Below, piece by piece: positions 1 through 64,000 of a stretch of DNA of 64,000 bases; the first letter of the stretch is position 1; every line of letters starts with the position of its first letter. Made by a program: the position numbers and the translations under genes. The DNA comes from an uncultured delta proteobacterium (GTDB lineage: Bacteria > Desulfobacterota > Binatia > UBA9968). The notes beneath the pieces are model-generated. The model ran no database searches and was not told the origin of the DNA. It was given only the letters and a program-made list of their open reading frames with translations. The stretch covers positions 1 through 64,000 of the forward strand of contig CAVSLC010000013.1 of the NCBI GenBank assembly GCA_963728565.1, given 5' to 3'.

Positions 1-1200
1 ATCGGCGGCGCGGTCCACGGCACCGACCAGCGGCTCGCGGCGTACCTGCTGGCGGCCGCGATCGCGATCGGCGCGGCGGTGCTCGAGGCGCAGGCGCGGC
101 GCTGGTCCCGCAGATCCGCCGCCAGCTCCCCGAGCACTCGGTCTGGACCATGCCGATGCCCGTGGCGGCGGCGCTCTACGGGGGGCTGCTGGGACTGGGG
201 TTCACCACCTTCGTCCTCACCTTCGGAGTCTGGGCGGTGGCCGCGATCTCCTTCGCGGTCGGCGATCCGGCGATCGGCGCCGGGATCGGCCTCGCCTTCG
301 GCCTCGGCCGGGCGGTCCCGATCGTCGCCCTGGCTCCGTTCGCGGGCACCGCCGCCGCGCGCCGGGGTGACGGAGCTGATGGCCGACAGGCCCGGGCTGT
401 ACCGCGGTCTGCGGATCGGCGACGCGCTCGCGCTCGCGCTCGCGGCGGCGGCACTGGCCGGAAGCCAGAACGCCTTCGCCGTGCAGACCGCCGTCAAGCA
501 CGCGGCTGATCCGGGGTCAGGGCATGGCCTCGTGTTCCAGCGCGCCGACCGCACCGGCGTGCTCCGCCGAGGGGGCGAGACGACGATGCTCCCCGGCAAG
601 GACCCGGCGATCGGGGGGCCGTACATCGCCGTGCGGGCCGGCGGCGGTATCGACGTCCTCGACGGCGAGACGCTGGCGCCGCTCACCCACCTTCAGGCCG
701 AGGACGCGAACGCGGTTGCGATCAGCGGCCGCTGGGTTGCCGGCGGTCGCACCGGCGAAGGCGCCGCCAGATCCGGGCCCGCAAGATCGACGACCTGCTC
801 TCGCCGAACAAGGCGAAGACGATCGCGCGCGCCGGGGGCGGCGAGCGGTTCGGCCCGCCGAGCGTCGACGGCGCCAAGGTCGCCTTCGCCTCCGCCTCGC
901 GCTCGCGCAACGCGATCGTCCGCAGGGGGCTGCGCTCGGGCCGGGGCCACCCCGTCGTCTCCTCGCGGTTCGCCTCGCTGCACTCACCGACGATCGGCAC
1001 GACCACATGCTGTTCGTCAAGGTCACCCGCAAGCGCCAGTACCTCGTGCTCAAGCGCTTCGGCGGGGGAGCCCGCAGCTTGGCACCCCCCGGTCGCGGTC
1101 GAGCGGCACCCTGTGGTCGACCGCGCTCGACGCCGAGCGTGCCTACGTGACCCTGATCCAGGGCCGCAACTCCTTCCGCATCCTCCGCGCCAGCCGTTAG
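1..1200 (+). pseudogene. Frameshifted, 5'-partial membrane protein (hydrophobic N-terminal region, soluble C-terminal region), Actinobacteria-like
   Basis: A coherent protein is recovered only by switching frames: ...LAAYLLAAAIAIGAAVLEAQ / LVPQIRRQLPEHSVWTMPMPVAAALYGGLLGLGFTTFVL... / VTELMADRPGLYRG... / ...SGTLWSTALDAERAYVTLIQGRNSFRILRASR. Indels near ~95, ~360 and further downstream; may be sequencing error rather than decay. Confidence 0.5.
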
Positions 1201-1684
1201 TCGCCTCGATCGGGCAGCGGCCCGACGAACTCGACGCCGTAGTCCTTGCCGGCCTGTTTGATCACCGACCCCTCGACCGACTCGAGTGGCGGGAGGCCGC
1301 CCTCCCGCGACGCGAGGGTGATCGCGCGGTAGAACTCGCCGTGGCGGGGGGTCGTGAGGATGAGATAGCGCGCCTTGTCCGACTCGACCCGGAAGCCGTG
1401 CACGGCTCCCCCGGGGACGTGGGCAACGGAGCCTCCTGGAGCGAGTACCCCCGGCTGATCGCCGATGAACAGCGTCAGCTCACCCTCCAGGACGTAGAAG
1501 GACTCCATGTCGTCGGGGTGGCGGTGAAGTGGGACGCTCTCGCCGCGACCGGCCTGCTCGTCGACGAGGCAGAACGACCGTTGCGTTTGCTCCCCTGTGG
1601 CGAGGAAGCGGGTGGTGTGTTTCTCGAACCACCGCCAACCTCAGCCTCCCCGGGTCGGTAGACGTAGGCGCCGGCATCATTCAT
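1197..1684 (-). CDS. Cupin-domain protein (quercetin 2,3-dioxygenase-like), one frameshift near 1635
   Basis: MNDAGAYVYRPGEAE joins RWFEKHTTRFLATGEQT...PLHRHPDDMESFYVLEGELT...HVPGGAVHGFRV; cupin motifs HxH-x4-E and PxGxxH. Confidence 0.75.
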
Positions 1685-1745
1685 TGCGACCTCTCCTCGT
1701 TCCGAAGCTCGTGACGCGGACCCTAAGCCCTCCGCGGAGCCCTTC

Positions 1746-1860
1746 CTATCCCGGCGGGACGATCACCTCGGGGCCGGGCTCTGCCCCGATCGCGCGGTAC
1801 AGCGCGCTCGAGGGCTTGGCGATCAGCCACTCGCCGCCGCCGGCCTGAACCAGGTAGCCG
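1746..1860 (-). CDS. 3' end of a hypothetical protein truncated at the composition junction
   Basis: GC3-rich frame GYLVQAGGGEWLIAKPSSALYRAIGAEPGPEVIVPPG* that cannot be followed past ~1860. Confidence 0.45.
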
Positions 1861-1868
1861 TTTTTTGT
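1855..1868. other. Abrupt GC/codon-usage junction (contig concatenation or chimera)
   Basis: About 80% GC in line 1 versus about 52% in line 1861 (hand counts); genes on both sides are truncated; no IS or att signature seen. Confidence 0.8.
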
Positions 1869-2432
1869 GTGGGATTCGCGGTTTACCTACTGTCCAGAGT
1901 GCGCTTGCGGGATCTTTGCCTGGTCGGGCTTGGAATGTCATTGCCGTTCTTGCTGATCAACGGCATTGACGGGTTCGCCAGCATGCGCGCGTTGCTAAAA
2001 AGCGTAGGTATACAACACAGATACTCCGACTGGGAAGAAGTAGGCTTCAAAATGCTGAGTACCGGCATGACTTTTTCTGTTTTAGCTTCGGCGTGGATGT
2101 GGTTGAAGCGCCGAAATGATCCCAACACTCTTTTCTTTCTGGTTTCCTCCACTTACTTCGTTTACGTGGTTCTGATCCGTGACGCGTTTGCCGCGAGTTT
2201 TGTTATGATGCAATGCCTAATGTTTTCTTCGTTCTTGATGGCCGAACTCGCGCTGACTGCGCAGTCGCTGCGTAACCACCGGTGGCGTGCCGGCGCGTTG
2301 ATGCTTTCGTGCGCTATTTACGTAGTGATAACGTCAGCGATCACTTACCAACATCTCTATCGGGATACTGCCGCTGACCCTCGTCGAAACTCGGTCGAAG
2401 AGCGAAAAGATGTGTGGCACCAGAGGTTATGA
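1861..2432 (+). CDS. 5'-partial polytopic membrane protein (possibly GT-C-like)
   Basis: Several hydrophobic segments, no credible start or RBS, same strand as the downstream locus. Confidence 0.55.
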
Positions 2433-2501
2433 TCGAAGCGATGATTTACTCTGTTAAGTCCGAAGCTTTCTCTTTTATTTCCGTCTTGGTATTCGGCTAA
2501 T

Positions 2502-3263
2502 ATGCGTGTCGTGATCACCGGCGCCGCTGGCCGCATCGGCAGCCAGTTGGTTGAGGAACTGTCCCGCTCTCATGAGCTGTGCCTTATCGACATCCGTCCT
2601 ATAAGCGGTCGAAGATCCATAATCGGCGATTTATCCGTTCCTCCCGGAGGGTGGCGGAGTTGGCTCAAACCAAAATCCACTCATTGGAGCGAGGCGTTTA
2701 AGGGGGCTCAGGTGGTCGTCCATCTTGCCGCCGACATCGACCCCGCGGCTCCTTGGGCAAAAATCCTTCCGAACAATATCGAAGGAACCTGGAACGTTAT
2801 CCAGACTGCCGCCCGGTATGGGGTGCCTCGTGTTGTGTTCGCGAGCTCCAATTGGGCGGTTAAAGCCCTTGAACAAAAATTGGCGCCCGGCTGCTATCAA
2901 CCCGACGGGCCGAAGATCGGTTCTGACGCGCCTCCATTTCCAATGACGGCGTATGGTCTATCGAAGTCGTTTGGCGAGCTTGCCGGCAGGATGTGCGTCG
3001 ACGAAGAGAAATTGGAAACGTTCGTAGCAGTGCGCATAGGCAACTATGCACCCCATCCTTCCCAGGATGAGATTGTGCGGGTCCGTTGGATCGGTGTAGA
3101 CGATATCAGGAGCCTCTTCAGACGTTGCGTGGAGGCCGACATCAAAGGCTTCCACGTGGTTTACGGCGTATCGACGCAAACAACGGCGCCTTATGATCTC
3201 TCGCATACACGTCAGGCGCTCTCGTGGTCTCCGCGTCAGGTGCTCGCCAATCGTGAAACCTGA
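2502..3263 (+). CDS. NAD-dependent epimerase/dehydratase, uronate-dehydrogenase-like SDR (paralog 1)
   Basis: TGAAGRIG Rossmann motif, VVHLAA, FASSN, YGLSK catalytic YxxxK, VAVRIG. Confidence 0.85.
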   Translation: MRVVITGAAGRIGSQLVEELSRSHELCLIDIRPISGRRSIIGDLSVPPGGWRSWLKPKSTHWSEAFKGAQVVVHLAADIDPAAPWAKILPNNIEGTWNVIQTAARYGVPRVVFASSNWAVKALEQKLAPGCYQPDGPKIGSDAPPFPMTAYGLSKSFGELAGRMCVDEEKLETFVAVRIGNYAPHPSQDEIVRVRWIGVDDIRSLFRRCVEADIKGFHVVYGVSTQTTAPYDLSHTRQALSWSPRQVLANRET

Positions 3264-3287
3264 CTCGGGTTGTGAAGAATAAGCATT

Positions 3288-4052
3288 ATGCGCGTTGTTA
3301 TAACGGGAGCAGCCGGTCGAATCGGAATTCAGATGGTAGAGGAGCTCTCTGGAGTTTATGAGCTTTGTCTCATAGACCGTGTGCGCCTGCCTTGGCGAAA
3401 GTCGGTTGTTGCCGACCTTTCTCGGCGTTATGACGGTCCGTTGAAGCGCGCCTGGCGGCGCTTTGGACGCTCGGCCTGGATCGATTTGTTTCGCGGGGTT
3501 GATGTCGTGCTCCACTTGGCGGCAGATGTCCGCAACGATGCGCCATGGGATTCGGTATACGTTAATAACATAAGGGCTACATGGAACGTCCTTGAAGCTG
3601 CGGCGCGATATCAAGTGCCTCGCGTGATCTTCGCCAGTTCCAATTGGGCGGTCAGATCGCTTGAGCAATCATTGGCGCCGGCATGTTACCAGCCGGGCGG
3701 TCCCAAGATTAGCTCTGCCGATTCGCCGCAGCCTCTCGGCCCTTACGGTATCTCCAAAGCCCTTGGTGAACTTGCTGGACGAATGTTCGTGGATCAGGGG
3801 CAGTTACGTTCATTCGTGGCCGTAAGAATTGGCGCCTACGACCGCCAACCCAATAAGAGCGATGAGAGGCTCTGCGCTCTCTGGATCGGTGTTCAGGACC
3901 TCCGTGCTTTGCTGCGTCGCTGCGTCGAAACATCCTTGGAGGGATTTCATGTCGGATACGGTGTTTCGGGCCAGCCGACCGCGCCTTATGATTTATCCTA
4001 CACGTGTAATTTTCTCTCCTGGCAACCGCGCCAGAGCGCCCTGGATGAATGA
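3288..4052 (+). CDS. NAD-dependent epimerase/dehydratase, uronate-dehydrogenase-like SDR (paralog 2)
   Basis: TGAAGRIG, FASSNW, YGISK; tandem paralog of 2502-3263. Confidence 0.85.
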   Translation: MRVVITGAAGRIGIQMVEELSGVYELCLIDRVRLPWRKSVVADLSRRYDGPLKRAWRRFGRSAWIDLFRGVDVVLHLAADVRNDAPWDSVYVNNIRATWNVLEAAARYQVPRVIFASSNWAVRSLEQSLAPACYQPGGPKISSADSPQPLGPYGISKALGELAGRMFVDQGQLRSFVAVRIGAYDRQPNKSDERLCALWIGVQDLRALLRRCVETSLEGFHVGYGVSGQPTAPYDLSYTCNFLSWQPRQSALDE

Positions 4053-5401
4053 AGCTTGTAAAAACTGCTCTGTCCTTACTGAGTCGTTTCACGCTTCAAA
4101 AACAGTCGCAAAGATCTTTCTTTTCCGATCGCGGCATAAACCGGGAGGTATCTTCCCCCGCTGATCGGACTTTCCGTGAGGCTCGCAACAGTCTCGAGCG
4201 AATTCTTAAGCAAAATATTATTCCCTTCTGGTATCCGGGAATTATCGACACCAGCGACGGCGGCTACCGGCTGAATCATGATGCGGCAGGAACATGGAAA
4301 GGGCCGGCAACTAAATGTCTGGTCACGCAGGCCAGGACTCTTTGGTTTTTTTCGCGATTGGTTAATTCAATCTACAGCGTTCCTGATCATCTCGCCGCAG
4401 CTCGTCATGGTTATGAGTTTCTAAGAGTTAGAATGTGGGATCGCGAGTTCGGCGGATTTTACTGGGAAGTCGGTTCGTCGGGATACAGCGCCGTCAGGCC
4501 CGAAAAGCAGATTTATGGCCAGGCCTTCGCGCTCTATGCATTGACAGAGTACGCCATCGCGTCGGGCGATCCATCCGCGAAAGATGCAGCCAAAGAGCTT
4601 TTTGGATTGATCGAAACCAAAGCGCACGACAAGCGCTACGGCGGCTATCGAGACATCTTACGACGCGACTGGACGCCGCTGTCCGCGAGCCGGATGGCGA
4701 ACGGGCATGATCGAGTTCCGATCAAACGTATGAATACGCATCTCCATTTGCTGGAGTCGATAACGAGCTTTTATAGCTTCACTGAGGACGCGCTAGCGCG
4801 CGAGCGACTGATGGAGCTGATTCTCATCAATAGTAACTCCGTCGTGAGAAAGGATATTGCCGCCTGCACCGATCGATACCTGGAAAATTGGCAACCCCTT
4901 ACCGGGCCTGCCCACCAGCGGATTTCGTACGGACATGATCTCGAGAATATTTGGCTTTTGATGAAAGCCTGTCAAACCGCGGGGATTGCGGAAAATCTGT
5001 TGTTGGATCTTTACCGGAGCCTCTTTGAGTACGCGCTTCATTACGGGCTTGATCGAAAAAACGGCGGTTTCTATGATTCCGGTTTTTTTAATTCGCCGGC
5101 TGACCGGCGCGAAAAGATATGGTGGGTTCAGGCCGAGAGCCTGGTCGCTGCTCTTGAGATGTACAGGGTTACTCGAGAGCGGCTCTATTGGGATTGTTTC
5201 TCGCTTGTTCTCGACTGGATCGTGCAGCACCAGGTAGACTGGCAACACGACGAATGGCACGAGACGATCGATCGCAATGGAAGACCCTCAGGGATGAAAG
5301 CCGGACCCTGGAAAGGGCCATACCACAATGGTCGAGCTATGCTGCGGTGTTTGGAGTTGCTCGATTTGTGTCCCACCGTGGAAACGAGTCATTCAGAATG
5401 A
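4049..5401 (+). CDS. AGE-family epimerase/isomerase (cellobiose 2-epimerase / N-acylglucosamine 2-epimerase-like)
   Basis: QARTLWFFS, YGQAFALYAL, MNTHLHLLE, SYGHDLE, WWVQAE, WKGPYHNGR motifs. Confidence 0.9.
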   Translation: MKLVKTALSLLSRFTLQKQSQRSFFSDRGINREVSSPADRTFREARNSLERILKQNIIPFWYPGIIDTSDGGYRLNHDAAGTWKGPATKCLVTQARTLWFFSRLVNSIYSVPDHLAAARHGYEFLRVRMWDREFGGFYWEVGSSGYSAVRPEKQIYGQAFALYALTEYAIASGDPSAKDAAKELFGLIETKAHDKRYGGYRDILRRDWTPLSASRMANGHDRVPIKRMNTHLHLLESITSFYSFTEDALARERLMELILINSNSVVRKDIAACTDRYLENWQPLTGPAHQRISYGHDLENIWLLMKACQTAGIAENLLLDLYRSLFEYALHYGLDRKNGGFYDSGFFNSPADRREKIWWVQAESLVAALEMYRVTRERLYWDCFSLVLDWIVQHQVDWQHDEWHETIDRNGRPSGMKAGPWKGPYHNGRAMLRCLELLDLCPTVETSHSE

Positions 5402-6111
5402 AGCCGTCCTTGGTCAGTTGCATCGTTCCGGTTTTCAATGGCGAGAGATATTTGGGCGAGGCTCTTGAGAGTATTCTGGCGCAAACCTACCGGCCGATCG
5501 AGATTATCGTTGTCGATGACGGGTCGACCGACAATACGCCAGGGGTCGCGGCTGGTTACGAAGAACGAATTCGCTATGTAAGACAAGATAACGCCGGAGC
5601 GCCAAGCTCGCGTAATCTTGGGCTGAGCCTTTGCGGCGGCGAGTTTGTAGCTTTTCTCGATGCCGACGATCTCTGGCGCGCCGAGAAGTTGGAACGGCAA
5701 ATGCGGCGATTCGATGTGCGTCCGGAACTCGAACTATGTGTCACGTACTTGCAGAATTTTTGGATTGCGGAACTGAAGGGTGAAGAAAACCGGTTCAAAG
5801 GGCACCGGCTCTCCGAGCCGGTGCCTGGTTACGTCACACAGACTCTTTTGGCCCGAAGGTCTGCTTTCGACAGGGTCGGAATGTTTGACGAGTCTTTGCA
5901 GGTCGGCGATCCGACCGACTGGTTTCTACGCGCCGGAGAGCGGGGACTAGTAACTGAATTGCTTACCGATGTACTAGTTGATCGACGGATGCACGACCAT
6001 AACATGTCTATGCAGGCGGGCACTCGTCGTATGACCCCGCAAATGCAAGATTCGATATTGCATGTCGTTAAGGCGTCGCTCGATCGCCGCCGGCTTGATC
6101 ACAAGAACTGA
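5398..6111 (+). CDS. Glycosyltransferase family 2 (paralog family A)
   Basis: ATG 5398 overlaps the upstream TGA (ATGA); VSCIVPVFNGERYL, VDDGSTD, FLDADDLW. Confidence 0.9.
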   Translation: MKPSLVSCIVPVFNGERYLGEALESILAQTYRPIEIIVVDDGSTDNTPGVAAGYEERIRYVRQDNAGAPSSRNLGLSLCGGEFVAFLDADDLWRAEKLERQMRRFDVRPELELCVTYLQNFWIAELKGEENRFKGHRLSEPVPGYVTQTLLARRSAFDRVGMFDESLQVGDPTDWFLRAGERGLVTELLTDVLVDRRMHDHNMSMQAGTRRMTPQMQDSILHVVKASLDRRRLDHKN

Positions 6112-6120
6112 AAGACTTTA

Positions 6121-6688
6121 TTCTTCGATTCCGTTCAGCTATCTACAGATTCGATCTGAAATTTAGATCTCTAAAATCACGCACGAAGGGAGTCTTTATG
6201 TTGAATTTGCACCATTGTTTTCGGCCGCGGGAGGAGGAAGTCGCATCGAAAGTTATCGATGGCGAGGCCATCATCATCAATCTAGCCAACGGGGTTTATT
6301 ACAGTATGGATAAAGCGGGCGCCTTTATCTGGGATCTACTCCAGGCAGGGCACACTTTGGAAGAGGTAATCGCGGCCGTCACCGAGCATTACGACGTTTC
6401 CCGCCAGCAGGCAGAGTCGAATGTTCAAGAGCTGATCCAGGAGCTTGTTCAAGAGAATCTGGTAATTTCGTCAGAGAACGGCAAAGCCGCGCCGGCCCAG
6501 TCGACCGCCAATGGCGACAAATTGCCCTACGAGCTTCCCAAGCTCAACATCTATCGGGATATGGGAGACCTGCTGGCATTGGACCCGCCGGTTCCGGGTC
6601 TCGGCGATACGCCTTGGAAGGATCCGAATGATTCTTCCAAGTGAGCAGATCGCCAGCTCGATGCCCATGAACTCGCCATTGGTAAGTT
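6121..6688 (+). repeat. Repeat copy 1: upstream region + PqqD/RRE gene + GT2 5' end
   Basis: Near-identical to 14147-14715 including 77 nt upstream and MPMNSPLVS; the CDS part also matches 11638-12088. Confidence 0.95.
6198..6644 (+). CDS. PqqD/RRE-family protein with C-terminal lasso-leader-like extension (copy 1)
   Basis: Residues ~1-90 are PqqD-like (VIDGEAIIINLANGVYYSMDKAGAFIWDLL...HYDVSRQQAESNVQELIQELVQENLV); tail YELPKLNIYRDMGDLLALDPPVPGLGDTPWKDPNDSSK; RBS GGGAG. Confidence 0.85.
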   Translation: MLNLHHCFRPREEEVASKVIDGEAIIINLANGVYYSMDKAGAFIWDLLQAGHTLEEVIAAVTEHYDVSRQQAESNVQELIQELVQENLVISSENGKAAPAQSTANGDKLPYELPKLNIYRDMGDLLALDPPVPGLGDTPWKDPNDSSK

Positions 6689-6720
6689 ACATCGTTGGTG
6701 TTTCTCGCCGCCGTCAGAAT
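6661..6720 (+). pseudogene. GT2 5' stub
   Basis: MPMNSPLVSYIVGV matches the start of GT2 14688 (MPMNSPLVSCVVPV), then homology stops. Confidence 0.7.
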
Positions 6721-6762
6721 CCAACGGACCTGCTGCCTTGAAGTTATAAACTATGCCCTGGT

Positions 6763-7803
6763 GTGAAAAAAAAGAACAGGCAACCTTTGCAGGACATACG
6801 GACGCCGCAGGACAACGCCATGGATCTTAAATACGACGTGGAGGCGGATTGGATTCTGTTGACGACCTGCAATTTCCGTTGTGCCTACTGCTTTGTTCCG
6901 CTTCCTGAGTTGGCCACCAAGTTAACCACCCATGGCACGAATGCTCAGTGGGCGGAAGGATTCGCGGCAACCGAAAAGACCTGGCTACTGCACATAAGCG
7001 GAGGCGAACCTTCCATTTATCCGGGCTTCGTTGATCTGTGCGAAAAACTCAGTCGGCGTCATTACTTGTCAATTAATTCCAACCTGTCGCACCGCTGCAT
7101 AGAAACCTTCGGGGAGTCAATCGATCCGGAACGAGTCCATTTTATCAATGCCGCCGTGCACTATGACGAGAGGCCAAAGCAGAGATCGCTTGCGGCTTTC
7201 ATAACTCGTGTGCAGAAGCTCCATATGCACCGATTTCATGTGTTTGTCTCCTTGGTGATGACTCCTCTCATGGTGAGGAACTTTCCTGAAATATCGAGGT
7301 ACTTCGAGTCCCATGGATTATCTCTCATTCCTAAAGTTATGCGCGACCGATTCCAAGGGAAGATCTACCCGGGTGCGTACTCTGGTGAGGAGAAGTCCCT
7401 CCTGCGTGAATATTTAACAAAGGCAAGGGAGAACTATGCTGCAGTCAAAGCTGTGATGGGTGAAACAGCGACGATCAACATGTTGGATGACGACCGCTTC
7501 CTGGATAGTCCTCGGATTTACCGCGGTAAGCTCTGTGGTTCGGGACACAACTTTGTCCGCATCGAACCGGATGGAGCGGTGGTCCGTTGTGGGTCGGCGA
7601 TGCAACTTGGCAATATCCTTCTAAGGAATGTCGCGCTTCTTAGCGCGCCCAAACCCTGCGACAGTTTTTACTGTCCGTACTTCTGTGAGAAATACACGTC
7701 GCCGCCATTCGTGCCGGCGCAAGCAACGAAGAGAGATCTTGGTGATTTTTTCCTGTCATTGAAGGCGTGGCGAGATTCGCAACGGCAACAGCCGGAGAGA
7801 TAA
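6763..7803 (+). CDS. Radical SAM protein with C-terminal Cys-rich (Twitch/SPASM-like) domain; start may be ATG 6820
   Basis: CNFRCAYC (CxxxCxxC), SGGEP, LCGSGHNFVRIEPDGAVVRC...PCDSFYCPYFC. Confidence 0.85.
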   Translation: MKKKNRQPLQDIRTPQDNAMDLKYDVEADWILLTTCNFRCAYCFVPLPELATKLTTHGTNAQWAEGFAATEKTWLLHISGGEPSIYPGFVDLCEKLSRRHYLSINSNLSHRCIETFGESIDPERVHFINAAVHYDERPKQRSLAAFITRVQKLHMHRFHVFVSLVMTPLMVRNFPEISRYFESHGLSLIPKVMRDRFQGKIYPGAYSGEEKSLLREYLTKARENYAAVKAVMGETATINMLDDDRFLDSPRIYRGKLCGSGHNFVRIEPDGAVVRCGSAMQLGNILLRNVALLSAPKPCDSFYCPYFCEKYTSPPFVPAQATKRDLGDFFLSLKAWRDSQRQQPER

Positions 7804-7932
7804 GGAACTAAGCGCTCTGAGGGGCAGAGAGCGTAACGCAGTGCGTGCCGGCTTGCGTCCACTCAACAAGATCGCCCAGCGCTTTAAGTTCGATGCCTGC
7901 GGATAGAAGCATTGACGACGGAGAACTACTTC

Positions 7933-8637
7933 ATGGGATCATCTTTGATCAGCTGCATCGTGCCAGTTTACAACGGCGAAAAGTATTTGCCCGAGACGCT
8001 GGATAGTATTCTGGCGCAGACGTACCGGCCTTTGGAGATACTCGTGGCCGACGATGGCTCGACGGACGGGACCGCCTCGGTCGTGGCGAGTTATGGCGAT
8101 CAGGTTCGACACTTGTTTCAGCCTAATGCCGGAACGGCGGCGGCATGCAACTTGGGGCTTAGGAACGCGCAGGGTGTCTTCATGGCTTTTTTGGGGGCAG
8201 ACGATCTGTGGCATCCCGACAAGTTGGAGCTGCAGATGACTCGTTTTCAGGCCTGCCCTCAAGTCGACGTGAGCGTCACACACGTGCAGAATTTTTGGAT
8301 CCCGGAGCTCCATGAAGAAGCCGAGCGCTTTCGGAATCATCGCATCTCGAAACCCCTGCCTGGTTATGTGCCACAGACTCTCTTGGCACGCCGCGCTCTG
8401 TTCGATAAAGTGGGCCACTTTAACAGCGCGTTGCGGCATGCAGATTCGACGGATTGGTTTCTCCGCGTCATCGAACACGGAGCTGTCATCGACATACTGC
8501 CGGACGCGTTGGTCTATCGCCGAATCCACCAGAGCAACCTCAGTCGGCGCATGGCTTCTGCCAGTCGACAGGAATACGTGGAACTCGTAAAAGCAACATT
8601 GGACCGTCGAAGGCGTCACATGGCGGCCCAGTCTTGA
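7933..8637 (+). CDS. Glycosyltransferase family 2 (paralog family A)
   Basis: ISCIVPVYNGEKYL, ADDGSTD, FLGADDLW, QNFWIPEL. Confidence 0.9.
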   Translation: MGSSLISCIVPVYNGEKYLPETLDSILAQTYRPLEILVADDGSTDGTASVVASYGDQVRHLFQPNAGTAAACNLGLRNAQGVFMAFLGADDLWHPDKLELQMTRFQACPQVDVSVTHVQNFWIPELHEEAERFRNHRISKPLPGYVPQTLLARRALFDKVGHFNSALRHADSTDWFLRVIEHGAVIDILPDALVYRRIHQSNLSRRMASASRQEYVELVKATLDRRRRHMAAQS

Positions 8638-8689
8638 ATCGTCTCTGTCTGTTCAAAAAGAGAATTAGTCGGCAAACAAGAAGTCTCGC

Positions 8690-9160
8690 ATGCCCATAAA
8701 CGCCGACGTCCAGTTAGGCGAGAAAGTCGCGATTTCTCATCCTGACCTGGTTAATCTATACGGCTGCCGCATCGGGGATGAAACCAAGATCGGGCCGTTC
8801 GTTGAAATCCAGAAGAACGTTGTTATTGGGAGTCGATGCAAGATCTCGTCCCATTCTTTTATCTGTGAAGGTGTGACGATTGAGGACGAGGTTTTTATTG
8901 GTCATGGAGTGATTTTCATCAACGATCGCTATCCCCGGGCTACTACGGATGGGCAATTACAGACTGAAGCAGATTGGGACCTCAAACCCACACGGGTCAT
9001 GCAGGGTGCGAGTATTGGGAGCGGGGCATTGATAATGTGCAACGTGACAATCGGAAAAAATGCATTGATCGCTGCCGGTGCGGTGGTGACGCGCGATGTT
9101 CCCGACCAATCGGTTGTCGCAGGCATACCTGCGAGAGTAGCGGGAGATTCGCGTAGATGA
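8690..9160 (+). CDS. Hexapeptide-repeat N-acetyltransferase (WbpD/FdtC-like)
   Basis: NLYGCRIGDETKIGPFVEIQKN, FINDRYPR, left-handed beta-helix repeats, VVAGIPAR. Confidence 0.9.
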   Translation: MPINADVQLGEKVAISHPDLVNLYGCRIGDETKIGPFVEIQKNVVIGSRCKISSHSFICEGVTIEDEVFIGHGVIFINDRYPRATTDGQLQTEADWDLKPTRVMQGASIGSGALIMCNVTIGKNALIAAGAVVTRDVPDQSVVAGIPARVAGDSRR

Positions 9161-9170
9161 AAGCGAAACC

Positions 9171-10229
9171 ATGATCCGCGTGGCTGTGATTGGCTACGGC
9201 TACTGGGGACCAAACCTTGTGCGCAATTTCGACGAGTCGTCGGCGTCGAGTGTGGTCATGGTGAGCGACTTGCAGAGCGAGCGCCTGAAAAAGGTTCGAG
9301 CTCGCTATCCTTTGGTCAAAACGACGCCGGATTATCGACGTCTGATTGCGGACACCTCTATCGATGCAATCATTATCGCTACGCCTTTGTCGACTCATTT
9401 CGAGCTTGCCTTACAGGCACTGCAGGCTGGGAAACATGTGTTGGTGGAGAAGCCTTTCACGGAGAACTCCGAACAGGCGATCCGACTCATTGACGAGGCT
9501 TCTCGGCGCAACCTCGTGCTGATGGTAGACCACACGTTTGTTTATACGGGTGCTGTGCGCAAGATGAGAGAACTGGTGGTAAGCGGTGGACTGGGTGACA
9601 TCTACTACTATGATTCGGTGCGCGTCAATCTGGGGCTGTTCCAGCACGATGCTTCTGTGATTTGGGACTTAGCCGTCCATGATCTCTCGATCATGGACTA
9701 TATATTGAACTTACAACCGGCCGCCGTATCGGCCACGGGTATGGGCCATATCCCGGGAGAGCCAGAGGACGTGGCCTATTTGACTTTGTTCTTCGATGGT
9801 CACCTGATTGGCCACATTCACGTCAACTGGTTGGCGCCGGTTAAGGTGCGCCGGACTCTGATCGGCGCGAGTTCTAAGATGATCGTCTATGACGATCTGG
9901 AACCTAGCGAGAAGGTCAAGGTTTACGATAAAGGAATTACAATCAACAACGGAGAAGAGAAGTATCGGATGTTCGTCGGCTACCGTACCGGCGACATGTG
10001 GGCGCCGCAATTGGACATAACCGAGGCCCTGCGGACGGAGATCGATCATTTTCTGCATTGTATTGAACATGGCGAACCCGCAATCACCGATGGGGAGGCG
10101 GGTCTGCGGGTAGTCCAGCTTTTAGAAGCCTCTACGCAATCCGTGACTCATCATGGTAGGCCGGTGGAAGTCAATCATTACGTGTCTCGTGATTCGGTCG
10201 CTGGCCAGCCGAAAACCTGGCAACTATAG
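9171..10229 (+). CDS. Gfo/Idh/MocA-family oxidoreductase (nucleotide-sugar dehydrogenase, WbpB-like)
   Basis: GYGYWGPN, KHVLVEKP, WDLAVHD motifs. Confidence 0.9.
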   Translation: MIRVAVIGYGYWGPNLVRNFDESSASSVVMVSDLQSERLKKVRARYPLVKTTPDYRRLIADTSIDAIIIATPLSTHFELALQALQAGKHVLVEKPFTENSEQAIRLIDEASRRNLVLMVDHTFVYTGAVRKMRELVVSGGLGDIYYYDSVRVNLGLFQHDASVIWDLAVHDLSIMDYILNLQPAAVSATGMGHIPGEPEDVAYLTLFFDGHLIGHIHVNWLAPVKVRRTLIGASSKMIVYDDLEPSEKVKVYDKGITINNGEEKYRMFVGYRTGDMWAPQLDITEALRTEIDHFLHCIEHGEPAITDGEAGLRVVQLLEASTQSVTHHGRPVEVNHYVSRDSVAGQPKTWQL

Positions 10230-10254
10230 ATGCAACTATTGAAAGTATTGGGTT

Positions 10255-11016
10255 ATGGCAAATCCGCTGATTAGCTGCATCATTCCGGTCTTTAATGGAG
10301 AACGATATTTGGGAGAGGCGCTCGACAGCATTTTAGCGCAGACGTACCGGCCAATCGAGATCATCGTCATCGATGACGGCTCTACGGATGGCACAGGTGA
10401 GTTAGTAGCTCGGTACGGCGACCGGATTCGCTACTTCAGACAGAACAATAAAGGGGCGCCAACGGCGCGTAACTCTGGTCTAGGTGCAGCAGGCGGTGCG
10501 TTTGTAGCTTTCCTCGATTCGGATGATCTCTGGCATCCGGAGAAGTTAGAGCGTCAGATGGCACGCTTTGAAGCGCGGCCTGAACTCGACCTGTGTGTTA
10601 CGCATTTGCAAAGATTTTGGATCCCGCAATTAGAGACAGAGAGAAAGCGGTTTCAGGATCATCGTTTAGCGGAGGTTTTACCCGGTTACATTACACAGAC
10701 ACTCCTGGCGCGGCGTAACGTCTTTGACTCCGTTGGCAACTTCAACGCTTCAAGGCGCGTCGGCGACCCCATGGATTGGTTTTTGCGCGCGGCTGAACAG
10801 CGCGTGGTCATGGAGTTGTTGCCTGATTTATTGGTTTATCAGCGAATGCACGAGAATAATCTTTCGGTAGAGCTGGGCACGCGTGCAATGAAACCGGACA
10901 TGCAAGATGCGATCTTGGACGTGGTCAAAGCGTCTCTTGATCGACGGCGGAGTCGGAACGAGACGAGCCTGATGCCTCTTAACTTTCCGACTCCCCATCA
11001 ACGCGACAAACAATAG
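10255..11016 (+). CDS. Glycosyltransferase family 2 (paralog family A)
   Basis: ISCIIPVFNGERYL, DDGSTD, FLDSDDLW; closest by eye to 5398-6111 (VGDPxDWF). Confidence 0.9.
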   Translation: MANPLISCIIPVFNGERYLGEALDSILAQTYRPIEIIVIDDGSTDGTGELVARYGDRIRYFRQNNKGAPTARNSGLGAAGGAFVAFLDSDDLWHPEKLERQMARFEARPELDLCVTHLQRFWIPQLETERKRFQDHRLAEVLPGYITQTLLARRNVFDSVGNFNASRRVGDPMDWFLRAAEQRVVMELLPDLLVYQRMHENNLSVELGTRAMKPDMQDAILDVVKASLDRRRSRNETSLMPLNFPTPHQRDKQ

Positions 11017-11128
11017 CTAACCGTCGAGAGTGATCGAGGCATGACCTATCCGGAGCGAGGCAATAAGCCTTGTCTTGAAAGGGCCGGAAAACTGAGTTGG
11101 TGGAGCGAATGCCTCGACTGGGCCAAGT

Positions 11129-11345
11129 GAGCTGGTCGACAGGTTAGTTCAAGGAAATCTGTTCATTCCTTCAGAGTACGCCTGCGCTATTCGTTACTAG
11201 AAACGATTGACCAGCAGGAAAAAGTTCCGTAGGAGATTCCTAAGCTCAATATTTATAGAGAAATGGCAGGCCTGCTGGCACTCGATGCACCGTTTCCGGA
11301 TCTTGGTGCCACCCTTGGAAGGACTCGGACGAATCTTGCAAACGA
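11129..11345 (+). pseudogene. Decayed fourth copy of the PqqD/RRE-leader gene (3' part)
   Basis: ELVDRLVQGNLFIPSE ... KVP*EIPKLNIYREMAGLLALDAPFPDLGAT/WKDSDESCK, with stops and frameshifts. Confidence 0.85.
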
Positions 11346-11364
11346 CAGCGAAATGCAATCGTGC

Positions 11365-11486
11365 ATGAATTCACTTTTGTTCAGTTGCATCATGCCGGTA
11401 TTCAACGGGGAGCGCTCCCCGAGAAGCCCTCGACAGCATCCTGGCGCAGACCTAGCGTCCTATCGAGATTATTGTTGTCGACGACG
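11365..11486 (+). pseudogene. Decayed GT2 5' fragment
   Basis: MNSLLFSCIMPVFNGER / REALDSILAQT*RPIEIIVVDD. Confidence 0.85.
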
Positions 11487-11638
11487 CGGCGAGACAAGAA
11501 AACCTAGACTCGCAATCAGGCACTTAATCATTTCCAATATCACTGTTTCGCTTTGGGCAAATTAGACGATAGGGATTATGGCTCACTTCGATCGTTTGGG
11601 TATTTATCGCAAGGCAAAAATTAGCTGGGAGGATTGCT

Positions 11639-12085
11639 ATGTTGAATTTGCACCATTGTTTTCGGCCGCGGGAGGAGGAAGTCGCATCGAAAGTTATCGA
11701 TGGCGAGGCCATCATCATCAATCTGGCCAACGGGGTTTATTACAGTATGGATAAAGCGGGCGCCTTTATCTGGGATCTGCTCCAGGCCGGGCACACTTTG
11801 GAAGAGGTAATCGCGGCCGTCACCGAGCATTACGACGTTTCCCGCCAGCAGGCAGAGTCGAATGTTCAAGAGCTGATCCAGGAGCTTGTTCAAGAGAATC
11901 TGGTAATTTCGTCAGAGAACGGCAAAGCCGCGCCGGCCCAGTCGACCGCCAATGGCGACAAATTGCCCTACGAGCTTCCCAAGCTCAACATCTATCGGGA
12001 TATGGGAGACCTGCTGGCATTGGACCCGCCGGTTCCGGGTCTCGGCGATACGCCTTGGAAGGATCCGAATGATTCTTCCAAGTGA
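11639..12085 (+). CDS. PqqD/RRE-family protein with lasso-leader-like extension (copy 2)
   Basis: Protein identical to copies 1 and 3; has a different upstream region with RBS GGAGGA. Confidence 0.85.
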   Translation: MLNLHHCFRPREEEVASKVIDGEAIIINLANGVYYSMDKAGAFIWDLLQAGHTLEEVIAAVTEHYDVSRQQAESNVQELIQELVQENLVISSENGKAAPAQSTANGDKLPYELPKLNIYRDMGDLLALDPPVPGLGDTPWKDPNDSSK

Positions 12086-12136
12086 GCAATCTCGGCGCTT
12101 CGCATTAGTGTATTTTTTACCGTAAGTGGTTTTGCC

Positions 12137-12883
12137 ATGGTAGGACCTTCCATCAGTTGTATCGTGCCGGTTTTTAATGGCGAGCGCTATCTGAGCGAGG
12201 CGTTGGACAGCATTTTTGCCCAAGTCTATCGGCCGCTGGAAGTTATCGTTGTAAATGATGGATCAACCGACGGCACCGCTCGGGTGCTGGCCGGATATAA
12301 ACACCGCCTGCTCTACCTGGAGCAGGCGGACAAAGGACCCGCCGCATCCCGGAATCTCGGAGTGAGCACTGCGCGAGGTGAGTTCGTGGCTTTTCTCGAT
12401 CAGGATGATCTCTGGCATCCGCAAAAACTCGCGCGGCAGATCGCCCGGTTTGAAGCCCGACCCGAACTCGATCTGTGCATTGCGCACGTGCAAATGTTTT
12501 GGGTTCCGGAGCTGCAGGGAGAAGCTGCGCGCTTGACCAATCAGCCACGCGGGAACGTCGTGGCCGGCTATACGACCGGAACTCTGTTAACCCGCCGGAT
12601 CTTCTTCGAGGCCGCGGGCGGCTTCGATACCACATTGTGGTTTGGAGACGCGACCGACTGGTTCTTACGCTTGGCCGATGGAAAAGCTGTCATGGAGTTG
12701 TTGCCCGACGTTTTGCTTTATCATCGAATGCACCGGGCCAACCTTACCCGGCGGCGTAGTGCCGCCAGTAGAGATGAATTCCTTCGCATCGTGAAACGAT
12801 CCCTCGACCAGCGCCGGCCGGACGGGGAGAGAGCGACCTCTCTGAAGTTTCCAACGTCTCTGGGTGTTGGAAAAGGACGATAG
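12137..12883 (+). CDS. Glycosyltransferase family 2 (paralog family A)
   Basis: ISCIVPVFNGERYL, NDGSTD, FLDQDDLW, QMFWVPEL. Confidence 0.9.
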   Translation: MVGPSISCIVPVFNGERYLSEALDSIFAQVYRPLEVIVVNDGSTDGTARVLAGYKHRLLYLEQADKGPAASRNLGVSTARGEFVAFLDQDDLWHPQKLARQIARFEARPELDLCIAHVQMFWVPELQGEAARLTNQPRGNVVAGYTTGTLLTRRIFFEAAGGFDTTLWFGDATDWFLRLADGKAVMELLPDVLLYHRMHRANLTRRRSAASRDEFLRIVKRSLDQRRPDGERATSLKFPTSLGVGKGR

Positions 12884-12971
12884 AGTTACTTAGAACTGAG
12901 ATAACTACCTAAATGCAAAAAACGCTAAACCTCTTTCGGCAACTGCCTCAACCGAAACCGGGCGGTTGAAG

Positions 12972-14081
12972 ATGGCGAGGATCTTGTTCTGGACCGAACT
13001 GTTTTGGCCCTACATAGGAGGCGTCCAGGTCCTGGCGGCCAGGACACTGCCGATTTTACGGCAGCGCGGGTATGAATTTGCCGTGATAACGTCGCATGGT
13101 GATCGCGATCTTCCTGATGTAGATAGCTATGAAGGCATTCCCATAAATCGTTTTCATTTTTGGCAAGCTATCGCTACGCGTGACATAGATCTTTTGAGCG
13201 AATCGAAACGCCAGGTCGCCCAGCTTAAGCAAACTTTTAAACCGCATCTGATCCACATCAATGTCACTGATCCAAGCGTTTTTTTTCACCTGCAGACGGC
13301 CCAAGCTTATCCGGCTCCGATGTTGGTCTCACTCCGCGTCGGATTGCCTAAACAAAGTTTCGCGTCCGACTCCTTGCTCAAGCGGACTTTCTCTGCTGCG
13401 AACTGGATCACGGCAAATTCGAAGGCTTTACTGGCCCAGGCGCGCGGGATGTTTCCAGAGATCAGTTCGATGTCGTCGGTGATCTATAACGGGTTGGAGT
13501 TACCGGACATTCCGGTCGAACCACTTTCATTCGAGAGGCCCCGGCTGGTATGCGCGGGCCGACTCGTCTGGGATAAGGGTTTTGACATGGCTTTGGCAGC
13601 GATGGCTTTGCTGGCGGAGCGTTTTCCGGCACTGCAGATGAGCGTCGTCGGCGATGGCCCGGCCCGCGCTCAACTGGAGCGGCAAACGGTGGATCTCGGC
13701 CTCGATAAGGCTGTGACATTTGTCGGTTGGGTAGATCCCGGACGAATTTGCACGTTCATGAAATCAGCGACCATCGTAATTATGCCGTCCCGATGGGAAG
13801 AAGCATTTGGGTTGGTCGCGCTGGAGGCGGCATTGATGGCCCGGCCGGTTGTGGCGACGCGGGTCGGAGGACTTCCGGAAGTAGTCATGGACGGAAACAC
13901 AGGATTGATCGTGCCGAAGGACGATCACCGCGCCTTGGCCGACGCTATAGCTTTTCTTCTCGATCATCCTGAACAAGCAATGTTGATGGGCAATGCGGCT
14001 CGGTTAAGAGCGCGAGAAATTTTCAGTTTAGCGCGCTACGTCGATGCCTATGATGCTCTTTACCGTACGATGATCGACTGA
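12972..14081 (+). CDS. Glycosyltransferase family 4 (paralog family B)
   Basis: RILFWTELFWPYIGG, GRLVWDKG, EAFGLVALEA (EX7E), VGGLPEVV. Confidence 0.9.
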   Translation: MARILFWTELFWPYIGGVQVLAARTLPILRQRGYEFAVITSHGDRDLPDVDSYEGIPINRFHFWQAIATRDIDLLSESKRQVAQLKQTFKPHLIHINVTDPSVFFHLQTAQAYPAPMLVSLRVGLPKQSFASDSLLKRTFSAANWITANSKALLAQARGMFPEISSMSSVIYNGLELPDIPVEPLSFERPRLVCAGRLVWDKGFDMALAAMALLAERFPALQMSVVGDGPARAQLERQTVDLGLDKAVTFVGWVDPGRICTFMKSATIVIMPSRWEEAFGLVALEAALMARPVVATRVGGLPEVVMDGNTGLIVPKDDHRALADAIAFLLDHPEQAMLMGNAARLRAREIFSLARYVDAYDALYRTMID

Positions 14082-14146
14082 GATCTACGCGCCTTATTTT
14101 CTTACTTGTTGTTGCTTGAAAGCTCTCGAGCGCAACCGGGAAGCCG

Positions 14147-14715
14147 TTCTTCGATTCCGTTTCAACTATCTACAGATTCGATCTGAAATTTAGATCTCTA
14201 AAATCACGCACGAAGGGAGTCTTTATGTTGAATTTGCACCATTGTTTTCGGCCGCGGGAGGAGGAAGTCGCATCGAAAGTTATCGATGGCGAGGCCATCA
14301 TCATCAATCTGGCCAACGGGGTTTATTACAGTATGGATAAAGCGGGCGCCTTTATCTGGGATCTACTCCAGGCAGGGCACACTTTGGAAGAGGTAATCGC
14401 GGCCGTCACCGAGCATTACGACGTTTCCCGCCAGCAGGCAGAGTCGAATGTTCAAGAGCTGATCCAGGAGCTTGTTCAAGAGAATCTGGTAATTTCGTCA
14501 GAGAACGGCAAAGCCGCGCCGGCGCAGTCGACCGCCAATGGCGACAAATTGCCCTACGAGCTTCCCAAGCTCAACATCTATCGGGATATGGGAGACCTGC
14601 TGGCATTGGACCCGCCGGTTCCGGGTCTCGGCGATACGCCTTGGAAGGATCCGAATGATTCTTCCAAGTGAGCAGATCACCAGCTCGATGCCCATGAACT
14701 CGCCATTGGTAAGTT
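14147..14715 (+). repeat. Repeat copy 3: upstream region + PqqD/RRE gene + GT2 5' end
   Basis: Near-identical to 6121-6688. Confidence 0.95.
14225..14671 (+). CDS. PqqD/RRE-family protein with lasso-leader-like extension (copy 3)
   Basis: Protein identical to copies 1 and 2. Confidence 0.85.
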   Translation: MLNLHHCFRPREEEVASKVIDGEAIIINLANGVYYSMDKAGAFIWDLLQAGHTLEEVIAAVTEHYDVSRQQAESNVQELIQELVQENLVISSENGKAAPAQSTANGDKLPYELPKLNIYRDMGDLLALDPPVPGLGDTPWKDPNDSSK

Positions 14716-15398
14716 GCGTCGTTCCTGTCTTTAACGGTGAACGTTATCTGCGGGAAGCGCTAGATAGCATTTTGGCGCAGACATATCGTCCATTGGAGAT
14801 CATCGTTGCCGATGATGGGTCCACCGATGAAACCCCAAAGATTGTCGCGGCTTTCGGGAATCGGCTGCGGTATCTGAGACAGGGCAATCAGGGACCCGCG
14901 GCCGCACGAAACCTGGGCATACGCGCCGCCACAGGTGAATTCATCGCTTTTCTCGATGCCGATGATTTATGGCACGCCGAGAAGTTGGAGCGCCAGATGG
15001 CGCGGTTTCAGGTTCGCCCAGAGCTCGATTACTGCGTGACCTACACACAGAACTTCTGGGTCCTGGAACTGCGCTTGGAAGCCGAAAGGTATCGGCGCAA
15101 TCGTGTTGCTCAGCCGCTGCCTGGATATGTTACGCAAACACTCTTCGCACGGCGCGCTGTATTTGATTCAGTCGGTCTGTTCAATACCGCGTTGGCCCAT
15201 GGTGACAGTACGGAATGGTTTTTACGCGCGGCGGAACACGGCGCGGTGATGGAGCTGTTGCCTCAGGTCCTCACGCGTCGCCGCCTCCATTCAGAAAACC
15301 GAAGCCGACTTCGCGCTTCTGATAGTCGCGAAGAATTTCTCCGCATTGTAAAATCGTCTCTGGATCGACGGCGCCGGAGCGACCATCCGGCGCGTTGA
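14688..15398 (+). CDS. Glycosyltransferase family 2 (paralog family A)
   Basis: VSCVVPVFNGERYL, ADDGSTD, FLDADDLW; start ATG 14688 or 14694. Confidence 0.9.
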   Translation: MPMNSPLVSCVVPVFNGERYLREALDSILAQTYRPLEIIVADDGSTDETPKIVAAFGNRLRYLRQGNQGPAAARNLGIRAATGEFIAFLDADDLWHAEKLERQMARFQVRPELDYCVTYTQNFWVLELRLEAERYRRNRVAQPLPGYVTQTLFARRAVFDSVGLFNTALAHGDSTEWFLRAAEHGAVMELLPQVLTRRRLHSENRSRLRASDSREEFLRIVKSSLDRRRRSDHPAR

Positions 15399-15458
15399 AA
15401 ACGTCACTTCTGCCGCGACTCCCGGGACCTTTACCCGTCCTCTTCTCCCTGAGAGCTA

Positions 15459-16592
15459 ATGACGATGCGGATTTTGCTTTGGCAAGAATTGTTCTGGCCT
15501 CACATTGGCGGTATTGAAATCCTCTCTACGAAATTGCTTTGCGCTCTCCGAGAGCGCGGCCACGAAGTCGTCGTAGTGACGCGCCGGGATAGTCCCGACT
15601 TGCCTTGCCAGTCAGAGTACCAGGGAATTCCGGTCTATCGTTATCCTTTTCCTTGGACCGCTTTTGCCGATGGCAATCTGGACCAACTGATGGAGACACG
15701 CCAGCAGGTTGCGAGGCTCAAGCGCTCCTTCGGGCCTGATCTCGTCCATTTGAATTCCGTGGGTCCTAGTTTTTTCTTTTATCAGATCACGGGCAACGCA
15801 CAGCCGACACCTTTGTTGGTTACTTTACATACAACGCTACAATCGATTTTGCCGATGGGGGCTCTCAGCCAAGATGGTCTGTTGAGGAAAACTCTCCGCA
15901 TGGCTAATTGGGTCGCTTGCGTCTCCGCAGCCGTTTTGGTTGAAGCGCGCCAACTGGCTCCGGAGATAAATCCCTATTCTTCAGTCATCTACAACGGGCT
16001 GGAGGTCACTAGTCCGCCAATGAATTTAGCCCGCGTTGATTCCCCACAGTTATTGTGCTTGGGGCGCTTGGTTCCGGATAAAGGATTCGATCTCGCAATC
16101 GCCGCGTTCGCGGCGATTGCCGATGATTTCCCGCAGTTGCGCTTGACGATTGCCGGTGATGGTCCGGCACGCTTATCTCTAGAAAAGCAGGCAGCGGCTT
16201 TGGGGGTGGCGCGTTCGGTTGACTTTGTTGGTTGGGTGCCGCCGGAGAAAGTCGCCGAGTTGATTAATCTCGCGACGATTGTAGTCATGCCATCACACCG
16301 CGAGGGACTTCCAACGGTCGCGTTGGAAGCGGCATTGATGGCGCGCCCGGTTGTGGGCACGCAAGTAGGCGGGTTTCCCGAAGTCGTATTACATCGGAAG
16401 ACCGGATGGTTGGTGCTTCCCGGAGACGAAAACGCCTTGGCGGAGGCATTGCTGCTCCTGCTTAACGCGCCCGCTATCGCCGTTGAATTGGGTGAGGCAG
16501 CTCGCATACGGGCACGAGAGGTCTTTAGTTTTGAACGTTATATCGACGCTTACGAGAACCTGTACTGCAGACTGACTGCAGGAAATCGTTAA
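15459..16592 (+). CDS. Glycosyltransferase family 4 (paralog family B)
   Basis: RILLWQELFWPHIGG, GRLVPDKG, EGLPTVALEA. Confidence 0.9.
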   Translation: MTMRILLWQELFWPHIGGIEILSTKLLCALRERGHEVVVVTRRDSPDLPCQSEYQGIPVYRYPFPWTAFADGNLDQLMETRQQVARLKRSFGPDLVHLNSVGPSFFFYQITGNAQPTPLLVTLHTTLQSILPMGALSQDGLLRKTLRMANWVACVSAAVLVEARQLAPEINPYSSVIYNGLEVTSPPMNLARVDSPQLLCLGRLVPDKGFDLAIAAFAAIADDFPQLRLTIAGDGPARLSLEKQAAALGVARSVDFVGWVPPEKVAELINLATIVVMPSHREGLPTVALEAALMARPVVGTQVGGFPEVVLHRKTGWLVLPGDENALAEALLLLLNAPAIAVELGEAARIRAREVFSFERYIDAYENLYCRLTAGNR

Positions 16593-16869
16593 CCATGCGA
16601 ACGACGGGAGATCGACGAGACGAAGCGAATCTTCAGGATACCTGATGGGCGAATCGGTTTGTCATCATGCTGAGATCGCAGCCCTGGAAAGAATCGGTTG
16701 CGCTTAGAATTACAAGCAGGATTGTGATGTGAAGTAACCAATGCCGGAACCCGCGCTCGGTGCGAGTGCAAAGTGAAGTACGGTCCGTCATTGGTGCCAT
16801 CGTAAGATCAAGAGAAATTCCAGTCAGCTAGAAGCTGTCGTGAACGGGCAGATAGTTCAGGCTCTAACC

Positions 16870-17702
16870 ATGATAAGAGCACATACTTGTTTCATCGTAT
16901 GCGCGACGCCGCGTTCCGGCAGCTCGCTCCTGTGCGAAGCTCTCTGGAACACCCGTCTCGCCGGACGGGCGGAAAATATTTTAATCGAGAGAGCGAGGCC
17001 ATATGGCGGGCAAGGCACGGCATCGATTCCACTATCGACTATTTACGCTGGTTGATGGATCGCGGAACATCGTCCAACGCCGTCTTCGGCGCAAAAATCA
17101 TGTGGCATCAAATGACTTACTGTATTCAACTGCTTCGGCAGCTCCCGGACTATCGAAGCCATAATCGGGGAAGCATCCCGGAATTGATCTCGACCGTTTT
17201 TCCCAATCTCTTCTATGTCTGGATTACCCGTAGCGATAAAGTGAGGCAGGCGGTCTCGATCGATATCGCGCTTCAAACCGGAAATTATGCGTGGATCGGT
17301 GATCAGAAGCCTAGTTCGAAGACAGAGCCGGAATTTAACTTCAACCGCATCGATTTTCAGATGCATCGCATCGTCGCTTCTGAACTGGGCTGGCAACAGT
17401 ATTTTACTAAAGCCGGGGTTACTCCATTCGAAGTATCATACGAAGAGTTCGTGGTGCGGTACGAGGAGACCACACGTGCGATTGGATTATCTAGCTGTTC
17501 ATATTCCGGTCGATCAGAATTTCTCGGCAAACCCAAATTGAAGAAGATGTCGGGTGGCTTGAACGATGAATGGGTACGGCGGTATCACGAGATCAAGGCG
17601 CGGCAGCCTGCGGACAACGATCGCATCCGCCAGCGTCTCGCCGAATGGTTTGTTACGATCCCGAAAACATCTAAGCAGAATGGTCGTAATCGACTACCCT
17701 GA
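16870..17702 (+). pseudogene. Stf0-family sulfotransferase with apparent frameshifts
   Basis: 5'-PSB motif CATPRSGSSLLC in one frame, shifting near 16975 to YFNRE...FGAKIMW...RSDKVRQAVS; a further pair of compensating shifts near 17480-17525. Confidence 0.8.
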
Positions 17703-17768
17703 CGACAGTCTGTTCTGTTCTCCGTTTCCAACCAGCTCCGGTTAGCTGCTGAAAGCTAGAGATGCGAC

Positions 17769-18464
17769 ATGTCTCCAATAATCAGTTGTATTATTCCTGT
17801 TTATAACGGCGAGCGATACCTGGCGGAAACTCTGAACAGCGTTGTGGAGCAAACATATCGGCCTTTGGAGATCATTGTGATTGATGACGGCTCGACGGAC
17901 GGATCTTCAAGGGTCGCAGAAGCATTCGGTCGGCACGTTCAGTACTGCTGGCAGGAGAACGCCGGGGAAGCGGCAGCGCGTAACCGCGGGTTGAGCATGG
18001 CGCAAACGGAATTTGTCGCTTTCCTCGATGCCGACGATCTGTGGCATCCTGAGAAGCTCGTCAAGCAAATTGCCAAATTCGAAGGAAACCCTGAAATGGA
18101 TCTTTGTTTCACTGCTTTCCAGAATTTTTGGATCCCAGAGCTTGCCGCCGAACAGCAACGTTATCGGGGATCTCCGCTAGCCCAACCGCAGTCCGCTTGG
18201 AGCACTTCTACAGTCTTAGCTCGTCGCGCGGTTTTCGCAAGGTTCGGGAAGTTTATAGACGACGGTTCTATCCCTGCCGGGAGCGAAAGCATGATTTGGT
18301 TCTTGCGCGCGCAGGAGCAAGGCGCGGTCGTGTCGGTTTTGCCAGAAATCCTGATGTATCGTCGAATGCATACCGCCAATTGCTCGCGAGTGAATCCGCT
18401 TGGATCATTTTTTCCGATTTTGAAGGAGTGGCGAGATTATCAACGCCGAAGACACGGGACTTGA
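17769..18464 (+). CDS. Glycosyltransferase family 2 (paralog family A, subgroup ending ILKEWRDYQRR)
   Basis: ISCIIPVYNGERYL, DDGSTD, FLDADDLW. Confidence 0.9.
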   Translation: MSPIISCIIPVYNGERYLAETLNSVVEQTYRPLEIIVIDDGSTDGSSRVAEAFGRHVQYCWQENAGEAAARNRGLSMAQTEFVAFLDADDLWHPEKLVKQIAKFEGNPEMDLCFTAFQNFWIPELAAEQQRYRGSPLAQPQSAWSTSTVLARRAVFARFGKFIDDGSIPAGSESMIWFLRAQEQGAVVSVLPEILMYRRMHTANCSRVNPLGSFFPILKEWRDYQRRRHGT

Positions 18465-18541
18465 AAGACATTATAGCGGAACGGATGCCCGGTGGGACGA
18501 TTTGAAACCGGCCCGAACTCGCAAATGGTATTTAGTGCTTT

Positions 18542-19240
18542 ATGAACTCGACTCTAATCAGTTGCATCATTCCGGTCTACAACGGCGAACGATATCTGCG
18601 GGAGTCACTGGACAGCCTTTCGGCTCAGACCTATGGGCCGCTGGAGATAATCGTCGCCGACGATGGCTCGACCGATGGAACGCCCGAGGTAGCCCAGAGC
18701 TATGGACAGGGTATTAAATACATCCGACAAACGAACCGGGGATATTGGGCGGCAAAAAATTTGGGCCTTGGCGCGGCGCATGGCGAGTTTGTTGCTTTTC
18801 TCGATGTGGACGATCTCTGGCACCCGGAAAAGCTTGCGCGACAGATGGCCCGGCTTCGGGAACGGCCCGTCATTGATCTGTGCTTTACTCGGTTCCAGAA
18901 CTTTTGGATGCCGGAGCTTGCCGAAGAAGAACGGCGCTATGAGGGTCAATTTCTTTCTCAGCCGCAGTCCGCTTGGAGCATCAGTACCCTTCTGGTGCGG
19001 CGGGCGGTTTTTGAGCGATTCGGCAATTTTGACGACGGCACTAGGGGATTGGAGAACATGACCTGGTTCTTGCGCGCTGCCGGGCGAGGCGCAGTGATTG
19101 AGGTCTTGGCCGATATACTCATGTATCGGCGTTTTAATGTGGAGAGTTTTACGAGAAGAGGGCGCGCGGAAGTGTTTGACAATTTTTTGCCCATTTTGAA
19201 GGAGTGGCGCGACTACCAACGGCGAGGACGACATGGATAA
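18542..19240 (+). CDS. Glycosyltransferase family 2 (tandem paralog of 17769-18464)
   Basis: Shares QPQSAWS and ILKEWRDYQRR with the upstream gene. Confidence 0.9.
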   Translation: MNSTLISCIIPVYNGERYLRESLDSLSAQTYGPLEIIVADDGSTDGTPEVAQSYGQGIKYIRQTNRGYWAAKNLGLGAAHGEFVAFLDVDDLWHPEKLARQMARLRERPVIDLCFTRFQNFWMPELAEEERRYEGQFLSQPQSAWSISTLLVRRAVFERFGNFDDGTRGLENMTWFLRAAGRGAVIEVLADILMYRRFNVESFTRRGRAEVFDNFLPILKEWRDYQRRGRHG

Positions 19241-19291
19241 AAGTAATTTGCTAGCAGCCCTTGACCGGTTACGTCCTTGAGGAGTTCGACC

Positions 19292-20152
19292 ATGATTCGT
19301 GTGACCGCCATTGTTCCGACTTGCAATCGGCCGGACTTGTTGGAGCGCGCTCTACGCTCCATCGCCGCGCAAGAGTTTGCCCCTCAGGAAGTCATCGTTG
19401 TGGACGATGCCGACGTAGTTTGCAACGATAGCACTTTCCAAGTATTGCAAAGGTCCGGGTTGCGTGGCGCCCACGTGGTCGCCAACTCGCGCGCAAAGGG
19501 GGCAAGCGGCGCGCGGAACACGGGAGCGGCGCTCGCGACAGGGGATCTGCTGGCCTTTCTCGACGATGATGACGAATGGCTGCCTTCGTATCTCGCTCAG
19601 GCGGTTCACGCATTCAGTTCTAGGAAACTCGACGCCATGTGCGCAGACCTGTTGTGCCGGTTCGACGATGGGATTGACCGCCCCGGCAAGGCGGCGCCTG
19701 ATAACCTTCAGCCCGAGATTTTTTTGATACGCAACCCGGGATTGGGCGGTTCGAACGTTATCCTACGGCGCGCCTTGTATTGTGAAGTCGGCGGTTTCGA
19801 CGAATCGCTACCGGCCTGTAACGATCGGGACTTTGGCATTCGTCTGAGTCTCTACCAAGGAGTCAAATACCGACGCTTGCCTGAAAGGCTCGTGCGCTTT
19901 CACCAACACAGGGGGCCAAAGTTGTGCACTGTGAAAGGAGACGCGATGCGCGCCGGGATTCGTCGCTTCTATGAGATCCATTCCCATCGTATGACCGAAG
20001 CGCAGCGCGGGGAATTTCGCGCGAACGTGCGGTTTTTTTGGGGGATCGACGAACAGGGCGAAATTTTGGACGGTCAACCGGCTAGCATGTACGAACCGTT
20101 GCTGCCGCTTTTAAAGGCTCGACTGGATGAGAAGAGGCGTCAGCTGCGTTAG
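19292..20152 (+). CDS. Glycosyltransferase family 2 (divergent type)
   Basis: AIVPTCNRPDLL, VVDD, ARNTG, FLDDDDEW, GGFDE. Confidence 0.88.
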   Translation: MIRVTAIVPTCNRPDLLERALRSIAAQEFAPQEVIVVDDADVVCNDSTFQVLQRSGLRGAHVVANSRAKGASGARNTGAALATGDLLAFLDDDDEWLPSYLAQAVHAFSSRKLDAMCADLLCRFDDGIDRPGKAAPDNLQPEIFLIRNPGLGGSNVILRRALYCEVGGFDESLPACNDRDFGIRLSLYQGVKYRRLPERLVRFHQHRGPKLCTVKGDAMRAGIRRFYEIHSHRMTEAQRGEFRANVRFFWGIDEQGEILDGQPASMYEPLLPLLKARLDEKRRQLR

Positions 20153-20157
20153 CCTGC

Positions 20158-20910
20158 ATGCGCGTGATTATCACCGGCGCTGCCGGAGAAATCGGCGGCC
20201 AAATAGTCGAGGAGCTCTTCGACAGCCACGACCTCTGTCTCGTGGATCGGCGCCCGGTGGCCGGTCGCATGTCTCTGATTGCCGACCTCTCAAAGAGTTA
20301 CTCTTGGATGCGCTGGCTACGCTGGATGAGGGTGTCCGAATACCCGCGCTGGATGGAAGTGTTTGAGGGCGCCGACGTTGTCCTTCATCTCGCCGTAGAT
20401 CAACGTCGGGCGGTACCCGAGCAGCAACGGCTTTTTAATAACATGCAAATCACTCTAAATGTCATGGAAGCAGCGATACGCCACCACGTTTCGCGCGTGG
20501 TATTTGCCAGCTCCAACTGGGCAGTCAAAGGAACTGAACGTGAATTGGCGCCTGCTTGCTACCTGCCTGATGGACCGAAGATCGGCTCGGACGCGCCGCC
20601 CCGCCCGATCAACGCGTACGGAGTCGCGAAAGCTTTTGGCGAAATCAGCGGTCGCATGGCGGTCGATCGGAGTCAGTTAGAAACGTTCGTAGCTGTCCGA
20701 ATCGGCTCTTTTCTGCCGTTCCCTCCAGAAGACGAGCGCCGGACCCGCTGGATCGGCGTGCAGGATATTCGGCGGCTTCTGCGGCGTTGTGTCGAGGCGC
20801 AATTTAGAGGATTCCACGTGGTTTACGGTGTTTCTGCGCAACCGACCGCGCCTTACGATCTTTCCCACACCCGAAAGCTGCTGTGCTGGCAGCCTCAGCT
20901 ACAGCCGTGA
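20158..20910 (+). CDS. NAD-dependent epimerase/dehydratase, uronate-dehydrogenase-like SDR (paralog 3)
   Basis: TGAAGEIG, FASSNW, YGVAK; paralog of 2502 and 3288. Confidence 0.85.
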   Translation: MRVIITGAAGEIGGQIVEELFDSHDLCLVDRRPVAGRMSLIADLSKSYSWMRWLRWMRVSEYPRWMEVFEGADVVLHLAVDQRRAVPEQQRLFNNMQITLNVMEAAIRHHVSRVVFASSNWAVKGTERELAPACYLPDGPKIGSDAPPRPINAYGVAKAFGEISGRMAVDRSQLETFVAVRIGSFLPFPPEDERRTRWIGVQDIRRLLRRCVEAQFRGFHVVYGVSAQPTAPYDLSHTRKLLCWQPQLQP

Positions 20911-20944
20911 GTGGCCAACCGCGCTCGTATTTTTGAAAACGGTT

Positions 20945-21796
20945 ATGGAAGCTAAAAAGCTCGTAGGCGCGCGCGATGAAGCTGACTACAGTTCACTCCT
21001 TCTTAGTCATAGAGACGTTGCCGCTTACGAGTATCCATTTTTCCATGGCTGTATTGACAATTATCTACCCGACGAGCTTTACCGGTCTTTGCTGCAGAGT
21101 TTCCCCAAGGAAACCCTCCGTATCAATTATAGTGCCGAAAACACACTTGGCAGTGACCATTCGAGATTGACGGATTTTTGGCGAGCAAGCCCGTTATGCA
21201 AAAACCTGCTGAGGTTTTTCACGTCAGCCACATTCCTGCAAGATCTAAGAAAATTTGTTACACCCGCGATCAGCCGCGACCCCGACCGCACCGATCAGCC
21301 AGAGTGGTATTACGTAAACGGCTGGTCCGGTGCGACGGAAAGGAGAGAGCGCAAACCGATCCGAGTCACTTTCAAGTTTTCGCGTTTGACTTCAAGCGGA
21401 TGGATACCGCCCCACACTGACAATCCCTGCAAGCTTTTCTCCTTTGTTTTCTACTTCGCGGAATCTGATTGGCGGGAAAGCTACGGCGGCGGCACTGAAA
21501 TCTATGAACCTAAGATCGCTGCGCTCAGGAACAATTGGCGGAACCTCGAGATGCCTTTCGAATTTATGCGTCGCCGGCGTACTTTCGCGTTCCTGCCGAA
21601 CCGGCTCGTGTTTCTTATGAAATCCAGGAACTCCTGGCACGGCGTTTCACCTCTTGCCTGTCCCCAAGAAAGGTCACGGAAATCGTTGCTGGTAACGTTC
21701 CACGACGGTCCATATCATCCGGAGAACACAATGCATGCGACAGCGCATAGCCTGATCCGCAGCTGGATGCAGCTGAAAGGTTATCCATCATCCTGA
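20945..21796 (+). CDS. 2-oxoglutarate/Fe(II)-dependent oxygenase
   Basis: YPFFHGCIDNYLP, HTD...GGGT...SWHGV...RKS facial-triad pattern. Confidence 0.8.
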   Translation: MEAKKLVGARDEADYSSLLLSHRDVAAYEYPFFHGCIDNYLPDELYRSLLQSFPKETLRINYSAENTLGSDHSRLTDFWRASPLCKNLLRFFTSATFLQDLRKFVTPAISRDPDRTDQPEWYYVNGWSGATERRERKPIRVTFKFSRLTSSGWIPPHTDNPCKLFSFVFYFAESDWRESYGGGTEIYEPKIAALRNNWRNLEMPFEFMRRRRTFAFLPNRLVFLMKSRNSWHGVSPLACPQERSRKSLLVTFHDGPYHPENTMHATAHSLIRSWMQLKGYPSS

Positions 21797-21885
21797 AGGC
21801 GAACGACTAGGGTCTTCCGGTCCCCACGAGACTGTAACGGCTCGATATCCAGGACATGGCCTGGAGTCATTCGAGGAGGTTCATC

Positions 21886-22770
21886 ATGTCCTCTGTCGCT
21901 ATGGCGGTTTTCAACAACAAGATTCCCCTGTTTGAGCGTCTCCAAATTGAATCACAATCGAACTGCAACCGGTCGTGCTGGTTTTGCCCGCGCACCTACG
22001 ATCGTTCTGGAAAATACCTGGATGCCGACGGCGCGCCCGTCTTCAATGAGATGCCGATAGAGAAAATAATTGACCTCCTTGATCAGGCGCGGGCGATGGG
22101 ATTCCAAGGACGCGTGGCTTTTTACCATTATTCCGAGCCTCTGCTCGATAAACGAAACATCATGCTGGCCCGGGAAGCCAGACGACGCGGCATGAAGCCC
22201 TACCTGCACACGAACGGCGACGTGCTAAGACACGACGATGTGTTATGCGCGGAGGTCAAGCAAGTCTATGGGCTTATCGTGGTGGGACTCTACGACTACA
22301 AAACAAACGAAGAGCTTGAAGTCGCCAAGCGCTACTGGCAGAGGAGACTGGCGGGGGCCAACCTGGAGTTTAGCCCTATCGGTCTCTCTTCAGCCAGAGC
22401 GAGCCACGGCATCGGCATTCCCCGGGCTCTGGTACCTTCGGATTCTCGCATGTCCACGCCTGATGTCACCTTCGCCCACGCGCCCTGTCACCGGCCGTTA
22501 ATCCGGCTGCTGATTCAGCACGATGGTGAAATGTGTCACTGCTGCGAGGATAATTACGGGGCATTCAAACTAGGCAATGTGCACAAACACTCCTTGGAAG
22601 AGCTTTGGTTTTCCGAACGCCACGTCCGGATCATTACCGAGCTGATTGCAGGCCAGCGGCAAAACTACGCGTTGTGTCAGAACTGCCCGCTTCCTCCGAC
22701 CGGTTCGGCTTTGGTCGGTAGGAAGATCGAAATCAGGCCGCGTCGCAACGACGGCATAAGCAAGCAATAG
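21886..22770 (+). CDS. Radical SAM protein with BtrN-like Twitch/SPASM domain
   Basis: CNRSCWFC; PCHRP...DGEMCHCCED...LGNV...SLEELW...LCQNC; RBS GGAGG before ATG 21886. Confidence 0.88.
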   Translation: MSSVAMAVFNNKIPLFERLQIESQSNCNRSCWFCPRTYDRSGKYLDADGAPVFNEMPIEKIIDLLDQARAMGFQGRVAFYHYSEPLLDKRNIMLAREARRRGMKPYLHTNGDVLRHDDVLCAEVKQVYGLIVVGLYDYKTNEELEVAKRYWQRRLAGANLEFSPIGLSSARASHGIGIPRALVPSDSRMSTPDVTFAHAPCHRPLIRLLIQHDGEMCHCCEDNYGAFKLGNVHKHSLEELWFSERHVRIITELIAGQRQNYALCQNCPLPPTGSALVGRKIEIRPRRNDGISKQ

Positions 22771-22780
22771 GAACAGGCCG

Positions 22781-23905
22781 ATGCGTGTCTTGTTCTGGTC
22801 AAGCGCTTTTTTGCCTCAGATAGGAGGCATCGGAGTGCTCGCTGCTCAATTCTTGCCGGCGATGCGCGCACGCGGCTATGAGTACGTCGTCACTGCGTCC
22901 CAGGGTGATCGAAGCCTACCCTCAAGTGCGACGCGGAAAGGAATTCCCGTTCATCGGTTTCCTTTTTGGCAATCGCTGGCCAACATCGACGAGCTTGTGG
23001 AAGTACGGCAGCAGGTGGCTGAACTCAAGCGGCGTTTCGCGCCCGATCTGATTCACATCAACGGCCCCGGGCGCGATGATTTTTTTCACCTCGTGACAGC
23101 TAGTGCCCATCCCGCGCCTTTGCTGGTTACATTGCATGGAGAATGGGTAAAGGAAGCCGATGCGATCGTAAAACGTACTCTACAGAGCGCTGCTTGGGTA
23201 GTTGGGTGCTCGAATGCGATTCTCGAGAAAGGACAGCGACTGGCGCCCGAGATAGTCCCTCATTCATCCGTCATTTATAACGCTGTCGCTGAAACCCTCG
23301 TTGTCCCTGCGCCTCTACCCACTCAATCACAACGGCTTCTTTGCATCGGTCGACTTTCTAAAGAAAAAGGTTTTGATTTGGCTTTGACTGCGTTCGCTTG
23401 CATTGTGAATCGGCTCCCCGATTTACGTTTGGTCATCGCTGGAGACGGACCTGAACGGAGGCGGCTGGAAAACCAGGCCGTCGAGATGGGACTAAAAGAC
23501 ACCATTCAGTTCCTAGGATGGGTTGCTCCAGAAAATGTCCCGGGGTTAATCAACACAGCTACAGTGGTGGTCATGCCGTCTCGTGCCGAATCGCTTCCGA
23601 TGGTGGCGTTACAGGCGGCCCAGATGGCTCGTCCGGTCGCCGGGACCCGTGTGGGGGGCCTTCCTGAAGTTGTCATTGACCACGAGACGGGATTCCTGGT
23701 CGACAAAGAAAATCCCGAAGCGCTGGCCAACGCGATAGCATTTTTACTTGATCATCCCGAAAGAGCTACTCGGATGGGGCAAGCTGCACGAGACCGGGTG
23801 CAAAGGGATTTTGATTGGGAGCGACACGTGAATGCTTATGACCGTCTGTACAACAAACTGATGAGCGCCGGGGCAACTGCGAGTCTCCTATCTCAGGAGA
23901 ATTGA
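22781..23905 (+). CDS. Glycosyltransferase family 4 (paralog family B)
   Basis: RVLFWSSAFLPQIGG, GRLSKEKG, ESLPMVALQA. Confidence 0.9.
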   Translation: MRVLFWSSAFLPQIGGIGVLAAQFLPAMRARGYEYVVTASQGDRSLPSSATRKGIPVHRFPFWQSLANIDELVEVRQQVAELKRRFAPDLIHINGPGRDDFFHLVTASAHPAPLLVTLHGEWVKEADAIVKRTLQSAAWVVGCSNAILEKGQRLAPEIVPHSSVIYNAVAETLVVPAPLPTQSQRLLCIGRLSKEKGFDLALTAFACIVNRLPDLRLVIAGDGPERRRLENQAVEMGLKDTIQFLGWVAPENVPGLINTATVVVMPSRAESLPMVALQAAQMARPVAGTRVGGLPEVVIDHETGFLVDKENPEALANAIAFLLDHPERATRMGQAARDRVQRDFDWERHVNAYDRLYNKLMSAGATASLLSQEN

Positions 23906-23907
23906 TC

Positions 23908-25752
23908 ATGCCCGGCCTGAGTTTCATTTGTGACCTGAAGGGTGGCCTCCGTCGTGAGTCGGTTCCCATTCTGAAGACGATGGAATCATTGAAGCACGAC
24001 GAGCAATACGAACGACATGAGTGGTTGAACGATGATTGTCATTACCTAGGCTACACCGCCTACGGAGAGTATCCGATCCGGTACTTCGATTTGGACGACG
24101 TTATCATTTATCTGGAAGGGCGGTGTTATGGGAGAAAGCCGACTACTGAAGAGAAGGCGCTTGGTGAGCTTGCAGACTTGGTATTCAGGGTGAGTGGCGG
24201 TGCGCAAGAGCGATTGGTGGATTGGTTACGCGACGCTGACGGTGATTTTGTTGCGTTGCTGTTCCACAAGAATACGGAAGACATTTTCATCATCAACGAT
24301 ATTTTCGGCCGTTTGCCGTTGTATTACTGGCAAACCTCCCAAAGGTTCATCCTTTCGCGGGAATTGCGATTCATTGCTGATCTCATGGACCTCAAAAGGT
24401 TCGACAGGATGGCCCTGGCGCAGCATCTGCTCATCGGCTATCCGCTAGGCGAGAGAACCTTGCTGGAGAATGTCTTTCGACTGCCGCCGGCGACCTCTAT
24501 CAGAATCGCCAGAAACCCGACGCGGATTACGATCGATCGTCTTTATCACTTCAACTGCGAACTTAAAACCAATGAGCACCGGACTGTTAAGGAGAACGCG
24601 GCACAACTGGCCGTATTGTTTTCACAATCATGCGCTGCGCGTGCCTTGCCGGATGCGAAAACCGTTGTCTCCCTAAGCGGAGGTTTTGATTCACGAGCCA
24701 TCGCCGCTTGTAATCATAAGACTGGAATAGCCTACCGTGCTGCGACCTTTCTCGACTCTAACGGAAATGCGGCAGCCGATGTCCCGGTGGCGCGAAGGAT
24801 CGCAGATTTGTTTCAGGTTGAGTGGCGGCTTTTTTCACTGGAATCTCCGACAGCTCAAGATACGCTCAAGCTGTTGCAGATGAAGAACGGCCTGAACCCT
24901 CTTTACTTGTCTTTCCTGCTGAATTTTCTGAGTCGGATCAGGAAATCATGGGGATCCGACGTAATTTTGGTTTCGGGGGAGATTGGTGACCGGATACTGC
25001 CGGACCGGCGGCCTTCCATCGAAATTGCCGGCGCCGAGCAACTGATAAACCATGTTACTACGCATGATCCTAAGTTTTCGTTGGATACGGTGAGTGCGCT
25101 AACGGCTCTCGATACAGCGGACATAGTCGACGAGCTGAGCGCACATATCCGTTCGTATCCGGAGCACGGCTGGCTCGGAAGATATATCCATTTTGTGACT
25201 TACGAGAGGATCTTCAAGTGGCTCACCGAAGGCGAAGACCGAAACCGATGCTTCTTTGGGAGCGCAACTCCCTACTCAGCATTCGAGTTCTTTGATTTTG
25301 CCATGCGCTGTCCGGATGAGCAGAAATCCTATTACGGCTTGTATCGCGAATTTCTCATGCAGCTATCTCCGGCCGCGGCCGCTATCGAGCACGCGGGAAC
25401 AGGAGCGGCGGTGACGTCGAGCCGTTTCAAGACGTTTCGTAAAGCTCTGGCGTTTTTGCAGGACGATACCGATCTACGTAGACGACTCCAGACGGTTGTG
25501 GGATCGCCAAAAGGTTACGATCACGATCCGGTGACGACTGCCTATTTGCGGCGTCAGGCTGTGGAGTGCGATGCGCTTTTCGAATACTTCTCCGCGCCTG
25601 TATTGCGTGACATCATCGATCAGCCGACGAACTACACGAAGGAATCGATTGACCTGTTGTTTACGATCACGGCGACCATCGAAGAGCGATTGACGGGGAA
25701 GAGCGTCCTAGAGCGTTGTGGTCCGACTATGGAAGGATCTGATGGCCAATAA
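23908..25752 (+). CDS. Asparagine-synthetase-related protein lacking the N-terminal catalytic Cys
   Basis: Starts MPGL; NDIFGRLPLYY, RTLLENVFRLPPA, PP-loop SLSGGFDSR. Confidence 0.8.
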   Translation: MPGLSFICDLKGGLRRESVPILKTMESLKHDEQYERHEWLNDDCHYLGYTAYGEYPIRYFDLDDVIIYLEGRCYGRKPTTEEKALGELADLVFRVSGGAQERLVDWLRDADGDFVALLFHKNTEDIFIINDIFGRLPLYYWQTSQRFILSRELRFIADLMDLKRFDRMALAQHLLIGYPLGERTLLENVFRLPPATSIRIARNPTRITIDRLYHFNCELKTNEHRTVKENAAQLAVLFSQSCAARALPDAKTVVSLSGGFDSRAIAACNHKTGIAYRAATFLDSNGNAAADVPVARRIADLFQVEWRLFSLESPTAQDTLKLLQMKNGLNPLYLSFLLNFLSRIRKSWGSDVILVSGEIGDRILPDRRPSIEIAGAEQLINHVTTHDPKFSLDTVSALTALDTADIVDELSAHIRSYPEHGWLGRYIHFVTYERIFKWLTEGEDRNRCFFGSATPYSAFEFFDFAMRCPDEQKSYYGLYREFLMQLSPAAAAIEHAGTGAAVTSSRFKTFRKALAFLQDDTDLRRRLQTVVGSPKGYDHDPVTTAYLRRQAVECDALFEYFSAPVLRDIIDQPTNYTKESIDLLFTITATIEERLTGKSVLERCGPTMEGSDGQ

Positions 25753-27103
25753 ACCCATTCCTTATGTGCCGACCGGGTCTTTCGACAAATCGTTCGGAGT
25801 TGGACTGGAAACGATTAAAACTGCGACAAGGCCGGCTCTTTACCTTATTTCGTTGCTAGGATATGCGGCGCTGCGGCTTCTAAACTTCGATGCGCTTGAA
25901 GAGGTCAGGTCATTTCCCGATACCGCTGTGTATATCAAGCTCGCCTCCCGGTCACTATCCGATCTTGTTTTTTGGGCTGGACCGCGTCCCTGGAGCACGC
26001 CGCTTGTGTTTAAGATGCTGGGAAATGATCCGCCGTCGATCGGCATTTTTCAACTAACGTTTTCGATAGTCTCCTGGGGACTTCTCGCGCTCTGCGTCGC
26101 TAGAGTCGTGCAGCTTTTCTGGCTCAAACCGGTTGCCTTCGGCTTGGTGCTCCTGTTCAGCTTGAGCGCCGAAATCGTCATGTGGGACGGCGTGCTATTG
26201 CCGGATTCTATTTCCCTCTCCTTGATGGCTTTGCTGATTGCCGGCTGGATGTGGATGCTGGAATCCTGGCGGTGGTACAAAGCCGTGCTGGTCATGCTGA
26301 TCGCCTCAATCTGGTCGTCTACCCAGGATACCAACGCATGGGTTGTGCTAATGGCCGCCGGGGCATTGCTGATTGGGGCGGCGTCAGGGCGAGTCAAACA
26401 CCGCTACATTGTCATAGCGGCGGCATTTGCCGTTGTTTTTGCCGTCAATGATTATGCAGCGAACCGGGCGCATCGCTGGGTAGTTGCCTTCATGAATAAC
26501 GTGGGACTGAGGGTATTGCCTTTCACTGATCGTACTGAGTATTTTGCGCGCGCCGGAATGCCGGTGACTCCGGCGTTAATGGAACGCGCCGGCAAGAAAG
26601 CGTGGACCGACAACTGGGCGTTTTTCAAGGAGCCTGAACTTGAGGGGTTTCGGCAATGGCTATACGCGCACGGCAAGCTTACCTACATGCGGTTCTTATT
26701 ATCGCATCCCGCCATGACGATTCAGGAGCCTCTTCGTCATCCTGAGCTGCTGCTTTCTGCGGAAGTCCGCAATTACGCTCCAGCCGGTTTCGCACCGGTC
26801 ATCGGCGGCGCCTTGGCGGAAATTGTATATGCCAAGAAGTGGGCTTTGTTGTGCATTTGGGCCGGCGCAGTCGCCTTCGGCTCGGCCCTGGGCCTAAGGC
26901 TCTGGAGATATAACGTTCTCTTCATTATACCGTTGGCCTTGATCCTCTTTGCTTACCCGCATGGAGTCCTTGTCTGGCACGCCGACCCAAATGAGATAGA
27001 CAGGCATGCCTTTCGGGCCGGTGTCCACTTTCGACTCGGGCTATGGCTGCTTGTTGTTTTTGCGGCTGACCTCATCCTCAATCGACATGCGGCAAGAAGA
27101 TGA
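25742..27103 (+). CDS. Polytopic membrane protein, GT-C (ArnT/PMT-like) candidate
   Basis: About 10 TM segments; early-loop FPDTAVY and later LLPDSISLSL motifs. Confidence 0.6.
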   Translation: MANKPIPYVPTGSFDKSFGVGLETIKTATRPALYLISLLGYAALRLLNFDALEEVRSFPDTAVYIKLASRSLSDLVFWAGPRPWSTPLVFKMLGNDPPSIGIFQLTFSIVSWGLLALCVARVVQLFWLKPVAFGLVLLFSLSAEIVMWDGVLLPDSISLSLMALLIAGWMWMLESWRWYKAVLVMLIASIWSSTQDTNAWVVLMAAGALLIGAASGRVKHRYIVIAAAFAVVFAVNDYAANRAHRWVVAFMNNVGLRVLPFTDRTEYFARAGMPVTPALMERAGKKAWTDNWAFFKEPELEGFRQWLYAHGKLTYMRFLLSHPAMTIQEPLRHPELLLSAEVRNYAPAGFAPVIGGALAEIVYAKKWALLCIWAGAVAFGSALGLRLWRYNVLFIIPLALILFAYPHGVLVWHADPNEIDRHAFRAGVHFRLGLWLLVVFAADLILNRHAARR

Positions 27104-27160
27104 TGCTAATTCACGGCGACGGCGGTTCATGCATACGCTAGTACCGACCCCCGCCGGATC

Positions 27161-27380
27161 ATGCGCTTCTCTTTTGGTCGGAAATATCGTTTGGGCCCCG
27201 TTTGGATGGCGTCGAAAATCTCGCCGCCAGATTACCCCCGGCTTTAAATTGCCGCCGGCTATGAGTGCGCGGTAGTTAGCTGGGAAACTTAAGGAACCCC
27301 GATCAAAATCTCGTATCGAGGCATTCCGATATGCCGTTTTCCTTTTCTTGGGGGAAGGCACCGAGCCGGCTTGAGATCTA
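27161..27380 (+). pseudogene. Decayed GT4 5' fragment (closest to 30569)
   Basis: DNA ...gatggcgtcgaaaatctcgccgccagattac... matches the 30569 gene ...ggtggcgtcgaaaatctcgccgccagactac..., with multiple indels. Confidence 0.8.
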
Positions 27381-27560
27381 GGATATTTGGCAGCCTGAGA
27401 AGCGTATTCGGCATATTGGCCGTCCGAAGTGGCGGAAAAGGGCGGCTCTATGGTGCGAAGCTATGGTGCGAAAAGAGAGGTCGTTCCGATAGGCTAAGAT
27501 TTACAACGCATCAAGAGAGCGAATAAGCCCGGAAAGACTTTAGATCGAACGAACACGATT

Positions 27561-29630
27561 ATGTGTGCTATCGCTGGAATCATCAATCTCAACGGTCACC
27601 CGGTTGACATTAGATTACTCCGCAGGATGAACGATCAACTTCGTCATCGCGGCCGTGACGATGAAGGATATGTCTTTATCCAGCCAGACCTTGGTTCCTG
27701 GGTTGAATACTCCGGAGCTGACACCCCGAGACTTCTTGTTGAGACTTACCCAGTGCTGCGCGATTCGCACCATCATCTCCCCTTCGCAATTGGCCTCGCA
27801 CATCGGCGCTTTGCGATCGTTGATTTGACGACAAGAGCGCATCAACCATTTTTCGACTCGGACAAGGTTTGCTGTGCCGTCTTCAATGGGGAAATTTTTA
27901 ATTATATAGAGTTGCGGGATGCCCTCGTGAAACGCGGACATCATTTCCGTTCGGCTTCTGACACCGAGGTAATCGTTGAAGCATATAAGGCTTGGGGAGT
28001 GGAATGCTTCTCTCACTTCAATGGCATGTGGGCGATGGCTTTGTATGACTTTAGAAACAAACGTTTGATTGTGAGCCGGGATCGGTTAGGCGAGATTCCA
28101 CTGTACTGGGCCAGAATTCAGGACTCGGTTTATTTCGCTTCTGAAATTAAAGCCTTGCTGGAAGTCTCAAGTACTCAGTCAGTTAATGAGGCGGCCCTTT
28201 ATCCCTATTTGGTCCGTGGTTTCCAACATGTGAACGACGAGACTTTCGTTCAGGGCATCTCTAGTTTTCCGGCTGCGAGCTGGGCAGTGCTGGACCAAAA
28301 TTTTCCGACCACGGCTCGGCGTTACTGGAAAGCTCCAAGGCAGCGATTTGACGAACGCGAGGTGTGCGTGAGCGAAGCGATTCGCTCCATTCGAGACGCG
28401 CTTCAAGATGCCGTGCGTATTCGCTTGCGCGCGGATGTCCCTTGCTGCGTGACGTTGAGTGGTGGTCTGGACTCATCGGTGTTAGTTGCATTGGCTGCTC
28501 AGTGTTCTGGGGCAAAGGTGATAGCTCATACAATACGCTTTGCGGAGAAGCAATGCGATGAAGAACCGTTTGCCCGTGCGGTCGCGCGCTATTGTGGCGC
28601 CGAACATCGCATCGTAGACCCGCCGCTGGACAACTTCTGGCATGAAATTCTTCCCTTCACGTATCTCGCAGAAGAGCCGTATCATGCCCCGAATATTTAT
28701 ATCAGACAATTATTCCACCGCGCGATGCGGTCGGAAGGCTTTAAGGTAGTTTTGGTGGGCGAAGGCGGCGATGAGCTTTTTGCCGGCTATATGAGGCATT
28801 TTGATCTTCTACAAACGGAAGCCCTGCGGGCTCATCGGTTTGGCATGTTTCTGGACAATCATCTGCGTTGGTCAGAAACAGATACCCACGTAAAACCACT
28901 GGCCAGACTCATCGTTCAGAAAATTAAGGGGAGTCTGCTACGCCTGGATCCATCCATATCGAAAGCCAGCAGTGCTAAACGCCAGGCCGAATACGAGCGC
29001 ATGGATGGATATGTCAATCTGCCACCCCTTGTGCCCAACGGTGACTACTCTCGCACGACTTTATCTGCGGTACTCTATGATGAGATCACCAGCACTAGTA
29101 TCCCCTATTGGGTCCGGGCCAATGACAGAATGCGCATGGGCATTCCTATCGAGGGTCGATCGCCGTTTCTCGATTACCGCGTGGTCGAGTTAGCGTTGAC
29201 GTTGCCCGTGACTTATCTCATCCGACACGGATGGCACAAATGGATACTGCGAAAAGCCTTCGAGGAGCTACTGCCACAGGAAGTCGTTTGGCGAAAGCAG
29301 AAAGCGGGCTTTCCTACTCCATTTCAGCGCTTCGTTGTAACCAGCCCGCCGACCATCCGGAGGCTGCTCAAGCAACTGCATAATCCTTACGTTGATTTGC
29401 CGTTGTTTGAGCGTTTGACGAAGCATCACGCGCAAAAGCGCAACGAATGGAGCGCGCATATCCACTGGTGGCGTATGATCAGTTTTTTGCTTTGGTACGA
29501 ACTGTTCGTCAATCGAAACCAGGAGCTATTCGCAACCATCCAAAGAGAACAACGTGACAGCACCGAATATGTCGAAGACGAGTTCGAGCCGCACTTTCTG
29601 CGCTCCTGTGCACGTGCGAGGCTGTCTTAG
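27561..29630 (+). CDS. asnB: Asparagine synthase (glutamine-hydrolysing)-type amidotransferase
   Basis: N-terminal MCAIAG, HRGRDDEG, FNGEIFNY, LSGGLDSS, GEGGDELFAGY, RSPFLDYR. Confidence 0.88.
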   Translation: MCAIAGIINLNGHPVDIRLLRRMNDQLRHRGRDDEGYVFIQPDLGSWVEYSGADTPRLLVETYPVLRDSHHHLPFAIGLAHRRFAIVDLTTRAHQPFFDSDKVCCAVFNGEIFNYIELRDALVKRGHHFRSASDTEVIVEAYKAWGVECFSHFNGMWAMALYDFRNKRLIVSRDRLGEIPLYWARIQDSVYFASEIKALLEVSSTQSVNEAALYPYLVRGFQHVNDETFVQGISSFPAASWAVLDQNFPTTARRYWKAPRQRFDEREVCVSEAIRSIRDALQDAVRIRLRADVPCCVTLSGGLDSSVLVALAAQCSGAKVIAHTIRFAEKQCDEEPFARAVARYCGAEHRIVDPPLDNFWHEILPFTYLAEEPYHAPNIYIRQLFHRAMRSEGFKVVLVGEGGDELFAGYMRHFDLLQTEALRAHRFGMFLDNHLRWSETDTHVKPLARLIVQKIKGSLLRLDPSISKASSAKRQAEYERMDGYVNLPPLVPNGDYSRTTLSAVLYDEITSTSIPYWVRANDRMRMGIPIEGRSPFLDYRVVELALTLPVTYLIRHGWHKWILRKAFEELLPQEVVWRKQKAGFPTPFQRFVVTSPPTIRRLLKQLHNPYVDLPLFERLTKHHAQKRNEWSAHIHWWRMISFLLWYELFVNRNQELFATIQREQRDSTEYVEDEFEPHFLRSCARARLS

Positions 29631-29694
29631 GATCCTTGCAAGCATCTGCATTCGCCGACGCATGAACCTCTTAAAAGGGTAAAGTGAAGTCTTC

Positions 29695-30396
29695 ATGAAA
29701 TCACCTTTAATCAGTTGTATTGTTCCCGTGTTCAACGGTGAGCGGTATCTGGGCGAAGCATTGGAAAGCATCCTGAAGCAGGGCTATCAAACTCTGGAGA
29801 TTATTGTAGTCGACGATGGGTCCACGGACGGAACGGCCGCGGTCATGGATCATTATCCAGGAAAGGTATGTCTCCTGAGGCAGGCGAATGCAGGAACAGC
29901 AGCCGCGCGTAACTTCGGGCTAAACGCAGCGAAGGGCGAATTCGTAGCTTTTCTCGACGCGGACGATTTGTGGCATCCGGCGAAGTTGGAACGACAAATG
30001 GCCCGTTTCCAGACCAGCCCTGAACTAGATTATTGCGTGGCACATGTGCAGAATTTCTGGGTACCAGAACTCATTGAAGAGGAAAGAAGGTTTCGTGATC
30101 ATCGAATCTCGAAGCCGTTACCTGGTTACTCAACCGGGACCCTGTTGGCACGCCGGGAGCTCTTTGACGCCGTAGGCTGGTTCAATGCCACCATTAGGCA
30201 CGCCGATGACACGGAGTGGTTTTTGCGCGCATCCGAACACGGCGCTACCATGGAATTGGTATCCGATGTGCTCCTGTATCGTCGCTTGCATCAAAACAAT
30301 CTCAGCCGTCTTCGAGCATCTAATAGCCGCGACCAATACTTGCAAGTTCTAAAGACTGCGCTCGATCGCCGCCGCCTTAATAAGATGTCAGATTGA
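29695..30396 (+). CDS. Glycosyltransferase family 2 (paralog family A)
   Basis: ISCIVPVFNGERYL, FLDADDLW, QNFWVPEL, RISKPLPGY. Confidence 0.9.
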   Translation: MKSPLISCIVPVFNGERYLGEALESILKQGYQTLEIIVVDDGSTDGTAAVMDHYPGKVCLLRQANAGTAAARNFGLNAAKGEFVAFLDADDLWHPAKLERQMARFQTSPELDYCVAHVQNFWVPELIEEERRFRDHRISKPLPGYSTGTLLARRELFDAVGWFNATIRHADDTEWFLRASEHGATMELVSDVLLYRRLHQNNLSRLRASNSRDQYLQVLKTALDRRRLNKMSD

Positions 30397-30568
30397 AGCA
30401 GAGGAAATGCCGAGAGTTTGTGACTGAAGATCCATGTCAGCTGTTCCTCGGCAAGAGCTTGCGTCGTAGGCTGTCGATGCCGTGCCGACCGTGACATCCG
30501 CCGACGAAAGGGAGTGAGATAAATGCCCCCCGGCGGCATCGTATTCATCGAGCAATAGCTAAAAACAA

Positions 30569-31726
30569 ATGCGAATTCTTTTTTGGTCCGAAACTTTTTG
30601 GCCCCGTGTGGGTGGCGTCGAAAATCTCGCCGCCAGACTACTGCCGGCTTTGCGCGCCCGCGGCTATGAATTCGCCGTGGTCACATGGGAAAACATCGAA
30701 AGCCCTGATGAGATCCGGTATGAGGGCATTCCCGTGTATCGGTTTCCCTTCTTTTTACATAGCCGGGAAGGGAGCCTCGAGCCGCTGATAGAAAATCGCC
30801 GACGGGTGGTTCAGTTGAAGAAAGAGTTTGCTCCCGAGCTGGTTCACATCAACTCCTATGGAGGCAGTGTCCTTTTTCATATGAATACCACCCTGGCCCA
30901 TCCGGCGCCGATGCTGGTCAGTTTGCACCAATCGTTGCCCGAGGGGCCTGTGGGAAGTGAAACGTTGCTTGGGAGAATTTTGCGTGATGCGGATTGGATA
31001 ACGGCGTGCTCGGCCTTCGTGCTGAGCAATGTGCGGCATCTTGTGCCGGAAGTCACTCAACGCTCATCGCTCATCTATAATGCCAGGGAACAGTCATCGT
31101 GCGATTTGACGCCCGTGTCTGTGGATCGTCCGAAAACCATCTTGTGCCTCGGTCGTTTGGTTCATGAGAAAGGATTCGACGTGGCATTGGCGGCGTTTGC
31201 GCGCATCCGCGACCGTTTTCCAGATCTGCGCTTGATCATCGCCGGTGACGGCCCTGAAAGGGCGAGATTACAAGAACAGGCAGTCGAACTTTCGATTGCC
31301 GATCGCGTCCGGTTTCCGGGTTGGGTCGCCCCCGAAGCGGTCCCCGAGTTGATGAATATCGCGGCCATGGTAGTGATACCCTCTCGGTGGCAGGAGCCCT
31401 TCGGGTTGATCGCCTTGGAAGCGGCTTTTTTGGCTAGACCGATTATTGCTACTCGAGTGGGTGGGCTGCCGGAAATCATAGCGCACGAAAAGAGCGGCCT
31501 ACTGGTGGAGCCGGAGAGCAGCGGCGCTCTCGCAGACGCGATGGCATATCTGCTGACGCATCCTGAAGCCGGCGAGCGGATAGGAGAGGCTGCGCGCTCC
31601 CGAGCACGAGAACTTTTCGCGTGGGAGGACTACGTTGATTCTCATGACGTATTATACCGGAAGCTTCTAGTGGAATGGCGGCAGCGAACTTCCGCCGGTC
31701 CCATCAACCCGAAATCTCTCGTATGA
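30569..31726 (+). CDS. Glycosyltransferase family 4 (paralog family B)
   Basis: RILFWSETFWPRVGG, GRLVHEKG, EPFGLIALEA. Confidence 0.9.
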   Translation: MRILFWSETFWPRVGGVENLAARLLPALRARGYEFAVVTWENIESPDEIRYEGIPVYRFPFFLHSREGSLEPLIENRRRVVQLKKEFAPELVHINSYGGSVLFHMNTTLAHPAPMLVSLHQSLPEGPVGSETLLGRILRDADWITACSAFVLSNVRHLVPEVTQRSSLIYNAREQSSCDLTPVSVDRPKTILCLGRLVHEKGFDVALAAFARIRDRFPDLRLIIAGDGPERARLQEQAVELSIADRVRFPGWVAPEAVPELMNIAAMVVIPSRWQEPFGLIALEAAFLARPIIATRVGGLPEIIAHEKSGLLVEPESSGALADAMAYLLTHPEAGERIGEAARSRARELFAWEDYVDSHDVLYRKLLVEWRQRTSAGPINPKSLV

Positions 31727-31751
31727 TGAACCGATCGCTGGGCGGGGTTGC

Positions 31752-32852
31752 ATGTCATTGAAATTCGGCGCCGAGACCAGGGCGCCAAAGTTCGGTGGCG
31801 CGTGCGAGTTCAAGGCGATGCTCGACGCATTCGATGAGGCGTGGAAAGTCCATCCGTCGAAGCGTTGGCAGTCAACCTTCATATTCTCAGGCAAGCGCGT
31901 CCATTTCAGAGTTGTCGGCGCTCAGGCGGCAACAAAATTGACCAGAGCTTTGAGCCACTTGATGATTCCCCGCGGCGCCGAAAGCGCGCAGCTCAAAATT
32001 GACATCTGGGATCAAAGTGAAACATCGATTTCTTGCCCAGTAGAACCGGAACCGGTCGAGAAACATATCTCCGGCTCGACCTGGTATGTTGAATTTGGCT
32101 TGATCTTGGGTTCATCGGAAGATGCCTTTGTTGGTTGCCAGCGACCTAAGCTCCTCACGTGGTTTAATCGTGACACCCGGCACCTCGTCGGCTGCGTTCA
32201 TGCGAGCGACAACCTGCCTCTCTACGATCTCGGTAAACCGCTGCTTTTCCCTCTGTTGTTATGGCACAGCGATCAGAACGTGGAAGTGAGTCATGCCTGC
32301 CTTATTTCCAAGCGCGGACAGGGAGTGCTTTTTGCCGGAAGGGGAGGGGTGGGCAAGTCCACGTCCGCCTTGGCCTGCATTGAAGGCGGTTTTAGCTATC
32401 TTGGCGACGACTACATTGCATTGGAGAGAACCGGAGACGGATCGTTTGCCGGACACAGTCTGTACAGCTCGACTTGGCTCATGGCCGATCATATACCGCG
32501 CTTTCCCAAATTGGTTCCTCACGCGCTGTACGCACCCCGTCCGGAGCAAGAGAAAAGTCTGGTCTTCCTTTCGGATGTTTTTCCCCATCAACTCGCCACG
32601 AGCGTGCCAATTCGAGCAGTGGCCCTCCCTCGGGTAACCGGTGCATCTTCACCGCGGGTGCGGCGAGCCTCCCGAGCCGAGGCGCTTTTTGCGCTGGCCC
32701 CTAAGTCGCTCATCCTGCTTCCTAGCTCGGGCGCGAAGGGCTGGGAAAACCTGGTGCGATTGGCTGAGCGCGTGCCTTCTTTCTGGCTCGAGCTAGGCGA
32801 GAATATGAGTGAAGTCCCGGACCGCATAGAGGAGCTGATCAACCTCGGTTAG
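31752..32852 (+). CDS. HprK-related serine kinase (1)
   Basis: HACL...GVLFAGRGGVGKST (Walker A)...YLGDD, the HPr-kinase C-domain signature. Confidence 0.82.
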   Translation: MSLKFGAETRAPKFGGACEFKAMLDAFDEAWKVHPSKRWQSTFIFSGKRVHFRVVGAQAATKLTRALSHLMIPRGAESAQLKIDIWDQSETSISCPVEPEPVEKHISGSTWYVEFGLILGSSEDAFVGCQRPKLLTWFNRDTRHLVGCVHASDNLPLYDLGKPLLFPLLLWHSDQNVEVSHACLISKRGQGVLFAGRGGVGKSTSALACIEGGFSYLGDDYIALERTGDGSFAGHSLYSSTWLMADHIPRFPKLVPHALYAPRPEQEKSLVFLSDVFPHQLATSVPIRAVALPRVTGASSPRVRRASRAEALFALAPKSLILLPSSGAKGWENLVRLAERVPSFWLELGENMSEVPDRIEELINLG

Positions 32853-32954
32853 CCGTTTTCCTCTCTTTCCAGCTCGTACGTCATACCGACAAAGAATCTG
32901 AGAGCGCCGGGTCCGTCTCTCCAAAGGAAGATCGAGTTCATCATAGTTTTAGTC

Positions 32955-34109
32955 ATGCGAGTCTTATTCTGGTGCGAGCAGTTCTGGCCGAAAATAGGAG
33001 GTATCGAAGTCTGGGGAACAAAGCTACTCCGGGCCTTGCGCGAACGTGGTCATGACTTGGCTGTCGTGGCTTCTCAAGAAACTCCCGCTTCACCCCGTGA
33101 GGAGCGCCACGGTGGAATAGCCGTGTATCGTTTTCCCTTCTGGGAGGCGTTAACCAACCGCAACATGGATCAGTTGGTTGATATCAAACGAGCAGTGGCC
33201 AGAGTAAAGTGCACGTTTGAACCGGCTCTCATCCACCTCAACCTTACCGGTCCGAGCGTCTACTTTCACCTGCAGACGGCCGAAGCACCTGCCGCTCCTC
33301 TACTTGTTTCATTACACCAGCCGCTGGAGAATCAATCCGGCAGCAGGGGCTCGGTGGTTAACCGCATTCTCAGCTCAGCCGATTGGGTAACGGCAGGCTC
33401 TGAAATGGTTCTCACCACCGCGCGCCGATTGGCGCCGGAGATCATTTCGCGTTCTTCCCTGATCTATTTCGGCTTTGATGCACCGGAATTCTCGCCCGAG
33501 CCGCTGCGCTTCGATGAACCTCGGTTGTTGTGCCTCGGGCGTCTCGTCCATGAGAAGGGCTTCGATCTGGTCTTGACCGCGTTTGCCAGCATCACCGAAC
33601 GCTTCCGCTCCCTGCGGCTGATTATCGCCAGTGATGGACCGGCCCGACCGCACTTGGAGCGGCAGGCTCGCGAGCTCGGCCTGGCCGACGCTGTTGATTT
33701 CATCGGCTGGGTCGAATCAAACAAGATGCCGGCATTGTTCAATTCCGCGACCATTGTTGTAATGCCCTCAAGGGTAACGGAAGGCTTCGGCTTTGTTGCT
33801 ATGGAAGCGGCAATGATCGGACGGCCGGTTGTGGCGACCCGGAGCGGAGGCCTTGTCGAGGTAGTAATTGATGGCGCCACCGGATTGCTGGTTGAAAGGG
33901 AAGACAGCCATGCGCTTGCAAGCGCGATTGCGTACCTACTCGATCACCCGGACATAGCGAGAGAAATGGGCCGGATTGCGCGAGCTCGCGCCCTGGCAAC
34001 GTTCAGCTGGGAACAGCATGTTAACGCGTTCGACGATTTATATGGTCAGCTTGTCACTGACGTGCCTCCTGCAACACCTCCGGGGCCGCGGTTGGGAAGG
34101 AAAGAGTGA
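32955..34109 (+). CDS. Glycosyltransferase family 4 (paralog family B)
   Basis: RVLFWCEQFWPKIGG, GRLVHEKG, EGFGFVAMEA. Confidence 0.9.
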   Translation: MRVLFWCEQFWPKIGGIEVWGTKLLRALRERGHDLAVVASQETPASPREERHGGIAVYRFPFWEALTNRNMDQLVDIKRAVARVKCTFEPALIHLNLTGPSVYFHLQTAEAPAAPLLVSLHQPLENQSGSRGSVVNRILSSADWVTAGSEMVLTTARRLAPEIISRSSLIYFGFDAPEFSPEPLRFDEPRLLCLGRLVHEKGFDLVLTAFASITERFRSLRLIIASDGPARPHLERQARELGLADAVDFIGWVESNKMPALFNSATIVVMPSRVTEGFGFVAMEAAMIGRPVVATRSGGLVEVVIDGATGLLVEREDSHALASAIAYLLDHPDIAREMGRIARARALATFSWEQHVNAFDDLYGQLVTDVPPATPPGPRLGRKE

Positions 34110-34116
34110 TTTCGCC

Positions 34117-35238
34117 ATGCGGGTTTTATTCTGGTCCGATCTATTTTGGCCGTACATTGGCGGCAGCGAGATTTTTGCCGCAAAACTTCTCCTCGCTTTG
34201 CGAAATGAACATGAGTTTGTGGTCGTGACGCGGCAGGACAGCCCGGATCTGCCGTTGGAAGATTCATATAGCGGCATCCCGATCTACCGTTTCCCTTTCT
34301 GCACCGCAATGGCCAGCGGCGATCTATCTCAGGTTATTTTGCTGCGGCAACACGTAGCCAAGCTCAAGCGAAGGTTTGCGCCGGATCTGATCCATATACA
34401 TAATTTCGGTCCCAGCATACTATTTCACCTTGAGACAGCCGGCATTCATTCAGCCGCTTCGTTATTCACGGCAACACTAGAAATCTTGCCGGATGCGGAT
34501 ACGCAACCTGACACGCTCATGGGGCGGACTCTCCGCGCGGCCGATTGGATTACTGGCGTATCGTTCGACACGCTGGCGCGGGTGCACCAGCGAGTGCCGG
34601 AGACGGTCTCTCGTTCATCCGTTATTTTCAACGGCTTGGATTGCCCGGCGCTATTGCCGGAGCCCCTCCCGACCGAGAGCCCTCGACTGCTGTGCTTGGG
34701 CCGGCTACAGCGCCAAAAGGGATTCGATATCGCCTTGTCGGCGCTAGCCGCGATTATCGATCGTTTTCCTCACATCCGCTTGACAGTTGCCGGCGACGGA
34801 CCTGAACGGGCAGCTTTGGAGCGCCAAGCCGCCAAGCTGAATCTCACCGGTGCAGTCGACTTTATGGGTTGGGTGCCCCCGGACCAAGTCCCCGAGCTGC
34901 TCAATGAAGCTACCATTGTCCTCATGCCGTCACGGTTTGAGGGCTTCGGCCTGGTTGCACTGGAGGCTGGATGGATGGCCCGTCCGGTGATCGCAGCCCG
35001 AGTAGGAGGCCTTGCCGAAGTGGTAGCCCATGAACAGACTGGCTTACTCATCCAAAGTGAAAGCACCCTGGCGTTAACCGAAGCAATCGCCTTCTTGTTG
35101 TCCCATCCCGAGCAAGCGGCGCAGATGGGTTTGGCGGGACGCCGCCGGGCGCAGGAACTTTTCAGCTGGGAGGTTTGTTTACAATCGTATGATGCTCTCT
35201 ACCGAAAACTCGCCACGTGCCTTCCCGTTTACGAATGA
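34117..35238 (+). CDS. Glycosyltransferase family 4 (paralog family B)
   Basis: MRVLFWSDLFWPYIGG, GRLQRQKG, EGFGLVALEA. Confidence 0.9.
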   Translation: MRVLFWSDLFWPYIGGSEIFAAKLLLALRNEHEFVVVTRQDSPDLPLEDSYSGIPIYRFPFCTAMASGDLSQVILLRQHVAKLKRRFAPDLIHIHNFGPSILFHLETAGIHSAASLFTATLEILPDADTQPDTLMGRTLRAADWITGVSFDTLARVHQRVPETVSRSSVIFNGLDCPALLPEPLPTESPRLLCLGRLQRQKGFDIALSALAAIIDRFPHIRLTVAGDGPERAALERQAAKLNLTGAVDFMGWVPPDQVPELLNEATIVLMPSRFEGFGLVALEAGWMARPVIAARVGGLAEVVAHEQTGLLIQSESTLALTEAIAFLLSHPEQAAQMGLAGRRRAQELFSWEVCLQSYDALYRKLATCLPVYE

Positions 35239-36269
35239 GGGCCGGCATGCGCGAAATGAGAGTCCATGCGGCGATTCTTCTCGGGCTTGCAGCCCTACTG
35301 CTATTGGGATTTACCATAATCTCGAACAATAGCGTTACAACCTGGATCGCTGACGCGAAATACAACGCCAAAATGGCTTGCGAACCCTGCTATCAGGTCG
35401 GGCGCAAAATCCATTCCGCCGTGGTCGTGCCGAGTGAAATATTATCATGGCACTTCTATGTTCTCGTCGGGGGCATATTGCTAGCGGAATGGAGCCAACC
35501 GGTCTACCCACGTCCGCGAATTTTCGGCCCTTCATTGTTGCACGATTCTCTTTGGTTTCTTTTTGACGCCCTATTCGTGGGTATTTTGCTACCAATCTAT
35601 CGCAGGGCGCTTGGCGGGCTTCATAGTTCCTATCTCGGCTTTATGCAAATCGATATTGACCAAGGATTGCCGTTAGCAGCACACATTCTCCTCGCCGTTC
35701 TGGTTTCGGATTTCATCCGCTGGTTTCATCACTTTTTGCGTCACAAAGTTACTCTCTTCTGGTATTTCCATACGGTCCACCACTCGCAACGGGATATGAA
35801 TCTATTCACTGATTTAAGAGTTCATCCCGTGGAGAGGCTGATCGAGGCCGCGGTGAGTTTTATTCCGTTCTTGAGTTTGAGGACGGATATTGCGCTGGCC
35901 TCCTTTGGAGGCTGGTATCTGTTTGGAACCTGGTATGCCCGGTTTTATCACAGCAACGTCAAAACCAATCTCGGCATTCTTCGTTACATCATGGTAACGC
36001 CGCAGTCGCATCGAATTCATCATTCTTGCAGGAAAGATCATCAAGACAAAAACTTCGGCGCCATATTCAGTATCTGGGACCATCTCCTAGGAACTCAGTA
36101 CCGAAAATATGACGAGTACCCGGAGACCGGAATAGATGACGAGAAATTTCCCTATGAGACTGAATTTACCTGGCGGCGAACAATGCGCGCTTTGTTTTTC
36201 CAGCTTGTCTATCCTTTTGAGCTGACCTTCAGATCAGCAGCCGGAATGATTATGCGGAAAGCCGATTAG
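35235..36269 (+). CDS. Sterol desaturase / fatty acid hydroxylase family protein
   Basis: His boxes HHFLRH, HTVHHS, HPVE, HSN, HRIHHS; NFGAIFSIWDHLLGT. Confidence 0.88.
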   Translation: MRAGMREMRVHAAILLGLAALLLLGFTIISNNSVTTWIADAKYNAKMACEPCYQVGRKIHSAVVVPSEILSWHFYVLVGGILLAEWSQPVYPRPRIFGPSLLHDSLWFLFDALFVGILLPIYRRALGGLHSSYLGFMQIDIDQGLPLAAHILLAVLVSDFIRWFHHFLRHKVTLFWYFHTVHHSQRDMNLFTDLRVHPVERLIEAAVSFIPFLSLRTDIALASFGGWYLFGTWYARFYHSNVKTNLGILRYIMVTPQSHRIHHSCRKDHQDKNFGAIFSIWDHLLGTQYRKYDEYPETGIDDEKFPYETEFTWRRTMRALFFQLVYPFELTFRSAAGMIMRKAD

Positions 36270-36351
36270 ACCATTTCCAAAGGCGAGAATTAGTGAACGA
36301 CTGTTGGAGCCAAATTCGTAAAAACCGATTAACGAATCCAAGCCACGATCT

Positions 36352-37623
36352 ATGACGCTCTTCTCACCGGCAGGTTGCAAACGTGTCGAGCTACCGGATG
36401 CCAGAACCTATGAAGCTATCAGGAATTCCCTTGCTGAACACCTCGACAAGGAGGTCCTTCCGTTCTGGATATCTGCCAAGATAAACGATCCGTCTTATGG
36501 CGGGTATGTGCCCTTTCTCGATAAGCGGTTGCTGCCGACCGGAAGAGTGGAAGGGCATGTGATTGTTCAGCTACGCTTACTATATGTGCATGCGGTCGCT
36601 ATCAGTCGGTCGGACGAGTCAAACCTGAGGGCTGAAATGCTGGCACAGTACCGGCGCAGGTTTGCGTTCCTGACAAAGCAATACTGGGATGCCAAAGAGG
36701 GCGGCTTCTTCGATTATTCGTCGGAGAGAAGAGCCACATGTGTCGGTTCTGTAAAACAAACCCAGTCGCAAGTACACGCAATTTATTTTTTGGCTGAGAG
36801 TCATCTCCTCATCGGTCATGAGGAGGCGCTGGAAAAGGCAACAGCCGTATTTTCGCTGATTGATCGTGGCGGCCACGATACGCTCTACGGCGGGTACCTC
36901 GGTTACTATGAGCGATCCCATGATCATCCTGATAACAAAGTGAAGACCTTAGGGATTCAAATGCATATGCTTCTAGCGCTGAGCAAGTTGAACCAAGCCG
37001 CGGCTGAGCAAGTCTACCTCGATCGCGTTCAAGAGCTCGCCAATATCTTGCTGACACGCTTTGAGATACCCGGCTCGGCAGGCAATGCTTACGACTCGCT
37101 TACGCGGGCCTGGCAAGAAATTCCGGCTAATGGCGAACTGGAGACAAAGACGGTGTACGGGCACTCGGCAGAGCTCGTCTGGTACATGCTCGAGAGCGCC
37201 CGGTTACTCGATCATTACGTCGAACCGCTGCGACCATGGCTGACCCGGCTAACTGGCGCGTTACTCGCCAACGGTGTCAGCAGAAGGGGGGCGGTGTACT
37301 GGGCTGGCGCCTATCGTGGCGTGGCACAGAATAGGACGGTCTGGTGGTGGGCACAGGCTGAAATGATGATCGCGCTGCTGCGCGTCTACGAAGCGACCGG
37401 TGATGTGCGACTCTGGAACGCCTTTCACAAGGTAAGGATTTGGGCCTTTCGTCACCTCGTTTGTGGTCATTCCGGCACCTGGGTCGCGTTCATCGATCAT
37501 TGGGGGTTACGGCAGGCCCGTGACCGCGCGGGTAGCCACTGGCAAACCGGCTTTCACGTAACCCGTGCGCTGCTGCAGTGTGAGCAGTCACTCGATCGTT
37601 TGATTGCGCGCAGCAGAGTTTAA
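36352..37623 (+). CDS. AGE-family epimerase/isomerase (second, divergent)
   Basis: EVLPFW, QLRLLY, QMHMLLA, YGHSAE, WWWAQAE, GFHVTR. Confidence 0.85.
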   Translation: MTLFSPAGCKRVELPDARTYEAIRNSLAEHLDKEVLPFWISAKINDPSYGGYVPFLDKRLLPTGRVEGHVIVQLRLLYVHAVAISRSDESNLRAEMLAQYRRRFAFLTKQYWDAKEGGFFDYSSERRATCVGSVKQTQSQVHAIYFLAESHLLIGHEEALEKATAVFSLIDRGGHDTLYGGYLGYYERSHDHPDNKVKTLGIQMHMLLALSKLNQAAAEQVYLDRVQELANILLTRFEIPGSAGNAYDSLTRAWQEIPANGELETKTVYGHSAELVWYMLESARLLDHYVEPLRPWLTRLTGALLANGVSRRGAVYWAGAYRGVAQNRTVWWWAQAEMMIALLRVYEATGDVRLWNAFHKVRIWAFRHLVCGHSGTWVAFIDHWGLRQARDRAGSHWQTGFHVTRALLQCEQSLDRLIARSRV

Positions 37624-37955
37624 CCCGGATTTGCGATTGACAGAAAGCGCGAGGCACAATCCTTCCGCAGCGAAGTCGATGGGGTTCTACTCTGAGCAGA
37701 GATCGCTCAGCGGTGCTTCGAGCGGGATGTTTAAGCCTCATGGCAACGACGTGCGAGAGCGCAAAACCACTTTGAAACTTCACAGTCGGACGCCTTCGAT
37801 GCTCCAGGATTTCACCTCGCTTGCGGCATTTTTAGTTCGACTGCGAATCCGGGTTTAAGCGTGCCGATCCCCGGCATGAAGACACTGTCGATGATGAAGC
37901 CTTGCCAAGGCTTTCGCCCCGGGTGAGATTACCGGACATCTAAGAAAGGCTGGCG

Positions 37956-39209
37956 ATGGGCTTGCTTCGAACATTTGTGATAACAGAAACCCTGCCTTAT
38001 CCGGCGTTGGCAGGCATGGATCTGCGCAATTTGCAGAATATCAACGGGCTCCTTCGCTTCAGTGCCGTCGGCGTCTTCGGGTTGAACTCGAATGATGCTC
38101 GAAGCAAGAAGATGCCGCCGGCAAGTCTAGCCTTCTGGCGTGCATCGACGGATGGCGCTCTTACTTACCCTCTGCCGCAAAAAAAACTGGCGGCACGCGC
38201 CTGGCTCTTGGATCCGGCGGGGCATCCGTCGGACCTCTACTATTCGGCTACGGCGGCAACGGAGGTCATCGACTTAGTCGAGAGTTTTCGGCCGGATTTG
38301 ATCATAGTGGAAGGACTGTGGCTGCACCGCTACATTCCGATCCTCAAACGGCATTGTCGTCGAATTGTGCTGGACCTTCATGCCGTCGAAGCAGTTATGA
38401 GCAGAGACATCGCAAGCTCGACTCCGGGCAACGACTTGAAGGCGAGGCTTCTTCGAGAAGTTCTGCCGGCGCGGGTAAAGCTCCTCGAACATCAGGCTGC
38501 CAATGCCGTAGATCAGATTTGGGTTTGCAGTTGCGAAGACGCGCGCTTGATGCAAGAGGTCCACGATCCGTCCGCGCCGATTCATGTCATACCCAATACC
38601 GTGAATCTCGATAACTATGCATCGGCGCGAACCGCCAGGTATCGCTGCTCCGAATCGGTGGCTCCGAATCGGAGAACCGTTATTTTCCCGGCTATCTTTC
38701 GATGGCAGCCGAATGCCGAGGCGGCAAATTTTTTGATCGGGAAGGTTTTTCCCCAACTCGCCACAGTGTTTCCGGATTGTCAATTATTACTGGTCGGCGC
38801 CGACCCGACGGCTTCTATGAAGGCGGCAGCCGAGCGAGACCCGCGGATTGTTGTCACCGGCCTAGTGCCGGATGTGATGCCTTTTCTTGCCGTGGGTACG
38901 GTCATGGCAGTCCCATTGTCTCAAGGAGGCGGAACCCGGCTTAAAATTCTGGAGGGGTTCGCTGCGGAAGTACCCATCGTGACGACCCGAAAGGGAGTCG
39001 AAGGAATCAGTGTAGAGAACGGGAGACACGTCCTGCTCGCCGAGAGTGCCGAGGAATTCGTCGGGGCGATAAAGCGGATTTGGACGGAAGAGGGCCTTGC
39101 AAAACATTTGGCAACCAACGGCTTGGACTTGGTGACACGCGCCTATTCATGGAACGCGAGCAGCCGGAGAATAATGCGGGCCGTTACGGCACTCGAATTG
39201 GGAGAGTAA
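37956..39209 (+). CDS. Glycosyltransferase family 4 (divergent, GGGTRLKILE type)
   Basis: WQPNAEA, GGGTRLKILEGFA, GVEGI. Confidence 0.88.
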   Translation: MGLLRTFVITETLPYPALAGMDLRNLQNINGLLRFSAVGVFGLNSNDARSKKMPPASLAFWRASTDGALTYPLPQKKLAARAWLLDPAGHPSDLYYSATAATEVIDLVESFRPDLIIVEGLWLHRYIPILKRHCRRIVLDLHAVEAVMSRDIASSTPGNDLKARLLREVLPARVKLLEHQAANAVDQIWVCSCEDARLMQEVHDPSAPIHVIPNTVNLDNYASARTARYRCSESVAPNRRTVIFPAIFRWQPNAEAANFLIGKVFPQLATVFPDCQLLLVGADPTASMKAAAERDPRIVVTGLVPDVMPFLAVGTVMAVPLSQGGGTRLKILEGFAAEVPIVTTRKGVEGISVENGRHVLLAESAEEFVGAIKRIWTEEGLAKHLATNGLDLVTRAYSWNASSRRIMRAVTALELGE

Positions 39210-39211
39210 CT

Positions 39212-40348
39212 ATGCGCGTATTATTTTGGACACTGAGTTTCTGGCCCAACATTGGCGGTCTCGAAGTGCTTGCCGCGAAGCTCGTGCCTGCCTTGCGCGA
39301 TCGCGGCCATGAATTCCTTATTGTAGCGCCCAAAAGCTCGCCTGAGTTGTCCGATGAGGCGCAATACAACGGCATTCCGATCCAGCGCTGCTATTTTCAG
39401 AATACAACCAAGCCGGCCGGCATCGATCACTTGCTCGATGTTAAACAAAAAGTTGCCAGGCTGAAACGGCACTTTGCGCCGGATCTGGTCCACGTCAACG
39501 GCGTCGGGCCAACTGACTTTTTTCACCTGACGACCAGAAACGCGCATTGGGCTCCCACGTTGGTTACGTTGCACGGCGAATGGCATCCGCAGGCCGACGG
39601 GATCGTAGCACGTACCTTGCGCGAGGCCGATTGGGTGGCCGGTTGCTGCGCCGCGGTTCTTGAGCATGGACAACGATTAGCGCCGCAGATGGCCCCACGT
39701 TCCTCGGTCATCTACAACGGTCTGGAAACTCCGGCACTGGCTACCGAACCGTTGCCTTTAGACCCGCCGCGCATTTTATGTCTGGGACGCCTCTCACCGG
39801 AGAAGGGCATGGACCTGGCTCTCGCTTCCTTCGTCGCGATTCTCGCTCGATTTCCTGGCGCCCGTTTGATCATCGCCGGCGACGGAGTTCTCCGATCCGA
39901 TCTTGAACGTCAGGCTGCCTCTCATGGTATTGCTCGTGCCGTGGATTTCATCGGCTGGATCGAGCCCGATAAGGTGGCGGCGCTGATCAACACCTCGACA
40001 GTTGTCCTGATGCCATCTCGACGAGATTCGCTTCCTTTGGTGGCCTTACAGGCCGCCTTGATGGCCCGTCCAATCGTCGCGACACGGGTGGGAGGACTTC
40101 CGGAAGTCGTAGTGCATGAAGAGACCGGCTTACTCGTTGAAAATGAAAACAGCGAGGCGCTAGCCGATGCAGTGGGGTTTTTGCTGTCACATCCTGGGGT
40201 CGCCAGGCTGATGGGAGAGGCAGCCCGCGCCCGCGCACAAACAGCGTTCAGCTGGGAGCATCACGTCAACTCCTATGATCTTTTGTACCGGAAATTAGCT
40301 GTTAAAAAACAAGAGCCGATAAATATTTCTGGAGATGGCTGTGATTGA
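39212..40348 (+). CDS. Glycosyltransferase family 4 (paralog family B)
   Basis: MRVLFWTLSFWPNIGG, GRLSPEKG, DSLPLVALQA; closest by eye to 22781. Confidence 0.9.
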   Translation: MRVLFWTLSFWPNIGGLEVLAAKLVPALRDRGHEFLIVAPKSSPELSDEAQYNGIPIQRCYFQNTTKPAGIDHLLDVKQKVARLKRHFAPDLVHVNGVGPTDFFHLTTRNAHWAPTLVTLHGEWHPQADGIVARTLREADWVAGCCAAVLEHGQRLAPQMAPRSSVIYNGLETPALATEPLPLDPPRILCLGRLSPEKGMDLALASFVAILARFPGARLIIAGDGVLRSDLERQAASHGIARAVDFIGWIEPDKVAALINTSTVVLMPSRRDSLPLVALQAALMARPIVATRVGGLPEVVVHEETGLLVENENSEALADAVGFLLSHPGVARLMGEAARARAQTAFSWEHHVNSYDLLYRKLAVKKQEPINISGDGCD

Positions 40349-41441
40349 AGTCAAACCAAACCAAGGCTTTGCTCCGCCGGCGCCGGATGGCGGCGCCGAC
40401 CTCGGCTTCAATCTCATGCGGAATGCCTTTGCACAGGCAAAGACAATGCATCCGAACCTCTTTCACGAGTCGTCTTATGTCCTGGCGGGCCAAACGGTGA
40501 ACATGCGAATCGTCGGGCAGAGGCTCGCCGAATTTATGGATTTGCCGTTCGCGCATCTGCGGGTCGACCATCCCCAGTTGACGGGGCCGCGCCTCAACAT
40601 CGAGCTCTGGGACCAGGCTGAAACAAATGTCTCTTGCCGACTCGGGTTGATACGGGACGATCTGGATTTGCATCCGAATCTAAAACATTCCGCCGATGGC
40701 CGATACGCTTCCTACCAGCTGCAGCATTCATTGGTATCGCTCGATCGGTCATCCGGTTTTATATGCGGTTATGCGTCGAACGCGGAAGAGCTGTCTCTTT
40801 ACGAACGCGGCCGGCCCCTGCACGTGCTCTTGAGTTTGTGGCATAAGAGTCTGGACATGCCGCTGGTGCATGCCGGTTTGGTTTCCAAGAGCGGCCGTGG
40901 CGTACTGCTGGCAGGTCCCGGCGGCTCGGGCAAGTCGACGTCGGCCATCACCTCTGCGTTCGCCGGTTTTGATTACCTGAGCGAGGATCTCGTCGGCTTG
41001 CAGGCGTCGCCGGACAACGGTTTTGTGGGTCATAGTCTCTACAGTTCGACCTTCATAGAGCCGAATCATCTTAAGCGGTTCGCGCTGTTCGATGGACATG
41101 CGATAAAAGGAAAATATCCTTTCGAGACGAAACTTCTGGTTCTGCTGTCACAGATTGCTCCGCTTCGATTTGCGCGAGCCTGCCGGATTCACGCCGTAGT
41201 ACTCCCTCGCGTCCTGCATCTTCCGGCGTCGCGCCTTCGTCCGGCTTCCAAAGGCGAGGCACTACTGACGCTTGCTCCCAGCTCTCTTCTCGTAGGCGAA
41301 AAAAGTAATGGGCTGCAGGGATTTAATAAGCTCGCGCAACTGGTCGAGCAAGTACCCTGTTATTGGCTAGAACTGGGCGGCGCTCTGGAAGAAATCCCCT
41401 GCGTTCTTGAAAGACTGCTGTCGGACACGGCAGGTAATTGA
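40335..41441 (+). CDS. HprK-related serine kinase (2)
   Basis: HAGLV...GVLLAGPGGSGKST...YLSED; paralog of 31752. Confidence 0.82.
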   Translation: MAVIEVKPNQGFAPPAPDGGADLGFNLMRNAFAQAKTMHPNLFHESSYVLAGQTVNMRIVGQRLAEFMDLPFAHLRVDHPQLTGPRLNIELWDQAETNVSCRLGLIRDDLDLHPNLKHSADGRYASYQLQHSLVSLDRSSGFICGYASNAEELSLYERGRPLHVLLSLWHKSLDMPLVHAGLVSKSGRGVLLAGPGGSGKSTSAITSAFAGFDYLSEDLVGLQASPDNGFVGHSLYSSTFIEPNHLKRFALFDGHAIKGKYPFETKLLVLLSQIAPLRFARACRIHAVVLPRVLHLPASRLRPASKGEALLTLAPSSLLVGEKSNGLQGFNKLAQLVEQVPCYWLELGGALEEIPCVLERLLSDTAGN

Positions 41442-41472
41442 ACTTTGGCGACCGTGGCGAGATGAGCCTATC

Positions 41473-42858
41473 GTGTTGAACCGTTTCGCAAATCTCTCGG
41501 CCGAGCCGCTGTTTCGCTATGCGGCAGCTTTGTTTATTTTTTCTCTTACGGTCAATATGGTTTGTTTTAATTGGGCTGAAGCGCCGGTTATTTACCCCGA
41601 CAGCCATGGCTACATCAAGCCCGCGGTGCAGTTGAAACAGGGCCGGCTTCCAGACTTCTCTCTGCGCTCACCTACCTATCCGGTGTATCTCGGTGTCATG
41701 GGTCTCATAGGCAAATTCGCGAATGGCGCGCCGCTAAAGCTCGCCGTCTACGGCCAAATCGTTCTCGGAGCCATCGCCATTCTCCTGTTGTATCTTATCT
41801 GTTTCAAATTGCTTGGAAGAGAGTGGCTGGCTTTCGGTGTTAGCGCGTTGCTGGCTTTGAATTTCCAAGTTATCAACTACCAGTCCGTTGTCCTAACCGA
41901 GACTCTCGCGACGACGCTGGTTATGGCGGTGCTCTATACTCATATCGCCGCGCTGGAAAAAATAAACACGCTGAAGCGCTTGGGCGGAATAGTGATCGTG
42001 GATTCGCTTCTGGTGATGCTTAAGCCAAATTTTATTCTTCTCCCGGCGAGCCTCTACGCCATACACATCCTGTATCTCGTTGCCACTTCGAGAAGCACTG
42101 CACCGCGCTTAGACTCTGCGAGTTCCTCCATCCCCTTTCTGGCACTCGGCATTTCGTGCAACCTGGCTCTAATCGCCATATGGGCGGCATTTTATTATCT
42201 ACAAACAGGGTACCCCGGTCTGTCGCGGACCTCTGACTACAACCTACTTGGAAAGGCCATCCAGTATGGCTATCTAGATCAGGATTATACCGACCCGCCG
42301 AAGATAGCCGAGCGGGCACTGGAGATCTACCGCCAAGTCGAGCGCAATCACGATCCGTACAGCGTGATCAACCGACTCGGCAGTGAAGGGCTCTACTCAA
42401 TGAAGAATCTGCGCAGCATCAATTCTTATTTCCTTGCCGGGCGCAGCGCCGACTTCGGGATCAAGACGGCGTACTTGCTGCCGGCGGTGTTGAACAAACA
42501 ATCGCATTTCTATTACGGCAGGGCGAACCGCTCTTACCACAATCTCTGGTTTCGCGGCTTTGATCTGCTCAACACATTGAATGGTAAAGCTCTTGTTTTT
42601 GCCACCGGCCTGGCTTTTTACCTTTTGATGAAGAAGAGACGCGAGCCGCTTATGGCGTTGATCATGATACTTAGCACGGTCCTGTACCACCTGCTTACGA
42701 TCACGGCTTTCGGCTACAGCGAATATCCCAGATTGCGCAGCCCGATTGATTTGCTTCTTAACGTCTTGGTTCTGCTGCCTTTGTTGCTCTTCACCTTGTA
42801 TGCTAGCGGGCGCGTGCAGAGGCGGCAGGCGGCACGATTGCATGAGCCAATCCGCTGA
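41473..42858 (+). CDS. Polytopic membrane protein, GT-C (ArnT/PMT-like) candidate; start uncertain
   Basis: YPDSHGY, RSPTYPVYL, VLTETLA motifs and about 11 TM segments. Confidence 0.7.
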   Translation: MLNRFANLSAEPLFRYAAALFIFSLTVNMVCFNWAEAPVIYPDSHGYIKPAVQLKQGRLPDFSLRSPTYPVYLGVMGLIGKFANGAPLKLAVYGQIVLGAIAILLLYLICFKLLGREWLAFGVSALLALNFQVINYQSVVLTETLATTLVMAVLYTHIAALEKINTLKRLGGIVIVDSLLVMLKPNFILLPASLYAIHILYLVATSRSTAPRLDSASSSIPFLALGISCNLALIAIWAAFYYLQTGYPGLSRTSDYNLLGKAIQYGYLDQDYTDPPKIAERALEIYRQVERNHDPYSVINRLGSEGLYSMKNLRSINSYFLAGRSADFGIKTAYLLPAVLNKQSHFYYGRANRSYHNLWFRGFDLLNTLNGKALVFATGLAFYLLMKKRREPLMALIMILSTVLYHLLTITAFGYSEYPRLRSPIDLLLNVLVLLPLLLFTLYASGRVQRRQAARLHEPIR

Positions 42859-42874
42859 GTGCAAGACAGTGCTC

Positions 42875-44314
42875 ATGCCGGTAATAAAAAGACGCTTTCC
42901 CTATCCCTACAAAGCTTTATTAGCGATTTCCGCTGATGTCGATTCAACCTCTCCATGGAAGTTTATCAGGATTCATCGATTCCTTAATACTCTCACGCCC
43001 GCGATCCCGTACTATGGCAATGGCGTCGGGCTGGACATAGGCGATAGCTTTTTCTTCAAAAACATTTCGAACAATGGGCTCAGCGTGTACGACGCCTGTT
43101 ATCGATACAAGAATGAAAATGCCTGGGCCGATGAATTTGGCGGCGTGGCTGCGCGGGACATGGACCCGAAAAATGCTCGAGACCGGATCAGCGGCAGACT
43201 GGTTTTCGAGGCAGGCCCCAAGTTCGTCGAAAAATATATTCGCTGTGGGTGGATCGATGTTCTGCATGGCGGCGATGGAAACTGGGGCGAGTTCGCCTTC
43301 AAGCGGCAAGCTACCGACTGGCGCAGAGCAGATGGGCAACATTATGCGGAATGGATTGGGCAGAGGGGACTGAAAATAGATACCTACACTAACCACTCTG
43401 AGGTGACATCTGACTTTGGCGTTCCTTGTCAGGCATCTACCAAGGCAAAACCGCGATCTATGGGCGACCTCCCTTGCTCGCCTGCATACTGGGCCGATTA
43501 TGCGCGCCAATCAGGCATCAAGTTCTATTGGTCCTATATGCCCAGCCCGGCGGCCGCTTGGCGCACGACATTCGGCCAGGATAGCATGCTAGTACCCTCA
43601 ACCTTTCGGGATGGCAGTAAGTTCTGGCATTTTAGCCGATACTCCAGCGGCAAACCCTATGCAGACACCATAGAATCTATTCTCAATTCTCCTAATCTCG
43701 ATTCTCTTGTTGAAGGCGGAAAATTTGAAATAGCCTATACTCATTTCGGCTATTGGAGTCACGTCGCTAATCAGAGCGCTCGGCTCGCTTACTTGTACCG
43801 GCTGGTAAGATTTCTGCGATCCAAGGGACAGGCTCTCCTCTCAGCGACCAATATAGCATGGCATTCTTTGGTTCGACCGCTTGGCGCTCATCCAGAACTG
43901 GGAGTGACCAGTATTAGCTCCTTTAGACTTTTGAAGTCCTACCAAGACCAGGGAAAGATTCTGGTGGCGAAGACTTCAAGACTATTGCGCTACAATCTGG
44001 CGCTGGAGTATTTGGATTTTGACTCAACTCAACTGAATGGAGGGATCATCATAGATATAAAAGCAATCCGAGATACGCAGTTCGGCGCCTTTACTCCGAC
44101 GCTACGAGATCTTCGCGGGATTACTTTTTACGTTCCGGATCCCTATAGAGCCGAGATCCGACTAAGCGGTGCGATACTCTCGAATGCAGAGATTCAACGC
44201 AACCCTGCGGACCAGACCGGAAAGGCAAGCATCGGCATCAAGTGGTTTCAGGCCGATCTGAACGACTACACAACCTGGGGCCCGCAGGACGTCGAGCGTA
44301 GCTTCTCGCCTTAG
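42875..44314 (+). CDS. Hypothetical protein, possibly polysaccharide-deacetylase/GH57-like fold
   Basis: Long ORF in operon; N-terminal RFPYPYKALLAISADVD, later DVLH, TNHS and YTHFG. Confidence 0.55.
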   Translation: MPVIKRRFPYPYKALLAISADVDSTSPWKFIRIHRFLNTLTPAIPYYGNGVGLDIGDSFFFKNISNNGLSVYDACYRYKNENAWADEFGGVAARDMDPKNARDRISGRLVFEAGPKFVEKYIRCGWIDVLHGGDGNWGEFAFKRQATDWRRADGQHYAEWIGQRGLKIDTYTNHSEVTSDFGVPCQASTKAKPRSMGDLPCSPAYWADYARQSGIKFYWSYMPSPAAAWRTTFGQDSMLVPSTFRDGSKFWHFSRYSSGKPYADTIESILNSPNLDSLVEGGKFEIAYTHFGYWSHVANQSARLAYLYRLVRFLRSKGQALLSATNIAWHSLVRPLGAHPELGVTSISSFRLLKSYQDQGKILVAKTSRLLRYNLALEYLDFDSTQLNGGIIIDIKAIRDTQFGAFTPTLRDLRGITFYVPDPYRAEIRLSGAILSNAEIQRNPADQTGKASIGIKWFQADLNDYTTWGPQDVERSFSP

Positions 44315-44335
44315 CTCGGTACGGTGACAAAAGCT

Positions 44336-45175
44336 ATGCACACTTACGCGCAAACCAATGTTCAGCTCTTCAATCAACTCCGATCGGAAGGGTACTCAAA
44401 GGGAGAGCGCGCGCTCATCTCGGACACGTACGAATTCGGGATGCGCATTTTCCCCGGTCTCTATTTGGCTTCCGGCAAACCCTTCATTGACCATCTCGTT
44501 GGCACTACCAGTATTCTTGCATCACTCCATGCGCCGGTCGAGGTGCTGGCTGCAAGCCTGATCCACGCCGCCTATCTTCACGGTGATTTCGGTTCCGTCA
44601 GAAAGGGCGTTTCGAACATCAAACGTGAGCAAGTCAGAGCGGCGGTGGGCGAACAAATCGAGGAGTACATATTCCGTTATGATCGTCTGCCTCTTGGGCT
44701 GCGAAGAATGTCCGCTCTTCAAGATCGGTTGGATGACTTCGATGCCGTCGATCGGACCGTGCTACTGATGCGGCTGGCGAACGAGCTCGAGCATTATCTG
44801 GATTTAGGAGCCTTGTATTTTCCCGGCGAGAGGCAGCAAAGAGGATGTCAGCGTTATATGGAAGCCTACGGTGTTCTCCTCGTGTCGACGGCGGAGCGGT
44901 TGCGCTATCTTTCTCTGGCAGCCCAAATGAGAGTGGTATTCGGTAAAATTGCCGCGGTTGAGCCTCCTCTGGAACCGTGCGTCCGATGCAAGGAGCCAAA
45001 CGCCTACCTGATTACACCGGGCTCCTACTGCCAACGGTTTTCTGTCGCGTCATGGCGAAAGCTGTCCGTAGCATACGGATTGAGCTTTCGCATGCTGAGC
45101 CGGCCGAAGCGATTGTGCGGCAGAGTCTTTAGATTCATTCGCAATAAAACGCAATCACTTTCGCGAGCCGCCTGA
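44336..45175 (+). CDS. HD-fold protein (RelA/SpoT-hydrolase-like, degenerate HD)
   Basis: SGKPFIDHLVGTTSIL...AASLIHAAY resembles SpoT SGEPYIxHP...AALLHD, with HA in place of HD. Confidence 0.6.
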   Translation: MHTYAQTNVQLFNQLRSEGYSKGERALISDTYEFGMRIFPGLYLASGKPFIDHLVGTTSILASLHAPVEVLAASLIHAAYLHGDFGSVRKGVSNIKREQVRAAVGEQIEEYIFRYDRLPLGLRRMSALQDRLDDFDAVDRTVLLMRLANELEHYLDLGALYFPGERQQRGCQRYMEAYGVLLVSTAERLRYLSLAAQMRVVFGKIAAVEPPLEPCVRCKEPNAYLITPGSYCQRFSVASWRKLSVAYGLSFRMLSRPKRLCGRVFRFIRNKTQSLSRAA

Positions 45176-45199
45176 TCCTTTGCCGGGTGAGAAAAAGCC

Positions 45200-46915
45200 A
45201 TGCACCCCTACGCTCAGACCAACCTCCAGCTCTTTAACCAGCTTCGCGGCGACGGCTACTCAAGAACAGATCTCGGCCTTGTTCGTGATGCCTATGAGCT
45301 GGCGATGGTGTTTTTTTCGGGTCGCTTTCAGGCCTCCGGTAAATCCTTCATAGCTCACGTGGTGGGGACCGCCAGCATTCTCGCTTCGCTGAGGTTGCCC
45401 GCCCCCATCGTGGCGGCGGGGCTACTTCATAATATTTATGAGAACGGGGATTTCAGCGACGGCCGCAATGGTATTTCGAAATCCCGACGCCGCAAGATTC
45501 GAAACGTTTTGGGCGCGGAAGTTGAAACCTACATTGCTAAATTTCCGGCGTTATATTGGGAACCGCTGACAACACAGCTTGCCCGTCGCCATCCCGACAA
45601 GATCGATTCGACCGTCCGGGCGGTTCTCTTGATCTTGTTCGCGGAACATTTGGAGCATCTCCTGGATTTGGATGCTCTTTATGGCGCTGATCGGGTCGCG
45701 CGTTCCTTTATCGATCGCAGTAAAGATGCAGCGGAGATCGCCGACGCGCTAGGCGTGCCCCAGCTTGCCGCTGAACTGCGCGCAGCAATTCGGGAGACGC
45801 AAGCCGGCAAGCTGCTCGTGGAGCCTGTCGAAAATCGTCGCCGAGAGGACTCCTTTGTTGTAGTGCCCCGGTCCTGCCGGAAACGACTCCGGGCAGCGCT
45901 GCGTTCCGGGGCCTACCATCTCCGTCGAAACTTTGAAAGGCGGGCCAAGCTTATTCACCGGAAATCGCCAGACTTCATCAAAAAGACCATCGGATGGATT
46001 GCACGACGACCATCACCGGCAGCCGGCCTGGAAATCAAATCGGAAGCACTTCGTCGACTCTTTCCCGAGGGTGCAACTCCGGAGCGAATCGCAACGGGCT
46101 TTAGGTTTACCGAAGGCCCGGTTTGGATCGCTGAGGAAAAAAAGCTTCTCTTCAGCGACATTCCCGCCGATCGTATCATCGCAATAACGACCGATGGGCG
46201 GGTAGCGACATACAGAAAATCTAGCGGCAACTCTAACGGGTTGACTCGAGATGAAAAAGGGCGGTTGATCGCCTGCGAACATGGCAATCGTCGGCTGACA
46301 CGAACGGACCAAGACGGTACTATCGAAATTCTGGCCGACACATTCCATGGTAAGAAGCTCAATAGCCCGAACGACGTCGTCGTAAAATCCGATGGTGCCA
46401 TATACTTCACCGATCCGGCCTATGGTATCGAGCTCGAACATCAAGAACAGCCCGTTCAAGGTGTCTATCATCTCTCGCCTGATGGACCGGAACTCTCGTT
46501 GGTCGCCGATGATTTCGCCCGACCTAACGGGCTAGCGTTTTCGCCCGATGAAAAAAAACTTTACATCGACGACTCGCAACGCCGTCATATCCGAGTTTTC
46601 GATGTTGAGCCGGACGGAACGCTCTCCGGCGGTTCTGTATTTTGTGATATGAATGTAAGCGATCCGGGCTCACCCGACGGAATGAAAGTGGATGTCGCCG
46701 GCCATGTCTACTGCACAGGGGCGGGAGGGGTCTGGGTTTTCGATAGCGATGGCAAACACCTGGGTACGCTGATGACCCCCGAGAAGCCGTCGAATTGTGC
46801 TTGGGGTAACGAAGATTGGCGAACTCTCTTTATTACCGCGGGAACTTCAGTTTACAAAGTACGTGTCAATACTCCGGGGATCCCGGTGCAGCCTAAATTG
46901 GGCAGAACTGGTTAA
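45200..46915 (+). CDS. HD-fold domain fused to an SMP-30/gluconolactonase domain
   Basis: N-terminal half is a paralog of 44336 (YAQTNLQLFNQL, AAGLLHNIY); C-terminal half has FTEGPVW, NSPND, PNGLAFSPD, PDGMKVD. Confidence 0.8.
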   Translation: MHPYAQTNLQLFNQLRGDGYSRTDLGLVRDAYELAMVFFSGRFQASGKSFIAHVVGTASILASLRLPAPIVAAGLLHNIYENGDFSDGRNGISKSRRRKIRNVLGAEVETYIAKFPALYWEPLTTQLARRHPDKIDSTVRAVLLILFAEHLEHLLDLDALYGADRVARSFIDRSKDAAEIADALGVPQLAAELRAAIRETQAGKLLVEPVENRRREDSFVVVPRSCRKRLRAALRSGAYHLRRNFERRAKLIHRKSPDFIKKTIGWIARRPSPAAGLEIKSEALRRLFPEGATPERIATGFRFTEGPVWIAEEKKLLFSDIPADRIIAITTDGRVATYRKSSGNSNGLTRDEKGRLIACEHGNRRLTRTDQDGTIEILADTFHGKKLNSPNDVVVKSDGAIYFTDPAYGIELEHQEQPVQGVYHLSPDGPELSLVADDFARPNGLAFSPDEKKLYIDDSQRRHIRVFDVEPDGTLSGGSVFCDMNVSDPGSPDGMKVDVAGHVYCTGAGGVWVFDSDGKHLGTLMTPEKPSNCAWGNEDWRTLFITAGTSVYKVRVNTPGIPVQPKLGRTG

Positions 46916-46916
46916 T

Positions 46917-48167
46917 ATGGTGGATACATCCTCGTCATCTCCCGCTTTATCGAATGCTCTATCATTCCTTCTCCCAACATCGGAGGAGACTCTGTTGCTA
47001 CGGATTTGTCTGTCTGCTCGCGAAGCAGCTCGAGACGCCTGGACTGAGTGGCGCAACCAGAGAGATAGGTCCGGCAAGGCCCTTCTCAAAAACAGGTCCG
47101 TCAAGAAGCTCAGACCGCTGCTGTTCAATGCCGTAAAGTCCCATAGCCTTGAAATCGATAAAGAAGCCCTCACTTACCTGAGGACGGCCTATCTGAAAGA
47201 AGAGCTGCGAAACGCCGCTGTTCGCCGCATCTGCTGTGAAGTTCTTCTGATGCTCGAGAAGGAGAGACTTGCACCAATCGTTCTCAAAGGCGCCGCGCTG
47301 GCGGAAACAGTCTACAGTAATCCGGTGCTGCGGCATTGCCATGACATCGATATTCTTCTGCCGGACGAGGAGTTGAGCCGACCCGCGGGTTTTTTGCCCT
47401 CCCTCGGTTTTCGAGTTTGTGCCGCGCCCAACTCGCACAGCCGTCATCTGAAGATGGTTCAGGGGTCCGGACTCCCTCTCGAATTTCATGGCCGACTATT
47501 GGATGTGCCATACTATCAGATGCCGATCTCGGAAATCCGGTCGCGCTGCAGGAGCCAAGTTATCGCTAGCGTCAATTCGCACATTCTAAATCCGGCCGAC
47601 AGTCTTCTCCATGTCTGTGGTCATGCCTCTTACTCGGGTAGGCGTCAATCCTTGCGCTGGGTTACCGATGCTTGGTTTATCATAGACCGGCATCCCGACC
47701 TCGAGTGGAATGAACTATTAAATTCCATTCAGCGGAGCCATCTGGCCTTGCCGATGTCCGTGATGCTCGGGTATTTGGCAGGAACCCTCGAGGCGCCGAT
47801 CCCATCAAGTTTTCTCACTCGTCTTTCAGCCGCTGCTTCACAGTCAGACGCAATCGAGCGGCAGCTTGCGTTGCGTGGAACACGATCGGATGGACAAAGA
47901 AGCCTTCGCGAATTATTCCGCAAGACAACTAATTGGCGCGAACGACTGTTTGTCGTTCAATGGCTGCTGTTTCCATCGCCTGGTTACCTCTCTTGGGTGG
48001 ACCAAATTCATCCTTGGCTCTTACCCTTCCATTACCTGTACCGCCCGCTGCGCTATGCGGCAGGCCGCCTACAGTCAAGCCTCAAAGGCGCGGCGCGAGC
48101 CGCCCAATTTCACATCGAACGATTATTTCTTCGCCACGGGCGCCGGAAATTTCGCCCATTCAGTTGA
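46917..48167 (+). CDS. Nucleotidyltransferase family protein (NTP_transf_5 / PF14907-like)
   Basis: LKGAALAETVY...RHCHDIDILL, LEFH, LLHVCGH, RWVTD. Confidence 0.85.
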   Translation: MVDTSSSSPALSNALSFLLPTSEETLLLRICLSAREAARDAWTEWRNQRDRSGKALLKNRSVKKLRPLLFNAVKSHSLEIDKEALTYLRTAYLKEELRNAAVRRICCEVLLMLEKERLAPIVLKGAALAETVYSNPVLRHCHDIDILLPDEELSRPAGFLPSLGFRVCAAPNSHSRHLKMVQGSGLPLEFHGRLLDVPYYQMPISEIRSRCRSQVIASVNSHILNPADSLLHVCGHASYSGRRQSLRWVTDAWFIIDRHPDLEWNELLNSIQRSHLALPMSVMLGYLAGTLEAPIPSSFLTRLSAAASQSDAIERQLALRGTRSDGQRSLRELFRKTTNWRERLFVVQWLLFPSPGYLSWVDQIHPWLLPFHYLYRPLRYAAGRLQSSLKGAARAAQFHIERLFLRHGRRKFRPFS

Positions 48168-48473
48168 TCTTCCACCATGCTGAAGAAAGCCGTTATAATG
48201 ACGAAGGGATTTATGATTGATTTATCGATTTTATCTGTCCGGGAAAGTGCCAGAATTGAAGGACAACTATCATGGATAGAGTCATTTTCGAGCAGTGTTT
48301 GGCGCAGTTGCTGCCGTGATTGACTGACTGCAGTTTCATCAGGGCTAGGATCAATGGACCAAGATTTGGAAAGCTCTTTGCTACAGATTGCTATTTTCGG
48401 GAACGTTGATATCTATCAAGCCCGGATGGCGGGCAGGTACGCCGGCACATGATCGTTGTACGACTGAGCTCTC

Positions 48474-49685
48474 ATGAATCTTACGTATAAAGAGCATTTC
48501 GGCCTCAGACAAGAACCGTTCAATATCACCGCCGACCCGGCTTTTCTCTATCTGAGCAGAAGCCATCGTGAGGCTCTGGCGCAACTCTCATATGGCATCA
48601 AAGCCCGTAAAGGCTTTGTCGTTTTAACAGGCGAGGTTGGCACCGGCAAAACCACTCTTATCAACGGCCTGCTGGACGAACTCGATAGCGATACCCAAAC
48701 CGCTCTCATCTTTAGTCACATCGCCAACCCATTTGATCTTCTCCGTTACACCTGTAACGAGTTCGGTCTTAGATCGCCGCAGCACTCGCGCAATGATTTC
48801 TACGAGTACCTGGCTCTGCTCAATGATTATTTGTTTGAAAGTTACCGTTCTGGCAAAAACTGCGCACTGATCATCGATGAAGCACAGAATCTCTCACCAG
48901 AAGTTTTGGAAAGCGTGCGGTTATTGTCAAACTTTGAGACCTCCAAGGACAAGCTATTGCAGATTCTCCTTGTCGGACAGCCGGAATTATCCGACCGCCT
49001 TAACTCCCAGGAACTGCGGCAGCTCAAACAGCGGGTAACTGTGCGTTACCAGTTGCGTTCTCTGACCTTGAAAGAATGCCAAGCATATATCTCCAGTAGA
49101 TTACAAGTGGCGGGTGGCGACCCGCTGCTTTTCACGCCTAAAGCCGTGGAGGTTGTTTACGCATGCTCACAAGGAATTCCCAGAGTGATCAATGTGATCT
49201 GTGATGGCGCGCTGATGACAGCGTACGGTTTAAGAAAGACCTACATCGATGATTCGTTAATCCGGCAAGTTGCGGAAGATCTTCAAATAGGGGGTACGGT
49301 CTTCTCGGGCGAGAAGATTACGAGGGAAACGACTAATTCAACGCCGCCGATAAGGAGGGAGATACCATCACAGCCTCAGGAGGTTTCTGAGCCGAGTTTG
49401 CAACAGCCGTCCGTGAAACCATTAAAATCCGCGGCAACACGGAGCGGCGTTGTACCTCGTATAATCTTGGACGAACTAAGTTTGATACTCGTGGATGCCA
49501 TGGGGCCAATGGCATCGATCGTATTGAAGGATCGAGTGGCTAGTCTCGGGGAATCTCTCGATCGATTTCCGGAGGAAAAGCTAAAAGGACTGATCGAGCT
49601 TGTCAGTAATGAGATATTGGATCCATCGATGCGGCAAGATTTTAAGAACCTTGTTCAGGAACGCGTCATGCCGCGGGTCGATTAG
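48474..49685 (+). CDS. ExeA-family AAA ATPase
   Basis: YKEHFGLRQEPF, GEVGTGKTT, LIIDEAQNL, LVGQPEL, GIPRVINVICD. Confidence 0.9.
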   Translation: MNLTYKEHFGLRQEPFNITADPAFLYLSRSHREALAQLSYGIKARKGFVVLTGEVGTGKTTLINGLLDELDSDTQTALIFSHIANPFDLLRYTCNEFGLRSPQHSRNDFYEYLALLNDYLFESYRSGKNCALIIDEAQNLSPEVLESVRLLSNFETSKDKLLQILLVGQPELSDRLNSQELRQLKQRVTVRYQLRSLTLKECQAYISSRLQVAGGDPLLFTPKAVEVVYACSQGIPRVINVICDGALMTAYGLRKTYIDDSLIRQVAEDLQIGGTVFSGEKITRETTNSTPPIRREIPSQPQEVSEPSLQQPSVKPLKSAATRSGVVPRIILDELSLILVDAMGPMASIVLKDRVASLGESLDRFPEEKLKGLIELVSNEILDPSMRQDFKNLVQERVMPRVD

Positions 49686-49924
49686 ATTAGCATCAGGCCA
49701 CAACCCCCCGCCCGTCTGTCATTGTCTCAAACATAAGAACTACATCTTCTCATCGCCTTGGTAATGGGCCTGCCATATTCCTCCCCGCTACCCGAATTCC
49801 TGCCGGCGCTGTCCCGGTAATTAAGCCTGCCCTTGCGCTCTGCCCGATATATGTTTCGCCGCTTACCGGATTACTATCGGATCGCACAGTACGCTCCACA
49901 CTCGTATGCATTCACAGTGATGCC

Positions 49925-49933
49925 TGCTATAAT
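49925..49933 (+). promoter_or_regulatory. Extended -10 promoter (TGcTATAAT)
   Basis: Exact TGnTATAAT 57 nt upstream of ATG 49991. Confidence 0.45.
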
Positions 49934-49990
49934 TCTTCTCATTCAGTAAATCTTAGGCTCGACTGACATCAAGCAAACGGCGGTTAAGGC

Positions 49991-50932
49991 ATGGCAGATC
50001 GTTACCTCATCACTGGCGGTGCGGGTTTTATTGGCTCTCATTTAGTGAAGCATGTTCTCGGTGCCGGCGGCGCCGTGCGGGTTGTGGATAATCTGTCCAC
50101 CGGCTCCGCTAAGCGACTCAATCAGATCCGTGACTCGGTGCAATTCGTGACGGGTGATTTGGCCGATAATTCCGTTGCTGCAGAAGTTGTCAAGGACGTG
50201 GACTATGTTTTACATCAGGCCGCCGTTCCATCTGTGCAGCGATCCGTTGTCGATCCAGTCGGTACCAACCGGTCCAATGTTACAGCCACTCTAAATCTCC
50301 TGGAAAACTCTCGGAAGGCGGGAGTTCGCCGCTTCGTCTATGCCGCTTCCTCTTCAGCTTACGGGGACACTGAGGTTCTGCCGAAAAGCGAAGAAATGCC
50401 GGCGAATCCACTTTCGCCCTATGCGTTACAGAAATGGGTAGGGGAGCGTTATTGCAAACTCTATCATGAACTTTATGGTCTCGAGACTGTCAGCCTGAGG
50501 TACTTCAACGTCTTCGGTCCCGGGCAAGATCCTTACTCAGAATATTCGGCTGTGATTCCCAAGTTTACTACCAAGCTCTTAGCTAAAGAGCCTATCACCG
50601 TCTATGGAGACGGTGAGCAGTCACGGGATTTCACCTACATCGATAATGTTATCCAAGCCAACTTGCTTGCGTTGCGCGCGCCGAATGCACCTGGGGAAGT
50701 TTGCAACATCGGCTGCGGCCAGCGCCTTAGCCTAAATCAGCTAATTCAAATTCTGGAAAAACTTCTGAAAGTTCGGGCGCAGGTCACTTACGCTCCGGCT
50801 AAGCCGGGCGATGTGCGTCATTCCTTGGCGGACATCACCAAGGCCACACGGGTCCTCGGATACGTTCCGGAAACCGAAATAGAGGAAGGACTAAGGAGAA
50901 CAGTCGAAGCACTCGTGAAATCCAACGACTGA
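49991..50932 (+). CDS. UDP-GlcNAc/UDP-glucose 4-epimerase-type SDR (WbpP/TviC-like)
   Basis: TGGAGFIGS, HQAAVPSVQRS, YALQK, LRYFNVFGPGQDP. Confidence 0.9.
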   Translation: MADRYLITGGAGFIGSHLVKHVLGAGGAVRVVDNLSTGSAKRLNQIRDSVQFVTGDLADNSVAAEVVKDVDYVLHQAAVPSVQRSVVDPVGTNRSNVTATLNLLENSRKAGVRRFVYAASSSAYGDTEVLPKSEEMPANPLSPYALQKWVGERYCKLYHELYGLETVSLRYFNVFGPGQDPYSEYSAVIPKFTTKLLAKEPITVYGDGEQSRDFTYIDNVIQANLLALRAPNAPGEVCNIGCGQRLSLNQLIQILEKLLKVRAQVTYAPAKPGDVRHSLADITKATRVLGYVPETEIEEGLRRTVEALVKSND

Positions 50933-50975
50933 TGTGAGCGATCGCTCAACAACACTCAGGGGATCGTGTTTAATC

Positions 50976-51785
50976 CTAAGACAAATGCTTCCGGTAGATG
51001 TCGGTTCTGCGGTTCTGCAGGAGCGGCAGCTTTGCGCGGGTGTCGTGAACTAGATTAAAGTCGATCTCAATGATTTCTACGCCTTCTCGCTCGCCAAGAT
51101 CCACTACTGTCCGACCTAACGGATCGACGATCATGCTGCGACCAATGTAGATATTGCCCACCTGATCCGGCGCGATGACGTAGCAGCCGCTTTCGAGAGC
51201 TCGGGCGCGGATCATGGTTTGCCAGTGATCCACTTTCAATTCGCCTTGCACCCAACCAGACGGCGCCAGCAGTATGTTCGCCCCTGATAAGGCCAGCATG
51301 CGCCCCATCTCGGGAAATCGAAGATCATAGCAGATCATCATGCCGTAACAGCCATCCTTGAACGTCACCGGCGGTGTCAGGTCGACGCCAGCGGCAAATT
51401 TGTCGGACTCCCGGAAACCGAAGGCGTCGTACAAGTGCAGCTTGCGGTAAACAGCCGCAATATTGCCCTCAGTATCGATCCACAGAGCGCTGTCGTACAC
51501 ACGATCAGGAATAGAGCAGGTCTCGTAGATCGTCGCTACGATCGCGGTACGCGTTGCTTTAGCCGCTTCCTTCAGTGCTGTTACAAAATAGCCTTGAAGC
51601 GGCTCGGCAACTTGGGCGAGCTCCTTAGCTGTCTGACTGGCCGGTGAAAACGCCATTAAGAATTCGGGAAAGGCAACCAGATCGGCGCCGCCGCTGTTGC
51701 TATCTTTGACCAGCTCGAGAGCTCTGCGTAGATTTTCTCTTTTGTCCGTTGACGACTGGATTTGGACTATGGCCACTTTGCTCAT
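50976..51785 (-). CDS. Carbon-nitrogen hydrolase (Nit1-like amidase)
   Basis: FPE, YRKLHLYD, ICYDLRFPE catalytic triad, RARALE. Confidence 0.9.
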   Translation of the reverse strand: MSKVAIVQIQSSTDKRENLRRALELVKDSNSGGADLVAFPEFLMAFSPASQTAKELAQVAEPLQGYFVTALKEAAKATRTAIVATIYETCSIPDRVYDSALWIDTEGNIAAVYRKLHLYDAFGFRESDKFAAGVDLTPPVTFKDGCYGMMICYDLRFPEMGRMLALSGANILLAPSGWVQGELKVDHWQTMIRARALESGCYVIAPDQVGNIYIGRSMIVDPLGRTVVDLGEREGVEIIEIDFNLVHDTRAKLPLLQNRRTDIYRKHLS

Positions 51786-51877
51786 GTGAAATTGCTTTCC
51801 ATTTTCGACTGATAATCAGGATCTTGCAGTCAGGACCAGTCGAGACAAGCTATACTCCTCACGCGTTCCCACCCCCT

Positions 51878-52933
51878 TTACACCTCAAGCTTTTGCCCTG
51901 CCTGTTTTTTCCTTGCTTTCTCCAAAACCAGCGCACCTAGAGCCACATCGGCGACGCCCTGGCCGGCATTGTTCTTGTAGAGACTGATCTGGTCGGCGCG
52001 GGTGCGGCCGTCATCTTGGCCGGCAAGGATGGCGCCGATCTCAATCAACTGTTCCCACTTGATGACGCCGCGGCTGACCGGATCGAAGATATCGGCCTGC
52101 TCGTCCTGGATCGCCTGTTGAACTGAAACGATGCCCCGCACGTGACTGCGCGCGAGGGTGGCGTCATCGATCTCACGCCGTTTGGCGGCGGTAAAGCCGC
52201 CCTTGACCAAACCGACGTTGCTGCCGACGATGGTCGTGACATGCTGGCCTGGCTCGAGCCAATTGCCGTCAAATACCGGAACGCTCGAGTTGGTTGCCGC
52301 TAATATGATGTCTACTCCGCGAACCGCCTCCTGTGGCGACGATACCGGTGTAATGTTGAGATTAGTCAGCGGCCCCATCTCGTCGGCGAAGCGTTTTCGG
52401 TTCTCCGGATTGCGACTATAAACCTTCACATTTTTGAGCTTGCGGACCTGCATGAGCGCGAGCAGGTGGTTTTTTGCCTGACCGGCCGCGCCAAAAATGC
52501 CAAGGGCTGAAGCGTCCTGGCGCGCCAACAAATCAGTCCCCACCGCGCTGGTGGCCGCCGTGCGCAGGCCGGTCACGGCAATGTTGTTGGGCAGCTCCGA
52601 ACAGGTGATCTCACCGATAATGATTCCTTTGAGCTCGCCTTCGGCGGCATCGTAGAGCACGATTACCGGATGGTTGAGCCGCGGATAAACCTGCTCTTCG
52701 GCCATGGGTTTGACCCATTCGCAATGGGTCATCAGGCCAGTGGCTCCCGCTGCCGGGACGCCACCCTGATGCACGCTTACGCGCACACCAGTGGGAATGT
52801 GAATCCGTCGCCGCGGCGCATTTAGCTGAGGATTCTCGCCCCACTGACGAAAACCTGTGCGAACCGCTTCGACGGCTTCGGCCATTGTCACGATACCTCT
52901 GATTTCGTGCGGGCTGACGAGGATGGTTTCCAT
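51878..52933 (-). CDS. Ornithine cyclodeaminase / mu-crystallin family protein
   Basis: TGLRTAATSA, GAAGQA, AATNS, PGQHV, GVADVA. Confidence 0.88.
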   Translation of the reverse strand: METILVSPHEIRGIVTMAEAVEAVRTGFRQWGENPQLNAPRRRIHIPTGVRVSVHQGGVPAAGATGLMTHCEWVKPMAEEQVYPRLNHPVIVLYDAAEGELKGIIIGEITCSELPNNIAVTGLRTAATSAVGTDLLARQDASALGIFGAAGQAKNHLLALMQVRKLKNVKVYSRNPENRKRFADEMGPLTNLNITPVSSPQEAVRGVDIILAATNSSVPVFDGNWLEPGQHVTTIVGSNVGLVKGGFTAAKRREIDDATLARSHVRGIVSVQQAIQDEQADIFDPVSRGVIKWEQLIEIGAILAGQDDGRTRADQISLYKNNAGQGVADVALGALVLEKARKKQAGQKLEV

Positions 52934-52971
52934 CTATTCTCCTATTGGGCTGCGGTTCGAATCAGAGCGCT

Positions 52972-53532
52972 CTACAATGTGCAGGCTACGGCGGGACGGG
53001 CCAGGAGTTCCTCTCCCCAACGCTGTAGGTTCGGATAATTATCGCCGATAGTGACGCCGTATCTTTTGCGCCGCGTATAAAAAGGAATGAAGGAAACATC
53101 GGCCAGCGAATAGTCGCCGAGGATGAAGCGCTTGCCGTTCATTTCGTTTTCGAGGGTACTGAGATGCTGCTGCAGCCGTTGCCGCGCTTGATCGGGCTCT
53201 CGATCGTGGGTGATATCGCTGGCCGCCGGGTGAACGCGACTGTTTAGGAAGTCGATCCAGATCCTCGCTTTGGCCCTTTGCAACGCATTGTTCGGGAGCA
53301 GCGTTAACCCGTTAAATTTTTCATCGAGATACTCGTTGATGATCGCGGATTCGTAAATCACTCCGGCGCCGTCGACAAGCACCGGAACTTTGGCATAGGG
53401 ATTCAGCTCGAGCAAATCCTTCGGTTTGTTTTTCAAATCGACTTCCACGAGCTCATACGAAATCTTCTTTTCAGAAAGGACAATCCTTGTCCTGTGCGCA
53501 TAAGGTCAGGTATGACAGGAATACAGTTGCAC
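52972..53532 (-). CDS. Glutathione S-transferase, probable selenoprotein (Sec at codon 9, TGA 53508-53506)
   Basis: RBS AAGGAGGT then GTG: MQLYSCHT-TGA-PYAHRTRIVLSEKK...LNPYAKVPVL...YESAIINEYLDE. Confidence 0.85.
53477..53493 (-). promoter_or_regulatory. Bacterial SECIS-like hairpin of the GST gene
   Basis: AGGACAA-GGA-TTGTCCT, a perfect 7-bp stem whose G-first loop follows the UGA after 19 intervening nt. Confidence 0.7.
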
Positions 53533-53569
53533 GGGATACCTCCTTTGTTGAGGTCCATATCAACTGGGT

Positions 53570-53668
53570 GCAAATCGTTCAAGTCGTTCAAGCAAAGCAA
53601 ATTGCCGGATAGGCAAATCGAAAGCGCTCATTGTTGCTTGGCGGGTTTGAACGCGTTCATCGATTTGC
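53570..53668. repeat. ~100-bp element with imperfect 24-bp terminal inverted repeats
   Basis: GCAAATCGTTCAAGTCGTTCAAGC versus reverse complement GCAAATCGATGAACGCGTTCAAAC, 19/24 by hand. Confidence 0.45.
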
Positions 53669-54463
53669 CGATTGAAGCCGATTCTGCAAAGCGTCGCCCA
53701 GCAGATTGAGGCTCAATACCGTAAGCATGATTGCCAAACCCGGGTAAGTTGTCAGATGGGGCGCTACCAGTAGAAATTGCCTCCCTTCGTTCAGCATCGA
53801 ACCCCACGAGGCGGTCGGCGGTTCAACGCCTAAACCTAAAAAGCTCAGACTTCCTTCGGCTGTTATCGCCGCTGCCAGGCCGAAGGTCGCTTGTATGAGA
53901 AGCGGCGGAAGAAGGTTGGGGATTAAATGAAAGATGATGACCCGGGCGGGACTGCAGCCTAGGGCGCGCGCTGCCTGGACATACTCCTGTCCTCTTGAGC
54001 TCAGAATTTCCCCGCGGACCAGCCGCGCGTAACCGGTCCAGCCGATCAGACAGAGCGCAAGGATTACATGATTAAGGCCGGGTCCCAGCAGGGCAGTAAA
54101 AGCGATGGCAAGAAGAATGCCGGGAAACGCCAGAAGAATATCCACGGAGCGCATGAGCAGTTGATCGATCCAGCCGCCGAAATAGCCGGAGACCGAGCCG
54201 ATGAAGAGGCCGATGGAAATCGATACTCCCACGGTACTGATGCCGACCAGGAGGGAGATGCGGCTACCGAATATCGCTCGACTCAATATATCCCGACCGA
54301 GTTTGTCCGTTCCGAGCGGATGATCGGGAGTAAACACCTTCAGGTCATTTCCCAGGTTTTGCCGGTTTGGATTGTACGGCGCGAGATTGGGAGCAAACAT
54401 CGCGCACGCCACTATCAACGCCACTAGCATTCCGCCCACGTAAATCCAGAAATTATTGCTCAT
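53657..54463 (-). CDS. dppC: Peptide/nickel ABC transporter permease (DppC/OppC family)
   Basis: HPLGTDKLGRDILSR, EYVQAARALG, LSFLGLG. Confidence 0.85.
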   Translation of the reverse strand: MSNNFWIYVGGMLVALIVACAMFAPNLAPYNPNRQNLGNDLKVFTPDHPLGTDKLGRDILSRAIFGSRISLLVGISTVGVSISIGLFIGSVSGYFGGWIDQLLMRSVDILLAFPGILLAIAFTALLGPGLNHVILALCLIGWTGYARLVRGEILSSRGQEYVQAARALGCSPARVIIFHLIPNLLPPLLIQATFGLAAAITAEGSLSFLGLGVEPPTASWGSMLNEGRQFLLVAPHLTTYPGLAIMLTVLSLNLLGDALQNRLQSANR

Positions 54464-55376
54464 AGCTGATGCGAGGATCGACGGCACTGTAAGCAAGGTC
54501 AGTGATAAAATTGACAACGAGATATCCGGTGGCGACAACCAACACACAACCTTGCACGAGCGGATAGTCGCGTGTCTGAATGGCTTGGACGGTGAGCCGG
54601 CCAATTCCAGGCCACGAGAATATCGTTTCGGTAATAATCGAGCCGGCGAGAAGCGAGCCAAACTGCAGGCCGATAATGGATATCACCGGTATCAAGGCAT
54701 TGCGCAGCATGTGTTTCAACCAAACTACCGGCTCGCCAAGTCCCTTGGCGCGGGCGGTCTTAATAAAATCCAAGTTGACGATGCGCAGGAGGCTGGTGCG
54801 CAGAATGCGCGTAAGGATGGCCGCCATCGCCATTCCCAATGTGAGCGAGGGCAAAATCAGGTGTGCAAAGCCGCCGCGGCCGGAGACCGGCAGCCAGCCG
54901 AGTTGAATCGAAACCAGTATCATCAGCATTGGGCCCAACCAGAAGTTTGGTATTGAAAGCCCCAGAAGAGAAAAAAACAGCGCTAAACGGTCAATCCAAG
55001 AGTCGGGTTTAAGAGCGGCGAGTGTCGCAAGCGGAAATGCAATGACGAATGCGGCGATCATGGCGCAGATCGTCAGTTGGAACGTGGCCGGCAGCCGCGC
55101 AGCAATGAGTTTGCTAACTTCGGCGTTCTCGTAAAGAGAATATCCCAGATCCCCGCGCGATATATCGACGAGAAATCCGGTGTAACGAGTCAGCAGAGGC
55201 TGATCGAGACCGAGCTGGCGGCGTAGTTCTTCTTTGTCCGCGGCATTGGCGGTCTCCCCAAGCATCACTTCTACCGGATCTCCGGGAACAAGATTGATCA
55301 GGAAAAAAACCAACGTCAATGCGCCCAATAGTGTCGGAAGCAACAACAGCAGTCGATTTACAAAGTATCGCTTCAC
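54453..55376 (-). CDS. dppB: Peptide/nickel ABC transporter permease (DppB/OppB family)
   Basis: PGDPV, GDLGYS, TARAKGL, ETIFSWPGIG, RDYPLVQG; GTG start overlaps the upstream stop. Confidence 0.85.
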   Translation of the reverse strand: MKRYFVNRLLLLLPTLLGALTLVFFLINLVPGDPVEVMLGETANAADKEELRRQLGLDQPLLTRYTGFLVDISRGDLGYSLYENAEVSKLIAARLPATFQLTICAMIAAFVIAFPLATLAALKPDSWIDRLALFFSLLGLSIPNFWLGPMLMILVSIQLGWLPVSGRGGFAHLILPSLTLGMAMAAILTRILRTSLLRIVNLDFIKTARAKGLGEPVVWLKHMLRNALIPVISIIGLQFGSLLAGSIITETIFSWPGIGRLTVQAIQTRDYPLVQGCVLVVATGYLVVNFITDLAYSAVDPRISYEQ

Positions 55377-56956
55377 TGGAGGTGTGGCGCCTGGCGGAGT
55401 GATGAGCGTCTCAACGAGAACAAATCGCCATCCGGAGAAGGCGTAAAGCCAACAATCTCGGGCTTGCGCACGATTACGTTCTTCACCCACCACAGCGGAA
55501 TATACGGTAGATCTTCATGGATTATGTGCTGCACCTGGTGGTACAGTCCTTTTCGTCGTTCCGGATCAGACTCCCGCCGGCCCTGTTCGAGCAAGTCATC
55601 AATCCTAGGATTATTATATCCGCCGCGATTATCGCCGTTAGGAGGCAAACTCGATGAATGGAAGATGTTGTAATAGACGTCTGGGTCAGCTATGCCGACC
55701 CAAGCGAGCGAGTAAAGATGGAAGTTGCCTTTCTTGATATCGCTGTAAAACGTTCCCCACTCATAAGAGCGCACTTCGAGCTCGATGCCGACGCGGCTTA
55801 ATTGCTCTTTCAACGCTTCGGCAATTCTTCTGCGCAGATCGATGTTCGTGGTCTTAAAAGATAGCCTGAAGCGCGGCCGCGGACCGTCTCCATCGGGATC
55901 CGGATACCCCGCCTGGTCCAAGAGCCGCCGGGCTTTGGCGGGATCAAAAGGCCAACGCGGAACAGAGTCGTCGTGTGCCCAGTTAAGCGGCGACAGCAGC
56001 CCACTGGCTGCTGTCGCCTGGTCTTTGAGGATGTGCCGGATGATGCCGTCCCGATCGATGGAGTAGGCCAATGCCAGCCTGACCTCTCGGCGCTTCAGTA
56101 TGGGATGCGTAAGATTTATGCCGATGTACTGAAACGTAGTTCCCGGGTTTGTCTCGACGATTGCATCGGTATTCTTTACCAGCCATGGAAGAGTGTCGGG
56201 TTCGATATCGTTCTGCAAAAGCTGGATGGTTCCTTTTTTGAACTCTAGAACTCGAACGATGGCATCAGGCACAATTTGAAACGCCAGTCCCGCCAAGCGA
56301 GGTTTGCCCTCCCAGTAGGATGAGTTTGCTTTCAGGTACACTTTCTCTCCCAAATTTATCCCTGCCAGAGCAAATGGACCGGAACCGGGTGGTGCCTGAT
56401 CACTGCGATTCTCCCCCGGCCTCTCACTGTCAACTGGTACTATCCCAATCGTGCAGTGCTCAAGAAAAGGCGCGTGCGGCTCGGATAGATGAAAGCGGAT
56501 CTTTTGCGTTCCTAGCTGCTCAACGGATCTTAGAACCCGCAGAGGCCCGCGTTTCGGCGAACGATTGCGACGATCCATGATCGAATCATAGGTAAACTTG
56601 ACGTCCCGGGCTGTCAGGGCTCTGCCGTCGTGGAAGGTGACTCTGCTACGAATTTGGAAGTCATAGGTTTGTGCATCGATTACCGTCCACTGTTCGGCGA
56701 GGTCTCCTACCAAGCGCGATCTCTCATCCAGGCGAAGAAGCGAACTATAGATTAACGAGCTGATGCGGGCAGAGTTTGCGTCGGTAGCATAGCGAGGATC
56801 TAGATTGCCAGGGGTGCTCTCGATTCCAATTCCCAAATAGTCTAAAGGGGTTTTGGTTTCGGGTCCAGCCCTACAGCCGGTAAGTAGTAAGGTGACGATG
56901 ATCGTCCGTAAGCACAAGCGACAAACTTTCGAAGCAGACAACTTGAAAAGTCTCAC
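55373..56956 (-). CDS. dppA: ABC transporter substrate-binding lipoprotein (family 5, DppA-like)
   Basis: Lipobox LLTGC, FHDGRALTARDVKFT, GSGPF, VRLALAYSIDR. Confidence 0.8.
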   Translation of the reverse strand: MRLFKLSASKVCRLCLRTIIVTLLLTGCRAGPETKTPLDYLGIGIESTPGNLDPRYATDANSARISSLIYSSLLRLDERSRLVGDLAEQWTVIDAQTYDFQIRSRVTFHDGRALTARDVKFTYDSIMDRRNRSPKRGPLRVLRSVEQLGTQKIRFHLSEPHAPFLEHCTIGIVPVDSERPGENRSDQAPPGSGPFALAGINLGEKVYLKANSSYWEGKPRLAGLAFQIVPDAIVRVLEFKKGTIQLLQNDIEPDTLPWLVKNTDAIVETNPGTTFQYIGINLTHPILKRREVRLALAYSIDRDGIIRHILKDQATAASGLLSPLNWAHDDSVPRWPFDPAKARRLLDQAGYPDPDGDGPRPRFRLSFKTTNIDLRRRIAEALKEQLSRVGIELEVRSYEWGTFYSDIKKGNFHLYSLAWVGIADPDVYYNIFHSSSLPPNGDNRGGYNNPRIDDLLEQGRRESDPERRKGLYHQVQHIIHEDLPYIPLWWVKNVIVRKPEIVGFTPSPDGDLFSLRRSSLRQAPHLQ

Positions 56957-57063
56957 GTCAAATCTCGATGACCATATCGCTTTTAATGGAGCTGGTCAAT
57001 TTGATAACCAATTGCCGGCAGACGAGAAACTGATGCTGATCTCGGCCGATATAGCGCATCCCG

Positions 57064-57096
57064 GCAAGCCCTCGCAGCCAGCGGGCGAGGGCTTGC
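57064..57096. repeat. 12-bp perfect inverted repeat in the divergent intergenic region
   Basis: GCAAGCCCTCGC-N9-GCGAGGGCTTGC. Confidence 0.7.
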
Positions 57097-57147
57097 ACTC
57101 GTCGCTGGCCAGGAGCTCAGCCGTTCAGTTGCACTAAGTTGGCTCGC

Positions 57148-57175
57148 TTGAAGGTCGGAGAGGTTAGCTTATAAT
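57148..57175 (+). promoter_or_regulatory. Sigma70-type promoter of the ccsA-hem operon
   Basis: TTGAAG-16 nt-TATAAT. Confidence 0.55.
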
Positions 57176-57185
57176 GACCGACGGT

Positions 57186-58004
57186 ATGAGTTTGACCCTG
57201 ATTAAACTGACCGCAATACTTTACTTGATCGCGACGGGAAGTTTCATTTTCTACGTAGTTCGTCGAGACACCGTTTCCAGGCTGCCGCCGTTAATCTTGG
57301 GCGCAGGATTCGCCATTCACACGTTGGCGCTGAGTGCATATTTCATGCGGGAAGGATTTCCGGCGCTAACCGAAATGCGTGAAGCGCTACTATTTAAGAG
57401 CTGGTTGATGGTCGCCTGCTATCTTTTGATCCAGATCAAGTATCGACTTACCGTTCTCGGCGGGATCATTGCGCCGCTGGCATTTTTAATGTCTCTGGCC
57501 GGTATCGCCTTCGGCAGCGGCAGCGGAGAGATTCCGCCGGATCTGAAGACCTTTTGGTTGCCGCTTCATGTTACGTCGGCTTTTCTCGGCAACGCGGTGT
57601 TCGCCTTGGCGTTTGGCGTCAGCTTGATTTATCTCCTTCAGGAGCGCCATCTCAAACACAAACGTATGACCGCCTTGATGAAGCGCTTCCCATCGTTGGA
57701 ATCTCTCGATCGGCTCAACTATGTCTTACTCGGATGGGGCTTTCCGTTCATGACTTTAGGCATCGTTACGGGCAGCATGTGGGCGGGCATCTACTGGGGC
57801 AACTACTGGTCGTGGGAACCGCGGCAAATTTCATCAGGCATCGCTTGGTTGTTTTACGGCGCGCTTCTGCACGGTCGCGTCACCGCCGGTTTACGAGGCA
57901 AGAAGGCGGCCTTTCTCACGATAGTCGGTTTCACAGTGGTACTCGGTTATTTCTTGTGGGGAGATGCGATTTTCGCTGGCAGGCATGGAGGTCGGTTCGA
58001 ATAG
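57186..58004 (+). CDS. ccsA: Cytochrome c biogenesis CcsA / HemX-like membrane protein (start 57186 or 57174)
   Basis: PSLESLD, TGSMWAGIYWGNYWSWEPR (WWD domain), conserved His residues. Confidence 0.8.
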   Translation: MSLTLIKLTAILYLIATGSFIFYVVRRDTVSRLPPLILGAGFAIHTLALSAYFMREGFPALTEMREALLFKSWLMVACYLLIQIKYRLTVLGGIIAPLAFLMSLAGIAFGSGSGEIPPDLKTFWLPLHVTSAFLGNAVFALAFGVSLIYLLQERHLKHKRMTALMKRFPSLESLDRLNYVLLGWGFPFMTLGIVTGSMWAGIYWGNYWSWEPRQISSGIAWLFYGALLHGRVTAGLRGKKAAFLTIVGFTVVLGYFLWGDAIFAGRHGGRFE

Positions 58005-58007
58005 CTC

Positions 58008-59288
58008 GTGCATACAGAAATCTTCATAGTTGGTCTCAACCACCGTAGTGCGCCGATCGAGGTAAGGGAAAGTGTCGCTTTCGCAAAATCCCAGATTGCG
58101 GAAGCGCTCGGACGGCTCCGGAACTTTTCAGCGGTTCGGGAAAGCGTGATCCTTACGACCTGCAACCGGGTCGAAGTAGTTGCCGCCGCCCCAGAGACTG
58201 ATCGGGCCATGCAGGCGGTCAAAGGCTTTCTTGACCAACAACGATCATCTTCAAATAACGGCAGCCTTAGCGATCATCTTTATACATACCGAGGCGCCGA
58301 CGCTGTGCGGCACTTGTTTCGCGTCGCCGCAAGTCTTGACTCGATGGTAGTTGGTGAGCCGCAGATTCTCGGTCAGTTAAAAGAACACTATAGTGTGGCG
58401 CAGAAGGCTGGGACAGTCGGTGCGGTTCTCCATCGCCTGTTTCACAGGTCTTTCTTCGTTGCGAAACGAGTGCGAACCGAAACCGGCATAGCCAGTCGCG
58501 CTGTCTCGGTGAGCTCGGTTGCGGTGGAACTCGCGGCGAGAATTTTTGATCGCTTCGAGGAGAAAACGGTCATGTTGATCGGCGCCGGCAAGATGGGCGA
58601 TCTGATGGCGCGCCATCTCCGGCGCTGCGGTGTAAAGAGTATCATGGTCACAAACCGAACCTTTGAGCGCGCAGTGGAATTGGCGGAGAAGATCCGCGGA
58701 AATCCAATTCGTTATGATGATTTCCCGCGCTATCTGCAATTAGCCGATTTGGTAATCGGATGCGCCGGAGCATCGGAAGTTCTGGTCGATGCCGGCATGG
58801 TGGAAAAGGTCCTGCGGGAGCGCAAGCAGGCGGCGATGTTTTTCATCGACATCGGCGACCGAAGAAATTTCGATCCCGGCATCAATGCGATCGATAACGC
58901 TTATATCTATGATATCGATGATCTGAAGAGCGTGGCGGAAGAAAATCTAAACGAAAGATCCAGTGAGGCCGAGAAAGCGGAGTGCATTGTGCAGGAAGAG
59001 GTCGCGAGTTTTCTTGATTGGGTTAGCTCACTCGAGCAGGTGCCGACGATCACGGCCCTGATAGAGAAACTTGAGCTCATACGGCAGAAAGAAATCAACA
59101 AGTCGCTGAGCGGCGGACTTAAGGATCTGTCCGAAAGACAAAAACAGGCGATCGAAGACATGACCGCGGCTATGATGAAAAAGATTCTGCATGCGCCGAT
59201 TATGCATTTGAAGCAGAACGCGGAGAGCGAATACGAGTTGATGTATATCGCGGCCCTGAAGAGGCTGTTTGACCTAGAGGACCAGTGA
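58008..59288 (+). CDS. hemA: Glutamyl-tRNA reductase
   Basis: GLNHRSAP, TTCNRVE, SLDSMVVGEPQILGQ, GAGKMG. Confidence 0.95.
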   Translation: MHTEIFIVGLNHRSAPIEVRESVAFAKSQIAEALGRLRNFSAVRESVILTTCNRVEVVAAAPETDRAMQAVKGFLDQQRSSSNNGSLSDHLYTYRGADAVRHLFRVAASLDSMVVGEPQILGQLKEHYSVAQKAGTVGAVLHRLFHRSFFVAKRVRTETGIASRAVSVSSVAVELAARIFDRFEEKTVMLIGAGKMGDLMARHLRRCGVKSIMVTNRTFERAVELAEKIRGNPIRYDDFPRYLQLADLVIGCAGASEVLVDAGMVEKVLRERKQAAMFFIDIGDRRNFDPGINAIDNAYIYDIDDLKSVAEENLNERSSEAEKAECIVQEEVASFLDWVSSLEQVPTITALIEKLELIRQKEINKSLSGGLKDLSERQKQAIEDMTAAMMKKILHAPIMHLKQNAESEYELMYIAALKRLFDLEDQ

Positions 59289-59343
59289 GGCGCGACGGGT
59301 TTTTTCTCGTGGATTTGCCGGTGCCTAGCGAAAGTTTGTCCAA

Positions 59344-60249
59344 ATGGCTACGTTGAAAATCGGTAGCCGAGGTAGCGCGCTGGCGCTGGTGCAAGCGGAG
59401 TGGGTAAGAGGAAAGCTCCAGGAGAGGGGTCTGACCGTTGAGATTATCGTTATAAAAACCAGCGGCGACCGGTTTGTCGATCGTACGATTCAGTCATTGG
59501 GAGGCAAAGGGATCTTCACCAAAGAGATTGAAGATGCGCTCCTCAGCGGAGAGATCGACCTGGCCGTTCATTCGATGAAGGATCTCCCAACCGAGCTGCC
59601 TGAGGGGTTATCCATTGCAGCGGTTTCTTTAAGAGAGGATCCTCGCGACGTGTTGGTTAGTAGAGAAAACATTCCACTGAATGCGTTGCGGAAGGGCGCG
59701 CAGATTGGGACCGGTAGCCTGCGCCGCAAATCACAGATACTAAACTATCGCTCCGATCTTGTTATGGTTCCAATTAGGGGCAACGTTGATACGCGTCTGA
59801 AAAGGCTAATCGAGCAACCGCTGGATGCTATCGTCCTGGCGGCTGCCGGATTGAAGCGGCTCGGTAGAGAGGATCGGATAACAGAGTACTTAACGCCGGA
59901 TATCTGTTTGAGCGCAGTCGCCCAAGGAGCATTGGCAATTGAGACTCGAGACGATGAGCCGTCGCGTCAATCGGTTGCTTTCCTGCATCACGACCCCAGT
60001 TTTATAGAAGTGACGGCAGAGCGATCCTTCTTACGAAAGCTCGGCGGTGGCTGTCACCTGCCGGTGGCGGCGCGCGCCTTGATCGACGGTGAGCTTCTCA
60101 ATCTCACGGGCATGGTCGCCGAACCCGACGGCCGACGTCTGTGTCGCGATCGGATTACCGGTCCTAAAGAACAGGCGGCCGCGCTCGGAACGGCGTTAGC
60201 TGAGCGCCTTATACGGGCCGGGGCAGGGGAGATGCTTGGCGGATCCTAA
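59344..60249 (+). CDS. hemC: Hydroxymethylbilane synthase
   Basis: GSRGSALA, GKGIFTKEIE, AVHSMKD, RGNVDTRL, GGGCHLP. Confidence 0.95.
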   Translation: MATLKIGSRGSALALVQAEWVRGKLQERGLTVEIIVIKTSGDRFVDRTIQSLGGKGIFTKEIEDALLSGEIDLAVHSMKDLPTELPEGLSIAAVSLREDPRDVLVSRENIPLNALRKGAQIGTGSLRRKSQILNYRSDLVMVPIRGNVDTRLKRLIEQPLDAIVLAAAGLKRLGREDRITEYLTPDICLSAVAQGALAIETRDDEPSRQSVAFLHHDPSFIEVTAERSFLRKLGGGCHLPVAARALIDGELLNLTGMVAEPDGRRLCRDRITGPKEQAAALGTALAERLIRAGAGEMLGGS

Positions 60250-60272
60250 GAGGCACATTGCGCGAGCGGAGT

Positions 60273-61112
60273 ATGGCAGCCAGAGAATTCTCAAGCCAGC
60301 CAGCTGATAACTCGGTGTTGTCGGGAAAACGAATAGTCGTCACCCGACCGCGTCGACAAGCCGGTGAGCTGGCGCGTCGCCTATCTGAACTGGGAGCGGA
60401 GGTCATCGAGTTCCCGACGATTGTTATCGCGCCGCCGCTGGACTATGCGCCGATGGATCGGGCGATCGAGCGACTGCACGATTATCACTGGTTGTTCTTT
60501 ACCAGTGTCAACGGTGTTCAATCATTTTTTGACCGGCTACGGCAGCTTGGCAAGAATCATCAAGCAATCGAGCAGTTGAAGGTGGTTGCTATTGGACCAG
60601 AAACGGCAGGGCGCTTGGAAGCTGAAGGCGTTCGCGCGCATCTTGTGCCGGCAAAGTACCAGGCCGAAGGAATTTTGGAAGGGTTGAATCCGGCCGAGAT
60701 TCACGGCCGGCGAATCCTGATACCACGCGCCGTCAAGGCGCGGGAAATATTGCCGGCAACTCTGCGCCAATGGGGCGCTGTCGTCGATGTGGTCCAAGCC
60801 TATGAAACCGTGCTGCCGCAGGAGGACCAGTTGGGTTTGCACGAGCTCTCGCCCGGAAAAATTGACCTAATTACTTTTACGAGCTCGAGCACGGTTGAAA
60901 ATTTTCTCAAACTGTTAAAAGGGGAAGATCCTAGCCGAATATTGCAGGGAGTAGTCGTAGCCTGCATCGGTCCCATCACAGCTCAGACCGCCATCGATAG
61001 CGGTTTGTGCGTAAATATAATTTCCTCCGAATTTACCATTCGAGGTTTAGTCGATGCCATCGTTGAGTATTACGAGGCCGCTGAGCCGAGATTTCAGGAA
61101 CGCAGCCAGTAG
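60273..61112 (+). CDS. hemD: Uroporphyrinogen-III synthase
   Basis: VVTRP, FTSVNGV, IGPET, FTSSST, CIGPITA. Confidence 0.9.
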
Positions 61113-61131
61113 TAAGGATCTGGAGCAGAAC

Positions 61132-62103
61132 ATGCAGTTCCCCGCTTATCGACCCAGGCGGTTACGCAAAAATGAAAAGCTGCGGCAACTGATTCGAGAG
61201 ACCACTCTCACAGCAGGTAATCTTATCTACCCCTTATTTGTCGGACCGGGAACGAACGTAGTCCGCGCGGTTTCGACGATGCCTGGCATTGCCCAGCTGT
61301 CGGTGGACCGGGCGGTTCTCGAATGCCGCGAGGCGGCCGCTCTCGGAATACCAGCGGTCATCCTATTTGGCATCCCCGAGACCAAGGACGCGGTCGGCTC
61401 GGAAGCCTCTATTAGTGACGGCGTGGTGCAGCAAGCGGTGCGAGCGATCAAGGACAATGTTCCCGACCTAGTGGTTGTTACAGACGTTTGCCTCTGTGAA
61501 TACACCGACCACGGCCACTGCGGCTTGATCAAAAACGGCGCGATAGATAATGACAGCACCTTGGAACTTCTTGCTCAAGAAGCGCTTTCTCATGCGCAAG
61601 CTGGCGCAGACATGGTGGCGCCATCGGATATGATGGATGGCAGGGTGGGCGCGATTCGCCGGGTTTTGGATAGCAACGGCTTCGATCAAGTTGCGATAAT
61701 GGCTTACGCAGCCAAGTATGCTTCAGCCTTCTACGGTCCGTTTCGCGAAGCGGCGGAATCGACGCCGCAGTTTGGCGATCGCCGCTCTTACCAAATGGAT
61801 CCTGCCAATACCGATGAAGCGTTGCGGGAAGTCGAACTCGACATTCAGGAGGGAGCTGACATTGTCATGATCAAGCCCGCGCTGGCCTATCTCGATGTTA
61901 TTTACCGGGTGAAAAAGCAGTTTGGTTATCCGGTTGCTGCCTACAACGTCAGTGGCGAATATTCGATGATCAAAGCGGCCGGCATCAATGGTTGGATCGA
62001 TGAAGAAAGAATCATGTTGGAGGTTCTTTTATCGATCAGACGCGCGGGTGCAGATATGATCTTGACCTATTTCGCTAAGCAGTTAGCGCGCGCCTTGGCT
62101 TAG
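61132..62103 (+). CDS. hemB: Porphobilinogen synthase
   Basis: [40 protein letters not shown]. Confidence 0.96.
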
Positions 62104-62182
62104 ATGTTTGCCAAGCACTCGTTCGCGAGTGTCTATAAGAAAGCCGCCCATTTCTGTGCCGAAGGCGTCCTGGCCGTCATTT

Positions 62183-62446
62183 TTAAATCAGATTCCACAG
62201 ATCCTTAATCTTTCGCTGCAGTGTGCGCTCGCACTCGGCCTCCCTGCCCGAAACGTGAACCTGAGACTCCGAAAGTCGGAACAGGAGGACCCGCGAGCCT
62301 TTTGTCAGCCGTAAGAGAAACGTACTGGAGTCGCCGTCGTAATCGACGTCCACGGTCACTTGTTGATCTATTTGACGGGCAACACGGTTCGCCCAAGCCG
62401 CCACTTCGGGAGCCGCCGCGTCGCCTTTTTTTTCCGCTAACATCAA
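62183..62446 (-). CDS. Hypothetical protein (87 aa)
   Basis: Fills the gap directly downstream of the SBP gene on the same strand; protein-like composition. Confidence 0.55.
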   Translation of the reverse strand: MMLAEKKGDAAAPEVAAWANRVARQIDQQVTVDVDYDGDSSTFLLRLTKGSRVLLFRLSESQVHVSGREAECERTLQRKIKDLWNLI

Positions 62447-62461
62447 CGGCCGGGTTGACGT

Positions 62462-63472
62462 TTATTTCTTCTTGTAGAGCCCGTCGATAAAGCCGCTCTG
62501 CTCGAGTTCACGGATGAAAGTAAAGTCCACGAATTGTTCCGGCTTAGCTGTCTTTGCCCGAGGGTCGCGTTCACCGATATCTTCCATGACCGTTTTCAGG
62601 CCCTCGAGACTCGGAAGCTGTTTTTTCGGTAGCAACGCTTCAGTGAGGATATTCTCGCGGCTCTTCTCCAGGATCTCACGGTCGACATTGCTTCCCATGT
62701 ACTTGCCCAAGGTTTTTACGGTGGCCTCTTTATCGGTCCAAATTCTATGTACGGCCTCTACGTGTGATTTGACATATCTACGAACCATGTCGGGATTCTC
62801 ACGAATAAATCTGCGCGTCGTTGCCGCGCCGGTATGTTGAAATACCAAACCCATTTGCGCGACGTCCGCTACCACCGCCAGCCCCTTTTTCTCCGCGATG
62901 AAGTTAGAAGGAGGATTGATGACGGCGGCAGTGACTCGCCCGGTCAAGACCGCGCCTAGCCGGTCTGGTCCACTACCGACCTGTACTAGAGTGACGTCCT
63001 TGCCCGGGGTAAGGCCGATCTTTCTCAGTGCGAACCGAGCAATCGAATCCGTTGCTGAACCGAAGCGACTGATTGCTACGGTCCCGCCTTTAAGTTGCTC
63101 ACCGCTTTTGACTCCCGCCTTGCCCATTAAGACATAATTTAGCGACGTCATGCCCGCCGCGATGAATACGGCATCTGAACCAGCCAGAGCGCTATTGACA
63201 AGGCCCGGCCCGGACACCTGCGTGATCGGAACATCGTTAGAAACCAGCGCAAGGATAGCTGTGGTACCGCCGGTGAAAAAAATTAATTGAGCATCTAGGC
63301 CGTTTTGCGCGAAGATTCCTGTTTCCTTGGCAATCCATGCCGGGAGTTGATCGGCGCTGATCGCGCTATACCCCACGTTGATTCGGACCGATTGTGCCCC
63401 GGCGAATGAGGCGATAGTTAAAAGACATGCTATTGACACCATTGCGGCAGCTAAAGCTCTGAAAAGTCTCAT
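62462..63472 (-). CDS. ABC transporter substrate-binding protein (NMT1/SsuA/TauA type)
   Basis: Signal peptide ending AGAQ, WIAKETGIFAQNGLD, SRFGSATD, SGFIDGLY. Confidence 0.85.
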   Translation of the reverse strand: MRLFRALAAAMVSIACLLTIASFAGAQSVRINVGYSAISADQLPAWIAKETGIFAQNGLDAQLIFFTGGTTAILALVSNDVPITQVSGPGLVNSALAGSDAVFIAAGMTSLNYVLMGKAGVKSGEQLKGGTVAISRFGSATDSIARFALRKIGLTPGKDVTLVQVGSGPDRLGAVLTGRVTAAVINPPSNFIAEKKGLAVVADVAQMGLVFQHTGAATTRRFIRENPDMVRRYVKSHVEAVHRIWTDKEATVKTLGKYMGSNVDREILEKSRENILTEALLPKKQLPSLEGLKTVMEDIGERDPRAKTAKPEQFVDFTFIRELEQSGFIDGLYKKK

Positions 63473-63627
63473 TAGTCCTCCGGAAGAAAGAGTCGAGGCA
63501 AATAGTACTAGACCAGGGATATCCAAACAAGCAAGCCCTGCCACCGCAAAAGGCTTGCTCGGTTGATGTTAGATGATCCCAAGAGTTTCAAAGCATAGGG
63601 TCGCGCGACACTGAGTTGTGGGCAATT

Positions 63628-63999
63628 CTAACTGCCTTTGTTGACCTTCTTGACTTCGGCAAGCAACTCTTCGGTGGAGAGAAGATCCTTCGGCCCATTG
63701 CTCGGGCGGACGTTGAAGTAACGTACCACGCCCTCCTTATCGATAATAATGTATGAACGCTTGGCTTGACGTCTTTCTTGGTCGAAAACACCGAACATGG
63801 TCATGGTTTTTCCGCTTGCATCGCTGAGTAGCGGGTAATTGATCTTGGCGAAATCGGCAAAGGCCTTCTGTGAGAAGGCGGTGTTAACACTCATTCCCAA
63901 GACTTCGGTATTTTCCGCTTGGAACTGCTGGTAGTTGTCCGAACCGGACGCTTGCAGGTCCTTGATTCACGTAGGATTAAAGTCGAGAACATAAAAGTT
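63628..63999 (-). CDS. Peroxiredoxin (AhpC/TSA/BCP family), 5'-partial, probable selenoprotein (TGA 63969-63967)
   Basis: NFYVLDFNPT-TGA-IKDLQ...EVLGMSVN...YPLLSD...RSYIIIDKEGVVRY; the TGA aligns with the peroxidatic Cys of FYPxDFTPxC. Confidence 0.82.
63937..63949 (-). promoter_or_regulatory. Bacterial SECIS-like hairpin of the peroxiredoxin gene
   Basis: GTCCG-GTT-CGGAC with a G-first loop following the UGA after 22 intervening nt. Confidence 0.55.
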
Positions 64000-64000
64000 T

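Follow-up and report, generated by a model that had tools for sequence, protein, structure and literature searches.

Can an RRE carry, on its own chain, the sequence that it recognises, and what would such a protein do? RREs are understood as receptors for separate precursors, and RiPP genome mining seeks a free precursor nearby. The window (the whole stretch of 64,000 nucleotides analysed here) raises this question through P0001, the 148-residue translation of ORF 6198–6644 on the plus strand, in which a lasso-B1-type PqqD/RRE domain is followed by a variable linker and a tail running from YELPKL to SSK. The initial annotation had read the gene as an RRE, a 20-residue Ala/Ser/Gly linker and a YxxPxL tail at 6528, and translation reproduces this arrangement exactly. 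Residues 111–148 read YELPKLNIYRDMGDLLALDPPVPGLGDTPWKDPNDSSK, the codon of Y111 beginning at nucleotide 6528. The protein is made up of the following parts:

6198–6644, plus strand: RRE+tail protein P0001, copy 1; 148 residues, Pfam PqqD match, AF2 mean pLDDT 88.6
6231–6473, plus strand: RRE/PqqD winged-helix domain of lasso-B1 type, residues 12–92, from profile-versus-PDB comparison and Foldseek
6474–6524, plus strand: variable, low-complexity linker, residues 93–109 (about 91–110), mean information 0.89 bits
6525–6557, plus strand: leader-like recognition sequence PYELPKLNIYR, residues 110–120, with YxxPxL at 6528–6545
6558–6602, plus strand: most conserved element, DMGDLLALDPPVPGL, residues 121–135, mean information 3.29 bits
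6603–6641, plus strand: variable C-terminal end, GDTPWKDPNDSSK, residues 136–148, with a semi-conserved (L)GDxxW, mean information 1.18 bits

The RRE of P0001 is lasso-B1-like. Pfam PqqD (PF05402) covers residues 23–89 (E 4.9e-18; 65.7 bits against a cut-off of 23.4) and is matched over positions 1–67 of 67, i.e. the whole domain. The AF2 model shows a winged-helix fold with strands at 15–20, 23–28 and 33–38 and helices at 39–49, 54–64 and 69–85, and Foldseek matches it to 5v1v_A with a TM score of 0.92 on the target. Comparing the profile of the RRE+tail family with the PDB retrieves TbiB1 (5v1u/5v1v; E 2.6e-21), PbaB1 (9x90; 3.9e-15) and LppB (9x8z; 7.8e-10). Discrete lasso B1 proteins (TbiB1, 5v1u/5v1v; TfuB1, 6jx3; PbaB1, 9x90) have the fold of P0001, are its best sequence matches and share the leader motif. 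However, they measure about 85–120 residues, are tail-less and pass the leader to a B2 peptidase, whereas P0001 is tailed and falls below the NCBIfam cut-offs for lasso PqqD chaperones (63.5 against 80 for NF033536, 46.9 against 70 for NF033530).

The family comprises 1305 clusters at 50% identity (E below 1e-10), with members in Gemmatimonadota, Binatia, deltaproteobacterial, Acidobacteria and other MAGs; the protein atlas labels the clusters matching P0001 'PqqD family protein' and nothing further. Our family comparisons drew on the best 270 sequences, the whole family exceeding 1000 clusters. A six-residue pattern with three fixed positions could arise in a single protein, as a chance motif in an unrelated C-terminal extension. 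Yet Y..P.[LIMFV] is present in 132 of the 150 top-ranking cluster representatives at 50% identity, and in 120 of these 150 it is joined by DPP 12 residues on. Conservation reaches 0.95 for Y111, 0.97 for P114 and 0.88 for L116, and the spacing from motif to DPP is fixed, with D129 at Y+18 in 137 of 138 modules. Together with the covariation between the motif and pocket residue 75 described below, this conservation and fixed spacing refute a chance origin, whose probability we regard as negligible.

Conservation of the tail had been expected from the outset; it in fact surpasses that of the RRE, with a mean information in the family alignment of 3.29 bits for residues 121–135 versus 2.21 bits for the RRE, and nothing else in the family is as well conserved as the tail. 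The earlier description of a generic Pro/Asp-rich tail took in residues 121–135, which form the conserved element DMxDLLALDPPxPGL and are probably a handle or site for partner enzymes. Further on, W140 is conserved at 0.58, and among 115 C-terminal ends S or T occurs in 98 and W in 68. The proposal that T138, S146 and S147 serve as phospho-acceptors did not survive the alignment, in which these columns are variable (top residues I 0.18, G 0.13 and S 0.09). Apart from Y111 and Y119, the tail has no conserved Ser, Thr or Tyr, and thus offers an HprK-like Ser kinase no evident acceptor.

The models and the sequence pattern indicate that the YxxPxL segment very probably occupies the RRE cleft of P0001 itself, as a leader would, in a docking geometry that is a prediction. 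AF2, run with 119 sequences, gave residues 111–120 as a block with pLDDT 97 and a strand at 117–119. Residues 121–148 reached a pLDDT of about 63, so the helix predicted at 122–126 is not confidently docked. A complex prediction of residues 1–98 with residues 105–148 scored 0.52 against 0.02 for the best of three controls, a verdict of weak support, and since solved RRE–leader complexes exist (5v1v, 6jx3, 9x8z, 9x90), this and the AF2 prediction may both mirror known structures. The complex-prediction runs share at least 80% of contacts, with a partner pLDDT of at least 54. Searched on its own against PDB chains, the tail found a chance-level match only (L11 methyltransferase, E 0.12) and no leader peptide chains.

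The pocket can be aligned with that of LppB from the linear polyphosphorylated peptide (LPP) clusters (LppB numbering +5), pairing Y65 with Y60, N75 with D70, L79 with F74 and L83 with M78. According to the available text of Popov et al. (Nat Commun 2026, PMC13381572), the solved LppB complex has D70 hydrogen-bonding the leader Tyr, the leader strand in the crystal spans Y+4 to Y+9, and discrete lasso and LPP RREs bind the motif [Y/W]xxPx[L/V/I/F/A]. The tail of P0001 fits this motif. Position 75 is N in P0001 and D in 94% of the family, and it covaries with the tail: among 169 modules from 50%-identity representatives, D or N stands at 75 in 136 of 141 modules with Tyr111 versus 1 of 14 with Phe at 111 (Fisher p 4e-14, which overstates independence because only 9 proteins, partly related to one another, supply the 14 Phe-type modules). 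Column 75 also ranks first among RRE columns in mutual information with position 111 (0.34; next 0.17). AF2 confidence, secondary structure and covariation together suggest that residues 111–120 would contact β3 and α3. The leader-like fold-back of the initial annotation is thus retained as very probable cleft docking, for which AF2, the complex prediction, covariation, the pocket, the linker and the tandem proteins all argue; the pairing with β3 that had been expected of the 148-residue model we infer from its confident block and strand.

One-chain AF2 and two-chain predictions do not distinguish binding in cis from binding in trans, in which the tail of one molecule would lie in the cleft of another (a domain swap, dimer or chain) and give an oligomeric scaffold; tandem multi-module proteins also occur. 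Such trans binding is nevertheless improbable. Whereas the linker is free in sequence, its length is constrained, with 21–24 residues between the L88 and Y111 columns in 129 of 158 modules, as expected of an intramolecular tether rather than a swap. Moreover, tandem proteins with two or three modules hold one YxxPxL..Y(R) per RRE at an equal RRE–motif distance, and the AF2 model of the tandem protein P0122 shows a strand at the equivalent motif place after both RREs. DMxDLLALDPPxP occurs in them once, at the end only, and LGDVxW is seen again.

For the family context we used 36 related loci from several phyla, with neighbours sought by tblastn; gathered with closer alignment, this set is biased to sequences holding KVIDGEAI or PKLNIYRD. 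It bears on whether the cis motif might be a pseudo-leader or lid, autoinhibitory or a placeholder, that a separate precursor peptide displaces. Free precursors are the usual ligands of RREs in this clade, and small ORFs are readily overlooked. However, a six-frame scan of the 36 loci and the window with a tail profile, which would overlook a dissimilar leader, found the motif at the ends of RRE ORFs only and no free tail-like peptide. A mere lid would, moreover, not need the segment past the motif to be the best conserved part of the protein, and we hold this reading to be improbable. One locus, L036, was considered as a natural split into RRE and free tail; its gene is riddled with frameshifts, most likely assembly errors, and the split form was rejected.

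When Y111 is set at –17 of the lasso leader pattern, R120 occupies the Gly position and L126 that of Thr(–2), as read originally, and column 126 is L at 0.85 of the family. The statement that no peptidase is seen at the locus likewise stands for both the B2 and the SpI type, and no lasso cyclase was found there either. None of the window ORFs scanned matches PF13471 (B2 peptidase), which has one borderline match of 26.1 bits on another contig of the genome. TIGR02228, for the archaeal kind of signal peptidase I (SpI/LppS), is unmatched in the genome (80.6% complete), and no such peptidase was found among the window ORFs. The best candidate for a lasso macrolactam cyclase at the locus, the Asn-synthase-like ORF 23902–25752, scores 58.1 bits where the cut-off is 525, and the 36 related loci contain no counterpart of it. 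AsnB at 27561–29630, with its glutamine amidotransferase domain retained, reaches 246.7 bits for the same cut-off. The window also contains no MsbA-type exporter.

The RRE+tail family has a compact cassette of NTP_transf_5, RRE+tail, HprK-like kinase, small GT2(s) and NTP_transf_5. An HprK-like homologue adjoins the RRE gene in 30 of the 36 loci, the small GT2 type is found in 32 and an NTP_transf_5 homologue in 26; a second NTP_transf_5 gene is present in 8 of 10 loci examined, in 4 of them directly upstream of the RRE gene. The corresponding genes in the window, together with a radical SAM gene, are:

6763–7803, plus strand: radical SAM protein directly 3' of copy 1, Pfam Radical_SAM 3.2e-9, lineage-specific
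12137–12883, plus strand: small GT2 directly 3' of copy 2, belonging to a set of 8 window paralogues
14688–15398, plus strand: small GT2 directly 3' of copy 3 (ORF listed as 14538–15398; probable start ATG 14688)
31752–32852, plus strand: HprK-like kinase 1, Walker A GRGGVGKS, Pfam Hpr_kinase_C 3.1e-8, TIGR04352 3.5e-7 (below cut-off)
40335–41441, plus strand: HprK-like kinase 2, Walker A GPGGSGKS
46797–48167, plus strand: NTP_transf_5 nucleotidyltransferase, Pfam 5.5e-34

Both kinases keep their Walker A motif. Unlike in the compact cassettes elsewhere, the kinases and the NTase of the window lie 17–40 kb from its three RRE+tail copies. The radical SAM protein has a homologue in only one of the 36 loci, L006.

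On balance, we favour the view that P0001 is a lasso-B1-type RRE with its recognition sequence fused in cis, and likely a substrate of the kinase, NTase and GT2 enzymes. The cognate sequence, tethered to the RRE C-terminus via about 20 residues, would fold back so that YxxPxL (residues 111–116, with the strand continuing to about 119) enters the RRE cleft, where Tyr111 would sit in the first hydrophobic pocket with a hydrogen bond to residue 75, in the manner of lasso and LPP leaders bound in trans. The docked motif would anchor and orient the DMxDLLALDPPxPGL segment and the variable C-terminal end, and the anchored tail would be offered to the HprK-like P-loop kinase, one or two NTP_transf_5 transferases and the small GT2 glycosyltransferases. 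Gene context makes it plausible that the tail is presented to kinase and NTase. On the model of paeninodin, pseudomycoidin and LPP, which guides the substrate role, chemistry and acceptor residue proposed here, P0001 itself would be phosphorylated and then phosphoglycosylated. The leader would stay on P0001, because no peptidase is encoded.

That the best conserved segment has no conserved hydroxyl residue would fit an adaptor: a stable scaffold with its RRE filled in cis, whose DMxDLLALDPPxPGL segment would bring in or activate kinase, NTase and GT2 enzymes that act on another molecule, for example a lipid-linked or soluble sugar intermediate of an exopolysaccharide pathway. The surroundings point the same way. 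The window is a locus of exopolysaccharide type that has 17 glycosyltransferase genes, a PEP-CTERM-system ATPase, and epimerases and dehydrogenases for sugars; some cassettes elsewhere have Wzx-like flippase or MATE genes at their flanks. In the heterologous LPP system, LppN was inactive on the peptide, as far as the accessible text of PMC13381572 describes it. However, in every characterised relative covered by the available portions of PMC8498205 and PMC13381572, the HprK-like kinase works on an RRE-bound peptide, and a conserved leader-like part followed by a variable C-terminal end is the pattern of a RiPP precursor (PMC13381572, same portions). We regard the adaptor as possible, if rather doubtful. 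Gene dosage also speaks against it, since a consumed product fits three identical copies better than a catalytic adaptor does. The copies beyond the first are:

11639–12085, plus strand: copy 2, protein identical to P0001; shared DNA runs from the ATG to 5 nucleotides past the stop
14225–14671, plus strand: copy 3, protein identical to P0001; in common with copy 1 are about 80 nucleotides upstream and about 50 downstream
about 11096–11340, plus strand: decayed fourth copy with stops and a frameshift, then a decayed GT2 start; tail-profile match E 1.3e-9

Across the three intact copies (the first at 6198–6644) the DNA differs at 4 sites, all synonymous, which, beside one decayed copy, fits a product needed in quantity. 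The substrate view could be carried further, to an RRE+tail protein acting as a ribosomally made primer or carrier. The permanent leader–RRE fusion would keep the invariant LDPP site, whose Asp129 is spaced exactly like the phosphorylated Ser3 of LppA, within the active sites of kinase and NTase, a phospho-sugar would be placed at that site and extended by GT2/GT4 enzymes, and the three copies would supply a primer that is consumed stoichiometrically. We consider this extension unlikely; if true, it would tie RiPP machinery to the initiation of exopolysaccharides or glycoconjugates across many soil phyla.

The closest known systems are the LPP and paeninodin phospho(glyco)peptide pathways of Bacillota, of which the P0001 system is a cis-fused variant without a peptidase in other phyla. 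LPP clusters of Bacillota comprise LppA, LppB, LppK, LppN, LppS and LppD (PMC13381572, as far as available, also for the LPP features that follow). Both systems have a lasso-derived RRE, a YxxP leader motif, an HprK-like kinase and an NTP transferase but no macrolactam cyclase, and both sit in polysaccharide loci rich in glycosyltransferases; the LPP core trio of RRE, HprK-like kinase and NTP transferase is present in the window. The LPP precursor and the P0001 tail alike consist of a conserved leader part and a variable C-terminus, and in LPP the enzymes are believed to be addressed by the leader portion that follows the RRE-bound one. There are also significant differences. Whereas the recognition sequence lies at the N-terminus of a free precursor in LPP, it is C-terminal on the RRE protein in P0001. 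Past YxxPxL, the only part shared, the P0001 family continues with DMxDLLALDPPxPGL and LppA with VLxHQxIxFETxxS, and Y+18 is Asp129 in P0001 but the phosphorylated Ser3 in LppA. This acceptor Ser is conserved in LPP, where S3T and S3Y variants are inactive. LPP systems have an SpI-type peptidase and an MsbA-type exporter, neither of which is in the P0001 window, and LPP is called Bacillota-restricted, whereas the P0001 family occurs in Gemmatimonadota, Binatia, Acidobacteria, deltaproteobacterial and other MAGs. LppB is insoluble without its leader, which offers a rationale for a covalent fusion.

In paeninodin- and pseudomycoidin-type lasso peptides, as described in the available parts of PMC8498205, an HPr-kinase homologue phosphorylates the precursor and an NTP_transf_5-type nucleotidyltransferase puts one or more hexoses on the phosphate. 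A sulfotransferase is a frequent companion there, and the window has an Stf0 sulfotransferase gene at 16887–17702. However, a free precursor and a cyclase C belong to these systems, usually along with a B2 peptidase, and the C-terminal Ser is their acceptor, whereas P0001 has neither a cyclase nor a conserved C-terminal Ser.

The SynChlorMet ScmC/ScmD and HprK-related kinase A/B cassettes pair a PqqD-family protein with an HprK-like P-loop protein, as the P0001 system does, and the locus has weak matches to TIGR04248, TIGR04249, TIGR04352 and TIGR04355, all far below cut-offs. To our knowledge, these cassettes have not been described as bearing a YxxPxL tail on the PqqD protein. In RiPP engineering, leader-to-enzyme fusions use a covalent leader link to keep the binding site constitutively occupied. 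Whereas those fusions are artificial, P0001 would exemplify a natural and widespread arrangement that keeps the substrate end attached.

In the openly accessible full-text literature searched, no natural RRE joined to the sequence that it recognises is described. The P0001 family, in which this sequence is covalently on its receptor and the peptidase absent, is large and apparently undescribed among soil bacteria. If our reading is true, the family would account for a considerable fraction of those PqqD proteins that exceed 110 aa and have no further domain, which are mentioned in the available text of PMC12710340. The kinase/NTase logic of peptide modification in LPP and paeninodins would then reach beyond Bacillota, possibly, as a testable idea, acting within polysaccharide biosynthesis, and structural and engineering work would gain, in P0001, an RRE that is soluble by nature and loaded with its own ligand.

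A second PqqD-like stretch, on contig C25, was rejected as a further member: it is AT-rich, lacks a tail and is broken up by stops. One RNA run matches the window at 6826–6993 only, within the radical SAM gene, at 95–99% identity, the RRE gene lying outside its coverage. Near-identical DNA is held by soil metagenome contigs, with at least half of the words present in 8 sequencing runs, one of which may stem from the source sample, and the loose ends of these contigs at 6121 and 6647 match the flanks of copies 3 and 2.

The gene at 6198–6644 on the plus strand encodes P0001, a 148-aa protein in which a PqqD-type peptide-recognition domain (RRE) is followed by a C-terminal tail (aa 111–148). The Pfam PqqD model matches aa 23–89 with an E-value of 4.9e-18 (65.7 bits; cut-off 23.4). 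This RRE belongs to the lasso B1 type: the family profile recovers the lasso B1 proteins TbiB1 (E 2.6e-21), PbaB1 (3.9e-15) and TfuB1 (7.8e-9), as well as LppB (7.8e-10), the RRE of the linear polyphosphorylated peptide (LPP) systems, and the AlphaFold2 (AF2) model superimposes on TbiB1 with a TM of 0.92 on the target. The initial annotation had described the tail as a lasso leader-like YxxPxL peptide fused to the RRE. Its sequence for aa 111–148 and its placement of the Y111 codon at nt 6528 agree exactly with the translation of 6198–6644. Counting Y111 as position −17 of the lasso leader pattern places R120 where Gly is usual and L126 at the usual Thr(−2), as had been noted.

Docking of aa 111–119 into the cleft of their own RRE is predicted by modelling. 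In the AF2 model of P0001 (119 sequences, mean pLDDT 88.6), aa 111–120 reach a pLDDT of 97 and include a strand at 117–119; aa 121–148, with a short helix at 122–126, lie at about 63. Modelled as two chains, aa 1–98 and aa 105–148 scored 0.52, the best of three controls reaching 0.02; the tool grades this as weak support, and the score may reflect likeness to known structures because similar complexes have already been solved. Contacts agreed between runs to at least 80%, and the partner pLDDT was at least 54. A gap-free alignment equates N75 of P0001, an Asp in 94% of the family, with LppB D70, and the pocket residues L79, Y65 and L83 with LppB F74, Y60 and M78. D70 hydrogen-bonds the leader Tyr in the LppB–leader crystal, according to PMC13381572. 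No RRE column shares more mutual information with column 111 than column 75 does (0.34 bits, the next 0.17). Across 169 modules from 50%-identity representatives, Tyr111 is accompanied by Asp or Asn at position 75 in 136 of 141 cases, but Phe111, which lacks the hydroxyl, in only 1 of 14 (Fisher p 4e-14, a value that overstates independence because the Phe cases trace to 9 proteins that include relatives). In tandem proteins with two or three RREs, every RRE is followed by one YxxPxL..Y(R), but the DMxDLLALDPPxP element appears once, at the very end; for the two-module relative P0122, AF2 run on a shallow alignment (5 sequences) predicts a strand at the equivalent motif position behind both RREs. 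The linker is free in sequence and fixed in length, with 21–24 residues between columns 88 and 111 in 129 of 158 modules. Prediction, pocket mapping, covariation, tandem proteins and linker length together make occupation of the cleft in cis, as the initial annotation proposed, the best reading and a decidedly probable one. A trans swap, in which the tail of one molecule enters the cleft of another, is a much less probable alternative.

The RRE+tail family is widespread. A word-indexed search returned 1173 proteins at E 1e-3 or better among 1197 candidates, and the 120 matches listed span 147–183 aa with 99–100% query coverage. Searched exhaustively, the representatives of 50%-identity clusters yielded 8904 matches at 1e-3, 1305 at 1e-10 and 29 at 1e-30. 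Y..P.[LIMFV] occurs in 132 of the 150 best representatives, and the same motif with DPP 12 residues on in 120. The family consensus reads Y-x-x-P-x-L-x-x-Y-r-D-M-x-D-L-L-A-L-D-P-P-x-P-G-L. The tail, which the initial annotation had proposed to compare among homologues, is conserved: 119 aligned single-module members give a mean column information of 2.21 bits in the RRE, 0.89 in the linker, 2.18 across aa 110–120, 3.29 across aa 121–135 and 1.18 across aa 136–148. Metagenomic relatives include proteins with two modules (P0122, P0125, P0130, P0131) or three (P0168, P0174, P0235), as well as long proteins of 781–789 aa with N-terminal RRE+motif modules (P0250, P0263). Distant ones among these end in DP[VI]HD....GWP in place of DPPxPGL...PW.

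In the window, the RRE+tail gene lies in a single plus-strand cluster spanning 2.5–50.9 kb, which contains:

2.5–50.9 kb, plus strand: glycosyltransferase genes (9 GT2, 8 GT4)
2.5–50.9 kb, plus strand: sugar epimerases, dehydrogenases and an acetyltransferase
2.5–50.9 kb, plus strand: Stf0 sulfotransferase
2.5–50.9 kb, plus strand: two radical SAM proteins and a 2OG oxygenase
2.5–50.9 kb, plus strand: AsnB and a degenerate Asn-synthase-like ORF
31752–32852, plus strand: HprK-like P-loop protein, Walker A GRGGVGKS
40335–41441, plus strand: HprK-like P-loop protein, Walker A GPGGSGKS
46797–48167, plus strand: NTP_transf_5 nucleotidyltransferase
48474–49685, plus strand: PEP-CTERM-system ATPase

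The P-loops of both HprK-like proteins are intact. Scanning the window ORFs turned up no B2 transglutaminase-like peptidase, no lasso cyclase, no SpI peptidase and no ABC exporter in those covered; nothing in the genome (80.6% complete) matches TIGR02228, and PF13471 has one borderline match, on another contig. The remark of the initial annotation that no peptidase was seen is thus borne out for the ORFs scanned.

Eight paralogous small GT2 genes (repeat families D1, D2 and D5; about 230–250 aa, 60–78% DNA identity in conserved blocks) lie within 5394–30284. Inside the glycosyltransferase cluster are also a 2OG-Fe(II) oxygenase (20789–21796) and a radical SAM/SPASM protein (21856–22770) with homologues only in L006 and L007, two related loci in other genomes. 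The region 23902–27103 encodes a 616-aa Asn-synthase-like protein in which no glutamine amidotransferase domain is recognisable and which, at 58 bits, falls far short of the lasso cyclase cut-off of 525. A 461-aa ORF without family match overlaps it, and no counterpart of either lies near the RRE gene in other genomes. The interval 41407–46915, which separates the second HprK-like gene from that for NTP_transf_5, holds two large ORFs (483 and 522 aa) without family match and, after them, a pair of DUF6817/HD-like proteins, one of which carries a fused SMP-30/gluconolactonase domain; homologues of DUF6817 are also present in L007 and in L036, another related locus. An AT-rich stretch elsewhere in the genome (G000 contig C25:101285–102028; L004, L044) holds a small PqqD-like ORF with an internal TAG and no tail, and also an NTP_transf_5-like stretch that six stops interrupt. 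This may be what is left of a second system, or the contig may be a contaminant, the contamination of the MAG being 5.8%.

The cassette is conserved elsewhere. Pattern scanning, with one genome taken per species, yielded 36 loci, many on short contigs, in MAGs labelled Gemmatimonadota, Binatia, delta proteobacteria, Acidobacteria, Rhodothermales, Verrucomicrobia, Planctomycetes-type and others. Searched by tblastn with the window proteins, 30 of the 36 carry the HprK-like gene, 32 the small GT2 type and 26 NTP_transf_5, mostly directly adjacent; GT4 occurs in 13, the radical SAM gene next to copy 1 only in the closest locus, L006, and the Asn-synthase-like ORF in none. Pfam annotation of 42 flanking ORFs from 10 loci revealed a second NTP_transf_5 gene in 8 loci (immediately 5' of the RRE gene in 4), Wzx-like flippases in 2 and MATE genes in 2, and no peptidase. 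The compact unit comprises NTP_transf_5, RRE+tail, HprK-like, one to three GT2 and NTP_transf_5. A six-frame scan with the tail profile located the tail only at the C-terminus of RRE ORFs and found no free tail-like peptide. L036 (2127–2575) was considered as a natural RRE/tail split and rejected, as it shows several single-base frame changes though the residues are conserved; these breaks are most likely long-read assembly errors.

The gene set is reminiscent of known peptide-modification systems. According to the review PMC8498205, HPr-kinase homologues phosphorylate lasso precursors and, for pseudomycoidin, an NTP_transf_5-type enzyme puts hexoses on that phosphate. LPP, described in 2026 as a linear relative of phosphorylated lasso peptides, has as core genes a discrete RRE (LppB), an HprK-like kinase, an NTP transferase, an SpI-type leader peptidase and an MsbA-like pump, within glycosyltransferase-rich capsule loci; its free precursors (LppA) have variable C-termini behind a YxxPxVLxHQxIxFETxxS stretch and are polyphosphorylated at Ser3. 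LppB is insoluble when the leader is missing, and the portion of that leader past the RRE-bound stretch is proposed to address the enzymes (PMC13381572). Compared with LPP as described there, the RRE+tail family shares the RRE clade, motif, kinase, NTase and polysaccharide context. However, its recognition sequence is fused to the RRE whereas the LPP precursor is free, its cassette has no peptidase or exporter of its own, its enzyme-facing sequence differs and lacks a conserved Ser, and it occurs in phyla other than Bacillota, to which the authors confine LPP and paeninodins. The full-text literature searched yielded no description of a natural RRE–leader fusion, and the family is a variant of known peptide-modification systems undescribed in it. 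A recent survey, PMC12710340, places 21% of PF05402 proteins above discrete-RRE size without another Pfam domain, a fraction to which this family would belong.

Docking would hold the invariant aa 121–135 and the variable end in place for the kinase, NTase(s) and GT2(s), which would phosphorylate and phosphoglycosylate the RRE+tail protein itself, with the leader never removed. Such presentation of the tail to the cassette enzymes is plausible. The acceptors put forward in the initial annotation, T138, S146 and S147, did not hold up: their columns are variable, the commonest residues being I (0.18), G (0.13) and S (0.09). The variable end contains Ser or Thr in 98 of 115 members and Trp in 68 of 115, with a loose (L)GDxxW. 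Asp129, 97% conserved, sits at Y+18, the spacing of LppA Ser3 as derived from the published motif and residue numbers (PMC13381572); the distance of 18 holds in 137 of 138 modules. That no hydroxyl acceptor is conserved favours the main rival explanation, that the RRE+tail protein is a non-consumed adaptor for enzymes acting on sugar intermediates.

Beyond what the initial annotation had observed, P0001 is encoded three times in the window, at 6198–6644, 11639–12085 and 14225–14671 (copies 1–3). At the DNA level, four sites distinguish the three copies, all of them synonymous. Under the modification model, three identical copies would raise supply. Identity of copy 2 runs from the ATG to 5 nt past the stop; copies 1 and 3 also have flanks in common. 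Just upstream of copy 2 lie:

about 11096–11340: decayed fourth copy, interrupted by stops and a frameshift, 62% identical over the tail
within 11096–11500, after the fourth copy: decayed small GT2 start (MNSLLFSCIMPVFNGER...)

These look like the remnant of an older RRE–GT2 unit. Identity is thus maintained among the intact copies while the fourth, unselected, degenerates. Behind each intact copy stands a gene for a modifying enzyme: radical SAM (6763–7803) after copy 1, GT2 (12137–12883) after copy 2 and GT2 (about 14688–15398) after copy 3. After copy 1, at 6633–6740, roughly the first 50 nt of the GT2 gene downstream of copy 3 can still be recognised before a stop intervenes; a GT2 here seems to have given way to the radical SAM gene. 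Soil metagenome contigs break at the repeat borders (6121 and 6647), with loose ends that match the sequence flanking copies 3 and 2, so the multi-copy arrangement is also present in read-derived contigs (one run may be the source sample). Elsewhere the RRE+tail gene is single-copy within 10 kb either side, and the triplication is particular to this genome.
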